From Mobula birostris (Eukaryota): a DNA stretch of 64,000 nucleotides. Under the pieces are notes generated by a model. That model had not been told where the DNA came from. It made no database searches and saw only the letters and a program-made list of their open reading frames with translations. The translations under genes were made by a program, and so were the position numbers. This document shows positions 1 through 64,000 of the stretch, one piece after another; within the stretch, counting starts at the first letter, position 1, and each line of letters starts with the position of its first letter. The stretch is from positions 19,385,792-19,449,791 of the forward strand of contig NC_092382.1 of the NCBI RefSeq assembly GCF_030028105.1. The letters run 5' to 3'.

Positions 1-341
1 ATAGATAGGGTGGATAGCCAGTACTTGTTTCCCAGGGCACGAATAGCGAACATCAGAGGGCATATGTACAAAGTAAAGGGAGGGAAGTTTAGGGGAGACA
101 CCAGAGGTAAGTTTTTTTACACAGAAGGTTGTGGATGCCTGGAATGACCTGGAATGATGGTGGTGGACGCTAAAACTTTAGGGGTATTTAAGAGCCTCTT
201 GGACAGGCACATGGATGAAAGAAAAATGGTGGGTTACAGGTTAGTGTTGGTTTAGTACTTTTTTAAAGGATTTTATGGGTCCGAACAACATCAAGGGCCG
301 AAGGGAATGTACTGTGCTGTTGTGTTCTATGGTTCTATGGT
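1..341 (+). mobile_element. CR1 LINE 3' end
   Basis: Translates to the CR1 ORF2 C-terminus (IDRVDSQYLFP...RGHMYKVKGGKFRGD...QKVVDAWN) and ends in a short tandem tail TTCTATGGTTCTATGG. Confidence 0.85.
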
Positions 342-465
342 CATTGTAAAGCGGGCGAATAATGAGTCGAACAAGGACAACGCTGGGCTGCATTGCTGCA
401 GAATTTGCCTGCAATGAGTGGTGAATTATTTGGGCCAGGCAGGGAAACATCACTACATCACTAAT

Positions 466-3400
466 TTATGACATCCTTGCGGCAATGAGAGCCAGGGGAT
501 GTTTTATCGCGTCCTTCAGTTGCTCCCTGAACTTGGTCTGGGTGACGGCGTAAAGAGCCGTGTTTGTGCAGCAGCTCAGAAGCTGCAGCATCGAGCCCAG
601 TCCTCGCAGAGAATCAGGAGGATGTGCCAACGCAGAGAGAACCGACAGCCGGTTCCACACAGAATACACAGTGAACGGTGCCCACAGCAGGACGAAATTG
701 CCAGAGGTGATCAGCAGTAAAACGAAGGATTTTCTGCGACTCTCCATCTGCGGGTCTCTGTCACCCTGTCCCTTGTCAGCACGCCGGAGTCTCCTGCGCC
801 CTCTGCTGGTGACTAGAACATGCCAGACAGTTAATCGATTCGTCAGGAGAGCCAGCAGACGTGGGGTCACAGGGGTGAGGAGTTAATGAAATAAGTCCAT
901 TGGCATTGCGACAGATAACGACACATAACGCGCGGTTCGCATACAAATAAATGGATCAATTATCACTGAGGAACGCTCGAGAGCCGAAAATACAAGTAAA
1001 TGTTTCTTAAGCAGCTAATTACAGTCACTGTCCCCAGAATCACAGCCGCAGTTTTGCCAGTGCAATATTTTGTTTTCAGCTTCTGGCAACAAATGGCCAC
1101 GAACCGGTCAAAGGTGAAAGTGACGGTGAACCAGACCGAACAATCGGTGGCGGTGTAAAGCGGGACGGCGTGGATATTACACACCGGTGTATCCCCGGCC
1201 CAGAAGGTAAATTCCATTGGCACGTCAGTATACGGGATCTTGCTCAGTATCAGGTCCAGGACAACGACCATAAGATCCGTCGCTTCCATGGCAACCAGGT
1301 AGCGAGTGACAACTCTGGAGAGACCGCACTTTCCTCCTGACAGGAGTAAAATCGTCACCAGGTTCACTGCGAGAAGCATAAAAAAATCAGTGTACAAACA
1401 TCCGGAAGCGTTCTCTATTATCATACATTTTATCCGATTTGTTCTCTGCCACGTTCGTTAATCATTGCTGCTCAGGAAAATTATCCAGAAAATCAATTAT
1501 TAGAATCAAATCGCAAGTGAAATCGGTGAAAAATATCATGCACATTTGTGTATCAATATCACCCAAAAGCAGCAGCGAATAACACGGATAACGATCACTG
1601 ATATTTGGTAACTTCGGGCGTGTTCGGGGAGAAGGTGTAAATGGGACATCAAATACGAACTCTACAGAAACTTAAATAAAATTAAATAACTTTCCGCAAC
1701 AATGACTGTTTAAATCAACGGCAGGCTCCCTCCCCTGATCATTATACCCTACTGCAAATGTCTTTGGCATATTTGTTTGTCAAATTAGCAGCAGCAGTTC
1801 AATGCAATACACAATCAAGCAGACAGAGAAAAAAGAAGATAATAAATATAAATAAAACATATTAAATAAATAAACAAGTAAATTAATTGCGTATGTTGAA
1901 TAGATTATTTTTAAAATGTGCAAAAACAGAAATACTGCATATTAAATAATGAGGCCGTGTCCAAATCTTGATAGTCCATTCAGGAATCGGATGGCAGAGG
2001 GGAAGAAGCTGTTCCTGAATCGCTGAGTGTGTGCCTTCAGGCTTCTGTATCTCCTACCTGATGGTAACAGTGAGAAAAGGGCATGCCCTGGGTGCTGGAG
2101 GTCTTTAATAATGGGCGCTGACTTTTCGAGACACTGCTTCCTAAATATGTCCTAGGTACTTCGTAGGCTAGTGCCCAAGATGGAGATGACCAGATTTACA
2201 ACCTTCTGCAGCTTCTTTCGATTCTGTGCAGTAGCCCCTCCATACTATACAGTGATGCAGCCCGTCAGAATGCTCTCCACAGTGTAACTAGATAAGTTTT
2301 TGAGTGTATTTGTAGACATGCCAAATCGCTTCAAGCTCCTAAAAATGTATAGCTGTTGTCTTGCCTTCTTTATTTCTGCAACAATATGCTGGGACCAGGT
2401 TAGATCTTCAGAGATCTTGACACCCAGAAACTTGAAGCTGCTCACTCTCTCCCTACTTCTGACCCCTCTATGAGGACTGATGCGTTGTACTTCGTCTTAC
2501 CCTTCCTGAAGTCCATAACCAGCTGTTTCGTCTTACTGCTGTTGAGTGTCAGGTTGTTGCTGCGGCACCACTCCACTAGGTGGCATATCTCACTCCTGTA
2601 CGCCCTCTCGTCACCACCTGAGATTCTACCAACAATGGTTGTATTTTACACAGTCCCGTATTGTCAACATAGAGCGGAAAACCAGCTTTCAAATCTGGCC
2701 CGAGAAAAATATGTTGCGAATTACTGACAAATACAGGACGTCTTCCTGGTGCTGCCCGCTCCCTCCCCTCTCCCCCCCCCCCCACTTTTTCCAACTACTA
2801 TCCCCTCTCCCTGACCCTTTCCCACTCAGTCCACAACAGAGACCCATATCAGAATGAGGATCATCATTACCATCTCACCTCAAGAAATTATTTATTATTG
2901 AGCCAGCAGTACAGAGTAATATACAATTACTACAGTTCTGTGGCGAGGTCTCGGGCATCCTCGCTCTGTATAAAATACTGTCACTAGTGGACCATCCTGT
3001 CAGCAGTAGCTCCAGTGAATTCGCTCAATGTACGAGTGATTCCGAGGAGCGGAATCCATCCATAACCCATTAACCGATTTAAATCTGCTGACCGATAGCT
3101 CGGAGAAGCTGGTCGACTCTCTGACACGTTGAACAGAAGATCTGATTTTGCCTCAGCGGATGTTATGTTCACAAGCCGGAAGTTAACTGGGCAAATGATA
3201 TTCCTCTGGAATTTTTCCTCCACGCTTCTTTATCCCCCTCAGATACTCCTGCCCTTATTAAAGAGATTTTCCTCCATTCCTTTGCATTTTATTTCATTCG
3301 TGGTTTAAAAAAAATACTTCCCCGGAATAAGGACCCTCTATTATCCCCAAAGCAATGACTCACTGTCAGAATTTCATGGCCTTTTCGTAACCTTCAGTGT

Positions 3401-4879
3401 GCAGATTTTTTGTTTGTTTTTGTCACTTCAGAGCAGCAACCAAGTTGGCAGTCAAATGTAAACGCCGACTAAATAGTTGAGGACGCTTTTGAATTGCAAT
3501 AGGAGAATGGAATCAGTTTTGTACCTGGATTATTCGAAATCACTGAGACCACAGTCAATTTTCGCGAGTCAAAAATTCAAAAAAATAAACACTCACAGAT
3601 AGGACAATTGCATTTTATCATTGTTGAGTTCCTATCGTAGAATCAAATCTGATACAGATATCGATTGGAGGAGGATAATCAGAAGAGAGCGAATGATTGT
3701 GAGAATAATTTAACAATAATATAGTCGAAATTGAGATCCCTTTCCTTTTTTTTTGAGTGAAATGCCAATGGAATTCAAGGAAGAAGTCGAAACTTCGGAC
3801 GGTGTTGCAGAATTCAGTCCATATAGACAACTACAGTTTCGACTACACAATGTTATGCAGATGAATATTGTTTGAAATGACCAGAGAATAACAGAGTCGG
3901 GAATATTCACCATAATGTAACTCCTCTCAGGAGAAGACAGATAACAAGCCGTCTCTCTTTATCATTATTATAACCCAATTCTGCGAAAGCCTCAGAGTGA
4001 CATTTGAAAAGCGAATGAAGGATTGTTTTAAATCACGTGAATTACCAGAGGAAAGGACAGAGGTGGAACAATTCAGACATTTGCTCTCAAATTCCGGTAA
4101 TGCGGAGATAGAGCTGCAGCGGGACGAATGCCAGTGGTGAACCGTGAGGAAAGGATCACGGATTCCCTGGACACCCGGGAGTTTTAGAATAGACAGTCGG
4201 TTCTGGGAGAAGTGGGAAGGCGGGATGTTCTGTTCGATGACGTGGCAGGCACGTACGGAGCCGGGCGGTGCTGGGTGAGCGGTGACGTTGGCGGCTGGTT
4301 GATAGTCAGACCGGTTGTCTGTGAGAATAATGCACGTTTAGAAGTCAGATTAAATTCCGTTGCAAACACAAGGAGTTTGAAGCAACTTGACTCAAAACCC
4401 GATATTTTCGAGCGGACGATGGAGCGACTGAGAGAAAGCAACGCTTCCAGAGGCAAAATATCAGAACCTCGTTTATGAACTGATGTGAGCAACGATTGAA
4501 CGGAGTTTACCGATTGGATCAATGGCCATAACACCCGCAGATTTACAAGAACCACAGTGAACAGAATCGTTGCAGAATTTGAACCTTTGGGGATTTCTTA
4601 CCTGGAGTGTGCGACAGTATCAATAATTTCAAATGGGTGATAAATATTAGAAAGCGGTTAAATATTGTTGTATAGTTGAGTTTTGGAGAGACACTCACCG
4701 GGAAGAACAACGATAGCGAGACAAGGGTAGTAAATCACTTGAATGACTTTTAATGCGTGCGTGATTCGAAGATCCAAGGTCATCCATTCATGCTTCGCAA
4801 AGATAAATTGAGCAGCCCAGAAGACATTGTCCCGAGTTTCTGTCACATTCCACGTTTCTGTTCCCGGACTCTGATCCAT
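466..4879 (-). pseudogene. GPR139-like class A GPCR, two exons (4879-4699; 1366-466), disrupted
   Basis: Exon 1 MDQSPG...IQVIYYPCLAIVVLP ends at a GTGAGT donor (4698). Exon 2 starts after a CAG acceptor: VNLVTILLLSGGKCGLSRVVTRYLVAM...TDCSVWFTVTFTFDRFVAICCQKLKTKYCT...RRKSFVLLLITSGNFVLLW...LLSCCTNTALYAVTQTKFREQLK. There is a frameshift near 960-975 and an in-frame TAA at 885-883 (H*LLTP). Confidence 0.85.
1770..2643 (-). mobile_element. Rex1/Babar-type non-LTR retrotransposon 3' fragment in the GPCR intron
   Basis: SFKFLGVKISEDLTWSQHI...KARQQLYIFRSLKRFG...ESILTGCITV matches the Rex1/Babar RT C-terminal region. Boundaries approximate. Confidence 0.75.
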
Positions 4880-4994
4880 TACGGAACAAGCAAACCTTCC
4901 TTCCGCAGGGTGTGCTCTCTCTGTCCCGCTGTGTGGATCGGCGAGTCGCTGTGAGTGTCGGAGCGGCTGCTCAGTGAGAACTCAGTGATTCCGA

Positions 4995-5065
4995 TGCTAT
5001 TTAATAGGAGAGGGAAACTCCCTTGTGACGCCAAAACCCTCCGTGGAAATGACGATATTGGCATT
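4995..5065 (-). promoter_or_regulatory. Putative core promoter of the GPCR (TATA-like TATTAAATAG, CCAAT)
   Basis: On the minus strand, TATTAAATAG lies about 120 nt upstream of the ATG and a CCAAT lies near 5057-5061. Motif match only. Confidence 0.3.
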
Positions 5066-5353
5066 TAATGAAATGGCAGATGCGGTTAACCCTTTCTGCA
5101 CAGCAGCTGCGTAGCAGGTGTGGAGGTGTTGTAAAATAATTTCGCGCAATGAAGTTTTATGTGTTCATAATTTGTTTATTAAAATATTCAGTAGAGTTAG
5201 CAAAAACTGAGTCAGAGTAAAATTCGAAGTTAAGGTTAGAATAAAATGTGCAGATTCTCTCATTAAGTTTCTTTAAATAAAACAGGTATTTGTTTCAAAA
5301 GCTTACTTTTCATATATTCTGAATGAAAAGCAGCGTGGCATAAGTATTTGGCT

Positions 5354-5550
5354 GAGAGAGTGAGAGGGAGAGAGAGATAGCGAGAGGGGGAGAGAGGGAG
5401 AGAGACACAGGCAGACAGACAAAGAGGGGGAGGAGAGAAAGAGAAAGGGAAAGAGTGAGAGAGACAGAGTGAAAGAGACAGACAGAATGAGAGAGAGAGA
5501 GAGGGAGAGAGAGAGAGAGAAACTGACAGAGGGAGGGAGAAAAGGACAGA
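5354..5550. repeat. Imperfect (GA)n microsatellite
   Basis: GAGAGA/GACAGA runs directly visible. Confidence 0.9.
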
Positions 5551-5570
5551 GCCTGACAGAATGTTCTCCC

Positions 5571-6000
5571 ATCTACAGAAGTTTTTGAGTGTTTTTTATC
5601 GACAGATCAAATCACTTCAAACTAAAAATGAAGTATAGTCGCTGTCTTGCCTTTATAGCTGCATTGATATGTTGGGACCAGGTTAGAACCTCAGAGATCC
5701 AGACACCCAGGGACTTGAAACAGCTCACTCTCTCCACTTCTGATCTCTCTATGAGGATCGGTATCTGATCCTTATTTTTACCGTTCCTGAAGTCCACAAT
5801 CACCTCTTTCGTCTTACTGACGTTGAGGGCAAGGTTGTGGCTGAGACACCACTCCACTAGTTGGTATATCTCGTTCCTCTGCGCCCTCTCGTCTCCATAT
5901 CATATTCTACCAACAATGGTTGTATCATCAGTGAATTTACAGATGAGCAATGCCTAGCCATACGGTCATGGGTGTACAGACAGTAGAGCAGTGGGCTAAG
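5571..6000 (-). mobile_element. Rex1/Babar fragment
   Basis: EWCLSHNLALNVSKTKEVIVDFR...VERVSCFKSLGVWISEVLTWSQHI...ARQRLYF; similar to 2290-2640. Confidence 0.75.
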
Positions 6001-6309
6001 CCCCGGGATCTCCGGTCTCCTGAACCTGGTGGCCGGTCCGACGGTGGCGGGGATGCCGAACGCCGCCTTTATCGCCCCATCTCTCCGTCACCCCACTTTC
6101 AGGGAACCGTCTCCCAAAACCTGGTGTGTTCCGTCACCACTGTCACTCCCTCTCCGTCACCCAAAACCTGTCACGCCTGTCACCCCCTCTCCGTCTCCCC
6201 ACTTTCAGGGAACTGTCTCCCAAAACCTGGTGTGTTCCGTGGAGAGAAAGCTACATTCCTGAGACAAGAGTTAACACAGATTTCTCTCCACTCCCCCCGA
6301 CACTTGTAA

Positions 6310-7560
6310 ACACATCTCCCTCTCCCACACTCCCCCTCTCTCCCCACCCAACGTGCTCCTTCCCTCTCCCCCGTCTCTACCCTATTCCCCAAACTTCCCC
6401 CCCTCAGTCTTACCGGCCATCTCTCCCTGTTCACTCCCCCCTCACTATCTCTTCCCCTCTCACCCCGCCCTCGAAACTGCCCCTCTTCTCTCTCACACTT
6501 TCAACTCTCCCACACTCTATCTCTCCTCTCTGCTCAACTTTGTCTTTCACCCCCTTTCCCCTTCTCCGTCTCTCACCCCCTCTCTCCCCTCTCCCTCTTT
6601 CACCCCTCTCTGTCCCTCACCCTTCTCGATTTCCCACCCCTCTCCCTCTTTTACCTCGTTCACCCCTCTCTGTCCCTCATCCCTCTCCGTCTCTCCCCCC
6701 TGTTCTCCACCTTTCTCTCCCTCCCTGTCCGACCTCTCTCATCTCCTGCCTCTCACGTTTCCCTCCCCCCCTCTCTACCCTCTGTCTCCCACCGCTCCCT
6801 CTCCTCCCTCTCTCTCTCCCCTGTCTGACTCTCCCTCTATCAACTATTCTCTGCCCCCTCTCCTCTTTCTCCCCATCTCTCTCCCACCCACCCCCTCTCT
6901 TCCTCACCCATCGCCCCCCAGTCTCTTCCTCCCCGTCTGGGTCTCCCACCTCCGCCTACCCCGCACTCCCACTCCCGACCCTACCCTCTCTTCTGTCTCT
7001 CTCTTCCCCGGACCAAGCCCCTCCCTTTCTGTCTCTCTCACCCCATGTCTCCCTCTCTCCCTCTGGCAGAGGTCTGTGAGCGGGGTGACGGTGATTTTGC
7101 TGGTGAACTGCCTGGTCTCCCTGGTGATGTCCGTCCTCACGGCCATCGTCAACTGCAGGAACCTCGAGTGCTGCGCCGTGCGGCCTCCGGTGGTGAGTGG
7201 GATCTTCCTGTGCACCGGGGGAGTGTGGGCGGCGGGGGATGGGACGTGGGTGGGAGAGATGGGGGGAGATGGAAAGAGGGTGGGGAGAGACGGCAGGGAG
7301 CAAGAGAAAGAGATGGGGGCAGAAAGGGAATGAAAGAGGTGGGGAGAGGAGGATAGGGTGGGGGAGAGAGGGGCGGAAGAGATTGAGGGAGAAGAGGGGA
7401 CAGAGGGGACTGAGGGAGAGAGAGGTTGGGGGAAGAGATGCAGAGAGAAGAGGGGACGGAGGGAGAGAGAGGCTCAGGGAGTGGGCAGTGGATTCCGTCT
7501 CCTCTCCTCACCTTCTCTTTCTCCCCTCCCCTCCTCAATCTGATCCCTCCCTCTCCCCCA
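6310..7560. repeat. Low-complexity C/T-rich tract (6310-7065) and G/A-rich tract (7240-7480)
   Basis: Strong pyrimidine or purine strand bias. This explains the long Pro/Ser/Leu ORFs here. Confidence 0.85.
7070..7192 (+). CDS. Penultimate exon of a probable MS4A-like tetraspan membrane protein (last TM helix plus Cys-rich juxtamembrane segment)
   Basis: Polypyrimidine tract plus CAG acceptor, 123 nt phase 0-0, RSVSGVTVILLVNCLVSLVMSVLTAIVNCRNLECCAVRPPV, GTGAGT donor at 7193, GC3-rich codons. The family call comes from resemblance to MS4A TM4 followed by C..CC. Confidence 0.55.
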
Positions 7561-7567
7561 CCCACAG

Positions 7568-7669
7568 AGAATGGTGGTGATCCACGCTAACCAGCCCGCA
7601 CCGCCGGACCTCGCCTTCATCTTCTCCAGCGAACTGGCGCCCACCCCGGCCTCTGACGGGCCCCGGTGA
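7568..7669 (+). CDS. Terminal exon of the same MS4A-like gene
   Basis: CCCACAG acceptor, in phase with the previous exon: RMVVIHANQPAPPDLAFIFSSELAPTPASDGPR*. Confidence 0.55.
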   Translation, partial: RMVVIHANQPAPPDLAFIFSSELAPTPASDGPR

Positions 7670-9265
7670 CGACACGTTCCCCGCTCCACGGGACAGCCCA
7701 AAGGATTCGGGCCGAGCGGCCTGAGAGAAAAATCAAGGCGGGATTTTGGAGATGGAGTTGGGGGGGGGGCGGTTGGTGGGTGACATTCCCGTGGTCACAT
7801 TCCTCCCCGTGGGTACCCCCCAGTTCAAGCTCCCTTGTTACAAGTCGGTCTGTCCCACCCTCGCCATCCGGTCACTCCTGAAACACTCCGCTCTCTGTCC
7901 CCTCTATCACCGCCATCTCACCCTGGCTGGTGGCCATTTTGTGATGGCTGCTATTGATAACTGCTCTCCCAGCATCGTAGAAATAGTCACATCCTTTTCC
8001 TCATCTCCCACTCGCTTCCCTCCCTGTTTATTCAATCTCAACTCCTCATCCCTCCTCTTTCCCTCCCTCCTCGCTCTCCCAACTCTCCATTTAACCTTCT
8101 GCTGACAGCCATTTTGTGACAGGTTGTGACCCTCCCTCCCACTTCCTCCACCATGAAGTATGTCACTCCCTCACACTCACCATCTTGTCAACCCCTTTCC
8201 CATCCCATCACTCACAAACCCCTCCTCTCCCTCCCTCCCGTCGCTTTCCTCTCCCCACCACCTCGATGTTGTGCACTTTATGCTGGTTGGCTGCCATTTT
8301 ACGATGCCAATTTTCGCCTCTCCTCATCGCCGCTTCTCTCTCTGTTACCGAGTGAGTCTCTCCCCTACTCACCCCGTCACTCCTGACACCCTCCCCTCTC
8401 TGTCCCCTTGTCCTTTCTCCCGCCATCCACCACATCCTGGGTGGTGAACATTTTCCGATGGGAAATTTCCCTTCCCTCCATCGTTGAGTGAGTATCTCCC
8501 CTCTCCCTCCGTTACGACACTCAACTCTCCGTCCATCAGCCCTGACCGCGTCCCGACCCCTCGCTCCCCCTCGCTCCCCCTTTCCCCTGTCCGCACCCCC
8601 CTCTTCTTGCAGCTCGTCTTATTTGCGAAGGATCGTAACCACCCACCCTTCCTGCTCTATTGAGTAAGTCACTCCCTATACACTCCCCATCCTGTTCCTG
8701 CCCACCCTGTCCTATCAGACCCCTCTCTCCTAGTCCTGTAACTTCCCCTCTCTTCCCGTCCCATCAGTTTCCCTCCCTCCCCGTCCCATCAGTTTCCCTC
8801 CTTCCTGGTCACACCACTCCCGCTCCCTTCCTGTCGTTTCACTCCTCTTCACCCCGTCTCAAACCACCAGTTTGTGACAGGAACTTTTGCCCCTTTTCGT
8901 CCCCTACTGAGTCAGTGACTTCGCCACGGTCACCGTCTCATCAGTCCACTCCTCGTCCCATCACTCCTCTTCCTCCCAAACCCCTCACCCCTCTCCCCAA
9001 AATCCACATGTATATGTGTATGTGTGAATATCTGAGATATATACATTAGTTTATTCAATGAGAAAATTATTAGAATTCAAACATACATGCAATACCCAAG
9101 ACGATATAAAACACAAATTAAAATACTGTTATTACAATCAATAACACACTCGATCCCGGGATTGTATCCACGGGCACCGTATGTTCCTTCGCCATAGATT
9201 CTGTGTGCGACAGTGGCCCATTGTAAGTCAGTGTCTCACTCCATCCCTGGCGGCCACATTAACCA

Positions 9266-9670
9266 AGGAACACACACAAAAAATGCTGGTGAACACAGCA
9301 GGCCAGGCAGCATCTCTAGGAAGAGGTACAGTCGACGTTTCGGGCCAAGATCCTTCATCAGGACTAACTGAAAGAAGAGGTAGTCAGAGATTTGAAAGTG
9401 GGAGGGGGAAGGGGAGATCTGAAATGACAGGAGACGACAGGAGGGGGAGGGATGGGGCCAAGAGCTGGACAGGTGATTGGCAAAAGGTATACAGAGATGG
9501 AGGAGGGGGAGGGTCATGCGACAGGAGGCCTAGGGAGAAAGAAAGGGGGAAGTGAAACCCACTATAGTGAGAGGCACAGAGGGAGAATAAAGGGAAAGAA
9601 AAAAATGGGGAAAAATAATAATGATAATAAATAATAAATAAGGGATGGGGTACGAGGGAGAGGTGGGGCA
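9266..9670 (-). mobile_element. Penelope-like element terminal repeat
   Basis: Same sequence family as 28342-29059 and as the ends of the GIY-YIG-containing copies at 39 kb and 46 kb; contains a hammerhead core. Confidence 0.75.
9329..9366 (-). ncRNA. Minimal type I hammerhead ribozyme motif (Penelope type)
   Basis: TAGTC-CTGATGA-AGGATCTTGGCCC-GAAA-CGTC-GACTG; stem II has one mismatch. Confidence 0.6.
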
Positions 9671-9671
9671 C

Positions 9672-10068
9672 GTGTGAGTGAGGCGAGGGACAGAAGGATT
9701 ATACAGATCAATAGTGGCTGAGAGGATCGTGCAGGAGGGAGGGCTTCAGGGTTTTAGATAATTGGGCTTTGTTCCAGGGAAGGTGGGATCTGTTCCGACG
9801 GGATGGTTTACACCTGAACTGGAGGGGTACTAACATTCTTGCAGGAAAGTTTTGCTTGGGCTGCTTGGGGGGGGTTTAAACTAAATCTGCAGGGGGCAGG
9901 GATCCAGAATGTGAGAGAGGATAGCGAGATGAAGTATAAAGGACAGGTGGGGACTACACGGTTCCGGAATGCGAAGTGTGAAGTAGAGAAAGGTGAGGCG
10001 GAACGAGTGATAAGGAGGATACATGTGCAGAGGGATGGTCTGACGGAGCATGGAGTTAAATGTGTGAG
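9672..10068 (+). mobile_element. Internal CR1 fragment (end of ORF1 SGNH esterase through ORF2 start)
   Basis: EGFRVLDNWALFQGRWDLFRRDGLHLNWRGTNILAG; homologous to 34130-34450. Confidence 0.7.
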
Positions 10069-10690
10069 CTGCTGACGTGCGGGAATAAATAAGCTGCTCC
10101 CGACTCAATCACAGTCACACAGAACTAACTGACCGGCGACAACGGGTGACCGGTTGAATAATCAGTCCCGTTTCTCACCGTCACTCTGCATCGGGGAACC
10201 GATGATTATTAAATCACACTTCAGGGCTGTGTCCGGGATCGCTACAGATCCAGGGTCACTGCCGAGGTATTTGTCAATTTAACATCATTATATCAGCCAG
10301 ACTGCCGAATGCACCGTCCTCAGCAATGGGAGCAAAAGGATTCTCTCCCGGGATAATCCCACCCCGGGACACCGGTGTCCCAGACTGAGCCCGGCCCCCG
10401 GGCTCTTCCTGTCTGTGTAATTACCCGGGTCTCACGTGAAGGGGGGGGGTCTCAAACCTGCACATCCGGCGGAAGCAGCGCCGCTGGACAGGAGACGGAA
10501 ATACGTCACCTCGGGCACGCAAAGATCAACACAAAGCGTGAGCACGGAACTAGCTCCGTTAGAACGGTTGGGAATTAAACCTGGCGCGCGGACATTAAAG
10601 GTAAGGGGAAGGTGGGAGTTAAAGGGGAGGGCGGGGAATCGGCTAAAATGTCGGCATCCCGCGGGCGGGGATGTTCACACATTCAGATGT

Positions 10691-10778
10691 TCACACGAAC
10701 ACGGTCAGTCCGGGTCTGGGTTCCCGCAGAGATCTCAGTTCATTCTCCCCGGTCTCACTGAACTCATTGTAAAGCAGC
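10691..10778 (-). CDS. NLR terminal coding exon
   Basis: TTTCAG acceptor; [28 protein letters not shown]. Confidence 0.85.
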
Positions 10779-13700
10779 CTGAAACAGATGGGAGAATAAA
10801 GATGAAATCAACAGATTACACAACAGTGTCAGTAACAGGGGACAACACTCACAGACAAATATCACCAGAAAACCCGCGGATCCGCTGATATTTTATCACA
10901 TTGAACATTAACACAAACACTCACCCGATCAGCTCCAGACTCGGGAGGGTCAGTATGAGACGGCGGAGACCGGGGACAGATCGGTCTGTCAGCGAGTTTG
11001 ATCCCAGGTTCAGCTCCGTCAGTGATGGGTTTGCACTGAGAGCGGAGACGAGATCCTCGACACCAGAATCTGTGAGACCGACATCCCACAGCCTGGAGAT
11101 GAGAGAGAGTGAGGGTGAAGGACACAGAGAGACAGGAGACGGTACAAATCCCCAGTGTTTATCAGCAACACAATTACTGATCACATTTATGTTCAGTGTC
11201 AGACACCCAGTGACTGTAAGCACAATCTCCCACAGTCTGCTACTGACCCCAGTTTCTGTATTTTACACTCCGGGTTCCTCAGAGCCGCAAACACCAGTTT
11301 CATTCCTGAATCTCCCAGTTTATTATCACTCAGGTTCAGCTCCGTCAGTGATGGGTTTGTACTGAGAGCGGAGACGAGATCCTCGGCACCAGAATCTGTG
11401 AGACCGACACGGTCCAGCCTGGAGATGAGAGAGAGTGAGGGTGAAGGACACAGAGAGACAGGAGGTGGTACAAATCCCCAGTGTTTATCAGTAACACAAT
11501 TATGATCACAATAATGTTCAGTGTCAGACACCCAGTGACTGTAAACACAATCTCCCACAGTCTGGTACTTACACCAGTTTCTGTATTTTACACTCTGGGT
11601 TCCTCAGAGCCTCAGACACCAGTTTCATTCCTGAATCTCCCAGTTTATTATCACTCAGGTTCAGCTCCGTCAGTGATGGGTTTGTACTGAGAGCGGAGAC
11701 GAGATCCTCGGCACCAGAATCTGTGAGACCGACACCGAACAGCCTGGAGATGAGAGAGAGTGAGGGTGAAGGACACAGAGAGACAGGAGACGGTACAAAT
11801 CCCCAGTGTTTATCAGTAACACAATTACTGATCACATTAATGCTCAGTGTCGGACACCCAGTGACTGTAAACACAGTCTCCCACAGTCTGGTACTTACCA
11901 CAGTTTCTGTATTTTACACTCCGGGTTCCTCAGAGCCGCAGACACCAGTTTCACTCCTGAATCTCCAAGTTCATTCCGCCCGAGTCTAAACACAAACAGA
12001 CAGATTGAGGAACAAAGTGATTCAAGCCGAGGGTCTGAGGGAATTTCTCTTACTCGGATATTTCAGGAAACATTAAACCCTTCAGTAAATCACTGATCGG
12101 AGTTCCCATCACTGTCAATGTCCCTCACTGCCCAGCTCCAGGGTATTCACCGAATGTCAGTAATTTAGTCTGTCGGTGTGACCCTGTAAACTCCACATAT
12201 CCTGTCTCATTCCCCGATGGTTAGAAACGTGTTCCTGGAGTGACAGGGATGAGAGGGGCAGGGATGAAGGGGGAATGGGGATGGGGTAGAGAGATCCCAC
12301 AGGAGGAAGGGGGATGGCATTTGTCACAATTCTTCACAATCGTATTTATCACAGTTTTACCCAAATCCCTTTACATTGAAACAACACACCTGGACAGTTT
12401 CACAGTTCAGAGTGAGAGATAATTCAAGTTACCTCAACTCCTGGCACTTGTGCAGCCCGGGTCCCAGCCGCTGGATTGCTTCACACTGAATGTTGCAGTT
12501 CTCCAGGTCCAGGTGTTTTATTGTATCACAGTGTCCGATGCCATGAGACAGGACCGCGCAGTCAATCGGGGTCAGTGTCATTCCACGAAATGAAAGTGTT
12601 TCCACTGATCCCAGTGCGGCCCGAGCCAGTCCACGATTCTGAGACTCAAACAGGTAGTGCAATGTGTTCAGGAGGCTCCTTTTACCAGCTTCACTCCATG
12701 TGTTTCCACTCTGGCGTTTAACCTCCTCCTTCACCCAGTCAATCACCCGGCAGGTTGTTTGATGAGGAAATGGACCCAGAAACTCCTCCAGGCCCCGAGC
12801 TGTCATTGGGTTGGAGAGACCAGCAACAAAACGGAGAAATATCTCAAATCGACCGTCTGTCGTGCTGTGGGCTTCAGTGAGGAATCTCAGAATATCCCCG
12901 GGATGTGGATTCAGGAATTGTGCGACTGCAGCTGCAAACTCTTGGATGGTGAGGTGTGGGAATGTGTACACCACGCTCCGGGCAGAATCCTCTCTCTCCA
13001 AAAGCTCCATCAGGAACCCAGACAGGAACTGGGAAGGCTGCAGATTGTATTTGATCAAATCTCCATCTGTAAACACAATCTTCTTCTCAGCCACTCCTCT
13101 GAAGGCCATCTGACCAACCCTGAGTAACACATCACGGGGGTTCTCAATCTCACGGCCGTGGTTTTTCAGGATGTTGTAAATATAGTAGGAATACAGTTGG
13201 GTGATGGTCTTGGGAACTCGCTGTGGGTCCCTGACTCTTTGTATGAAGAAGGGGCCCAGTGCCAGAGCGAGGATCCAGCAGTAGGAGGGGTTGTAGCTCA
13301 TGGTGTACAGGATCTCGTTCTCCTCCACGTGTTTGAAAACAGCTGCTGCCACCGTCTGATCTTCAAAATGCCTGATGAAATATTCCTTCCGTTCCTCACC
13401 AACAAATCCCAGGATTTCAGCCCAGATACTGATCTTCGCCTTTTCCAGTAAATGTAACGCAGTGGGACGGGTTGTCACCAGCACTGAACACCCTGGGAGC
13501 AGCTTGCCCTGGATTAAACTGTACACAATGTCAGACACCTTGCACTTGAATTCAGGATCTGTGCATGTGGACCGAGGTTCTGTGTCTCTCTGACTGTCAG
13601 CAAAATCAATTTTGTCATTGAATTCATCCAAACCATCAAATATAAACAGCAATCCCTCTGGGTTCTTCCAGACCTCTCTCAGGGTATTCCCAAAGTAAGG

Positions 13701-16700
13701 ATACTGATCCAGAATCAGTTCCTTCAGGTTTATTCTGCAGTTAATGGAATTTAAATCCGGGATTTTGAAACTAAAGGCAAACTGGAATTGTTGGAATATT
13801 TTCCCCGTGGCCCAGTCATAAACAATCTTTTGTACCATTGTGGTTTTCCCGATCCCTGGCACTCCGGCCACTGCTGCTGAACGCCCAGATTTGGATTTAC
13901 TCCAGGAAAAGCTGCTCTGGAACAGCTGATCAGTGCGGATTTTTTCCAGCTCTCCGCGGAGATGTTCCTCTCTCCACTCCTCGTGGTCTCTGCCTCTTGC
14001 CAGCAGCTCATGTTCCACCAGTCTCCGATCTCGAACAGTAGAAATGACCGTGAGCTCAGCGTATCGATCAACCAGCTGGAAAACCTTCACCTTCTCCCTC
14101 ATCAGGATCGTGTTCACTCTCAGCGTTTCAGTTTGTGCCCGCAGAGTCTCCTTGTGTTTCTGTTGAACATCTTCCATGGGAACAGACCGTGATCAAACTG
14201 TTAGATGCCTCAACTCAGAGCTCAGTATTTAAGTGCACAAGAGTTAGCTCAACACTATTGCATTAATTGCATTAATCAATGGATGTTCGTACAGTGAAGT
14301 AAATCAGATTAACAGACCCCTGACTGGACAGAGAAGTCTGTTCTAGATAAACACCAGATCATCACATTTCCACATGCTGTGATGGTGAGTATTTCCCTGG
14401 TAGTTTACTGACCCCCAAGTGTCCCGTACTGGACAAACTCCCAGTACTGTCACAGCTGTGATTGTTCCTGTGGAAGAAACTTTTAATCTCCAGTGTTGAT
14501 GTGGTGTATGGAGATGGAGAAGAAGGTAGTGGGCATTCTGTCAAAGGAACAGGTCGAGGAATCACAGCTCCCCCTCCCCTCTCACCATCAGTGATTCAAA
14601 ATACAAAGAAGTAGCTTTGCTGATCAGCACGTGCACTGTGGGTCGGTGGTTGGGGTGTTCGAATCATGTCATGGGTGTTTGGACGCAGTCTGGACCTTGC
14701 CAGGAGTGTGTGGGATCCGACAGAGTATCAGGACCCTGTCAGAGGTGTGTGGGGTCTCACAGTGTGTCAGAGCACTATAAGGGACGTGTGGGGTCCCACT
14801 GTTTGTCAGGGCCCTTTCAGGAACGTGTAGGGTCTCACAGTGTGTCAGGACACTGTCAGGGACTTGTGGGGTCTCACAGTGTGTCAGGACAATGTCACGA
14901 GTGTGTGGGATCTCACAGTGTGTCAGGGCCCTGTCAGGGACGTCTGTGCTTTCACAGTGTTTCGGGAACATGCCAGGGGTGCTTTAGGATACTGACAGTG
15001 GTGAGTTGTGACTCACACTGTTGAAGGACCCTGTCAGGAGCGGGTGGGTTCTCACAGTGTGTCCGGACCTTGTCAGGGTGTGTGGGATCTCACAGTGTGT
15101 TAGGACTCTGTCAGGGGTGTGTGGAGTCTCACAGTGTGTCAGGACGCTGTCAGGTGTGTGCGGGGTGTCACAGTGTGTCAGGACGCTGTCAGGGGCGTCT
15201 GTGGTCTTGCAGTATTTCAGGACATTGTCAGGGGTGTTTTAGGACACTGACAGTGGTGTGTGGAGTCTCACACTGTGCCAGGACCCTGTTAGGGGTGTTT
15301 GGGGTCTCACAGTGTGTCAGGACCTTGTCAGGAGTGCGTGGTGTCTCTTAGTGTGTCAGAACGCTGTCAAGGGCGTGTGGGGTGTCACAGTGTGTCAGTA
15401 TCCTGTCAGGAGTGTGTGGTGTCTCACAGTGTGTCAGGTCCCTGTCAGACATGTGCAGGGTCTCACTGTGCATCACGAACCTGTCTGGGACGTGTAGGGT
15501 CTTACAGTGTGTCAGGACCCTGTCAGGAGTGTGTGGGATCTCACAGTGTGTCAGTGGTGTGTGTGGTCTCACAGTGTGTCAGGACCCTGTCAGGGGTGTG
15601 TGTGGTCTCACAGTGTGTCTGGGGCTTGTCAGGGGTGTGTGGGGTCTGACAGTGTGTCAGGACCCTCTCATGGATATGTGGGATGTCACAGTATGTCAGG
15701 ACCATGCTCGGAGTGTTTGGGGTCTCACATTGGGTAAGGACACTGCGAGGTGTATGTGCGGTCTCGCAGTGCGTCAGGAGCTTGTCAAGGATGTTTGTCG
15801 TCTCACAGTATGTCAGGAACCTGTCAGGGGAATGTGGTATCTCACAGTGTGTCAGGACCCTGTCAGGGCCGTGTGGTGTCTCACAGTGTGTCAGGACCCT
15901 GTCAGGGGTGTGTGGTGTCTCACAGTGTGTCAGGACCCTGTCAGGGGTGTGTGGTGTCTCACAGTGTGTCAGGAACCTCTCGGGCGTGTGGTGTCTCACA
16001 GTGTGTCAGGAACCTCTCAGGGGAATGTGGTGTCTCACAGTGTGTCAGGACCCTGTCAGGGCCGTGTGGGGTGTCACAGTGTGCCAGGGCACTCTCAGGA
16101 GTGTGTGGGGACTCACAGTGCGTCAGGTCCCTGTCAGGGGTGTCCGGGGCTTCACAGTGCGTCAGAACCCTGACAGGGACTTAGGGGTTTCACATGGTGT
16201 GAGGCTGCTGCCAGGGGTTTATGGGTTCTAACAGTGTGTCAGGATCCTGTCAGGGACGTGTGGGGTCTCACAGTGTGTCAGGAACCTCTCAGGGGCGTGT
16301 GGTGTCTCACAGTGTGTCAGGAACCTGACAGAGCCGTGTGGGGTGTCACAGTGTGCCAGGACACTCTCAGGAGTGTGTGGGGTCTCACAGTGCGTCAGGT
16401 CCCTGTCAGGGGTGTCCGGGGCTTCACAGTGCGTCAGAACCCTGACAGGGACTTAGGGGTTTCACATGGTGTGAGGCTGCTGCCAGGGGTGTATGGGTTC
16501 TAACAGTGTGTCAGGATCCTGTCAGGGACGTGTGGGGTCTCACAGTGTGTCAGGACCATGTCAAGGACGTGTGGGGTCTCACAGTCTGTCAGGAACTTGT
16601 CAGGGACGTGTGGGGTCTCAACAGTGTGTTATGTCCCTGTCAGGGGTGTGTGGGGTCTCACTCTGTGTCAGGACCATGTCACGGATGTGTGGGGTCTCGC

Positions 16701-19700
16701 AGTGCGTCAGGACCATGTCATGGATGTGTGTCATCTCACAGTGTGTCAGGAACCTGTCAAGGGCATGTGGCGTCTCACAGTGTGTCAGGAACCTGTCAGG
16801 GACGTGTGGGATGTCACAGTGTGCCAGGACACTGTCAGGAGAGTGTGGGGTCTCTCAGTGTGTCAGATCCCTGTCAACGTTGTCCGGGGTCTCACAGGGT
16901 GTCAGGACACAGTCAGGGACATGTTGTGTCTCACAGTGTGAAAGGACCCTGTCAGGGACGTGTTGGGTCTCACTGTGTGTAAGGACCCTGACAGGGGCGT
17001 GTTGAGTTTCACATTGTGTCAGGACACTGTCAAGGGTGATTTAGGACACTGACAGCAGTGTGTGATGTCTCTCTGTGTGTCAGGACCCTGTCAGGAGTGT
17101 GTGGGGTCTCATAGTGTGTCAGGGGTCTCTGTGGTCTCACAGTGTGTCAGGGCCCTGTCAGGGAAGTGTGGGGTCTCACAGTGTGTCTAGACCTCATCAG
17201 GGGTGTGTGTGGTCTCACAGTGTGTCAGGACCCTCTCAGTGATGTGAGGGGTCTCACAGTGAGTCAGGACACTGCCAGGTGTATGTGGGGTGTCACAGTG
17301 CGTCAGGACCCTGTCATAGCTGTGTGTCGTCTCACCGTGTGTCAGGAACCACTCAGGGACGTGTGGGATCTCACAGTGTGTCAGGAACCTGTCAGGGACC
17401 TGTGGGGTGTCAAAGTGTGTCAGGACACTGTCTGGAGTGTGTGGTGTCTCACAGTATGTCAGGTCCCTTTCAGACGTGTGCAGGGTCTCACAGTGCGTCA
17501 GGACCCTGTCAGGGGTGTGTGGGGTCTCACAGTGCGTCAGGACCCTGTCAGGAGTGTGTGGGGTGTCACAGTGTGTCAGGACCCTCTCATGGGTGTGTGG
17601 GATCTCACAGTGTGTCAGGTCCCTGCCAGGAATGTTTGTGGTCTCACATTGGGTCAGGACTCTGTCAGGCGTGTGGTGTCTCACAGTGTTTCAGGAACCT
17701 GTCAGGGACGTGTGGGGTCTCACAGCGTCCTAGGTCCTTGTCAGGGACGTGTGGGGTCTCACAGTGTGTCAGGACACTGCCATGTGTATGTGGGGTCTCT
17801 CAGTGCGTCAAGACCCTGTCATGGCTGTGTGTCGTCTCACCGTGTGTCAGGAACCTGTCAGTGGCGTGTGGGGTGTCACAGTGTGTCAGGACACTGTCAT
17901 GGATGTGTGGGGTCTCACAGTGTGTCATTACCCTGTCAATGACCTGTGGGGTCTCGCAGTGTGTCAGGACCCTGTCAGGGGAGTGTGAGGTCTCGCAGTG
18001 AGTCAGGACCATGCCAGGTGTGTGTGGGGTCTCACAGTGTGTCAGGACATTGTCAGGTGTGTGTGGAGTCTCACAGTGTGTCGGGGCCCTGTCAGGGACG
18101 TGTGCGTTCTCAGTGTTTTAGGACACTGTCAGCGGTGTGTGGGTTTTCACAGTGTTTCAGTATCCTGTCAGGGATATGGGGTCTCAAAGTGTGTCGGTCC
18201 CTTAACAGGGGTGTGTGTGGTCTCACAGAGTATCAGGACCCTGTCTGACGTGTGCGGGGTCTCACAGTGTGTCAGAAACCTGTCAGCAACATGTGGGCTG
18301 TCAAGGTGTGTCAGGACCCTGTCAGAGGTGTGCGGGGTCTCACAGTGTGTCAGGACCCTGTCAGGTGTGTGTCTGGTTTCGCTGTGTGTCAGGAACCTGT
18401 GAGTGGTATGTGTGTCGTCTCACCGTGTGTCAGGAACCTGTCAGGGACGTGTGGGTCTCACTCTGTGTCAGGACCATGTCATGGATGTGTGGGGTCTCAC
18501 AGTGTGCCAGGACACTGCCAGGTGTATGTGCGGTCTCACAGTGCGTCAGGAGCCTGTCATGGATGTGTGTCATCTCACAGTGTGTCAGGAACCTGTAAGG
18601 GACGTGTGGGATGTCACAGTGTGCCAGGACACTGTCAGGAGAGTGTGGGGCCTTTCAGTGTGTCAGGTCCCTGTCAGGGACTTCTGGGTTTTCATATTGT
18701 GTCAGGACACTGTCAGGGGTCTGCGGGGTCTCACGGTGTGTCAGGATCCTGTCAGGAGTGTGTGGGGTCTGACTGTGTGTCAGGAACTTGTCAGTTGTAT
18801 GTGGGTTCGGGCAGTATGTCAGGAACATATCAGGGGTGTGTGGGGTCTCTCACTGTGTCAGGACCTTGTCAGGTGTGTGTGAGGTCTCAGTGTGTCGGGA
18901 CCCTGTCATGGATGTCCAGGGTCTCACAGTGTGTCAAGACCCTATCACGGAAATGTGGGGTCTCACAGTGTGTCAAGACCCTATCGGGGGTGTGTGGGGT
19001 CTCACAGTGTGTCAGGACCCTGTCAGACGTTTGCAGAGTCTCGCTGTGTGTCAGGACCCTGTCAGGTGTGTGTGATGTCTCACAGTCTGTCAGGAACCTG
19101 TGAGTGGTGTGTGTGGGATCTCAGACTGTCAGAGACTTCTGGGGTTTCACATTGTGTCAGGACGCTGTCAGGGGTTTGCGGGGTCTCACAGTGTGTCAGG
19201 TCCCTGTCAGACGTGTGCAGGCTCTCACAGTGTGTCACAACCCTGTCAGGAGTGTGTGGGGTCTCATAGTGGTCAGGGGTGTCTGTGGTCTCACAGTGTG
19301 TCAGGGCCCTGTCAGGGAAGTGTGGAGTCTCACAGTGTGTCAGGACCCTCCCAGGAGTGTTTGGGGTATCACATTGTGTCAGAACCCTGTCAGGTGTGTG
19401 TGGTGTCTCACAGTGTTTCAGGAACCCGTCAGGGACGTGTGGGGTCTCACAGTGTGTTAGGTCCTTGTCAGGGATGTGTGGGGTCTCACAGTGAGTCAGG
19501 ACACTGCCAGGTGTATCTGGGGTGTCACAGTGCGTCAGGACCCTGTCATAGCTGTGTGTCGTCTCACCGTGTATCAGGAACCTCTCAGGGGCGTGTGGGG
19601 TCTCACAGCGTGTCAGGAACCTGTCAGGGACCTGTGGGATGTCACAGTATGTCAGGACACTGTCTGGAGTGTGTTTGGTCTCACAGTGTGTCAGAAACCT

Positions 19701-22700
19701 GTCAGGGACCTGTAGGGTGTCACAGTGTGTCAGGACACTGCCTGGAGTGTTTTTGGTCTCACAGTGTGTCAGAAACCTGTCAGGGACCTGTGGTATGTCA
19801 CCGTGTGTCAGGGCCCTGTCAGGTGTGTGTGGTGTCTCACAGTGTTTCAGGAACCTGTAAGGGACGTGTGGGATCTCACAGTGTGCTAGGTCCTTGTCAG
19901 GGACGTGTGGGATCTCACAGTGTGCTAGGTCCTTGTCAGGGACGTGTGGGGTCTCACAGTGTGTTAGGTCCTTGTCAGGGACGTGTGGGGTCTCACAGTG
20001 TGCTAGGTCCTTGTCAGGGACGTGTGGGGTCTCACAGTGTGCTAGGTCCTTGTCAGGGACGTGTGGGGTCTCACAGTGTGTTAGGTCCTTGTCAGGGATG
20101 TGTGGGGTCTCACAGTGTGTTAGGTCCTTGTCAGGGATGTGTGGGGTCTCACAGTGTGTTAGGTCCTTGTCAGGGACGTGTGGGGTCTCACAGTGAGTCA
20201 GGACACTGCCAGGTGTATGTGGGGTGTCACAGTGCGTCAGGACCCTTTCATGGCTATGTGTTGTCTCACCGTGTGTCAGGAACCTGTCAGGTGCGTGTGG
20301 GATCTCACAGTGTGTCAGGAAGCAGTCAGGGACGTGTGGGGTGTCACAGTGTGTCAGGATCTGTCAGGAGTGTGTGGGTTCTCACAGTGTGTCAGGTCCC
20401 TGTCAGGGGTGTCCGGGTTCTCACAGTGTGTCAGGTCCCTGTCAGGGGTGCCCGGGGTCTCACAGTGTGTCAGGACCCTGTCAGCGACGTGTTGGGTTTT
20501 ACAGTGTGTAAGGACCCTGTCAGGAACTTGTTGGGTTTCACATTGTGTCCGGACACGGTCAGGGGTGATTTAGGACACTGAACGGGATGTGTGGGTCTCA
20601 CTGTGTGTCAGGACCTTGTCATGGATGTGTAGTGTCTCACAGTGTGTCAGGGCCTTGTCAGGGGTGTGTGGGTCTCACAGTGTGTCAGAGCCCTTTCAGG
20701 GACATGTGCGGTCTCACAGTGTTATAGGACCGTGTCAGGGGTGTTTTAGAACACTATCGGCGATGTGTGGGGTCTGAAGGTGTTTCAGTATGCTGTCAGG
20801 GATATAGAAACACAGAAACATAGAAAATAGGTGCAGGAGTAGGCCATTCGGCGCTTCCAGCCTGCACCGCCATTTATTATGATCATGGCTGATCATCCAA
20901 CTCAGAACCCTGCCCCAGCCTTCCCTCCATACCCCCTGACCCCCGTAGCCACAAGGGCCATATCTAACTCCCTCTTAAATATAGCCAATGAACTGGCCTC
21001 AACTGTTTCCTGTGGCAGAGAATTCTACAGATTCATCACTCTCTGAGTGAAGAAGTTTTTCCTAATCTCGGTCCTAAAAGTCTTCCCCTCTATCCTCAAA
21101 CTGTGGCCCCTCGTTCTGGACTTCCCCAACATCGGGAACAATCTTCCTGCATCTAGCCTGTCCAATCCCTTTAGGATTTTATACGTTTCAATCAGATCCC
21201 CCCTCAATCTTCTAAATTCCAACGAGTACAAGCCCAGTTCATCCAGTCTTTCTTCATATGAAAGTCCTGCCATCCCAGGAATCAATCTGGTGAACCTTCT
21301 TTGTACTCCCTCTATGGCAAGGATGTCTTTCCTCAGATTAGAGGACCAAAACTGCACACAATACTCCAGGTGTGGTCTCACCAAGGCCTTGTACAACTGC
21401 AGTAGTACCTCCCTGCTCCTGTACTCGAATCCTCTCGCTATAAATGCCAGCATACCATTCGCCTTTTTCACCGCCTGCTGTACCTGCATGCCCACTTTCA
21501 ATGACTGGTGTATAATGACACCCAGGTCTCGTTGCACCTCCTCTTTTCCTAATCGGCCACCATTCAGATAATAATCTGTTTTCCTATTTTTGCCACCAAA
21601 GTGGATAACTTCACATTTATCCACATTAAATTGCATCTGCCATGAATTTGCCCACTCACCCAACCTATCCAAGTCACCCTGCATCCTCTTAGCATCCTCC
21701 TCACAGCTAACACTGCCACCCAGCTTCGTGTCATCCGCAAACTTGGAGATGCTGCATTTAATTCCCTCATCCAAGTCATTAATATATATTGTAAACAACT
21801 GGGGTCCCAGCACTGAGCCTTGCGGTACCCCACTAGTCACCGCCTGTCATTCTGAAAAGGTCCCGTTTATTCCCACTCTTTGCTTCTTGCCTGCTAACCA
21901 ACTCTCCACCCACACCAATACCTTACCCCCAATACCGTGTGCTTTAAGTTTGCACACTAATCTCCTTTGTGGGACCTTGTCAAAAGCCTCTGAAAATCCA
22001 AATATACCACATCCACTGGTTCTCCCCTATCCACTCTACTAGTTACATCCTCAAAAAATTCTATGAGATTCGTCAGCATGTCAGAATCCTGTCAGAAGTG
22101 TGTGGTGTCTCACATTGGATCAGGACCCCGTCAGGGTATGTGGAGTGTCACAGTGTGTCAGGACCCTCACAGGGACGTCTGGGGTCTCACACTGTTTTTG
22201 GACCCTGTCAGGGGTGTGTGGGGTCTCACAGTGTGTCGGGACTCTGTCAGATATGTTTAGGGTTTCCACTGAATGTATTTGGCTGTGATTGGGAGTGTAG
22301 GAAAATATTGATTGTGTACATATTTACTTTAGAGAATGTGACAATTGTTGAAATGATGTTCTTCAATAATCTGGGAGTGTATCTGTTTGATATTCAGAAA
22401 TGGGTGTGGGAAATTCACTGTCGTGTCTGTTCCCTCGGCAAACAACAGGATGATTAGTGAAGGACAAGCTTGTAGCGATTTACCAAACCCATGGTGCAGG
22501 GAAACTGAGGGGTTTCATTGACCGCATGTGGACTGGAACATCATTAACAGAGGTGACAGAGACGTGAGTAATTTGTAAACTTCCAGATTTGTCTCTCTCT
22601 GGTCCCAGATTTAAATTATTGTCTTTGGGATTTGTTCTTGTAAATGAAAGAGATTGAACCAGGATTCTGGCCGAGATTCCTTATATTTCTGTTAAGAGCT

Positions 22701-25700
22701 TCGAATAATCAGTGAAACATGGGCTGATGCAATGTTAATAAGTTTTGTGATATTTGTCTTTCTTACGCTCTCTCCTCTGTCTAACTCAGTCTGCGATGAT
22801 GAAGCCTCACAATCTCTGAGCCCATGCACTGCCCCGGGCTCCATTCTCACTGACATGATGGGCTTATGGATGTAGTGAGCTTCCCATCCAGACCATCACA
22901 ATTTGACAAATTGTAATATTATTTACGGATAATTTCAGTCCTTTGCACTTTCCTTGTCACGATCCCACAACTCTCGGTTTCCCTGTCCTAATTCCCATCT
23001 CTCACTCTTCCACAGTATCCATCACACAACACTGGCAGACAGGAATTTCAGCTTCTGTGGACTGAGCTGAGGAATTTGTCCCCCAATCTCACCCTCTCTA
23101 ACACTGTAGCAGTGTTTGTACTGGGGAGTGCAGATGTGAACACAGCGGTGTTCATATGCTGCTCTGTGGTTGAACAGACCGGTTGGGATGTTACCTGCTT
23201 TTCTAATTAAAGTGATGCTATTATTACTGTTCTGTGACTGGAACTTCAGTGGACGCCCAACTCTAAGAAAAGATAATCTGCAGGAACTGGGGGAGTTTAG
23301 AAAATGGTTAAGGATGAGGCTGTTCAGGAGGGGACAGTGGCTGGCAAGAGAAGGTTTTGACTTTTTGGTGTGAAGAAATTCTTTTTTCCCATTCTCCGGA
23401 TCGCCCCCTTCTCCACACAGACTCTGGTGGAGATCTGTAGTTGCAGGTCCCCGAGCGGTGTGACAACTCTAGTCAAACTCGCCAGCTCTCTGCCTCTTTC
23501 CTCAAAATGTCCTTTGAAAACTCTCCCTCTAGCAAACACGTTTCCCTGTGTCTCACTGTGTTCTCTGTCACAGTGCCAACATTTACCTGGTCAGATCTTT
23601 GTGGCTCAACAATTTAACCGCCCGACGTAAAGTACCACCGTTGGTGGAAACAGAGGTCAGGTTTCAACATTATGAACTCTGCTTCGGCCACATCTGGGCC
23701 ATTGCGTACCGTTCCAATTGCCCCACTACCGGAGGGATGTTGAGGCTTTAGAGAGGGAGCACAAGAGATTCACCAGGATGCTGTCTGGTTCAGAGGGCAT
23801 GTGCTATCATGAGAGGCTGGAGAAAATTAGATTGTTTTCTCTGGACCATCGGAGGCCGAGGGAGCTCTGACACAGGTTGACAACATTATGAGAGGCTTAG
23901 ATAGAGTAGACAGAGAGAATAGTTTTCCTGGGGTTCAAATGTCTATTACTAGAGGGCCTGCAGTGAAGGTGAGAGGGGGTTGGATTATGGGAGATGTGAG
24001 AGATAGTTTTTTTTTAAATCAGAGAGCCGTGGATGCCTGGAATGCACTGCCTGGTACGGTGGTAGAGGCAAATTGTTAGGGACTTCTGAGAGACGTTTGG
24101 ATAGACACATGGATGTAAGGAAGATGGACGCATATGGACATGGTGTAGGAAGCAGAGATTAGAGCTTGGGTGTGTCTGATTTACTTCTTAGCTGTTTCGG
24201 CACAATATGATAGGCCTAATGGCTTATCTCAGTGTTTTCCTCTGCAATGTTCAATGCACGGTCACTTACCTTTCAGCTCACTGAGAAACTCTAGTAAAAG
24301 TTGAGCGGGAATTGGTCGATGGGAGGGATCACAACCTGATGAATTTAAACAAATTGAGGAAATCATTTTTGTAAATTTGTAAGGTGTGCTGTGTTGTGAT
24401 CCAAATTTAAATTAATTGCTGATATTATCTCACCATATATCTGTATTTCCTTCAGTATTTTGTCCAAATTTGGGACACAGTTCTGCATTTTCACAAAGGT
24501 TTCCCACATCACCCTCCGGGCGCGGGAGCCTTTCTCCATCACCAGGCTCAGGAGGAGTTTAGAACTGTCCGCCCGCTCTCCCTTATCAGCGAGATCAGAG
24601 ATTTTCTGTGAAGAGTAACGGTGAACATATTGGGGACTGACAGATTCACACAGAGAATGAGGAGTAAATGATGTGCTCTGTAACGGGATCACACTCTGCT
24701 CCACATGGTAGGCTTATTCAGAAAGTTAGAAGGCATGGGATCCAGGGAAGTTTGGCCAGGTGGATTCAGAATTGGCTTGCCTGCAGAAGGCAGAGGGTGG
24801 TGGTAGAGGGAGTACATTCAGGTTGGAGGGTTGTGACTAGTGGTGTCCCACAATGATCTGTTCTGGGACCTCTACTTTTCGTGATTTTTATTAACGACCT
24901 GGATGTGGGGGTAGAAGGGTGGGTTGACAAGTTTGCAGATGACACAAAGGTTGGTGGTGCTGTAGATATTGCAGAGGATTGTCAAAGATTGCAGAGAGAC
25001 ATTGATAGGATGCAGAAGTGGGCTGAGAAGTGGCAGATGGAGTTCAATCCGGAGAAGTGTGAGGCAGTACACTTTGGAAGGACGAACTCCAAGGCAGAGC
25101 ACAAGGTAAATGGCAGGATACTTGGTAGTGTGGAGGAGCAGAGGGATCTGGGGGTGCATGTCCACAGATTCCTGAAAGTTGCCTCACAGGTAGATAGGGT
25201 AGTTAAGAAAGCTTATGGGGTGTTAGCTTTCATAAGTCGAGGGATAGAGTTTAAGAGTCGCGATGTAATGATGCAGCTCTATAAAACTCTGGTTTGGCCA
25301 CACTTGGAGTACTGTGTCTAGTTCTGGTCACCTCACTATAGGAAGGATGTGGAAGCATTGGAAAGGGTACAGAGGAGATTTACCAGGATGCTGCCTAGTT
25401 TAGAGACTATAGATTATGATCAGAGATTAAGGGAGCTAGGGCTATACTCTTTGGAGAGGAGGAGGATGAGAGGAGACATGATAGAGGTGTACAAGATAAT
25501 AAGAGGAATAGATAGAGTGGACAGTCAGCGCCTCTTCCCCGGGCACCACTGCTCAATACAAGAGGACATGGCTTTAAGGTAAGGGGTGGGAAGTTCAAGG
25601 GGGATATTAGAGGAAGGTTTTTTTCTCAGAGAGTGGTTGGTGCGTGGAATGCACTGCCTGAGTCAGTGGTGGAGGCAGATACACTAGTGAAGTTTAAGAG

Positions 25701-27739
25701 ACTACTAGACAGGTATATGGAGGAATTTAAGGTGGGGAGTTATATGGGAGGCAGGTTTGAGAGTCGGCACAACATTGTGGGCGGACAGGCCTGCAATGTG
25801 CTGTACTATTCTATGTTCTATGTTCTATAACGGGATCACACTGAGCAGTCACCCTGTCTGGACATGGACTGTACATTCTGAGTGCAGAGCACACGGGGGG
25901 ACATTCACCGTGAACCTGGTCCACCAGTCAATGAGATTCTGGCTGGTCTGTGACCGCTTCATTGACCTGGCTCCAAATCCGTAAATAATTCCTCACCGGA
26001 TTTGACGATGGAAACAGAAATCAGAAAATAACAATCACAGATGAACAAGGAACTCAGGAGGGTTTTTGTATAACAGAGTGAACGGTCCCAGGGAAATTGC
26101 AGAAAAGATGCTGTGATTCATCTCCTCAGTCTGCCAGTGTCCAACATGACAGCGGATTACCGGCTGACACCTGATGCCTTTCCTTTGCCCTTTCCGATGG
26201 AGGTTTATTCAGTGATTACACATTACAACATGGCAGTATTCCCCGATCCACACTGTTTGCAGTTACAGATTGTAACACAATCATCTCCACCCAGAACAGA
26301 ACACACTCCAGCTCCTGCAGCACCCACAGATGATGCCCCGGTTCTCACTGACATCCTGCCGGCACGCTGCACGGTCTTCCCAAACCGAAACCTCCCGTCA
26401 TATTTCCATTTAATACTGGAAGCCCACACAACTGTTACCTGCTCAACTCACTCTGAACACTGAGCAGCTACCCACCAGTCCGCGGGGTCTTTTCACCTCT
26501 TTCTATCACTGGTTCAGATTTAAATCTTTGAGATTGTATGTACAATACTTATTTCCCAGTTTTTATTTTATCTATTTAATATCCGATGAGTCAGAGTTCC
26601 GACACCCATCAGTCCTGTGACGTGTGACAATTCAAACCCATTCTCCCTCCCACTCACCCGATGTTCCTCTCCACTGAACTGATTCTCGGCCGTTAACGCC
26701 AGGCTCATTCCGTGCACCCCTCCTTCCATCGCCTGCTCCAGCCTGTCCCAGTAGAAATCCGTCAACTGCAGCAGCTGGAAATCGTCCCAGCTTGCCAGGA
26801 GCTCGGAGATCTCTGAGCTCGGACCTGTGAATGAAAATGGGGAAAATTAAAAAATTACTGACCCCATATTGAGCAGCAACTTTCTCTCTGGAACCTAAAG
26901 ATCACCAAATACAGTCCGAAATATATATATGGGGGGGGGAGAGGAATGGGCACAGGCCAGGGGGTGGGAGGGGGGTATAGGAGGGGTTATAGTTCTATCT
27001 GTTGAAGGCTGCTCTTTTGTCTCCCCAGAAATATACCTCTCTGTTTGGAAAGGACTCTGCTTATTCCTGAGAGTATCATAACCCATCACCATCATTCTCC
27101 TGGTACTGCCCATCACCACCGCTTTGCTCTGGCTTACTGTCTGCCTGCCTGGTCAACCCCTTCCTCGGCAAGTCTCTGGGATATCTCACAAAATGCTGGA
27201 GGTACTCAAAAGGTCAAGCAGCCTCTATGGAGGAGAATGAACAATCAACGTTTCGGGCACGGCCCTTCATCGGACTGGAAATGAGGGGACAGAAATTCTA
27301 GATATTGCCACATTACTTTCTATTCTTTGTGGTCCTGATCCAAAACATCAAATGCTTATCCCCCTCCATGGATGCTGCCTGACCTGCTGAGTTCTGCCAA
27401 TATTTTGTGTTTCTTTGTGTTGCCCAAAACTTTCAGCATCTGCAGAATGTCTTCTGGAGTAACTCGCTACTTTAATCACAATCTGCGAGAGGAGCAGGAA
27501 CAGACAGTAAACGTACCCCTTTGCACGTGTGACTGTGCTTACCCCTGAGATGTTAATTCTCTCTCTGTCATCCCTCCGCTCAGTCCTTTCACAAATATTT
27601 GTGAATTGCTGATATTGAATTAAACACAGACACAAAGTCTAAGCAATATTTATAAATTAAAATACTTCACCAACGTACCTGTGTTCTTTCTCGATGTTGA
27701 CGTCACTGGAACTCCTCCCCTGCTCGCACCTTGAGCCAT
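10691..27739 (-). CDS. NLR family protein (CARD-like death fold, NACHT, LRR), NLRP3/NLRC3-like; 10 coding exons, 962 aa
   Basis: Exons 27739-27679, 26824-26658, 24605-24434, 24335-24270, 14170-12433, 11985-11899, 11743-11573, 11418-11248, 11092-10925, 10778-10691. All introns are GT-AG with consistent phases; the total is 2889 nt with no internal stop. Confidence 0.85.
10925..11092 (-). CDS. NLR LRR exon (168 nt)
   Basis: [55 protein letters not shown]; GTGAGT donor. Confidence 0.9.
11248..11418 (-). CDS. NLR LRR exon (171 nt)
   Basis: Near-identical duplicate of the previous exon; the donor is GTCAGT. Confidence 0.85.
11573..11743 (-). CDS. NLR LRR exon (171 nt)
   Basis: [56 protein letters not shown]; canonical 171-nt RI-type LRR exon. 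Confidence 0.9.
11899..11985 (-). CDS. NLR LRR exon (87 nt)
   Basis: [28 protein letters not shown]; TTTAG acceptor and GTAAGT donor. Confidence 0.9.
12433..14170 (-). CDS. NLR NACHT exon
   Basis: Walker A GVPGIGKT, Walker [12 protein letters not shown], sensor 1 VLVTTRP, winged-helix FPHLTIQEF, first LRR units; 1738 nt open. Confidence 0.95.
14680..22260. repeat. 39-bp minisatellite, roughly 160 units, interrupted by a CR1 at 20806-22076
   Basis: Consensus TCACAGTGTGTCAGGACCCTGTCAGGGGTGTGTGGGGTC; produces 13-aa periodic spurious ORFs. Confidence 0.95.
20806..22076 (-). mobile_element. Young 5'-truncated CR1 LINE (RT C-terminal half)
   Basis: [12 protein letters not shown]...SKFADDTKL...[11 protein letters not shown]...TRGHSL; (TTCTATGT)n-type tail at about 20806-20828. 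Confidence 0.92.
23630..24240 (+). mobile_element. Degenerate CR1 3' fragment
   Basis: [14 protein letters not shown]...[11 protein letters not shown]...[10 protein letters not shown]. Confidence 0.7.
24270..24335 (-). CDS. NLR coding exon 4 (linker)
   Basis: 66 nt, phase 1-1, [21 protein letters not shown]; CAG acceptor and AG|GTAAGT donor. Confidence 0.7.
24434..24605 (-). CDS. NLR coding exon 3 (death-fold C-terminal half)
   Basis: [57 protein letters not shown], a CARD-like helix pattern; CAG and GTGAGA sites. Confidence 0.8.
24696..25827 (+). mobile_element. 5'-truncated CR1 LINE with 15-bp target-site duplication
   Basis: RT motifs (FADDTK, PHLEYCV), TTCTATGTTCTATGTTCTA tail; TSD TAACGGGATCACACT at 24681-24695 and 25828-25842. 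Confidence 0.92.
26658..26824 (-). CDS. NLR coding exon 2 (death-fold N-terminal half)
   Basis: TTCACAG acceptor; [55 protein letters not shown]; GTGAGT donor. Confidence 0.8.
27185..27455. mobile_element. Degenerate inverted pair of Penelope-like terminal fragments
   Basis: CAAAATGCTGGAGGTACTCA...CGTTTCGGGC...CTTCATCGGACT, followed by a reverse-oriented GATGCTGCCTGACCTGCTGAGTTC. Confidence 0.55.
27679..27739 (-). CDS. NLR coding exon 1 ([20 protein letters not shown])
   Basis: AAAATGG start context; acceptor at 27773-27772 (exon begins 27771); GTACGT donor; phase 1 matches the next exon. Confidence 0.65.
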
Positions 27740-28440
27740 TTTGAGGACAGATGTGATCAGTTTTTGCTGCTCTATAACAAAACAAAATTAACAGGAGGGT
27801 CAAACATTAATTCAAGTGTAAAGGGGAACACTGTTTTGATTTTAAACTGAGGCAAACACTGCCAAACATCTTGGACCTGTCCACTGAAGCCTTGACACAG
27901 CCTGATCCACCTGCTCCCATCTATTTCCATGGATTGTACACTGCGCCGGGACTTTCCGGTGTATCTACACGCTATATTGCAGACAATTCCCTTTTAGGAA
28001 CCAGTCTTGTGCCCTGGACTGGGAGTGATGTGTCAATGGGAAGGCAAGGCAGGCTGAGCAGACAGCGCCCACTGCTTTGGTCCTCCTACCACTGTTGGCG
28101 CTGTGGAGAGTAATGGACAACTGTTCTAGCAGTGTGGGTTAAAACATTTCTGCTGACCAATGGGACACCCATTCCTCTCGTCACTGAATTATACAGATAT
28201 CTCAATCACACCTGATTCTCACTGTCTCATTTCAGTTTAACATCACCTGGTAATGACACCAATGGCAATATATGGTCTGAGTCTACATAGAAAAACTCTG
28301 ACATCCTGAACAATGCAATCTCACCCATAACATCGTGACATGCAAACACGGGGCAATGTGCAGATGCTGGAAATTCAAGCAACACACATCAAAGTTGCTG
28401 GTGAACGCAGCAGGCCAGGCAGCATCTCTAGGAAGAGGTA

Positions 28441-28478
28441 CAGTCGACGTTTCAGGCCGAGACCCTTCGTCAGGACTA
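28441..28478 (-). ncRNA. Minimal hammerhead ribozyme motif
   Basis: TAGTC-CTGACGA-AGGGTCTCGGCCT-GAAA-CGTC-GACTG. Confidence 0.6.
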
Positions 28479-28985
28479 ACTGAAAGAAGAGTGAGTAAGA
28501 GATTTGAAAGTGGGAGGGGGAGGGGGAGATCTGAAATGATAGGAGAGGACAGGAGGAGGAGGGATGGAGCGAATGGCTGGACAGTTGATTGGCAAAAGGG
28601 ATATGAGGGGATCATGGGACAGGAGGCCTGGGGGAAAGAAAAGGTGGGGGGTGACCCACAGGATAGACAAGGTGTACAGTGAGAAGGGGTACCTCCCCGT
28701 TGTACCCCATCCGTTATTTATTCATTTATATACACATGCATTCTTTTTCTCTCTCTCCTTTTTCTCCCTCTATCCCTCTCACTATACCCCTTGCCCATCC
28801 TCTGGTTCCCCCCCTCCCACTTTTCTTTCTCCCTAGGCCTCCTGTCCCATGATCATCTCATGTCCCTTTTACCAATCAACTGTCCAGCTCTTGGCTCCAT
28901 CCCTCCCCCTCCTGTCTTCTCCTATCATTTCCGATATCACCCTCCCCCTCCCACTTTCAAACTTCTTACTAGCTCTTCTTTCAGT

Positions 28986-29023
28986 TAGTCCTGATGAAGG
29001 GCCTTGGCCCGAAACGTCGACTA
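28986..29023 (+). ncRNA. Minimal hammerhead ribozyme motif (best-preserved copy)
   Basis: Stem I TAGTC/GACTA, core CTGATGA, stem II GGGC-CTTG-GCCC, GAAA, palindromic ACGT, predicted GUC cleavage after 29018. Confidence 0.7.
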
Positions 29024-29399
29024 TACCTCTTCCTAGAGATGCTGTCTGGCCTGCTGCGTTAACATCGTGACATCTTGTTCAGAATCATGACATTTTCTCC
29101 AGCAGGATTTTAAGATCCATATTATCACCTAAACCCCGGTCAAGATTTCTTTGAGCATTTACTTTGCTATTACCAGACTGTCACATCGCACCTTGTTAAA
29201 GACAATGTAGACGCGCTATACATACAAAACAGCAAGTTGGCAAAATATCTTTAACATAATTAAAACAAAACCGCTAGAATTGTTCGACAAGACAGAGAGT
29301 ATGTTAATATTTCAGATGGAAGACCCTGTATCAGAGCTGAGCCTGTCTGTAGGAGCCACGTATCTGTTCTCTATCTGCATTATAGTCTGTGTTGCATAT

Positions 29400-29970
29400 T
29401 AATGATGTTTGTTTTTGTTTCTCAATCTGTTCCACAACACTCCCTGCCCTCCCATTCACTATACCGGTCCCACCCTGGTCTGACTGTCCAAAAGCACCAA
29501 CTCTCACTTGTTCAAGTTGAAAACCATTCGCCATTTCTCAGCCCATCTCCATAACTGACCAAGATGTCTTTGAAATTTATTGTAACCTGTTGCAATATCA
29601 ACCAGATGCCTGAATTTAGTATCAAACTTGCAAACTGTGCCATGTACATTCATATACAAATCAATGGCATGAATAAAAAAATAACAAGGTCTCGACAGTG
29701 ACAAGCACATCCCACTCGTCATAGGCCTCCATTTGCTAAGTCCATCTTCAGTCATCACCCTCTGCTTCTTGTTCTCGATCCCGGTGTGAATCCACCTCGC
29801 CAGCTCCCCATGAATCCCTCGGGACCTATCCTTCCATATCGGCTGCCATGCGGGACCTCCTTACAGACATTTCCAAAGTTCAGATGAACAACATCACTGC
29901 CCTATTTCATCAATCCTCATAGTTAGCTGTTCAAAAATCTCCAGAATACTTGTCAGATTTGATGTCCCAC
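29400..29970 (-). mobile_element. Old CR1 RT fragment
   Basis: Degenerate CKFDTK...QRHLGQLWRWAEKWRMVFNLNK; the same insertion is present, inverted, at about 54870-55200. Confidence 0.65.
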
Positions 29971-30689
29971 TGGGTGTGCAGACGGCAATTTCCCCATAAC
30001 CAATGTCTAACCGCCCGAGACTTCAGCTTCACTGCAGACTGAGGAAATTCCAACCTGTCGAATTACCAACCTGGACTGAAGCCCGTATACTGCCAGAGTC
30101 ACCAGCCCAATATTATAACCAATACAAAGCCGCTTTGGTGCCAGCGATTTGCCGTGATGTTCCTCCCATTTCCGGCTCAAAATCTGAGATGGAACTGGAA
30201 CCTAATGACCCTCTGCCGGGGCTGGTGGTCAGGCTGGTTCACCGGTCTGTACATTGTCAGAGGATGCAGATACACTTCAGCTTGTTTCCAGCAACTAAAC
30301 TGAGCACGTTGGTCACAATGTCATTGCTGTGTGGGATATTGCCATGTTTCCCCTCAGTGTAGCAGGAACAAAATGTAAAATTATAAAGTAGAAAATTATG
30401 GGAACTCAGTACATCAGGTTACATCTGTGAAAGGAGAAATGGTGGAAGACCCGATATCTAAACTGGGACTGTTCAAGAAGCTGTCGATCTGCTGGGCATT
30501 TCCAGTATTTTCATCTTCTTACTTCAAATTTCATGCAACTCTAGTTTTATTCCACCTCCTCATTTTAATGCACAGATGGTAACTGATTGCAAAATATCAG
30601 CAACGCGCTAAAATCTAAATACCACCCCACTCCAATCAGTTTGTTATTTCAGAGTTCATTCTGACCCTGGTGTGATTCATTCCATACAG

Positions 30690-30985
30690 TCAATGCTCAC
30701 AGCATCCTTTCCTCCCACTGTCACTCTGTTACATTTGCTCCTGAGGCCACTGTCTCTACGCTGAGAGGCGGTGACCACAGAGCGATAAAAAGTACAACAC
30801 TTGCTGCAGCTCTGACGGGCTGTTACCCTGGAAACGGAGGAAGTGGCTCACCGAAAATAACTGAAAAAGGAAATAACAAACTCAACATCAGATGCTGTGA
30901 GCTCCATTATTACAAAGATTAACACTGCAGCCATTTTGTTACTGGGAAACTAAAATTGAAATGGCTGCTTTTACCCTGCCACATG
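30690..30985 (-). promoter_or_regulatory. Conserved module, copy 1 (X-box-like GTTACCCTGGAAAC, ETS/PU.1-like GGAGGAAGTG, YY1-like CAAAATGGC)
   Basis: Motifs at 30822-30845 and 30928-30938; homologous copies at 41.5, 53.2 and 57.7 kb. Function is inferred. Confidence 0.45.
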
Positions 30986-31499
30986 CTGTGTTCAATTAAA
31001 CCTCTGGTAGCTCCAGCTATCAAAAACCCAATCCTGGAAAAGATGTAAAACAAATCTTCGCAATAAAGACAAAATTTAGGAGAGAGTTTGCTGAAATATA
31101 TCATTGCGGCAATGGGACACAGTCTGGACTGAGATTGAACAAGATGGTTGATATATATCATTGGGATACAGACTGGACAGAGGTTCAACCAGATGGGCAG
31201 GGAATGAGCAGATGGAACCCGGTGGGAGAAGGAATCAAGTGCACTCTCCGATGGTCGTCCAGTAATACACAGATACTGAAATAATAGTACACACTACTAG
31301 ATAACAGATTCCAATATAACAAAGCCAGAACAAACAATAGCCCTGGAAGAACGTTGTTTCGTTTTTACTGTGTACTGTCCCAGTAGCTTATGGTCGAAAT
31401 GACAATAAACTTGACTTAACTAAGAAGTTCAGTATATGTATCAATGCTCCGCAGAAAGTATCCCATCCCCATACCTCACATCTTAATACGGCTACTATC

Positions 31500-31835
31500 T
31501 ACTGCTATTTCTTTAACTGAATGAAATAGCGGAGAACTGTGGACACAGCTGAGCACATCATAGAAACCAAACTCCCCTCCATGGACTCAGTCTACACTTC
31601 CCGCTGCCTCAGTAAAACAGCCAACATAATGAAAGATCCCCACAACCCTGAACATTCTCACTTCTCACCCTCCCATCGGGTCGAAGATTAAATGGAACAG
31701 AAACATACGACCAGTTTCAAGGACAGTTTCCATTCTGCTGTTATAAGCGAACTGAATGTTCTCCAGCATATTGACCTGACCTCACAGTCTAAATCGATGT
31801 GACTTTGCACCACATATCTACCCACACTGCACTTA
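31500..31835 (+). mobile_element. Rex1/Babar 3' fragment
   Basis: LPSMDSVYTSRCLSKTANIMKDPHNPEHSHF, a typical Rex C-terminus. Confidence 0.6.
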
Positions 31836-31839
31836 CTCT

Positions 31840-32278
31840 TTTAAAAAATCTGTTTATTACTATTAGCCAAAATTAATACGAGTACATCAAAGAACGCTTA
31901 CAATGTCTCAAGAAAAAGAACATTAAAGATTGTAAAAATTTTGGTAATGAAAAAAACCTACTAAGCGAGAAAAGTGGGAAAGAAACCCCATTAGGTGTTC
32001 AATCCCGGCGCCATGCGTCACACAAAAAGCTTCTGAAGATGAACATCAAACCGCCAGCAAAAAAAAGTACCAAAATTTACAATTAGATCGTGGAGGAAAT
32101 CTATCAATTAACTCAAATGATAATAACGAGCAAATGAACCCCATCTTTTCTCAAAAACATTGATAGCTAGGAGGGCCATTTTGTTGAAGTGGAAGGAAAC
32201 ATCAGCTCCCACTTTGTCACAATGGTTCTCTCAAGTGACGCTGTGTCTTAGTTTGGAAACAATTAGAAGGGGAACCTT
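31840..32278. mobile_element. L1-clade LINE 3' end with an inverted 5' segment
   Basis: Plus strand 32160-32275 reads IARRAILLKWKETSAPTLSQWFSQV...LETIR. Minus strand 32155-31840 continues FEKRWGSFARYYHLS* plus a 3' UTR ending AATAAA...AAAA. Confidence 0.6.
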
Positions 32279-33166
32279 TGCACTGCAGTTTATCTGTAAC
32301 CATCATGATTTGTTACACCCTGGTATCGTTTTAACTCAGTGTACTACTGTAACGTATTGATCGATGTGCATAATACCGAAGACACGATTTTCACTGTACC
32401 TCTGTACATGTAAAACAATATAAAGATTCCCTAACTTAATCGCGTGGAACTGTTAGTCAGCCTGAGTTGCTCCTTTGGAACTTCTGGAGCGAGTGTACAC
32501 ATTTCCGAGAAACCCAGATAAATGAAAAAAAGACTTAATTCTCGCATTAATAGGGCCAGATATCTGGAAACATTGTCAGCATTTCGGCAAGTCGTTGCAA
32601 TGGAAAGAAGATGGAAATAAACTTCCCAGATCCCCGAGAGGACGTGAGAGATCCGGATCTCACTGTCCTGTCTGAACAGGGATAGATGAAACTACTCATA
32701 CACGTGGATCAGTGTCCCGAGGGTGCGATTCTTCTGTTTAACCCTCGTGTCTGCAAGAACACAACAGGCCGAACGGCCCCTTCCAGTATAAAACAATTAT
32801 CGACCCCTGGCATCGATTCAGGTGAAGTTAGGATCCGAATCCGAGCCGGGTGATGCAGATAAAGTTCCCCAAGTACAACTCACCGGATGGGTTTAATCCC
32901 AGCATCAGCACCTCATCCGCTCCTGGGACCAGAACCCCAGGGTCTGAGCGGCGGCTCATCTCAGGCTGTGCAGTGTGAACGTCCCACATCACGGACGAAC
33001 CCAGGCAGGTTATGTCCAAGAAGCGGGACGAGGCCGACAGTTCGAGGAAGTTAACAGGACTCTGCCCAACATCAGATCACCCCTCCACCACCCGGAATCG
33101 GCTTCAGTACTCACCGATGGGAAATTGTCGGTCTCGTTCACCCTAGTGACCGGTCTCAATACTCAC

Positions 33167-33345
33167 CGATGGGAACTTGCTCTATTTGCCCCGCAGACAG
33201 CGAACCGTCCCCCAGCTCCCCGCCGACGATCCGCTTCAACAGAGAACGGAAAGAAAACCAGTGCCCATCCGGGGACTGTGAGGGCGGGGGCGGGGCCTCG
33301 GAAGCGGGGCGGGACTTCTGAAGCGAAAACCCCGCAGATGCTGCA
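33167..33345 (-). promoter_or_regulatory. NLR CpG-rich promoter and non-coding first exon
   Basis: Clustered GC boxes and CGGAAG at 33280-33320; CCCATCG|GTGAGT donor at 33166; further donors at 33114 and about 32883. Confidence 0.6.
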
Positions 33346-33529
33346 GATCTGCGTTTGAAATAGGAGCGAGACACGGGATCACGTGACGGGTGGAGGGACT
33401 CTCGCCCATCACACGCTGCCCGACCTACCTGCCGCATTTTACACCAGCTACAGTTTTAATTTTTCCCTCAGAACCTTTGCTGTCCCCATCGCTCCACGCC
33501 CCCGGTTTTCAGAGTACGGGTTCGATTCC

Positions 33530-33912
33530 CATAGAAACATAGAAAACCTACAGAACAACACAGGCCCTTCGGCCCACAAAGCTGTGCCGAACATATCCCT
33601 ACCTTAGAACTACCTAGGCTTACCTATAGCCCTCTATTTTTCTGAGCTCCATGTAGCCATCCAGGAGTCTCTTAAAAGTCCATATCGTTTCCGCCTCCAC
33701 CACCGCCGCCGGCAGCCCATTCCACGCACTCACCACCTTCCGTGTAAAAAAAACTTACCCCTGACATCTCCTCTGAACCTGCTTCCAAGCACCTTAAAAC
33801 TGTGCCCTCTCCTGCTAGCCATTTCAGCCCTGGGACAAAGCCTCTGTCTATCCAGACGATCAATGCCTCTCATCATCTTGTACACCTCTATCAAGTCACA
33901 TCTCATCCTCTC
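33530..33912 (-). mobile_element. CR1 3' end (host element, continues at 37328-38090)
   Basis: Tail (TTCTATGT)n at about 33530-33546; the sequence resumes seamlessly at 37328. Confidence 0.8.
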
Positions 33913-36900
33913 ACCCGGGTGCCAAGGTCAAGGATGTCTCTGATCGATTGCATGACTTTCTGAAATGGGAGGGTGATCAGCCAGATGTCGTGGTGTACAT
34001 CGGTACCAATGACATAGCAACAATGAGTGAGGAGGTCCTGGAGAGTGAGTATAGAGAGCTTGGTAGGAAGTTGAAAAGCAGGACCTCGAGGGTGGTAATC
34101 TCAGGATTGTTACCTGTGCTAGGTGCCAGTGAGGGTAGGAATAGGATGATCTGGAGGATGAACAAGTGGCTGAGGAACTGGTGTAGGGGGCAGGGTTTCA
34201 GATTTTAGGATCATTAGGACCTCTTCTGAGGACCTGTACAAGAGAGACGGGTTACACTTGAACTACAGGGGAACCAATATCCTTTCAGGGAGTAGTGCTA
34301 TTGGGGAGGCTTTAAACTAGATTTGCAGGGGGATGGGAACCAGAGTGTCAGAGCTGACAGTGAGGCTGGGGTGAAAATAAATGATGTTAAAAGTTTAAGC
34401 AAATCCGCTAATAGAAAAGTTGTGAGTGGTGGTAAAAATCTTCTGAGGTGTATATATTTCAATGCTAGGAGTATTGCGGGGAAGGCAGACGAGTTGCGGA
34501 CGTGGATTGACACGTGGAATTATGACATTATAGCAATTAGTGAAACTTGGCTACAGGAGGGGCAGGACTGGCAGCTTAATATTCCAGTGTTCCCATGTTT
34601 CAGATGTGATAGAGGCAGAAGAATGAAAGGTGGGGGGCGGGGGTAGCATTGCCTGTCAGAGAAAATGTTACAGCAGTGCTCAGGCAGGACAGATTAGAGG
34701 GCTTGTCTACTGAGTCCTTATGGGTGGAGCTGAGAAACAGGAAAGGTATGGCCACATTAGTGGGCTTGTATTATAGACCACCCAATAGTCAGCGAGAATT
34801 GGATGAACAAATCTGCAGAGAGATAGCAGGCAACTGCAGGAAACATAAAGTTGTGGTGGTAGGGGATTTTAATTTTCCATATATTGATTGGGACTCCCAT
34901 ACTGTTAGGGGTTTAGATGGTTTAGCATTTGTAAAATGCGTTCAGGAAAGTTTTCGAAACCAATATATAGAGGGACCAACTAGAGGGGTTGCAATATTGG
35001 ATCTCCTGTTAGGAAACGAGTTGGGACAAGTGATGGAAGTCTGTGTAGGGTAGCATTTTGGTACCAGTCATCACAACACCATTAGTTTCAACTTGATCAT
35101 GGACAAGGATAGATCTGGTCCTAGGGTTGAGGTTCTAAACTGGAAGAAGGCCAAATTTGAAGAAATGAGAAAGATCGTAAAACGTGGATTGGGACAGGTT
35201 GTTCTCTGGCAAGATTGTGATCGATAAGTGGGAAGCATTCAAAGGAGAAATTTTGAGAGTGCAGAGCTTGTATGTTCCTGTCAGGATTAAAGGCAAAGTG
35301 AATAGGAATAAGGACCCTTCGTTCTCAAGGGATATTTCAACTCTGATAAAGAAGAAGAAAGAGTTGTATGACATGTATAGGAAACTGGGAGTAAATAAGG
35401 TGCTTGAGCAGTATAGAAAGTGCAAGAAAATACGTAAGAGGGAAATCAGGAGGGCTTAAAGAAGACATGAGGTTGCCTTGGCAGTCAAAGTGAAGGATAA
35501 TTCAAAGAACTTTTACAGGTATGTAAGAGTAAAACGATTGTAAGGGATAAAATTGGTCCTCTTGAAGATCAGAGTGGTTGGCTATGTGCGGAACCAAAAG
35601 AAATGGGGGAGATCTTAAACGTTTTTTTTGCGTCTGTATTTACTAAGGGAACTGGCATGAAGTCTGTGGAATTAAGGGAAACAAGTAGTGAGATCATGGA
35701 AACTGTACAGATCGAAAAGGAGGAGGTGCTTGCTGTCTTGAGGGAAATTAAAGTGGATAAATCCCCAGGACCTGACAGGGTATTCCCTCGGACCTTGAAG
35801 GAGACTAGTGTTGAAATTGCAGGGACCCTGGCAGATATATTTAAAATGTCAGTGTCTACGGGTGAGGTACCGGAGGATTGGAGAGTGGCTCATGTTGTTC
35901 CGTTGTTTTAAAAAGGATCGAAAATTAATCCTGGAAATTATAGGCCGGTATGTTTGACGTCGGTAGTGGGTAAGTTATTGGAGGGAGTACTAAGAGACAG
36001 AATCTACAAGCATTTGGATAGACAGGGGCTTATTAGGGAGAGTCAACACGGCTTTGTGCGTGGTAGGTCATGTTTGACCAATCTGTTGGAGTTTTTCGAG
36101 GAGGTTACCAGGAAAGTTGATGAAGGGAAGGCAGTGGATATTGTCTACATGGACGTCAGTAAGGCCTTTGACAAGGTCCCACATGGGAGGTTAGTTGGGA
36201 TAATTCAGTTGCTAGGTATACATGGAGAGGTGGTAAATTTGGATTAGACATTGGCTGAATGGAAAAAGCCAAAGAGTGGTGGTAGAGAATTGCTTCTCTG
36301 AGTGGAGGCCTTCGACCAGTTGTGTGCCACAGGGATCAGTGCTGGGTCCATTGTTATTTGTCATCTATATCAATGATCTGGATGATAAGGTGATAAATTG
36401 GATCAGCAAATTTGCTGATGATACAAAGATTGGAGGTGTAGTAGACAGTGAGGAAGGTTTTCAGAGCCTGCAGAGGGACTTGGACCAGCTGGAAAAATGG
36501 GCTGAAAAATGGCAGATGGAAATTAATACAGACAAGTGTGAGGTATTGCACTTTGAAAGGACAAACAAAGGTAGAATATACAGGGTAAATGGTAAGGCAC
36601 TGAGGAGTGCAGAGGGATATGGGAATACAGATACAAATTTCCCTAAAAGTGGTGTCACAGGTCATAGAGTTGTAAAGAGAACTTTTGGTACATTGGCCTT
36701 TATTAATCAAAGTATTGAGTATAAGAGCTTGAATGTTATGATGAGGTTGTATAAGGCATTGGTGATGCCGAATCTGGAGTATTGTGTTCAGTTTTGGTTA
36801 CCAAATTAAAGGAATAATATTAATACGTTTGAAAGAGTACAGAAAAGGTTTACAAGGATGTTGCCGGGACTTGAGAAACTCAGTTACAAAGTAAGGTGAA

Positions 36901-37327
36901 TAGGTTAGGACTTTATTCCCTGGAGAGTAGAAGAATGAGGGGAGATTTGATAGAGGTATATAAAATTATGATGGGTATAGACAGAGTGAATGCAAGCAGG
37001 CTTTTTCCACTGAGGCAAGGGGGAGAAAAAAAACAGAGGACATAGGTTAAGGGTGAGGGGGGAAAAGTTTAAAGGGAATATTGGGGGGGGGGCTTCTTCA
37101 CACTGAGAGTGGTGGGAGTATGGAATGAGCTGCCAGACAAAGTGGTAAATGTGGGTTCTTTTTTAACATTTAAGAATAAATTGGACAGATACATGGATGG
37201 GAGGTGTATGGAGGGATATGGTCCGTGTGCAGGTCAGTGGGACTAGGCAGAAAGTGGTTCGGCACAGCCAAGAAGGGGCAAAAGGCCTGTTTCTGTGCTG
37301 TAGTTTTTCTATGGTTTCTATAGTTTC
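33913..37327 (+). mobile_element. Near full-length degenerate CR1 LINE (ORF1 SGNH esterase, ORF2 APE endonuclease and RT)
   Basis: PDVVVYIGTNDI (SGNH), CIYFNARSI...[51 protein letters not shown]; several stops and frameshifts; TTCTATGGTTTCTA tail. Confidence 0.92.
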
Positions 37328-38090
37328 TCTGTCGCTGCAAGGAGAAAAGGTCGAGTTCACTCAGCCTATTTTGATAAGGCATGCTCCCCAATCCAGGCAA
37401 CATACTTGTAGATCTTCTCTGCACCCTTTCTATGGCTTCCACATCCGTCCTGTAGTGAGGCGACCAGAACCCCTAAGTGGGGTTTGACCAGGGTTCTATA
37501 TAACCGCAACATTACCTCTCGGGTTCTAAGTTCAATTCCACAATTGATGAAGACCAACACACAGTATGCTTTCTTAACCAAAATGTCAACCTGAGCAACC
37601 TTTTTGAGTGTCCTGTGGACTCGACCCCAAGATCCCTCTGATCCTCCACACTGCCAAGAGTCTTACCATTAATGCTATACTCTGCTATCATATTTGACCT
37701 ACCAAAATGAACCACCTCACACTTATCTGGGTTGAATTCCATTTGCCACTTCTCAGCCCAGTTTTGCATCCTATCAATGTCCCGCTGTAACTTCTGACAG
37801 CCCTCCACACTATCCACAACACCTCCAACCTTTGTGTCATCAGCAAACTTACTAACCCATCCCACCATTTCCTCATCCAGGTCATTTATAAAAATCACAA
37901 AGAGTAAGGGTCCCAGAACAGATCCCTGAGGCACACCACGGGCCACCGACCTCCATGCAGAATATGACCCATCTACAACCACTCTTTGCCTTCTGTGGGC
38001 AAGCCAGCTCTGGATCCACAAAGCAATGTCCCCTTGGATCCCATGCCTCCTTACTTTCTCAATAAGCCTTGCGTGAGGTATCTTATCCAG
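37328..38090 (-). mobile_element. CR1 RT fragment (5' part of the host element)
   Basis: DKIPHARL...[13 protein letters not shown]...FADDTK...WQMEFNPDKC. Confidence 0.88.
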
Positions 38091-38469
38091 TATGACACAC
38101 AATTCAGGCCCGAACATGAATTGTGCAGGTTTTATTCAAATCACTTCTATGTTTATAAACACTAATTTCTATCCACATTCCTCAGGCCTCACAGGACAGG
38201 AAAACTGAAACATCAAGTATGAAACAGCAGGAGGTGGCCATTCAGCCCCTCGAACCATCAAACAAGATGGCGACTGCTCTCCCATCTCAGCCACATTTTT
38301 CTGCTTGATCCTCATTTCCTCGATCCCTTCGGTCTCCACACATCGGCTGCCCTGTGTTTTATGTGAGGGCGGTCACTTATCCTTCATCGTCTTCCAAGAA
38401 TCAGTCTGGTGAATCTCTAAAACAAACACCCTCTGACTGTGAAGAAAATGCTCCATGGAATTAAATTCC

Positions 38470-40070
38470 GTCTTCTGCAGCCCCGTGTTGCCCCAACCAC
38501 TCACCTCCCACCCCCGTCACTATTTCCACCTTCCCACCTGCCCCTCACCTGGATCCACCTCTCACTCCCCAGCTCTTGCCCCATCCCCACCCCTCACCTC
38601 TTTTCTCGGACTATTTCCCGTCCACTCTCAGTCCAGAGGGAGGGTCTCGGCCCGAAATGTTGACGGTCCATTTCCCTCCACAGATGCTGCCCGACCCACT
38701 GAGTTCCTCCGGCAGTTTGTTCTTTGGTCTGTGTGACCCGTGTTAGTGTGGGGAGCGGGATTTTACACCATATTCCAGGTACAATCTCAACAAATCCCAA
38801 ATAATTGTTACGGTAATTACCATACTTAAACACGATGGAAGCTTGTAAATGCTGAAAATCGAAAGCAACACACACAAAATGCTGGAGGAACTCAGCACAA
38901 CAGGCAGACCACGAGCCTTTTTGGACAACGAGCATTTTTCATTACTGGGGTTGGGGGGGTGTAAGATATCTGAATGAAAAGGTCGGGGAGGAGAAAGAGG
39001 CCAGCTGGAGGGTGACAGGTGACGTCAGGTGATGGGCAGGTCAAGGGCTGGAGATAAAATAATAGGAGTGTTATCAATAAGAGAAAGGGAAGGAGGGGAC
39101 CCAGCAGGAAGTCATCGGCTCGTGAGCAGAAATGAAAGTTCAGAGTGGGGAATAGAGAAGTGTGTTGCGGGGGTGGGGGTGGGGGAGTTTGTTTACTGGA
39201 AGGAGAATTCAATCAGGTTGGAGGATACACAGACTGAATATAAGGTGTTGCTCCTCCGCCCTGAGGACGGTCTCATCTTGGCACAAGAGCAGGCCATTGA
39301 TCGAGACGTCGGAATGGGAATCAGAATTAAAATGTTTGATCACTGCAAAGTCCCCCTTGTGGGACATGATACAGAGATGCTCGACAAAACGGTCTCCCAA
39401 TTTATGGCGGGTCTCACCAATGCAAATGAGACCGCATCGGGAGCACGGAACACAATAGATGATCCCAGCAGATTCGCAGGTGAAGTGTTGCCTCACCTGG
39501 AAGGCCTGTTTTGTGTCTGAATGGAGGTGAGGGAGGAGGTGTACCGGTAAGTGTAGCACTCAGGCCATTTGTAGGGATAAGTGGCTGGAGGCAGATTAGT
39601 GAGGAGGGATGAATGGACAAGAGAAATGTGGAGGGAGTGATCCGTGTTGAAGGAAGAGGTCGGGGTTGCAGCGAGGAAGGTTAAAATAAGTTTAGTTGTA
39701 AGATCTCTGGAGATGGTGGAGGATGCAGAGGCTTAAAGAGCGGTAGGTAAGGACAAGGGGAATTCTATCACTAGGACGGCTGTAGGAAGATGGGATGAGA
39801 ACTGATGTACGGGAAATGGAGTTGATGCAGCAGAAGAAAGCATCAATAGCGGAGGGAGGACAGCCACACCCTGGAACAGATGCAGCGGAAGCATTGAAAC
39901 TGAGGAACGGGAAGAGCATTTTGCAGGTGCTAAGTTGGGAAGAGGTACGGTCGAGATTATCATGGGAATCAGGAGGTTTATAGAAGATGTTGGTTGACAA
40001 TCTGTCTCCAGAGATGGAGACAGGGAGATCAGGAAAAGGGATGAAGTGTCAGAGATGGGCCAACGTATAC
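38470..40070 (-). mobile_element. Penelope-like element (RT thumb, GIY-YIG endonuclease, terminal repeat) with an inverted terminal fragment at 38470-38735
   Basis: STNIFYKPPDSHD...; FTCESAGIIYCVPCSRCGLICIGETRHKLGDRFVEHL...HFNS...EEQHLIF. Confidence 0.85.
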
Positions 40071-40269
40071 CCAATAACTTTTGCAATATATTCAATGTAT
40101 CTTTGACCTCCTTTCCTACCTACTGCACCTCAGTCCCTCACCATTTAAACCACATTCTGTGCTTCTGTTTCTCCTACTGAAGTGGGTGATCTCACATTCC
40201 CCACACTGGGCTCCGGCTGACCTGCTGTTCCCACTCACTCCTTTACCCCGAAACCTCTCGGCAACAGAC

Positions 40270-40705
40270 ACAGAACATAGAGCAGCACAGCTCAGGAACA
40301 GGCCCTTCAGCCCAAGTGTTGTGCCGAACCAATTAAATTAGTAATCAAATATCCAACTGAAATAATTCTTTCTGCCTGCACAATGCCTACAATCCTTCCA
40401 TTTCCCTGACATTCACTAGCCAATCTAAACATCTCTTACAAGTCCCCAATATATCTGCCTCTACCACCACCCCAGGCTGCATATTCCAGCCACTCCACTC
40501 TCTATGGGGAAAAAAAACTTGCCCCTCACATCTCCTTTGAAAATACCCCAACTAATTTAAATGCATGCCGTCCGGCATTAGACATTTCAACCCTGGGGGA
40601 AAGATATTGTCTATCTACTTTAGCTATGCTTTTCATAATCTTATAAACCTCTATCCAGTCTCACCCCAGCCTGCACCACTCTGCGGAAACAATCCAGGTT
40701 TTACA
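40270..40705 (-). mobile_element. Old CR1 3' end
   Basis: Reverse complement resembles the CR1 C-terminus and 3' UTR (GGGCTGAAGGGCCTGTT...TCTATGTTCT). Confidence 0.65.
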
Positions 40706-41479
40706 GTGGAATGATTTAAGTTTCCTGGGACATGGACTTGTGTAGAACACTTAATTTAAGTTAATTCTACTACAGCACAGAGTATGTTCAAACACTCGTT
40801 ACAGCTCATGCCTTACAACCAATCTCCACCCACCTGACTGGAAACTCTGCTTCATTGCAGAAGGAGGAACATCCAGCCTCATCTGCAGAAACACAAACCT
40901 GGGCCAAAGACAAAGCCCAAACACTGCCAGTTCCGCATTTCTGAAGTCCCATCACAGGATTATAGCCCAAGCACCAACATTCCCGGGACTCTTTCCTGTC
41001 GGTAATATGCTGCAGCATCTTGGCTATTCTCAGTTCTAAAATTAACACTCCCCTCCATCCCATAACAGCACTGGAACCTGGTGATGCGTTAACTGGGCGG
41101 GGATCCTGGGCTGTGCTCACCAGCAGGTGGGAATATATTTTAATTTGTCTCCAGCAGGTAAATTTGGCACATTTGTTCATTATGTTATTGCCGAGTGGGA
41201 TCTGGAGCAGCGCATTTCGCACCACAATTCCGTAGTGAAACAATAACAAAATGCTTTTAATGTAAAATTGAAAATAAGTCACCAGAAACTCAGTACAGTT
41301 TTTTTTTTTGGTTTTTGATGGACAAATATTGACTGAATTCAAGATGTTTGTGGTATCCTGAAGAGTCTTGCATAAATGCAATCTCCACTTTCAGTATTTA
41401 ACTCTTCATTCCAACACAGGCATCATATACAATATTCCATACAGTAAATGCCCAACACATCCCCGCCTCAACACCACCT

Positions 41480-41730
41480 CCAGAAAACACTGTCTCTCTG
41501 CTGAGGGGCAGTGACCAGAGAGTGACAGAAACGTTTAACACTCTTTGCAGCTCTGGCGGGCTGTTACCCTGGTGATGGAGGAAGTGTCTCAGCAGAACTA
41601 ACTGAATTTAGGAAATCAGGAACAACCTCACATGCTCTGAGTTTCATTATGACGAAGATGAATACTGAGTTCTCAGCCCATCTGTAATGGGAAAACTTAA
41701 ATTCCAGTGCTTGTTTTAACCCTGTCTTGA
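41480..41730 (-). promoter_or_regulatory. Conserved module, copy 2
   Basis: GTTACCCTGGTGAT-GGAGGAAGTG at 41563-41586; aligns to 30740-30980. Confidence 0.4.
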
Positions 41731-42149
41731 GGTGCATCCAGTAAATTTGTTTGTAGTACGCAATCACAGAAGAGTATTGACAATGATCGGTGTCATCTGT
41801 CTTGTAAAGATATTGTCTGGGAGAAGGCAATGATAAAGCACTCCTGTTGCAAAAATTGCCGAACACTCATTATCATAGAAAGACCATGATCACCTATATC
41901 ATAGCAATAAAAGGAATATAAGCTGGCAACTTGTTAGTGCAAGTGGTTCAGATGGGACATTCGGGTGGGTTTCTGAAATTAATATGTATATTGTCCAACA
42001 AGAGCAGAAGCTGTACTCTATCTGGCGTTGGGCAATGAACCTGGCCGGCTGACCTATCTTTCAGACAACACAGTTGCCACAACTGCTGAAGTTTTACGAT
42101 AGCTACAGATAAGGACAAGCATGGAGCTTGTGAAAGACTATTAAAGCGG

Positions 42150-44250
42150 AGCAGGTTACATTACCAGAGCGTTGTGCAGGAATTAGAGACAGTTAAGTAG
42201 AATCAGTTGTTTTTGGGCAAGTCAATACCGGATATGTGGAGTGTGTTTGAAGTCTAACTACACAGAGCACAGGACAGGTATGTTCCAGTCAGGAGGAAGG
42301 ACAAGGATAGCAAGGTAAGAGAACCGTGGATGTCGAGGGAGATCATGAATGTAGTGCAGAATAAACAGGAACAGTAGATAAAGCTGAGGAAGCTAGCATC
42401 AAACAGGGACTTGCAGGATTATAAAGAAGCCAGAAAAGAACTTAGGAGGGGAGTTAAGAAAGCCAGGAGAGGCCACGAAAAGTCTTTGGTTAGTGGGATT
42501 AAAGAGAATCCCAAGGAATTGTGTACATACATCAGGAGAAGAGGATAACAAGGAGGAAGTGGGACCACACAAGGCTAAAGTGACTGGTGGGGAGGCGTGG
42601 GGGGAACACTTGCTTGGGTGCGAAGGATGTGGCTGAGGTCCATAATGAGTTCGCTTAATCAATATTTACCAAAGAGAAGGACGTGGAGGATATGGAGATC
42701 ATTGGCAAGAGTATTAAAATGCTGAGACGTTGGGAAGTATAGGAGGAGGCAGTGCTGGGTAACTTAAATAGCAATAAGTTGGATAACTCCCTCGTACCTG
42801 ATAGAATATACCCCCAGGTAATTGATAGGAAAGTGAAGAGACTGCTAGGGCCTTGAGCAATATCATTGTATCCTCCATAGCCACAGGCGAGGTCCTGGAG
42901 GACTGGTGAGAAGCTCATGTTGCTCCTTTGTTCAAGAAGGAAATCAGGTATAATCCTGGACACTATAGACCGGTAAGTCGCACGTCGTCAGCAGGGAAGG
43001 TAACGAAGAGTATTTGTCTAATTAGGGAGAGCCAGCATGGCCTTCTGTGGGGAAAATTGTGTCTTACAACATTGATTGATTTTATTGATAAGGTGATGAC
43101 GATGATTGATGAAGGTAGAGCTATGATTGTTATTTCAACACATCTCAGAAAGGCATTTCGCAAGGTCACACATGGGAGGCTCACCCGGAAGGTAAGGTAC
43201 ATGGGATCAGTGGTGAATTGGATTTAGAACTGGCTTGCCCATTGAAGACAGCGGGTGGTGGTCGAAGGGAACTATTCCAGCTGTTCCGCAGATTCAGATA
43301 TATTTAACCGATCTGGCTGAAAATGTACACCGGTGTGGATAGCACAGATGACTGGCGTACAATACAGCGGGACGTACTGTAGATTAACTGCAATATGGGC
43401 AGAGAAATGGCAGATGGAGTTGTTCCAGGCAAACGTGAAGTGTCGCACCTTGGTAGGTCAAATAAAAAGAGACTGTAGACTGTTAAATGCAAGACACTTA
43501 ACAGGGGCTGATAAGCAGAAAGATGTTGTGATTCAGATCAAAGCTCCCTGAAATTGGCTATGCAGGTTCATTAGGTGATTACGAACGCATATGGAATGCC
43601 TGATCTTATTATTCGAGGTATTGAGTTCAAAAGTCAGGGAGTTATGTTGCAACTGATAAATCTCTAGTCAGGCCACATCTGGAGTATCGCAAACTGTTCT
43701 GGTTATCTGACTCTAGGAAGGATGTTGAGGCTTTGGAGAGAATGCAGAAGAGGTTTACAAGGATATTGCCCAGATTGTAGGGCATGTGGTTGTACAAACT
43801 TGCGTGGTTTTCTCTGGAGCGGGAGAGTGTGAGGTGAAATTTGATAGAGGGTTATAAGACCATGAGAGGCATAAATAGAGTAGGTAGACAGGATCTTTGT
43901 TGAGTGGCTGAAATATATAATACCATAGAATATGTAGTTAATGTGAGAGGGAGTGAGTCCAGAGAAGAAAGGCAACGTCTGTGTAAAAGACAAGTACGTT
44001 TACACAATCTGGGGGCACCGAGAATGAACGCTTTTGTGATGGTAGAAGCAGATACAATAAGAATTTTTAAGAGACTCTTAGATCAGCACATGAATGTGAG
44101 GAAAATAGAAGAATATGGATATATTGAATGCATAATGGATTACTATAGATGGCCATTTGATTACTACTTTACCTGCCTTCCAGAGAGTTGTGTACATTGT
44201 TGCCCGAAGGGTCTGTCCCTGTGCTATACTATTCTATCTTCTGTGTCTAT
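42150..44250 (+). mobile_element. Highly degenerate CR1 LINE
   Basis: [47 protein letters not shown]. Confidence 0.75.
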
Positions 44251-44319
44251 GTTATATAATATTGTTACAGCTACAATGCTTCAATGCGATTTTCAGTTCA
44301 CTGTGCTGTTTTAACATAC

Positions 44320-44524
44320 CGAGCTCCAGAACCGTCAGCACTTTGTCCAAATTTGCCAGCCCATTCCTCATTTCCACAAAGGATTCCAACATCACTCCCT
44401 GGGGACGGAGGGATCCCGACAGAAGGAGGGAGAGCGGGGATGAAGGTGGTGTGAGAGGGGGCGGACAGGATGTTTGTCCCGGCGGGGACAGGAGGGGCTC
44501 ATCTGTGGAAATGTCTGAGTCCAT
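44320..44524 (-). CDS. Candidate first coding exon: Pro/Ser-rich leader fused to a paralogous C-terminal part of the NLR death-fold exon
   Basis: GCCACCACCATGG Kozak; MDSDISTDEPLLSPPGQTSCPPPLTPPSSPLSLLLSGSLRPQGVMLESFVEMRNGLANLDKVLTVLEL; gapless nucleotide similarity of 44337-44408 to 24455-24526; phase-1 G|GTATGT donor. Confidence 0.5.
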
Positions 44525-45149
44525 GGTGGTGGCGAGCAGAGGGATTTACCACACTGGGGGCAAATACTGGCAAACTACTGACCTGCAAGTGGGGCCAAAA
44601 ATCCGGGCAAAGTGGATTGGAGTGGTTTTGGAGAACACGGGTAGATCGGCCCCACATTTTATTGAATGACAGGACGGACTGGAGTGGCCGAGTGGCCTGG
44701 TCCTGTTCCTGCTGTCTGTGTGTTTAAGAAGAAGGTATAACCAGACAGTTCTTGGGCCTGCAGGATGTCCCAGTGTGTGTGTTGTAACTTAAGGACCGGT
44801 GCTTGGAGACCAGTTGTTCCCAAACTGTGTCAACAATTTGGCTGAGGGACAAAATTCGGCATTTCCAAGTCTGTTGTTGACACAAAATGCATATTTATAT
44901 ATTAATCATGACATAAAATGTGTATTTGTACTCAGCTAATGAAATAAAAATTCATATTTGTGGATTGTTAATGACATAAAGCCTATATTTCTATATTATT
45001 AATGACAGAAAATTGTATAATTGATGTTCTGTGTGTTATCTGCATGTAGTTTCCTGTGCTGCTGCTGCAAGTCAGTGTTTCTCTGTCCCTGTACCTTCCC
45101 GTACTTGTGCACTTGGCAATAAATTCAACATGACATGAGACAACTCAGA

Positions 45150-45900
45150 GAAATTTGATTAATAATGATCATGTTGGCAACTCAGCAGGTCGAAATTAAA
45201 GGGACAGTACACTGTTAAATGAAAGATCCTGGATAATGTCGATGATCAGAAGCATCTTGGAGTCTAAGTTCATCGCTCCCTGAAAGTGGCCACACAGATT
45301 GATAGAGTGGCTAAGAAGGCAAATGGTATGCTTACCTTTATTAGTCAAAGCATTGAGTTCCAAAGTCAGGAAGTTATGTTGCAGCTTTATCAAGCAGTAT
45401 TCGGCCTCAGCTGGAGTATTTCATACACTTCTGGTCACCCCATTCTAGGAAGGATGTAGGGGCTTAGAAGAGGTTGCAGAAGAGTTTTGCCAGGATATTC
45501 TCCGGATTAGAGGACTTGAGCTATAACGAGAGTTTGGACAAACCCATTTTTTTTTCCCTCTGGAGCCCTGCAGGCTGTTGCTATACTCGCAGAAGGAATG
45601 TAGGAGTAGGATACTTATAGATAGAGGAGACAGACAGTATCTTTTTCCCAGGTTTGAGATGTCTTAAACAAGAGACCATGCATTTGAGGTGAAAACGGGT
45701 GATTTTAAAAGCGATGTGAGGGAGAAGCTCTTCCACACAGAGAACTGTGAGCAGCTGGAATGTGCTGTTTGGGTAATGGTAGATGCAGATACATTAGAGG
45801 CCTTGAAGAACCAGTTACACAGGCAGATTGAAGTGAAGGAAATGGAAGAATATAGACACTGTGTAGGCAAAAAAGATTAGTTTAGTTGGATGTTTATTAG
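45150..45900 (+). mobile_element. Degenerate CR1 3' fragment
   Basis: Remnants of KKANGML.FISQSIEFQSQEVML and .PHSRKDV. Confidence 0.65.
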
Positions 45901-45914
45901 TATTTTTTTTCCGA

Positions 45915-46545
45915 AAGCAACAGACACAGCGTGTTGGAGAAACTGAGCAGGTCAGGCGGCATCTCTGGGCAATAGCCAACCGTTGACGATTCAGGCTGAG
46001 GCCATTCTTCAGGACTGAAATGGAAGGAGAGAAGTCAGAATAAATAATGGTGGGGGAGTGGAGGAAGTAGTACAAGGTCGCAGGCGATTGGTGAAGCAAA
46101 GATCTAGAAAGTTGATTGGTGAAAGAGATAAAGGGCTGGGGAAGGGGTAATCTGATATGAGAGGGGTAGAAACCATGGATAGAAATGAAGGGGGAGGAGC
46201 ACCAGAGGGAGGTTATGGGCAGGTAAACAGATAATGGGGAATGGTGAGGGAGGGGGTGGGCAGTTACCGGAAATTCGAAAAATCGAAGTTCATGGCGACA
46301 GCTTGAAGACTGCCCAAACGGAATACAGTATGAGGTGTTGTTCCTTCAACCTGAGTCCGCCCCCATCGCGGCAGCAGAGGAGGTCATGGACTGACATGTC
46401 GGAATGGGAATGGGAAGTGGAATTAAAATGGGTGGCCACAGGGAGATCCCTCTTTTTTTGACGAAGCAGTCTCCAGTCTACGTCGGGTTTCACTGATACA
46501 CAGGAGGCCACACCAGGAGCAACGGATACAGTAGATGACCCCAAC
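45915..46545 (-). mobile_element. Penelope-like fragment (GIY-YIG C-terminus and terminal repeat)
   Basis: DLPVATHFNSTSHSHSDMSVHDLLCC...LRLKEQHLI; decayed hammerhead at about 45985-46017. An inverted partner lies at 46560-46680 and 47280-47535. Confidence 0.75.
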
Positions 46546-46679
46546 GGGAGAAATACCGATTTCTCCTTCCGATGATCAAAATTTTAACCTCTCCCCTTTC
46601 CCTATTCTACACTCTGACCTTTTACTTCTTCTCACCTCCTACTAATACCCTCTGCACTCCTCCCCCCGTCACATTCTCC

Positions 46680-46768
46680 TGTTACCAGAGTACTGTGAGT
46701 GTTACTTTAAGAGCGCCTGAGTAAGGCGGGACTATGACGTCAGTCACAGGCTGCAGCAGCCGGCTGCG

Positions 46769-46819
<51 letters not shown>

Positions 46820-47275
46820 CAGAGACAGACACTGACTGACTGTTGGAACTTCAGCTTGTCACTGCTATGGTTTGGAACTCTCTGATGCCCAAAAGATTGG
46901 ATTGATTATCGGCACGCAGTGCACAATTGATGTGTGACTGTCTCTTCGTATAATCCATTTGTGTGGATTTCCTGGAGTAACCTGTGGTATCACTTTTGTT
47001 GGCTCTTTACCTGGAATCAGGGTGTTAAGTGAAGACGATACTCTTGTGACTGTCACCTGGTGATTTCTCTAAGTAGATTTCGGAACGATTCAACGGACAA
47101 GATCTTCAACGATTGTTATTTCACTTACCAGCGTGGAACCTGTGATTCTTCGTATCGCCTTCTCTCTGCGTACCTCTATGTGGATTACAAATCTCTCTCC
47201 CATCATCTGTTTTACTTTGCCATCTGAATCTTAAGACTTTAAGAATTGTTCCTAAACTTGATTGTTTGTAAGCCC
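46680..47275 (+). mobile_element. Possible solo or truncated LTR with internal (GA)n
   Basis: Starts TGTTAC, interrupts a Penelope terminal repeat, contains a GC box, TGACGTCA and a GA/GACA microsatellite at 46772-46830; no clear CA end. Confidence 0.35.
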
Positions 47276-47539
47276 TGGGCCCCCTTCTCCATCACTTTCT
47301 CCTATTGTCCATTCTCTTCTCCTTTCAGATTCTTTCTTCTCCAGCACTTTCCCACCCACCTGATTTTCCTTATCCCCTTCCAGAAGGCCTCTTTGCGCAC
47401 CCACTACCTTTTAATTTAGGCATCTCCCCTCTTCAGTCTCAGTCCTAAAGAAGGGGCTCGGTCCGAAATGTATCTGTTTACTCTTTTCCGTAGGTACTAC
47501 CTGACCTGCCGAGTTTCTCAAGAATTTTGTAAGTTTTCA

Positions 47540-47990
47540 TTTTATACAGGATTAACAAAGAGGTTAGAGAGTATTTGTGATAGGGAATGCAATGAAGATT
47601 CGCCAGACTGATCCCTGGAGTGGTCGGGTCATCATGTGAAGAAAGATCAAGCGCGATAAGCCTTTAATTTAGAGAACCGAGGATGAAGGAGTGAACACAT
47701 TGAAATGCACAGCATCATTAGCGGTTGAACCAATGGAAAAAGGGGCTGTCCGGGACTGAGATGAAGGGAAATGTCTCCACTTCGAGGATGGTGAATGAGT
47801 GTAAATCCCCACCACAGAAGGCAGTAAAGGTTCATGATCATCCTCACATAAAACAGAGGCCGGCAGATGTGTGGAGACCGAAGGGATCGAGGAAATGAGG
47901 ATTGGACAGAAACATGTGGCTGAGATGGGAGCGCAGTCGCCATCTTGTTGATCGCTCGATGGGCTGAATGGCCACCTCCTGCTGTGTCTC
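47540..47990 (+). mobile_element. Old CR1 3' fragment
   Basis: Decayed RFARLIPG... and 3' UTR GATGGGCTGAATGGCCACCTCCTGCT. Confidence 0.55.
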
Positions 47991-48739
47991 ACTTGGTGAA
48001 GGTAAACTTTCACTGTCCAGTGAGCCCGGGGGAATGCGATTAGAAGTTAGTGTTTGTAAACATTGGACTGATTTGATTGGAACCTGCACATTTCCTGTCT
48101 GGGTGTAAACTGCATGGTGGACTGGTATGGGGACTGAACCCAGAAATCAATGCCCTAAGGAAGGAGAAAGGGAAAAGGTACGGAGGAATAATTTAAAAAT
48201 GTAACTGGTGTAAATATGAAATAATGTGGAAAATGCGGCAGGTGGGTCATGCAGCGTATGAGGGGTGAGGAGCAGACTCACCGGTTTAGGAGGGAGACCT
48301 TCAGCACGTCACTCGATCCCGCTCCATTTTCTCATTTTACCGCAGATCTGCGGCATCTGCGGGTTCGTTTCTCGTGGTTGTGCATTTCAATCTTTCTTCC
48401 GTTCAGACAAGGCTATGAGATCCAGATCTCTCACGTCCTTTCGCTGTGGGTGGGCATTTTTTTTTTCTTGACTCATTTCAATGTTACGAGCTGCGGTGCA
48501 TCTAATGTTCTCCAATGTACGACAGTATGTATGGGATAATTAAGCCTTTTCCATTGATCTGTGTGTCTCAAAAATGTGTACACTTTTCAAAGCTACAAAC
48601 AAGGTTGTCTAATATTTCCACAAAATTAAAATGGGGGATCGGTTTACTGCTATTATTATTTTTTTTAAAATTTTTGAACGACCCTATGCTCTGTGGTCTA
48701 TGCTCTATGCTGTCCCTTCTAATCTCTTTACTCTGCCTA

Positions 48740-48899
48740 CAAAACCCCCGCCCCGGCTCTGAAGACGCGGAGCTCACATTGCGCATGCTCAGTTTCGGAT
48801 GTTGGGTGGCTGCCTTTCCGTTCTGTGTTGAAGCGGAACGTCGCGGGGAGACGGGGGAAGGATTGTTGTCTGCGAGGTTAATACATCAAGTTCCCATCG
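48740..48899 (+). promoter_or_regulatory. Paralogous promoter and non-coding first exon, inverted relative to the NLR promoter
   Basis: 48810-48905 aligns to the reverse complement of 33160-33255; GC box CCCCGCCCC, NRF1-like TGCGCATGCTC, CCCATCG|GTGAGG donor at 48900. Confidence 0.6.
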
Positions 48900-49650
48900 G
48901 TGAGGATTTGATGCCGTTCCGAGCGGGCATGTTCGAATCCCGTTAACTCACCCGAACTGGGGATCGGTCTGGGTTCCCGGAGAGAACCTGCCGGGGTCGA
49001 TCCGGGCTGTGTGGCCTTCACACCGAACCGTCTGAGATGAGCCGTCGCTCAGTCCCTGCTGCTTTAGCCCGAAGAAAGGGTAAGGTGCTGATGCCGGGAC
49101 TGCACTCATCCGTTGAGTTGTACCTCCATCACCCCGCGCGGTATCAGATCCAAACTTCGCCTGGTACGATGCCTGGGGTCAATAACTGTTTTAGATAATT
49201 CAGGGCACGGGAAGCGGCCATTCGGCCTGTTGTGTTCTTGCAGCCGGAGGTTAAACGGAGTAATCGCATTTGCGGGACACTGCTCCGTGTCTATGAGTAG
49301 TTTTATCTTTCGTCAGTTCAGACAGGGCAGTGAGATCGAATTTGTGACGTTCCCTCTTTTTGTGTGGGCAATTTTTTTCTTGACTCCATTCCACAGTTAC
49401 GACCCGCCGAAGCGCAGCGAACATTTCCGAGTATATAACCGTTTTCATGCGATAATTAGGCCTTTTCCATTTGTCTCTTCCTCAAAAATTTGTACACTTC
49501 GGTGAAATCGCCCTCCCGAAGTTCCAGAGCTGAAGCTTAGTCTGTGTAATATTTCCACACAATTAAATGGGGAATGGTTTATTATTGTCATATACCGCCG
49601 TACAGTGAAAATCTTGTCTTGCATACCACCCACACTGATCAATACAAGAG

Positions 49651-49976
49651 CACCAGGCGTGATTGATAAGTTCGTGGCCTAAGATAGGCGGAGACAATTT
49701 TAGAAAACTTAGCACTTTAATTTTTCAACATAGCCCCCTCCTATTTTACACACTTAGACTGTTGGTCGTGGAGCATACGGATCTTGGACCTCCAGAAAGT
49801 GCCGACAGCATGTTTGATTGATAAGTTCGTGGCCTAGGGTAGACGGGGATGAGTTATACAGCTCTCGTTACAGGCATGTGCAGGTCAACTCTTTGAGTGA
49901 TTATGCAGAAAGTTTGAAGTTAATAATTCATTTCCTTCTACCTTAGACCACACGAACTTATCAGTCACCCCTAGTA
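49651..49976. mobile_element. Tc1/mariner-type MITE
   Basis: Terminal inverted repeats GTGATTGATAAGTTCGTGGCCTAAG ... CTTAGACCACACGAACTTATCAGTCAC, ending in TA; an extra internal TIR copy at about 49814. Confidence 0.7.
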
Positions 49977-49979
49977 TAT

Positions 49980-50400
49980 TAGGTAAAACATTAACAGAGT
50001 TTAACAAAGCTTTATGGGTACAGAGAAAGTGTACTGCAGGTAAACATATGATGCAGATTCACATGGAGTTACATCGTACCGTGCTGAGAAATATTCAGTT
50101 GACTCATTACAATGGAATGGAAGCCGTCCTTCAGCCTGGTGGTGTGCTTTCTGTTTCCTTTCAATCTTCAATCCGATGGGTAGTTGAAATTGAGAATGTC
50201 CAGGGTTCTGGGAATCTTCGATTATGTTTCCTGATTCACTGAGGCAGTGGGAAGTATATAGAGAGTCCATGGAAAGGAGGCTAGTTTCTGTGGCGCGCTC
50301 AGCTGTGACCACAGTTATCTGCTCCTTCCTGCAGTCAAACGCAGAGCAGTAGCCGTAGGAAGTTGTGAAGTATCCGGATGGGATACTTTCTGTGGTGCGT
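49980..50400 (-). mobile_element. Rex1/Babar 3' fragment
   Basis: LLSMDSLYTSHCLSESGNIIEDSQNPGHSQFQL. Confidence 0.6.
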
Positions 50401-50731
50401 TCAGGGGCAAAGGGTGCATGCGAACGTTCTTGTTGTTTGCTATAGCTTTGACATTTTAGGATTATATATATATAGTATGTACTATTAATTCAGTATCTGT
50501 GTAAAGCTGGAGGACCATCAGTGATTGTCATTGATCCCTTCTCCCAGCTAGTTCTATTTGACCATTCCGTGCCATTTTATTCAAAATCTGTCCAGCCTGT
50601 ATCTCACCACGTCACTGATATATGTCAACCATCTTTCTTCTAAGCCTTGTCTCATTCTGAAGTATTGTACTGCATTTTTACCTCACTGAGCTTACAAGGA
50701 GCTGTGTTTTGTTCGGTTAATTGATGTTTAA

Positions 50732-53112
50732 CATAGAAACATAGAAAATAGGTGCAGGAGTAGGCCATTCGGCCCTTCGAGCCTGCACCACCATTTATTA
50801 TGATCATGGCTGATCATCCAACTCAGAACCCTGCCCCAGCCTTCCCTCCATACCCCCTGACCCCCGTAGCCACAAGAGCCATATCTAACTCCCTCTTAAA
50901 TATAGCCAATGAACTGGCCTCAACTGTTTCCTGTGGCAGAGAATTCCACAGATTCACCACTCTCTGTGTGAAGAAGTTTTTCCTAATCTCGGTCCTAAAA
51001 GGCTTCCCCTCTATCCTCAAACTGTGGCCCCTCGTTCTGGACTTCCCCAACGTCGGGAACAATCTTCCTGCATCTAGCCTGTCCAATCCCTTTAGGATCT
51101 TATACGTTTCAATCAGATCCCCCCTCAATCTTCTAAATTCCAACGAGTACAAGCCCAGTTCATCCAGTCTTTCTTCATATGAAATTCCTGCCATCCCAGG
51201 AATCAATCTGGTGAACCTTCTTTGCACTCCCTCTACGGCAAGGATGTCTTTCCTCAGATTAGGGGACCAAAACTGCACACAATACTCCAGGTGTGGTCTC
51301 ACCGAGGCCTTGTACAACTGCAGTAGTATCTCCCTGCTCCTGTACTCGAATCCTCTCGCTATAAATGCCAGCATACCATTCGCCTTTTTCACCGCCTGCT
51401 GTACCTGCATGCCCACTTTCAATGACTGGTGTATAATGACACCCAGGTCTCCTTGCACCTCCCTTTTTCCTAATTGGCCACCATTCAGATAATAATCTGT
51501 TTTCCTATTTTTGCCACCAAAGTGGATAACTTCACATTTATCCACATTAAATTGCATCTGCCATGAACTCACCCAACCTATCCAAGTCACCCTGCATCCT
51601 CTTAGCATCCTCCTCACAGCTAACACTGCCACCCAGCTTCATGTCATTCGCAAACTTGGAGATGCTGCATTTAATTCCCTCATCCAAGTCATTAATATAT
51701 ATTGTAAACAACTGGGGTCCCAGCACTGAGCCTTGCGGTACCCCACTAGTCACCGCCTGCCATTCTGAAAAGGTCCCATTTATTCCCACTCTTTGCTTCC
51801 TGTCTGCTAACCAATTCTCCACCCACACCAATACCTTACCCCGAATACTGTGTGCTTTAAGTTTGCACACTAATCTCCTGTGTGGGACCTTGTCAAAAGC
51901 CTTCTGAAAATCCAAATATACCACATCCACTGGTTCTCCCCTATCCACTCTACTAGTTACATCCTCAAAAAATTCTATGAGATTCGTCAGACATGATTTT
52001 CCCTTCACAAATCCATGCTGACTTTGTCCGATCATTTCACCGCTTTCCAAATGTGCTGTTATCACATCCTTGATAACTGACTCCAGCAGTTTCCCCACCA
52101 CCGACGTTAGGCTAACCGGTCTATAATTCCCCGGTTTCTCTCTCCCTCCTTTTTCAAAAAGTGGAGTTACATTAGCCACCCTCCAATCCTCAGGAACTAG
52201 TCCAGAATCTAATGAGTTTTGAAAAATTATCACTAATGCATCCACTATTTCTTGGGCTACTTCCTTAAGCACTCTAGGATGCAGACCATCTGGCCCTGGG
52301 GATTTATTTGCCTTCAATCCCTTCAATTTACCTAACACCACATCCCGACTAACACGTATTTCGCTCAGTTCCTCCATCTCACTGGACCCTCTGTCCCCTA
52401 CTATTTCTGGAAGATTATTTATGTCCTCCTTAGTGAAGACAGAACCAAAGTAATTACTCAATTGGTCTGCCATGTCCTTGCTCCCCATAATCAATTCACC
52501 TGTTTCTGTCTGCAGGGGACCTACATTTGTCTTTACCAGTCTTTTCCTTTTTACATATCTATAAAAGCTTTTACAGTCCGTTTTTATGTTCCCTGCCAGT
52601 TTTCTCTCATAATCTTTTTTCCCTTTCCTAATTAAGCCCTTTGTCCTCCTCTGCTGAACTCTAAATTTCTCCCAGTCCTCAGGTGAGCCACTTTCTCTGG
52701 CTAATTTGTATGCTTCTTCTTTGGAATTGATACTAACCCTAATTTCTCTTGTCAGCCACGGGTGCACTACCTTCCTTGATTTATTCTTTTGCCAAACTGG
52801 GATGAACAATTGTTGTAGTTCATCCATGCAACCTTTAAATGCTTGCCATTGCATATCCACTGTCAATCCTTTAAGTGTCATTTGCCAGTCTATCTTAGCT
52901 AATTCATGTCTCATACCTTCAAAGTTACCCCTCTTTAAGTTCAGAACCTTTGTTTCTGAATTAACTATGTCACTCTCCATCTTAATGAAGAATTCCACCA
53001 TATTATGGTCACTCTTACCCAAGGGGCCTCTCACGACAAGATTGCTAATTAACCCTTCCTCATTGCTCAAAACCCAGTCCAGAATAGCCTGCTCTCTAGT
53101 TGGTTCCTCGAC
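50732..53112 (-). mobile_element. Young 5'-truncated CR1 LINE, same subfamily as 20806-22076
   Basis: Long ORF2 segment [16 protein letters not shown]...[10 protein letters not shown]...[12 protein letters not shown]...SKFANDMK; an 8-nt deletion near 51566 shifts the frame; probable TSD ATGTTTAA at 50724-50731 and 53113-53120. Confidence 0.93.
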
Positions 53113-53129
53113 ATGTTTAATTGAACACA

Positions 53130-53445
53130 GCACGAGGCAGGGTAAACACAACCATTAAGTCAATAAATTCTAGTTTCACTGTTACAAAATGGCTGCAGTG
53201 CTAACTTTTGTCACAATTGAAACTCAGAGCATATTATATTGAGTTTGTTGTTTCCTTTCTCGATTATTTTTGGCGAGCCACTTCCTCCGTTTCCAGGGTA
53301 ACAGCCCTGCGGAGCTGCAAGAAGTGCTGCACATTTTTATCACTCTGTGGTCACCGCTTCTTAGCGTAGAGACAGTGCCCTCAGGAGCAACTGCAACAGA
53401 ATGATAGTGGGAGGAAACGATGCTGTGAGCATTGACTGTATGGGA
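53130..53445 (+). promoter_or_regulatory. Conserved module, copy 3
   Basis: CACTTCCTCC-GTTTCCAGGGTAAC at 53279-53302, identical to the reverse complement of copy 1; CAAAATGGCTG at 53185. Confidence 0.45.
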
Positions 53446-54869
53446 TGTATTACACAAGAGTAGGAATGAACTGAGAACTAACAAATCGGTGGGGGTGGGT
53501 CTGGCATTACACTATTCCGTTGAACAGTTTTGGGATCCCCAAACGTTTTGCAGTCAGACAATATCTGTGCAGTAAAACAGAGAGAAAGGAAAAAAGACAA
53601 TGTACTTTTGCAAGAGTCTTAAAGTAAGATGGACCATCAGGTTCATTTCTCCTTAGTTTGTGAATCGGAACTGCCAGCAACACCACGGCAAATCGCTGAT
53701 GCCAAAGCGTCAGTGGGCAGTGCTTGTGCAGGTTATAATATTGGGATGGAGTCTCTGAGAATGTGGAACGGACAGTATATTGGTAATTCTACAGCTGGAA
53801 TTGAAATGCCTACAGTCTGCAGTGACGCTGAAGATCGGGGCAATTGGACGTTGGTTGTGGGGAAATCACTGACTACCCCAGCCAGTGAGATGTCAGGTCT
53901 GTCAAACATTTTTTAGTTTTACAAATACATAACTATTTTGACCGAGCTCGATGACAGTAAGCGGAGGGCGATGATTGAAGATGGATTGAGCAAATAGAGG
54001 CTTGTGAGAAGTGTGATGGGTGTGTCAGTAATGATAGTGGGAGGAAAGGATGCTGTGAGCATTGACTGTATGGAATGTATTACAGCAGGGTCGGAATGAA
54101 CTGATATCCAACCAATTGGTGGGGGTGGTGATTGAATTTCCACAAACCTGTTGAACAGTTTTGGGGTGTCCCAAGCATTTTGCAATTTTAATATCCGTGC
54201 GTTAAAATAGAGAGAAAATACTATTGTTGCAGGAAATGTAAAGAAAGAAGAGAAAATACTGGAGTCGCTCAGCAGATCTTCAGCATCTTGGACGGCCCCA
54301 GATCTCAAACTGGGTCTTCCGCCATTTCTCCATTCACAGATGTAGCCTGACTTCCCAATATCTTATATTTTACAATGTTACATTGAAAGCATTTCGTTCC
54401 AGCTACCCTGAGGAAGACATAGCAGCCACCGTGCTGAGCAGGATCCCACTCAGGAATAAGATAGAGAACAAATGAGCTCCAGTTAGCTGCTGGGGATAAG
54501 TGGGTGCATCCGCATCCTCTCACAATCTACAGACCGGTGAACCAGCCTGAGCCCCGGCCCAGGAAGAGCGTCGTTAGGTACCCGTTCCATCTTAATTTGT
54601 GCATCAGGGAAATCACGGCACATCGCCGGCAGCAAAGCGTCCCAGGGTAGTCTGTGCGGGTTACAACATTGGAATGGAGTCTCTGAGATTATAGAACTGG
54701 CGGTATACGGGCTCTACTCTAGGTTGGTCAGCTGGGTTGGAATTTCCTCAGATTGAAGCGAAAAGGGTGATCGGAGAGTTTGGACTTTGGTTGTGGGGAA
54801 ATCACCAATTATACCAACCAGTGGAACCTAGCCTGCCAAGTATTTCGATGTTTTAGAAAGAGATAACAA

Positions 54870-55605
54870 TTTTGACCCGGCTCGATGTCAGAGAACACAG
54901 GATGATAACTGATGATGGATTTAGTGAATGAAGGCTTGTGACGACGATGAAGCGTGTGTCGGTATTGAGATACATTACTCATGACATTGACTTGTTTATG
55001 AATGTACATGGCACGGTTAGCAAGTCTGCTACTAAGTTAGGGAGTCTTGTTGATATTGCAACATGTTATAATGCATTTCAAAGAGATGTTAGTCAGTTAT
55101 GGAGATAGACTGAGAAATTGCAAATGGTTTTCAACTTGGACAAGTAAAAGATGGTGCATTTTGGACAATGAAACCATCGTGGTCCTGTTATGCTGAATGG
55201 AGGGTCACCGAGTGACGTGGAACAGAGCGAGCTGGGATTACAAGGGTAAAGTTCTCTGAAAGCGGATGTGCAAGTATAGAGGGTGGAAAAGAAGGCTTTA
55301 ATCATGCTGGCCTTCATCAGTCAGGCATTGAGTTTTGGATTACAGACATTATATTGCAGTTATATAAATAGCTAGTGAGGATACACCAAGCAATCTGTAC
55401 AGTTGTGTTCACCCTATTGTAGGACAGATATTATCAATCTGGAGAGGGTGCAGAAGAGATTATTGAGGATGCTACCTGGACTAGAGGGCCTAGTTATAGG
55501 GAGAGGCTGGCCGAGCTGGATCTTCATTCCACGGAGCACAGGAGAATTTGGGTGACATTGTATGTTTATAAAATCAAGAGGGAGAATGAAGTCGATAACC
55601 ATCTC
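54870..55605 (+). mobile_element. Old CR1 fragment shared with 29400-29770
   Basis: Aligns to the reverse complement of 29430-29770 and extends further 3'. Confidence 0.65.
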
Positions 55606-56345
55606 CTTTGTCTTGCTGACATTGGGAAAGAGGTTATGTGACTGTTTTCTCTGTCTGACATATCGTTATTGTTACTGATGAGCCTCATTGCACAGTGCCA
55701 TCGGTGATTTTATTTTTCAATGTGGCTATTGGGTGTTTGGCTAAACAGACACGTGTGAGCAGAGTGTACACAATGGGCTCAGCTCACAGCCGAGTTCAGG
55801 ATAATGGGAAGGGACGAGCGGTTGTGCAATCTGACTGTCTGCGGTCTGGTGGCTGGGAAGCCTAGCATCCAGTTGCGCAGTGGTGTAATTAGATGGCTGA
55901 GAAGTAATTTGTTCACCAAAGTCTGTGGGACAATGGTGTCACATGCCGAACTGAAATTCAGAAACAGCATTCTGACACAAGTGTCCCTGTTTTCTATGTG
56001 TGTCAGGCCAAGAGGAATGACAAACGTTATGGCATCTGCCCTGGAGAGATTCTGTCGGTAAGTTTATTGGTGAGTGCCCAGTGAGCAAGGATCGGAGTTT
56101 TTGATATGTGCCGTTATCAGGCGTTCAAAGCACTTAATGCTGATGGGCGTCAAGTCCACTGGGCAGTAGTCGTTTTGTTCTGAGTGTGGAGAGCTCTTTG
56201 GTACAGGGATGATGGTGGCTGATTTGAAGCATGAGGGAACAGCAGCCTGGATGAGTGAAGTGTTGGCGATGGCTGTGAAGACATCAATGCGCTGATGTGC
56301 AGACTGTATGCGAGCTCAGCCTGGATGTCTTCTGGCCCGGCACCC
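55606..56345 (-). mobile_element. Rex1/Babar RT fragment
   Basis: MLFLNFSSACDTIVPQTLVNKL...NWMLGF.ATRPQTVR; upstream NDYCPVDLTPISIKCFERL. Confidence 0.7.
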
Positions 56346-56879
56346 CTGCAGAGTCCGTATTACGTCTGCTATTACAGACATTGACTGCTCAGCTCACAGG
56401 GAGTAATTTTCGTGTCTGGTTTGTGTTGTGCCTCGAAGAATGTTTAGAGCACCAGGGAGGGAACGTTACTAGTACGGTTAAGGATATTTTCCCCTTATTT
56501 ATTCTGTAAAGCCCTTGATGCCTAGCCACATACACCAGGGTTCGTTGCCCAGGGTTGGGAGTTTGATCGAAGGGACCTGAGAGTTAATCTCAATACACAG
56601 AGCGAATGAGAACCTGGAATGAGTTATCCAGTGTTTTCATCGTTGGTTATCTACATCGGGTTCAGTATTCTCTCCGTGTTTGGAAATTCCTACTTATTCT
56701 CACCTGCCTGTGAGCAGCTGGAAATTAAAAAAACACTCAAGATGCTGGAGACCTGAAATCAAATCAGAAATTGTTCAAAGCCATTCCAACACAGGGTGGT
56801 AGACCGGAAAAATTATCTTTCGACTGATTACCTGTTGAGGTTTTATTTCATTTCTAGCTTTTTAGCACATTGCTTTGGA

Positions 56880-57480
56880 ATGATTGAAGTCTCTTGGGAA
56901 ACAGAGTTGTGTGGAACTGGGAAATTGGATTGAAAACTATCAGATGGAATTTAATACAGATAAGTGAGGGGTGTTACATTTTGGCAGGGAAAACGAGGCT
57001 ATGATTTACTGATTGAGTGGTAGGAGGTCTGGGATGTGGGACAAAACAAATTGACATTGGAACACAGATCCATAATTACTTTAAGGTAGCAGAAGAGTCA
57101 GACAGTGTCTTAAAGAGATCCCAGGTTGGAAGCCCCTGCTGGAGATATACAAAAGTATTGTAGTATAAACAGCATGAATGCAGGTAGGCGTTTGCCCATC
57201 AGGTCGGTTGAGGTCATGGATTTAGGGCAAAAAGTGACACATTTAAGGGGAATCTGAGGGGGAACTACTTCATTCAGAGGGTGGTGCGAATGTGGAAACA
57301 GCTCCCAGCCGAATGAGCAATGAAGGTTGAATTGTAGTATTTGAGAGATGTTTGGGTAGGTGCATGGATGAGGGAGATATAGAGGGCTATGGTCTGGGTG
57401 CAGGGGGATTGGACCACACCGAACATGGCACAGACTGGATGGGTTAATAGTCCTGCCTGTGCTGTAAGGGCTCTCTGAAT
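56880..57480 (+). mobile_element. Old CR1 3' fragment
   Basis: QMEFNTDK..VLHFGR and FIQRVVRMWKQLP remnants. Confidence 0.55.
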
Positions 57481-57624
57481 CTCAGTTGAAACATCTACAC
57501 ATAATCGACATCTGTTGCAGACGGATCGTATCCAACAACGTGCTTTTATTTTGGACCAGCGTCTGCGCAGCTGGAAGTTCTGCAGAGTTGGAACTAGCAG
57601 AAGATTAGCTGAATGCACCTCGAC

Positions 57625-57910
57625 AGGGTCAATACAACCGCTGGAATTTTAGTTTCATCGTTACAAAATGGCTGAATGTTCAGTTCATCTTTGCTAGAAT
57701 GAAACTCAGATCATGTCACATTGCGTGTGTTATTTCCTTTCTCGGTTACCTTTGCGAGCCACTTCCTCCGTCGCCAGGGCAACAGCTCACCAGAGCTGCA
57801 AGGAGAGTTGAACATCTTTATTGCTCTCTGGTTACTGACTCTCAGCGGAGAGAGAGTGGCCTCAGCAGCCGGTGCTGATACGAGGATGCTTTGAGCATTA
57901 ACTGTGCCGG
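57625..57910 (+). promoter_or_regulatory. Conserved module, copy 4
   Basis: CACTTCCTCC-GTCGCCAGGGCAAC at 57760-57783; CAAAATGGCTG at 57664. Confidence 0.45.
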
Positions 57911-58934
57911 ATGGATGATGTCTGTGTTGGAATGAAGAAACAACTAATGATTGTAGGGATTGCATTTGTGCAATTCTGTTCAGTGTGTCAAACATCTTAT
58001 AGTCAGTCAGTGTTTTGGGCATCGAAAGAACAAAAAAATCTCCAGTGCTCAGTTTCCAGTGCTATATTTTCAATTTTATATTTAAAACACTTTGTTCCTG
58101 TTACACTACGGGGAAAGTGCCAGCTAATTGAGCTGGGCTATACTGCACTCAAGAATAAAATAATGAGCAAATGTGCTCAATGTAACTGAGTTGAAATGTA
58201 ACAAAACCCTCTTTGTAACCCAAGGCCTATGTTTTCCGTCTGATCCCCGTCCAGACAAAGGATCATCAGGCTCCAGTTCTGTCATGGGTTGATGTCGGAG
58301 GGTAAATTTTAGAACTGGGATTAGCTGAGACACTGCCACATATTACCGCCAGCAAAGAGCCCTGGGAGGGTTGGTGCTTGAGATATAATCCTGCGATGGG
58401 GGCTCCAGGAATATGGAACTGGTAGTGTTTGGGCTTCGGTCTACGTTGGTGCTTTTACAGATGCGGCTGGATGTCCCTGCTTCCGCGGTGAAGCAGACGT
58501 CTCCGGGGACTGGATATTGTAGCGTGAGTTTCTGAGTGTGAGATGTGGAAACACTCTGTGTGAGATGTGGAAAAGATGTGCGAGGCTCTCGGTGGGGGCT
58601 TTGACCCACTGAGGTTGGATCCTGGGACATCACACATGTTTTCACCCAGATAAAATGAATCAGGGGATCAAGTTGTCCGGGTTTATGAGATGTTGAGCGA
58701 GTATTTCTGTTCTGTGCTCAGATGTTTGGTTCTGAAGTTCCTTTGGACACAAAGCAGAGAATGAGTTCACATTCCATCCCTCGCAGGGAGTGGCTGTGAT
58801 TAATACACTATTTTGTGTTTGCCCCAGTAGAAATAGACCGGGGTTTCAGAATTCAATTCACTTTTGGAAATTCCCCCTCACTGTCAACTGTCTATCTGCC
58901 AGTGGGAGTCAAAGGGAAACTCAAGATGCTGAAG

Positions 58935-59380
58935 ATAGAACAGAACATGGAACAGTACATCACAGGAACAGGCGCATCGGCCACAATGGTGTGCCAAACC
59001 AGATAAAAAGTAAATCAACCCCCACCCCAAAAAAAATAATGACACCTACGTACACAATGTCCATATCTTCTCAATCTTCCTCACACCCATGTGCCTACCT
59101 AAACATCTCTTAATAGCCTCCAATGTGTTGGCTTCCACCACCATAACAGACAATGCATTCCAGGCATCCACACCTCTCTGAGTAGAAAAACTTACCCTAA
59201 CATTTCCTTTGCAACTACTCCCTCACACCTTCATTGCATGTCCTCTGGTATTAGACATTTCTAACCAGCGAAAGTATGTTCCCTGTCTACTCTATCTGTG
59301 CCTATCGTAATCTTATAAACCTCCATCCGATCTTCCCTCAGTCCCTACCACTCCATGGAGAACAACCCAAGATTTTCCAC
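58935..59380 (-). mobile_element. Old CR1 3' end
   Basis: Reverse complement reads FSTQR.VDAWNALS plus a CR1-type 3' UTR. Confidence 0.6.
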
Positions 59381-60534
59381 TAAGAATTGGATGATGTTTG
59401 AATCCATTCTGATGAAAGGTTTGGAAACCAAATTGCTAACTTTTTTCCCTTCCCCACAGCTGTTCCTTACCTGCTGAGTGTTTCTCGTGATTCCAGTTTC
59501 TCTGTGTTACATTCACCCTGGAACATTTTAAATCTCCTGCGAATGGACCAGTGTCCCAGCACTCATTTTGTGAGAGTTGATAGGAGAGTAAAGAAACCAG
59601 AGCTTTTCCCAGTACATTGTCCTGGGGCCAATTGTCCTGTTTTCCTGGAAATGTATTCAGTAACGTTGTTGCTACCAAGGTTCACAAGAATAATCTGAGC
59701 AATGATAAGCTTTATGCAGGCGGAGCTTCTGATGACCCCGGGCCTGCTGTTCAGTGGAGTTCAGAGGGATGGTGGTTGGGGTTTGGTGTGGGGGGGTGGC
59801 AGGAAGTTAGGGCCAGGGGTGATTATTTACACCAACTGAATAACAGCAAGTCTGGATGCAGTGGGAATGGAGAGGGTGTCTTGATTAGACGGAGAGTCTG
59901 GGATCTGAGAGTGCTGCCTCAGAATAAACAGACTTCACTTTAAAACTGAGACGAGAGAAATTACTTCAGCCAAAGGTTGGTTCATCTGTAGAATTTGATG
60001 CCACAGAGGGTGGTGGAGGCTATCGTTCGGTATATTCATGTTCTGGATTGCTAAATAGGTTAAATATTATTGCAGGGAAGCAAGAATATGGTTTTGGAAA
60101 AAGAATCCTCCATGATTGATTATGGAGCAGACTGGAATGACCGAATCACCTAATTCTACTCCTATGTATTATAACTTGTATCTTATAACATGACTGAACG
60201 ATGACTTCTTTGTATCCCGTCACAAACAAGAGAAGATGTTCAGATGCTGGAAATTCAAGCAACACACACAAAATGCTGGAAGAACTCAGCAGACCAGGCA
60301 GCATTTATGGAAGAGAGTAGAGTCAACGTACACATGTTGCCTGGCCTGATGGGTTCCTGTAGAATTTTCTGTCTGTTCTTTTGTATCCAAGACAGGCTAT
60401 GTAAAGTGTAAGGGACAGTTCCAGATTTCTTCACTCAGATCATGATATCTGTATACAAGATTTAAATTTCAGGTTAATGCTTTGTTCTCGTTTGTGTTAG
60501 TAACATATTTCATTATCTGTCTGGTTAAATTTAG

Positions 60535-60699
60535 ACCTGCGGTGAGAGGTTTATTGGAAGAAAAGCCCACGACTGGAAGCGAACCACAACTGAAGATGAG
60601 GGAACAGCAAGAATTGAACCAGCCCGAGGACTGAGAGCATCAACTGGAGAGAACCCTTCTGACTCGAAGTTTCCATTAATTCAGCCAGGAGAAAGTTTG
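60535..60699 (+). other. Candidate exon (165 nt) of the plus-strand paralogous unit
   Basis: TTTAG acceptor, TTG|GTGAGT donor, open in phase 0 (TCGERFIGRK...ASTGENPSDSKFPLIQPGESL). Confidence 0.3.
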
Positions 60700-61019
60700 G
60701 TGAGTCTCATTTACTCTAACATTGGTCCTTTAGACATTGCACTTCTGTACCAAGGAAAATAGGAAATAGCTGGAATGAGACTAAATAAACCTAGATGTGC
60801 CAGTTATGTCAGTTGCAATCATTCCAGATCTGCTAATATGCCGTCGGCATCAGCTCTGTGAAGCCACGCACATTCCCTCATATTGTTTGCTCATTTCAAA
60901 CTTGTCACTTCCGATTTTTCCTTGCTTTGTCTGTGAAATGCGTTTAGAATTTCTTCCCTCTATTAGACGCCGCAGTTGTTTCCTGCTGTAGTGATAACAG
61001 AAATGTGGAATTACCATGA

Positions 61020-61290
61020 CTACTACTACATCGACTCAGGCCCAGGGGGCCGGCGTCAGGCACGATGACGGACTCCCCACTGCTCCGTCTGCCTCATCAG
61101 TGTGTTCAGTTCACCTACATTAGCCGTGCCGCTGTCTTCTAGGACCGTGTTGACCATAGTCTTGAGAGGGCGCCCAGGGTTCATCCTCCCATGTTTCAGC
61201 TCCCATATGATGACTAGGCTGGCAGGTAGCTCGGGGTGTCGTACCATGAACTGCAGCAACATGTCATTAATTCCCCCGTCTATTGCAAGC
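61020..61290 (-). mobile_element. RTE-clade LINE 3' end
   Basis: VRHPELPASLVIIWELKHGRMNPGRPLKTMVNTVLEDSG; short (GTA)n-like tail at about 61020. Confidence 0.6.
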
Positions 61291-62139
61291 TGCAATGATA
61301 TACTTGCCCTCGAGTATATCGTCGTGCAAGCCTCTGCTAAGAGCAAACCCTCTTGAAGCCAAATGTCCCAGCACCACATTTCATTCAGTCCTAACTAGCA
61401 ACAGCCAACCAATAAATAATACTTACATACCCTGGCGTCATAAACTATTTTTTTTTACCAATAAATTGTCAGAATCTGTGCTCAAGCAGACGTAGGTTTT
61501 ACAATGTTCCCATCTGACCCTGTAGCAAAGACACAGGTTACATCTGACTTGAGATGAACGAATGTCCACGCAGCCAGGACTGCTACAGCTGCCGGAGTCG
61601 GTTTAAACTCAGTCGTTGAGGGATGGGAAGCAGCCTGTTGAGTCAGATGATGAAGCCGTTGATATTAAGGAAGATGCAATGTTCAGAGAGACTGCGGAAG
61701 GATTAGCTGTGGATAGGGCATCATGTAATGAAAAGCAGCATCAGTTTCCCCTCCCCCCTCCCCCCTCCCCCGACTCCCCTTCTCACTCTCCTGTTTTTTT
61801 TTACCAGTATTAATCACGGGAGTCAGGAACTCTTTCTGCTCACAGACCAGTGAAAGTAAAGCCTTTGATTCCATTCAGAGCCCAGTTTCTTTATAAAGAG
61901 TGGTGTTGAAGTGTTTTCCAGATGAACATGGGGGAATGTGTAACGGAAGTTTGAATCAGATCAGCAGCAGCTTCGGAAAGCCGAGTGGTCCACTTATGCA
62001 TTTGGTGCGTTGATTAGAAAAGTTCTGACAGTTTAATTAGTGTAAGCCAATATAACTTCTGCATATTAATTATATTGTGGAACTGAATAGAAACACTACA
62101 TTGATTAGGTATATACATGGATATTTATGAGTTAGTGTT

Positions 62140-62660
62140 GTACCGCAGCGGGTTGCGGATCGACCATGACTCATTCGGTGAGCTGGCCAGCACGGTACGG
62201 GACCGAGCGCCAGGCTCCCGCGGTCTCTGTCACTGACTCGACAGTCTCCCCATCTTCCGCGCGCTCCAGCTCACCACCCCTCCCACTGCCCACGCGCGCC
62301 CTCTGGCGGAGCGCCGTCACCCTCGCGCTCCCGTGCTGACGCTGCGCGTGCCCGGTATCTCCCGTGAAGTGACGTGAGATTTACTTGTCTCTCATTGGTG
62401 ACAGCAAATGCCAATTTAGCATACCAACCAATGGGAATATGGGGTTTGTCATTAAGGAGTTCCCTCTCTAGACCCCGCCACTTGTTTCCTAAACTGACTC
62501 TTGGGAAAGATCCAACAAGCTTGTTGCTTCAATGCCGCTCTTCCTCGCCATGGAGTTAGAGGAGCTGCAAGGGCGACGGATTGAAGAGGGAGAACAGGGG
62601 GTTTATCTCCTCTGAAGTGGCGAGGACGAAGGCTTCAATACATTTGTAGCGGACACCGGT
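62140..62660. promoter_or_regulatory. CpG island with promoter motifs
   Basis: CpG-dense 62140-62380, GTGACGTG, several CCAAT/ATTGG boxes (62394-62432), GC box near 62473. Confidence 0.5.
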
Positions 62661-63099
62661 AAAGTGTTGACCAGCAAGTGCAGTGTGCAGGGGGTGGGGG
62701 GGGGGATATTGAGAGCAAGTCACGATCTTTCTCTATGACACAACGGGCTGCAGGGACTCAGTGGCTGCCTTTTGTTTGAGCTGGCTGGGTTTAAACAGCG
62801 GAGTAAACAGACCCACCTTGGGCCAGCAGCCTGTCCCAGTAACACTCACAACACGACTGTCCCAGTGGGCGCTGTGGGGACAGATGTTTGGAGTATGGTT
62901 TCTCCCTGTCTGCATCAGCAATTTATCTGAGGGACAAAATGCAACATTTACAAGTCTGTTATTGACTGAAAACATTTGTATTTATTCTGTATTTTGCTTA
63001 TGATACAATCATTGTCCAACTTATGTTCCGTTAATCGTCATTCAAAACATACATGAAAACCCATGAATACAGCCAAATACAGCAGCGTTACTGCACACC

Positions 63100-64000
63100 G
63101 AGTCTTCTTGTTGGAAACTGCCTCGGTAAGATCCCTCGAGGGCATAGCCATTGTCTGAGTAATATTATCTATCCATCGTAGTGTCTGTCATCCTCTCCTT
63201 CTTGTTTTGCCTAACATGAGAGTCTTCTCCAAGGAATCCTGTCTTCTCATGATGTGGCCAAAATATTTCATCTTCTCAAGCCTCCTAGTGAGCAGTCTGG
63301 CAGTGTTTCTTCAAGTATTGACTTGTTGGATCTTCTGGCTGTCCAACGAACTCTTCACACTTTTCTCCAGCATCCAAGTTGAAAGCGTCGATTCTTTTGT
63401 GTTCAGTCCAGCTCTCACAGCCACACATCACAACTAGAAATACCATAGACTTGACTCTACGGACTTCGGAGACAATGTTATGTGTCTGCGTTTCAGTATT
63501 TTTTCTAAATTCCCATCGCTGCCCTCCCCAGGAGTAAGCACCGATTAATTTTCTAGCTGCATTTACCATGTAGAAACTGTTGAACTGAGGAAGACAAAAT
63601 CCATCACTGCTTCCACTTCCTTTCCACTTAATACGACGGAGTTAATAGGACTGCCTGGTTTTCTTAATATTGAGCAAGGAGCCAGCTTTCTTCTTTCACT
63701 TTCATTCGAAGCTTCCTCAGATCCTCCTCACTTTCAGCCATTAGAACAGTATCACCTGCATATCTGAAGTTGTTTATCTTTTGTCTGGTAATTTTGATTC
63801 CAACATTTTGAGTCCTCTAGACCAACATTCCTCATGATGTGTTCAGCATATAGATTAAATAAGTAGGGTGACAGAATGCAGCCTTGTCATACTCCTTTCC
63901 CAATCTTGAACCAGTTTGTTGTTCCGTGGTCAGTTCTGTTGCTTCTTGATCTCCGTACAAGTTTCTCATAAGGCAGATCAGATGCCCAGGTATCCTCATT
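63100..64000 (-). mobile_element. RTE/BovB-like LINE, degenerate, runs off the window
   Basis: IPGHLICLMRNLY...TTNWFKIGKGV*QGCILSPYLFNLYAEHIMR...INNFRYAGDTVLMAESEEDL; VKSMVFLVVMCGCESWT..RIDAF. Confidence 0.75.

What the first reader, a model, noticed from the sequence alone, without database searches (positions are those of the whole stretch)
44320..44524. Kozak-initiated 'half-CARD' exon upstream of the NLR: a possible alternative N-terminus
Seen: a minus-strand ATG in a textbook Kozak context (GCCACCACCATGG) opens 68 codons. The second half (GVMLESFVEMRNGLANLDKVLTVLEL) aligns without gaps, as protein and DNA, to the end of NLR exon 3 ([27 protein letters not shown]). It ends at a donor in the homologous position and the same phase 1. 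The N-terminal part of the death fold is replaced by a Pro/Ser-rich leader. No NACHT exon of its own lies between it and the NLR. Inference: it could splice in frame to the NLR's phase-1 acceptors (26824, 24335 or 14170). Joining at 24335 or 14170 would give a NACHT-LRR isoform without an intact effector domain (decoy or dominant-negative); joining at 26824 would extend the N-terminus. It may instead be the relic of a deleted paralogue.
Basis: partly seen in the sequence, partly recalled or inferred. Interest (0 to 1): 0.7.

Follow-up and report, generated by a model that had tools for sequence, protein, structure and literature searches.

The report
Deletion scar mimicking an NLR exon
This apparent extra first exon of a ray immune-sensor gene is the scar of a 2.3-kb deletion that joined the edge of a repeated regulatory element to a stray piece of another sensor gene; its start codon likely arose by a common point mutation, and it is probably not used.

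Summary
The sequence is as described (ATG 44524, 68 codons, phase-1 donor after 44320), except for a one-codon gap against exon 3. It is not a designed exon but a chimera. Codons 1-40 come from an element with about 800 exact-motif copies that reads GTG here (798 GTG, 15 ATG; the ATG arose separately in 6 unfused copies). The rest is the 3' half of an orphan NLR exon-3 paralogue. In undeleted relatives the two parts lie 2.35 kb apart on one strand and share the 8-bp microhomology at the junction; the deleted part holds the CpG island and CCAAT boxes. The junction occurs 9 times, all in one young duplicated block, and varies as much as its flanks. The NLR has its own likely promoter at 33.2 kb, and none of 120 annotated ray NLRs carries this peptide. 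Expression could not be tested. Against this reading: frame, ATG and donor are intact in 9 of 9 copies, and 19 of 28 undeleted parent exons are still open.

The parts
44320..44524 (-). Chimeric 205-nt open frame (the finding): ATG to phase-1 donor
   Evidence: identical or nearly so in 9 of 9 copies
44522..44524 (-). ATG at a position that is GTG in the parent element (CpG-to-CpA change inferred)
   Evidence: 798 exact GTG copies vs 15 ATG copies; alignment
44396..44403 (-). Deletion junction, 8-bp microhomology CCCAGGGA; about 2.35 kb missing relative to undeleted loci
   Evidence: upstream homology ends at 44396, downstream homology starts at 44403
44396..46679 (-). Part A: left edge of the multi-copy CpG-island element and its flank; supplies the Kozak context and Pro/Ser leader
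   Evidence: 86% identical and collinear with G000:C17 near 47.006 Mb; element profile
42797..44403 (-). Part B: 3' half of an orphan NLR exon-3 paralogue (44403-44320) with its donor and following intron
   Evidence: 85% to L040-L057; 72% over 1.67 kb to L042
25853..49400 (.). Young duplicated block, at least 23.5 kb, present 9 times on contig C17; carries the junction, the NLR promoter and NLR exons 1-2
   Evidence: 95-100% identity
33167..33255 (-). Likely own promoter and non-coding first exon of the NLR (donor GTGAGT at 33166); inferred
   Evidence: CpG o/e 0.84, GC 59% at 32900-33500; precedes NLR exons in 8 of 8 other copies
27679..27771 (-). NLR ATG-bearing exon (ATG 27739); its acceptor at 27771 is in frame for a phase-1 donor
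   Evidence: P0003/P0005 start here; joint to exon 2 in contigs
26658..26824 (-). NLR exon 2, first half of the CARD-like domain
24434..24605 (-). NLR exon 3, second half of the CARD-like domain
24270..24335 (-). NLR exon 4, linker
12432..14170 (-). NACHT-WH-HD2 exon (open frame to 12432)
   Evidence: PF05729, PF17779, PF17776

Best explanation
The stretch is a deletion junction that joins the edge of an 800-copy CpG-island element to the 3' half of an orphan NLR exon 3, and it is likely a non-functional look-alike of a first exon. Shown: the two parents, their order and strand in undeleted loci, the shared 8-bp microhomology, the loss of about 2.35 kb, GTG at the ATG position in the parent family, and nine copies in one duplicated block. 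Inferred: repair by microhomology-mediated end joining or template switching; ATG made by deamination of a methylated CpG; the element being the promoter of the neighbouring C2H2 zinc-finger genes, so that the deletion removed the promoter core; the in-frame link between the halves being a one-in-three accident; no productive splicing into the NLR.
For: Homologues at 80-84% cover only the leader and stop at 44396-44438 (31 of 40 scored hits); homologues at 83-86% cover the exon half and intron. Undeleted A-then-B layout with 2358 and 2334 bp between the microhomologies; 6 L010-type loci have B at that spacing, and 4 sister loci carry a different deletion of the same unit. 798 GTG vs 15 ATG exact copies; the 6 unfused ATG copies sit in another clade and stop after 31 codons. 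4 of 15 CpGs in the chimera's A part are decayed, 0 in four intact-looking copies. The frame is open 31-73 codons in 13 of 13 unfused copies, so openness is inherited. CpG peak at +105 to +505 and CCAAT/ATTGG at +325 to +383 in 11 of 13 copies lie beyond the junction at +121 to +128; CpG o/e is 0.37 upstream of the ATG, 0.96-1.0 in the deleted part. Among the 9 copies, 3 of 205 exon sites vary vs 50 of 3345 flank sites (p=1.0), and all 3 change the amino acid. Trp-to-Leu at a column that is Trp in 112 of 114 pattern matches. 0 of 120 annotated ray NLRs hold leader or B-type motifs. Contigs of three runs bridge exons 1-2, 2-3 and 3-4 of the NLR family in the ordinary way (88% likeness, so paralogues count).
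Against: ATG, frame and a good donor are intact in 9 of 9 copies, and a same-strand NLR 5' end follows in all, though these are copies of one event. The only indel against the parent exon is in frame. 19 of 28 undeleted B copies keep the frame and both splice sites (18 are one near-identical clade), and pooled pN/pS does not separate B types (0.62) from working exon 3 (0.58), so B is not shown to be dead. Chimera vs B pN/pS ranges 0.4-1.6 on 5-8 changes: uninformative. The unfused element is present in RNA-containing contigs at depth 300-500, strand unknown; if forward transcription began upstream of the leader, the chimera could keep a start site. A CpG island at 48.7-49.3 kb (o/e 0.95) could fire divergently towards it. 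The zinc-finger link rests on regions I picked for regular spacing (7 of 8 copies) and fails for 2 of 2 copies near 83.6 Mb.
Confidence: 0.8

Rival explanations
1. A newborn exon: the accident is real, but low-level transcription (for example divergent from the 48.8-kb island) now splices it to the nearest in-frame acceptor at 27771, which would give a full-length NLR with 79 extra N-terminal residues.
For: Strong Kozak context and donor; the join at 27771 is open to the end of the NACHT exon; 16 of 120 annotated paralogues read in frame through the segment ahead of that ATG; 5'-truncated human duplicates often gain new start sites (PMC6169893, section 7).
Against: No CpG island left upstream; 16.5 kb with 22 pyrimidine-rich YAG sites and the NLR's own promoter in between; no constraint among copies; absent from 120 annotated proteins.
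Confidence: 0.12
2. A decoy or dominant-negative isoform that skips to 24335 or 14170.
For: Both joins are in frame.
Against: Needs skipping of two or three exons that contigs show joined normally; only 26 residues of the domain remain and the conserved Trp is lost; effector-less forms are already annotated from an ATG at the NACHT exon itself in 15 of 120 proteins, without this exon (gene models, not validated).
Confidence: 0.03
3. The undeleted A-B unit is a live transcript (promoter plus captured exon 3) and the chimera is a still-transcribed, non-coding derivative with a regulatory effect on the neighbouring NLR promoters.
For: 19 of 28 B copies keep frame and splice sites; the A core is 95-99% conserved over about 250 bp; the junction lies between two head-to-head NLR promoters.
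Against: The closest collinear parent clade has a stop and a lost donor in 6 of 6 copies; the island core is deleted in the chimera; sister loci lose other parts of the unit.
Confidence: 0.05

Closest known systems
Rearranged gene fragments and fusion junctions in segmental duplications (human 5'-truncated duplicates such as ROCK1P1, GTF2IP1; PMC6169893, abstract and section 7 read)
   Same: Partial duplicate placed next to foreign upstream sequence; a new start codon may appear; near-identical copies.
   Different: Those cases have full-length cDNA support; here no transcript is shown and the likely promoter core was deleted, not gained.
Birth-and-death NLR arrays: zebrafish chromosome 4 NLR-B30.2 genes interspersed with multi-zinc-finger genes (10.1101/027151, 12 passages read); expanded NLRP-related clade in whale shark (PMC8455134, 12 passages read)
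   Same: NLRs mixed with zinc-finger genes on one chromosome; duplication, domain loss and exon shuffling; N-terminal modules on separate exons.
   Different: This is a ray NLRP3-like family with a two-exon CARD-like domain and no B30.2 among the Pfam hits; the passages read describe no junction like this one.
CARD-only proteins (CARD16/17/18) and short NLR splice forms such as NOD2-S (recalled, not from a call)
   Same: Idea of a truncated death-fold product acting as inhibitor.
   Different: Those keep a whole CARD; here 26 residues of the second half remain and the conserved Trp is replaced.

Membership tests
Microhomology-mediated deletion junction | Both parent segments exist undeleted, in the same order and on the same strand | tested here: met
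Microhomology-mediated deletion junction | Short homology shared by both ends, kept once at the junction | tested here: met
   CCCAGGGA in parent A (L010) and parent B (L044); one extra C just upstream in the window
Alternative first coding exon of the NLR | Donor in phase with downstream acceptors | tested here: met
   27771, 26824, 24335, 14170
Alternative first coding exon of the NLR | Start codon conserved among homologous sequences | tested here: not met
   798 GTG vs 15 ATG
Alternative first coding exon of the NLR | Promoter or start site upstream | tested here: inconclusive
   CpG o/e 0.37 and 0.26 upstream; island core deleted; no direct start-site data
Alternative first coding exon of the NLR | Spliced junction reads into the NLR | tested here: inconclusive
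   only contigs available, tables truncated
Alternative first coding exon of the NLR | Purifying selection on the peptide | tested here: inconclusive
   3 of 3 variants nonsynonymous, density equal to flanks; too few changes
Alternative first coding exon of the NLR | Present in annotated isoforms | tested here: not met
   0 of the 120 listed proteins (of 1153 hits); two searches found nothing, which is weak evidence
CARD-only decoy | Complete death-fold domain | tested here: not met
   26 residues matching the end of exon 3 only
CARD domain (the NLR's exons 2+3) | Profile or structural match to CARD | tested here: inconclusive
   no Pfam hit; Atlas features 0.88-0.89, a lead; no fold was made
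Orphan NLR exon relic (part B) | No same-strand partner exons nearby | tested here: met
   3 of 3 loci of 100-120 kb
Orphan NLR exon relic (part B) | Disabling mutations or neutral evolution | tested here: inconclusive
   9 of 28 broken, 19 of 28 open; pN/pS 0.62 vs 0.58

The most novel reading that the evidence does not exclude
A first exon caught at birth: one deletion plus one CpG mutation built a Kozak-initiated, splice-ready exon from a zinc-finger promoter edge and a stray CARD-like exon, and it now feeds an N-terminally extended isoform into a nine-copy NLR subfamily.
Probability: 0.12. Interest if true: 0.55.

Novelty: new member of a known kind. Interest (0 to 1): 0.15.

Why it matters
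As a scar it matters little. It is a clean example of how a textbook Kozak ATG, an open frame and an in-phase donor can meet by accident in a fast-turning gene cluster, and of why nine near-identical copies are not evidence of selection. If junction reads were found, it would be a fully traceable case of a new immune-receptor exon built from promoter DNA, with both parents still in the genome.

Tried and rejected
Expression: no RNA holder listed. The three added runs are contigs; they bridge NLR introns, so they contain RNA, which reverses my first guess that they were DNA skims. On 43000-47000 no joint or loose end at 44320 is shown, and depth is 0.64/0/0 in bin 44206-44339 and 3.79/0/0 in bin 44608-44741. 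36 joints and 549 loose ends were hidden and the acceptors were outside the stretch, so I count this as no evidence. My first reading, that most chimeras lack a downstream NLR, was wrong: one search shows NLR exons 1-3 after all 8 other copies, and a NACHT within 40 kb in 3 of 8. My first reading of element A as a purely antisense first intron was revised. In one search the splice-site tallies and the working-exon vs B comparisons were one codon off; they were discarded and redone. pN/pS did not discriminate. Protein searches with the chimera and with a full B exon found nothing at E 0.01; weak. No tRNA or Rfam match in the window or in a full A copy. Pfam does not recognise the 75-aa frame. 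Paper searches returned nothing on this ray cluster or junction; the library is partial and no supplements were read. No structure was predicted, so the CARD label stays a lead.

Full report
Observation. The minus strand has GCCACCACC-ATG-G at 44524, 68 codons plus one base, and a GTATGT donor after 44320. The match to NLR exon 3 is real: 72 bp, 76%, ungapped, E 3e-7. It is one codon shorter than exon 3. The NLR below it has exons at 27771-27679, 26824-26658, 24605-24434, 24335-24270 and a NACHT exon from 14170. Annotated proteins P0003 and P0005, named by the source as NLRP3-like isoforms of the ray Mobula birostris, have exactly this N-terminus and are 99-100% identical over the NACHT exon. 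Contigs of three runs bridge the first three introns with GT-AG ends (88% likeness, so paralogues contribute).

Two parents. A genome search with 44250-44800 gave 9 copies at 99-100% and, among 40 scored of 1283 candidates, 31 hits at 80-84% that cover only the leader and stop at 44396-44438. A search with 44255-44402 gave the same 9 copies and a second family at 83-86%, whose members are whole exon-3 paralogues with their own acceptor. At G000:C17 near 47.006 Mb the sequence is collinear with window 56000-44396 at 80-86%, continues for 2358 bp, and then reaches such an exon (B) on the same strand; near 83.64 Mb the spacing is 2334 bp. The leader element (A) ends in CCCAGGGA in the first locus, B has CCCAGGGA in the second, and the window has it once, at 44403-44396. 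This is a deletion junction. Four sister loci have lost a different part of the same A-B unit.

The start codon. The exact 21-mer occurs 798 times with GTG and 15 times with ATG. Nine of the 15 are the chimeras. The other six are unfused, fall in another clade and stop after 31 codons. CCGTGG to CCATGG is the change expected from deamination of a methylated CpG (established knowledge). The chimera's A part has 4 of 15 CpGs decayed, like its sister clade (4-5 of 13-14), against 0 in four intact-looking copies. The Pro/Ser frame is open for 31-73 codons in 13 of 13 unfused copies, so it is a by-product of C-rich sequence.

What A is. In 13 copies the CpG peak lies at +105 to +505 from the GTG, CCAAT/ATTGG at +325 to +383 in 11 of 13, and identity is 95-99% from -45 to +205. 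In 200 kb that I chose for regularly spaced copies, 7 of 8 are followed 5-13 kb later by a same-strand C2H2 zinc-finger frame; this fails for 2 of 2 copies near 83.6 Mb. I infer that A is the promoter region of the zinc-finger genes, possibly bidirectional. The junction is at +121 to +128, so the island core is gone: CpG o/e is 0.96-1.0 in the deleted part and 0.37 upstream of the ATG. The NLR has its own likely promoter and non-coding first exon at about 33255-33167, and a homologous one at 48.8 kb faces a second, plus-strand NLR beyond the window.

What B is. 28 undeleted copies match an exact pattern. 9 are broken (6 stop plus lost donor, 2 stop, 1 frameshift) and 19 keep frame and both splice sites, 18 of them one clade. 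No same-strand exon 2 or NACHT lies within 3 of 3 loci of 100-120 kb; the neighbours are zinc-finger and GPR139-like genes. pN/pS among four B types (0.62) is no higher than among four working exon 3s (0.58), so neutrality of B is not shown. The donor and its phase are inherited from B.

Copies and constraint. All nine chimeras lie in one block of at least 23.5 kb (25853-49400) at 95-100% identity, together with the NLR promoter and first exons. They are one event copied, not nine. The exon has 3 variable sites in 205 against 50 in 3345 outside (p=1.0), and all three change a residue. Against B the chimera has Trp-to-Leu at a column that is Trp in 112 of 114 pattern matches in the stored NLRs, two more replacements and a one-codon deletion. 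None of the 120 listed annotated NLRs holds leader or B-type motifs. These numbers are small and cannot prove neutrality.

If it were spliced. Joins at 27771, 26824, 24335 and 14170 are all open. The default product would be a longer full-length NLR. A decoy needs two or three exons skipped. Expression could not be tested with the runs on hand.

Comparison. Human 5'-truncated duplicates can gain new start sites and start codons (PMC6169893, abstract and section 7), which is why I leave 12% for a newborn exon. CARD-only decoys (recalled) keep a whole domain; this does not.

Verdict. Most likely an ordinary rearrangement scar in a birth-and-death gene cluster (0.8). Interest 0.15.

Noticed in passing
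Element A, e.g. L184:6000-6600; remnant at window 44396-44926: A core of about 250 bp is 95-99% conserved, its 21-mer occurs 798 times, mostly on C17, it is seen in RNA-containing contigs at depth 300-500 (strand unknown) and has no Rfam match. It precedes same-strand zinc-finger frames; long-type copies have a GPR139-like fragment about 0.8 kb away on the other side. Possibly a shared bidirectional promoter.
   Followed up: partly
L137-L163 (e.g. G000:C17 near 83.64 Mb): Undeleted A-B units place an open, splice-site-intact orphan exon 3 about 2.2 kb downstream of the CpG island in 19 of 28 copies; it could be a captured exon in a promoter-driven transcript.
   Followed up: partly
window 29426-33253 vs 48814-55226; L077-L078: Old inverted duplication carrying homologous CpG-island first exons (33.2 kb minus, 48.8 kb plus) of two head-to-head NLR genes; the second gene's exons 2, 3, NACHT and LRRs lie 6-20 kb past the window end.
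   Followed up: partly
window 14170-14177: An ATG sits inside the NACHT exon's acceptor region; 15 of 120 annotated relatives, including P0002 and P0004, start at or just before it and lack the N-terminal domain. Gene models only.
   Followed up: no
window 46680-47272: About 0.6 kb with a TGACGTCA motif and a GA run has no counterpart in the collinear L010-type loci; looks like an insertion specific to the nine-copy block.
   Followed up: no
window 14690-20800 and 20809-22080: A long minisatellite fills the intron before the NACHT exon and is interrupted by a LINE-like piece 97% identical to 50730-51995.
   Followed up: no
G000:C17 near 31.72-31.73 Mb (L093-L096): This copy of the block has the exon 1-3 module twice in tandem; several annotated relatives also have doubled N-terminal modules.
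   Followed up: no
window 466-1457 and 4658-4981, minus strand: GPR139-like receptor pieces in more than one frame.
   Followed up: no
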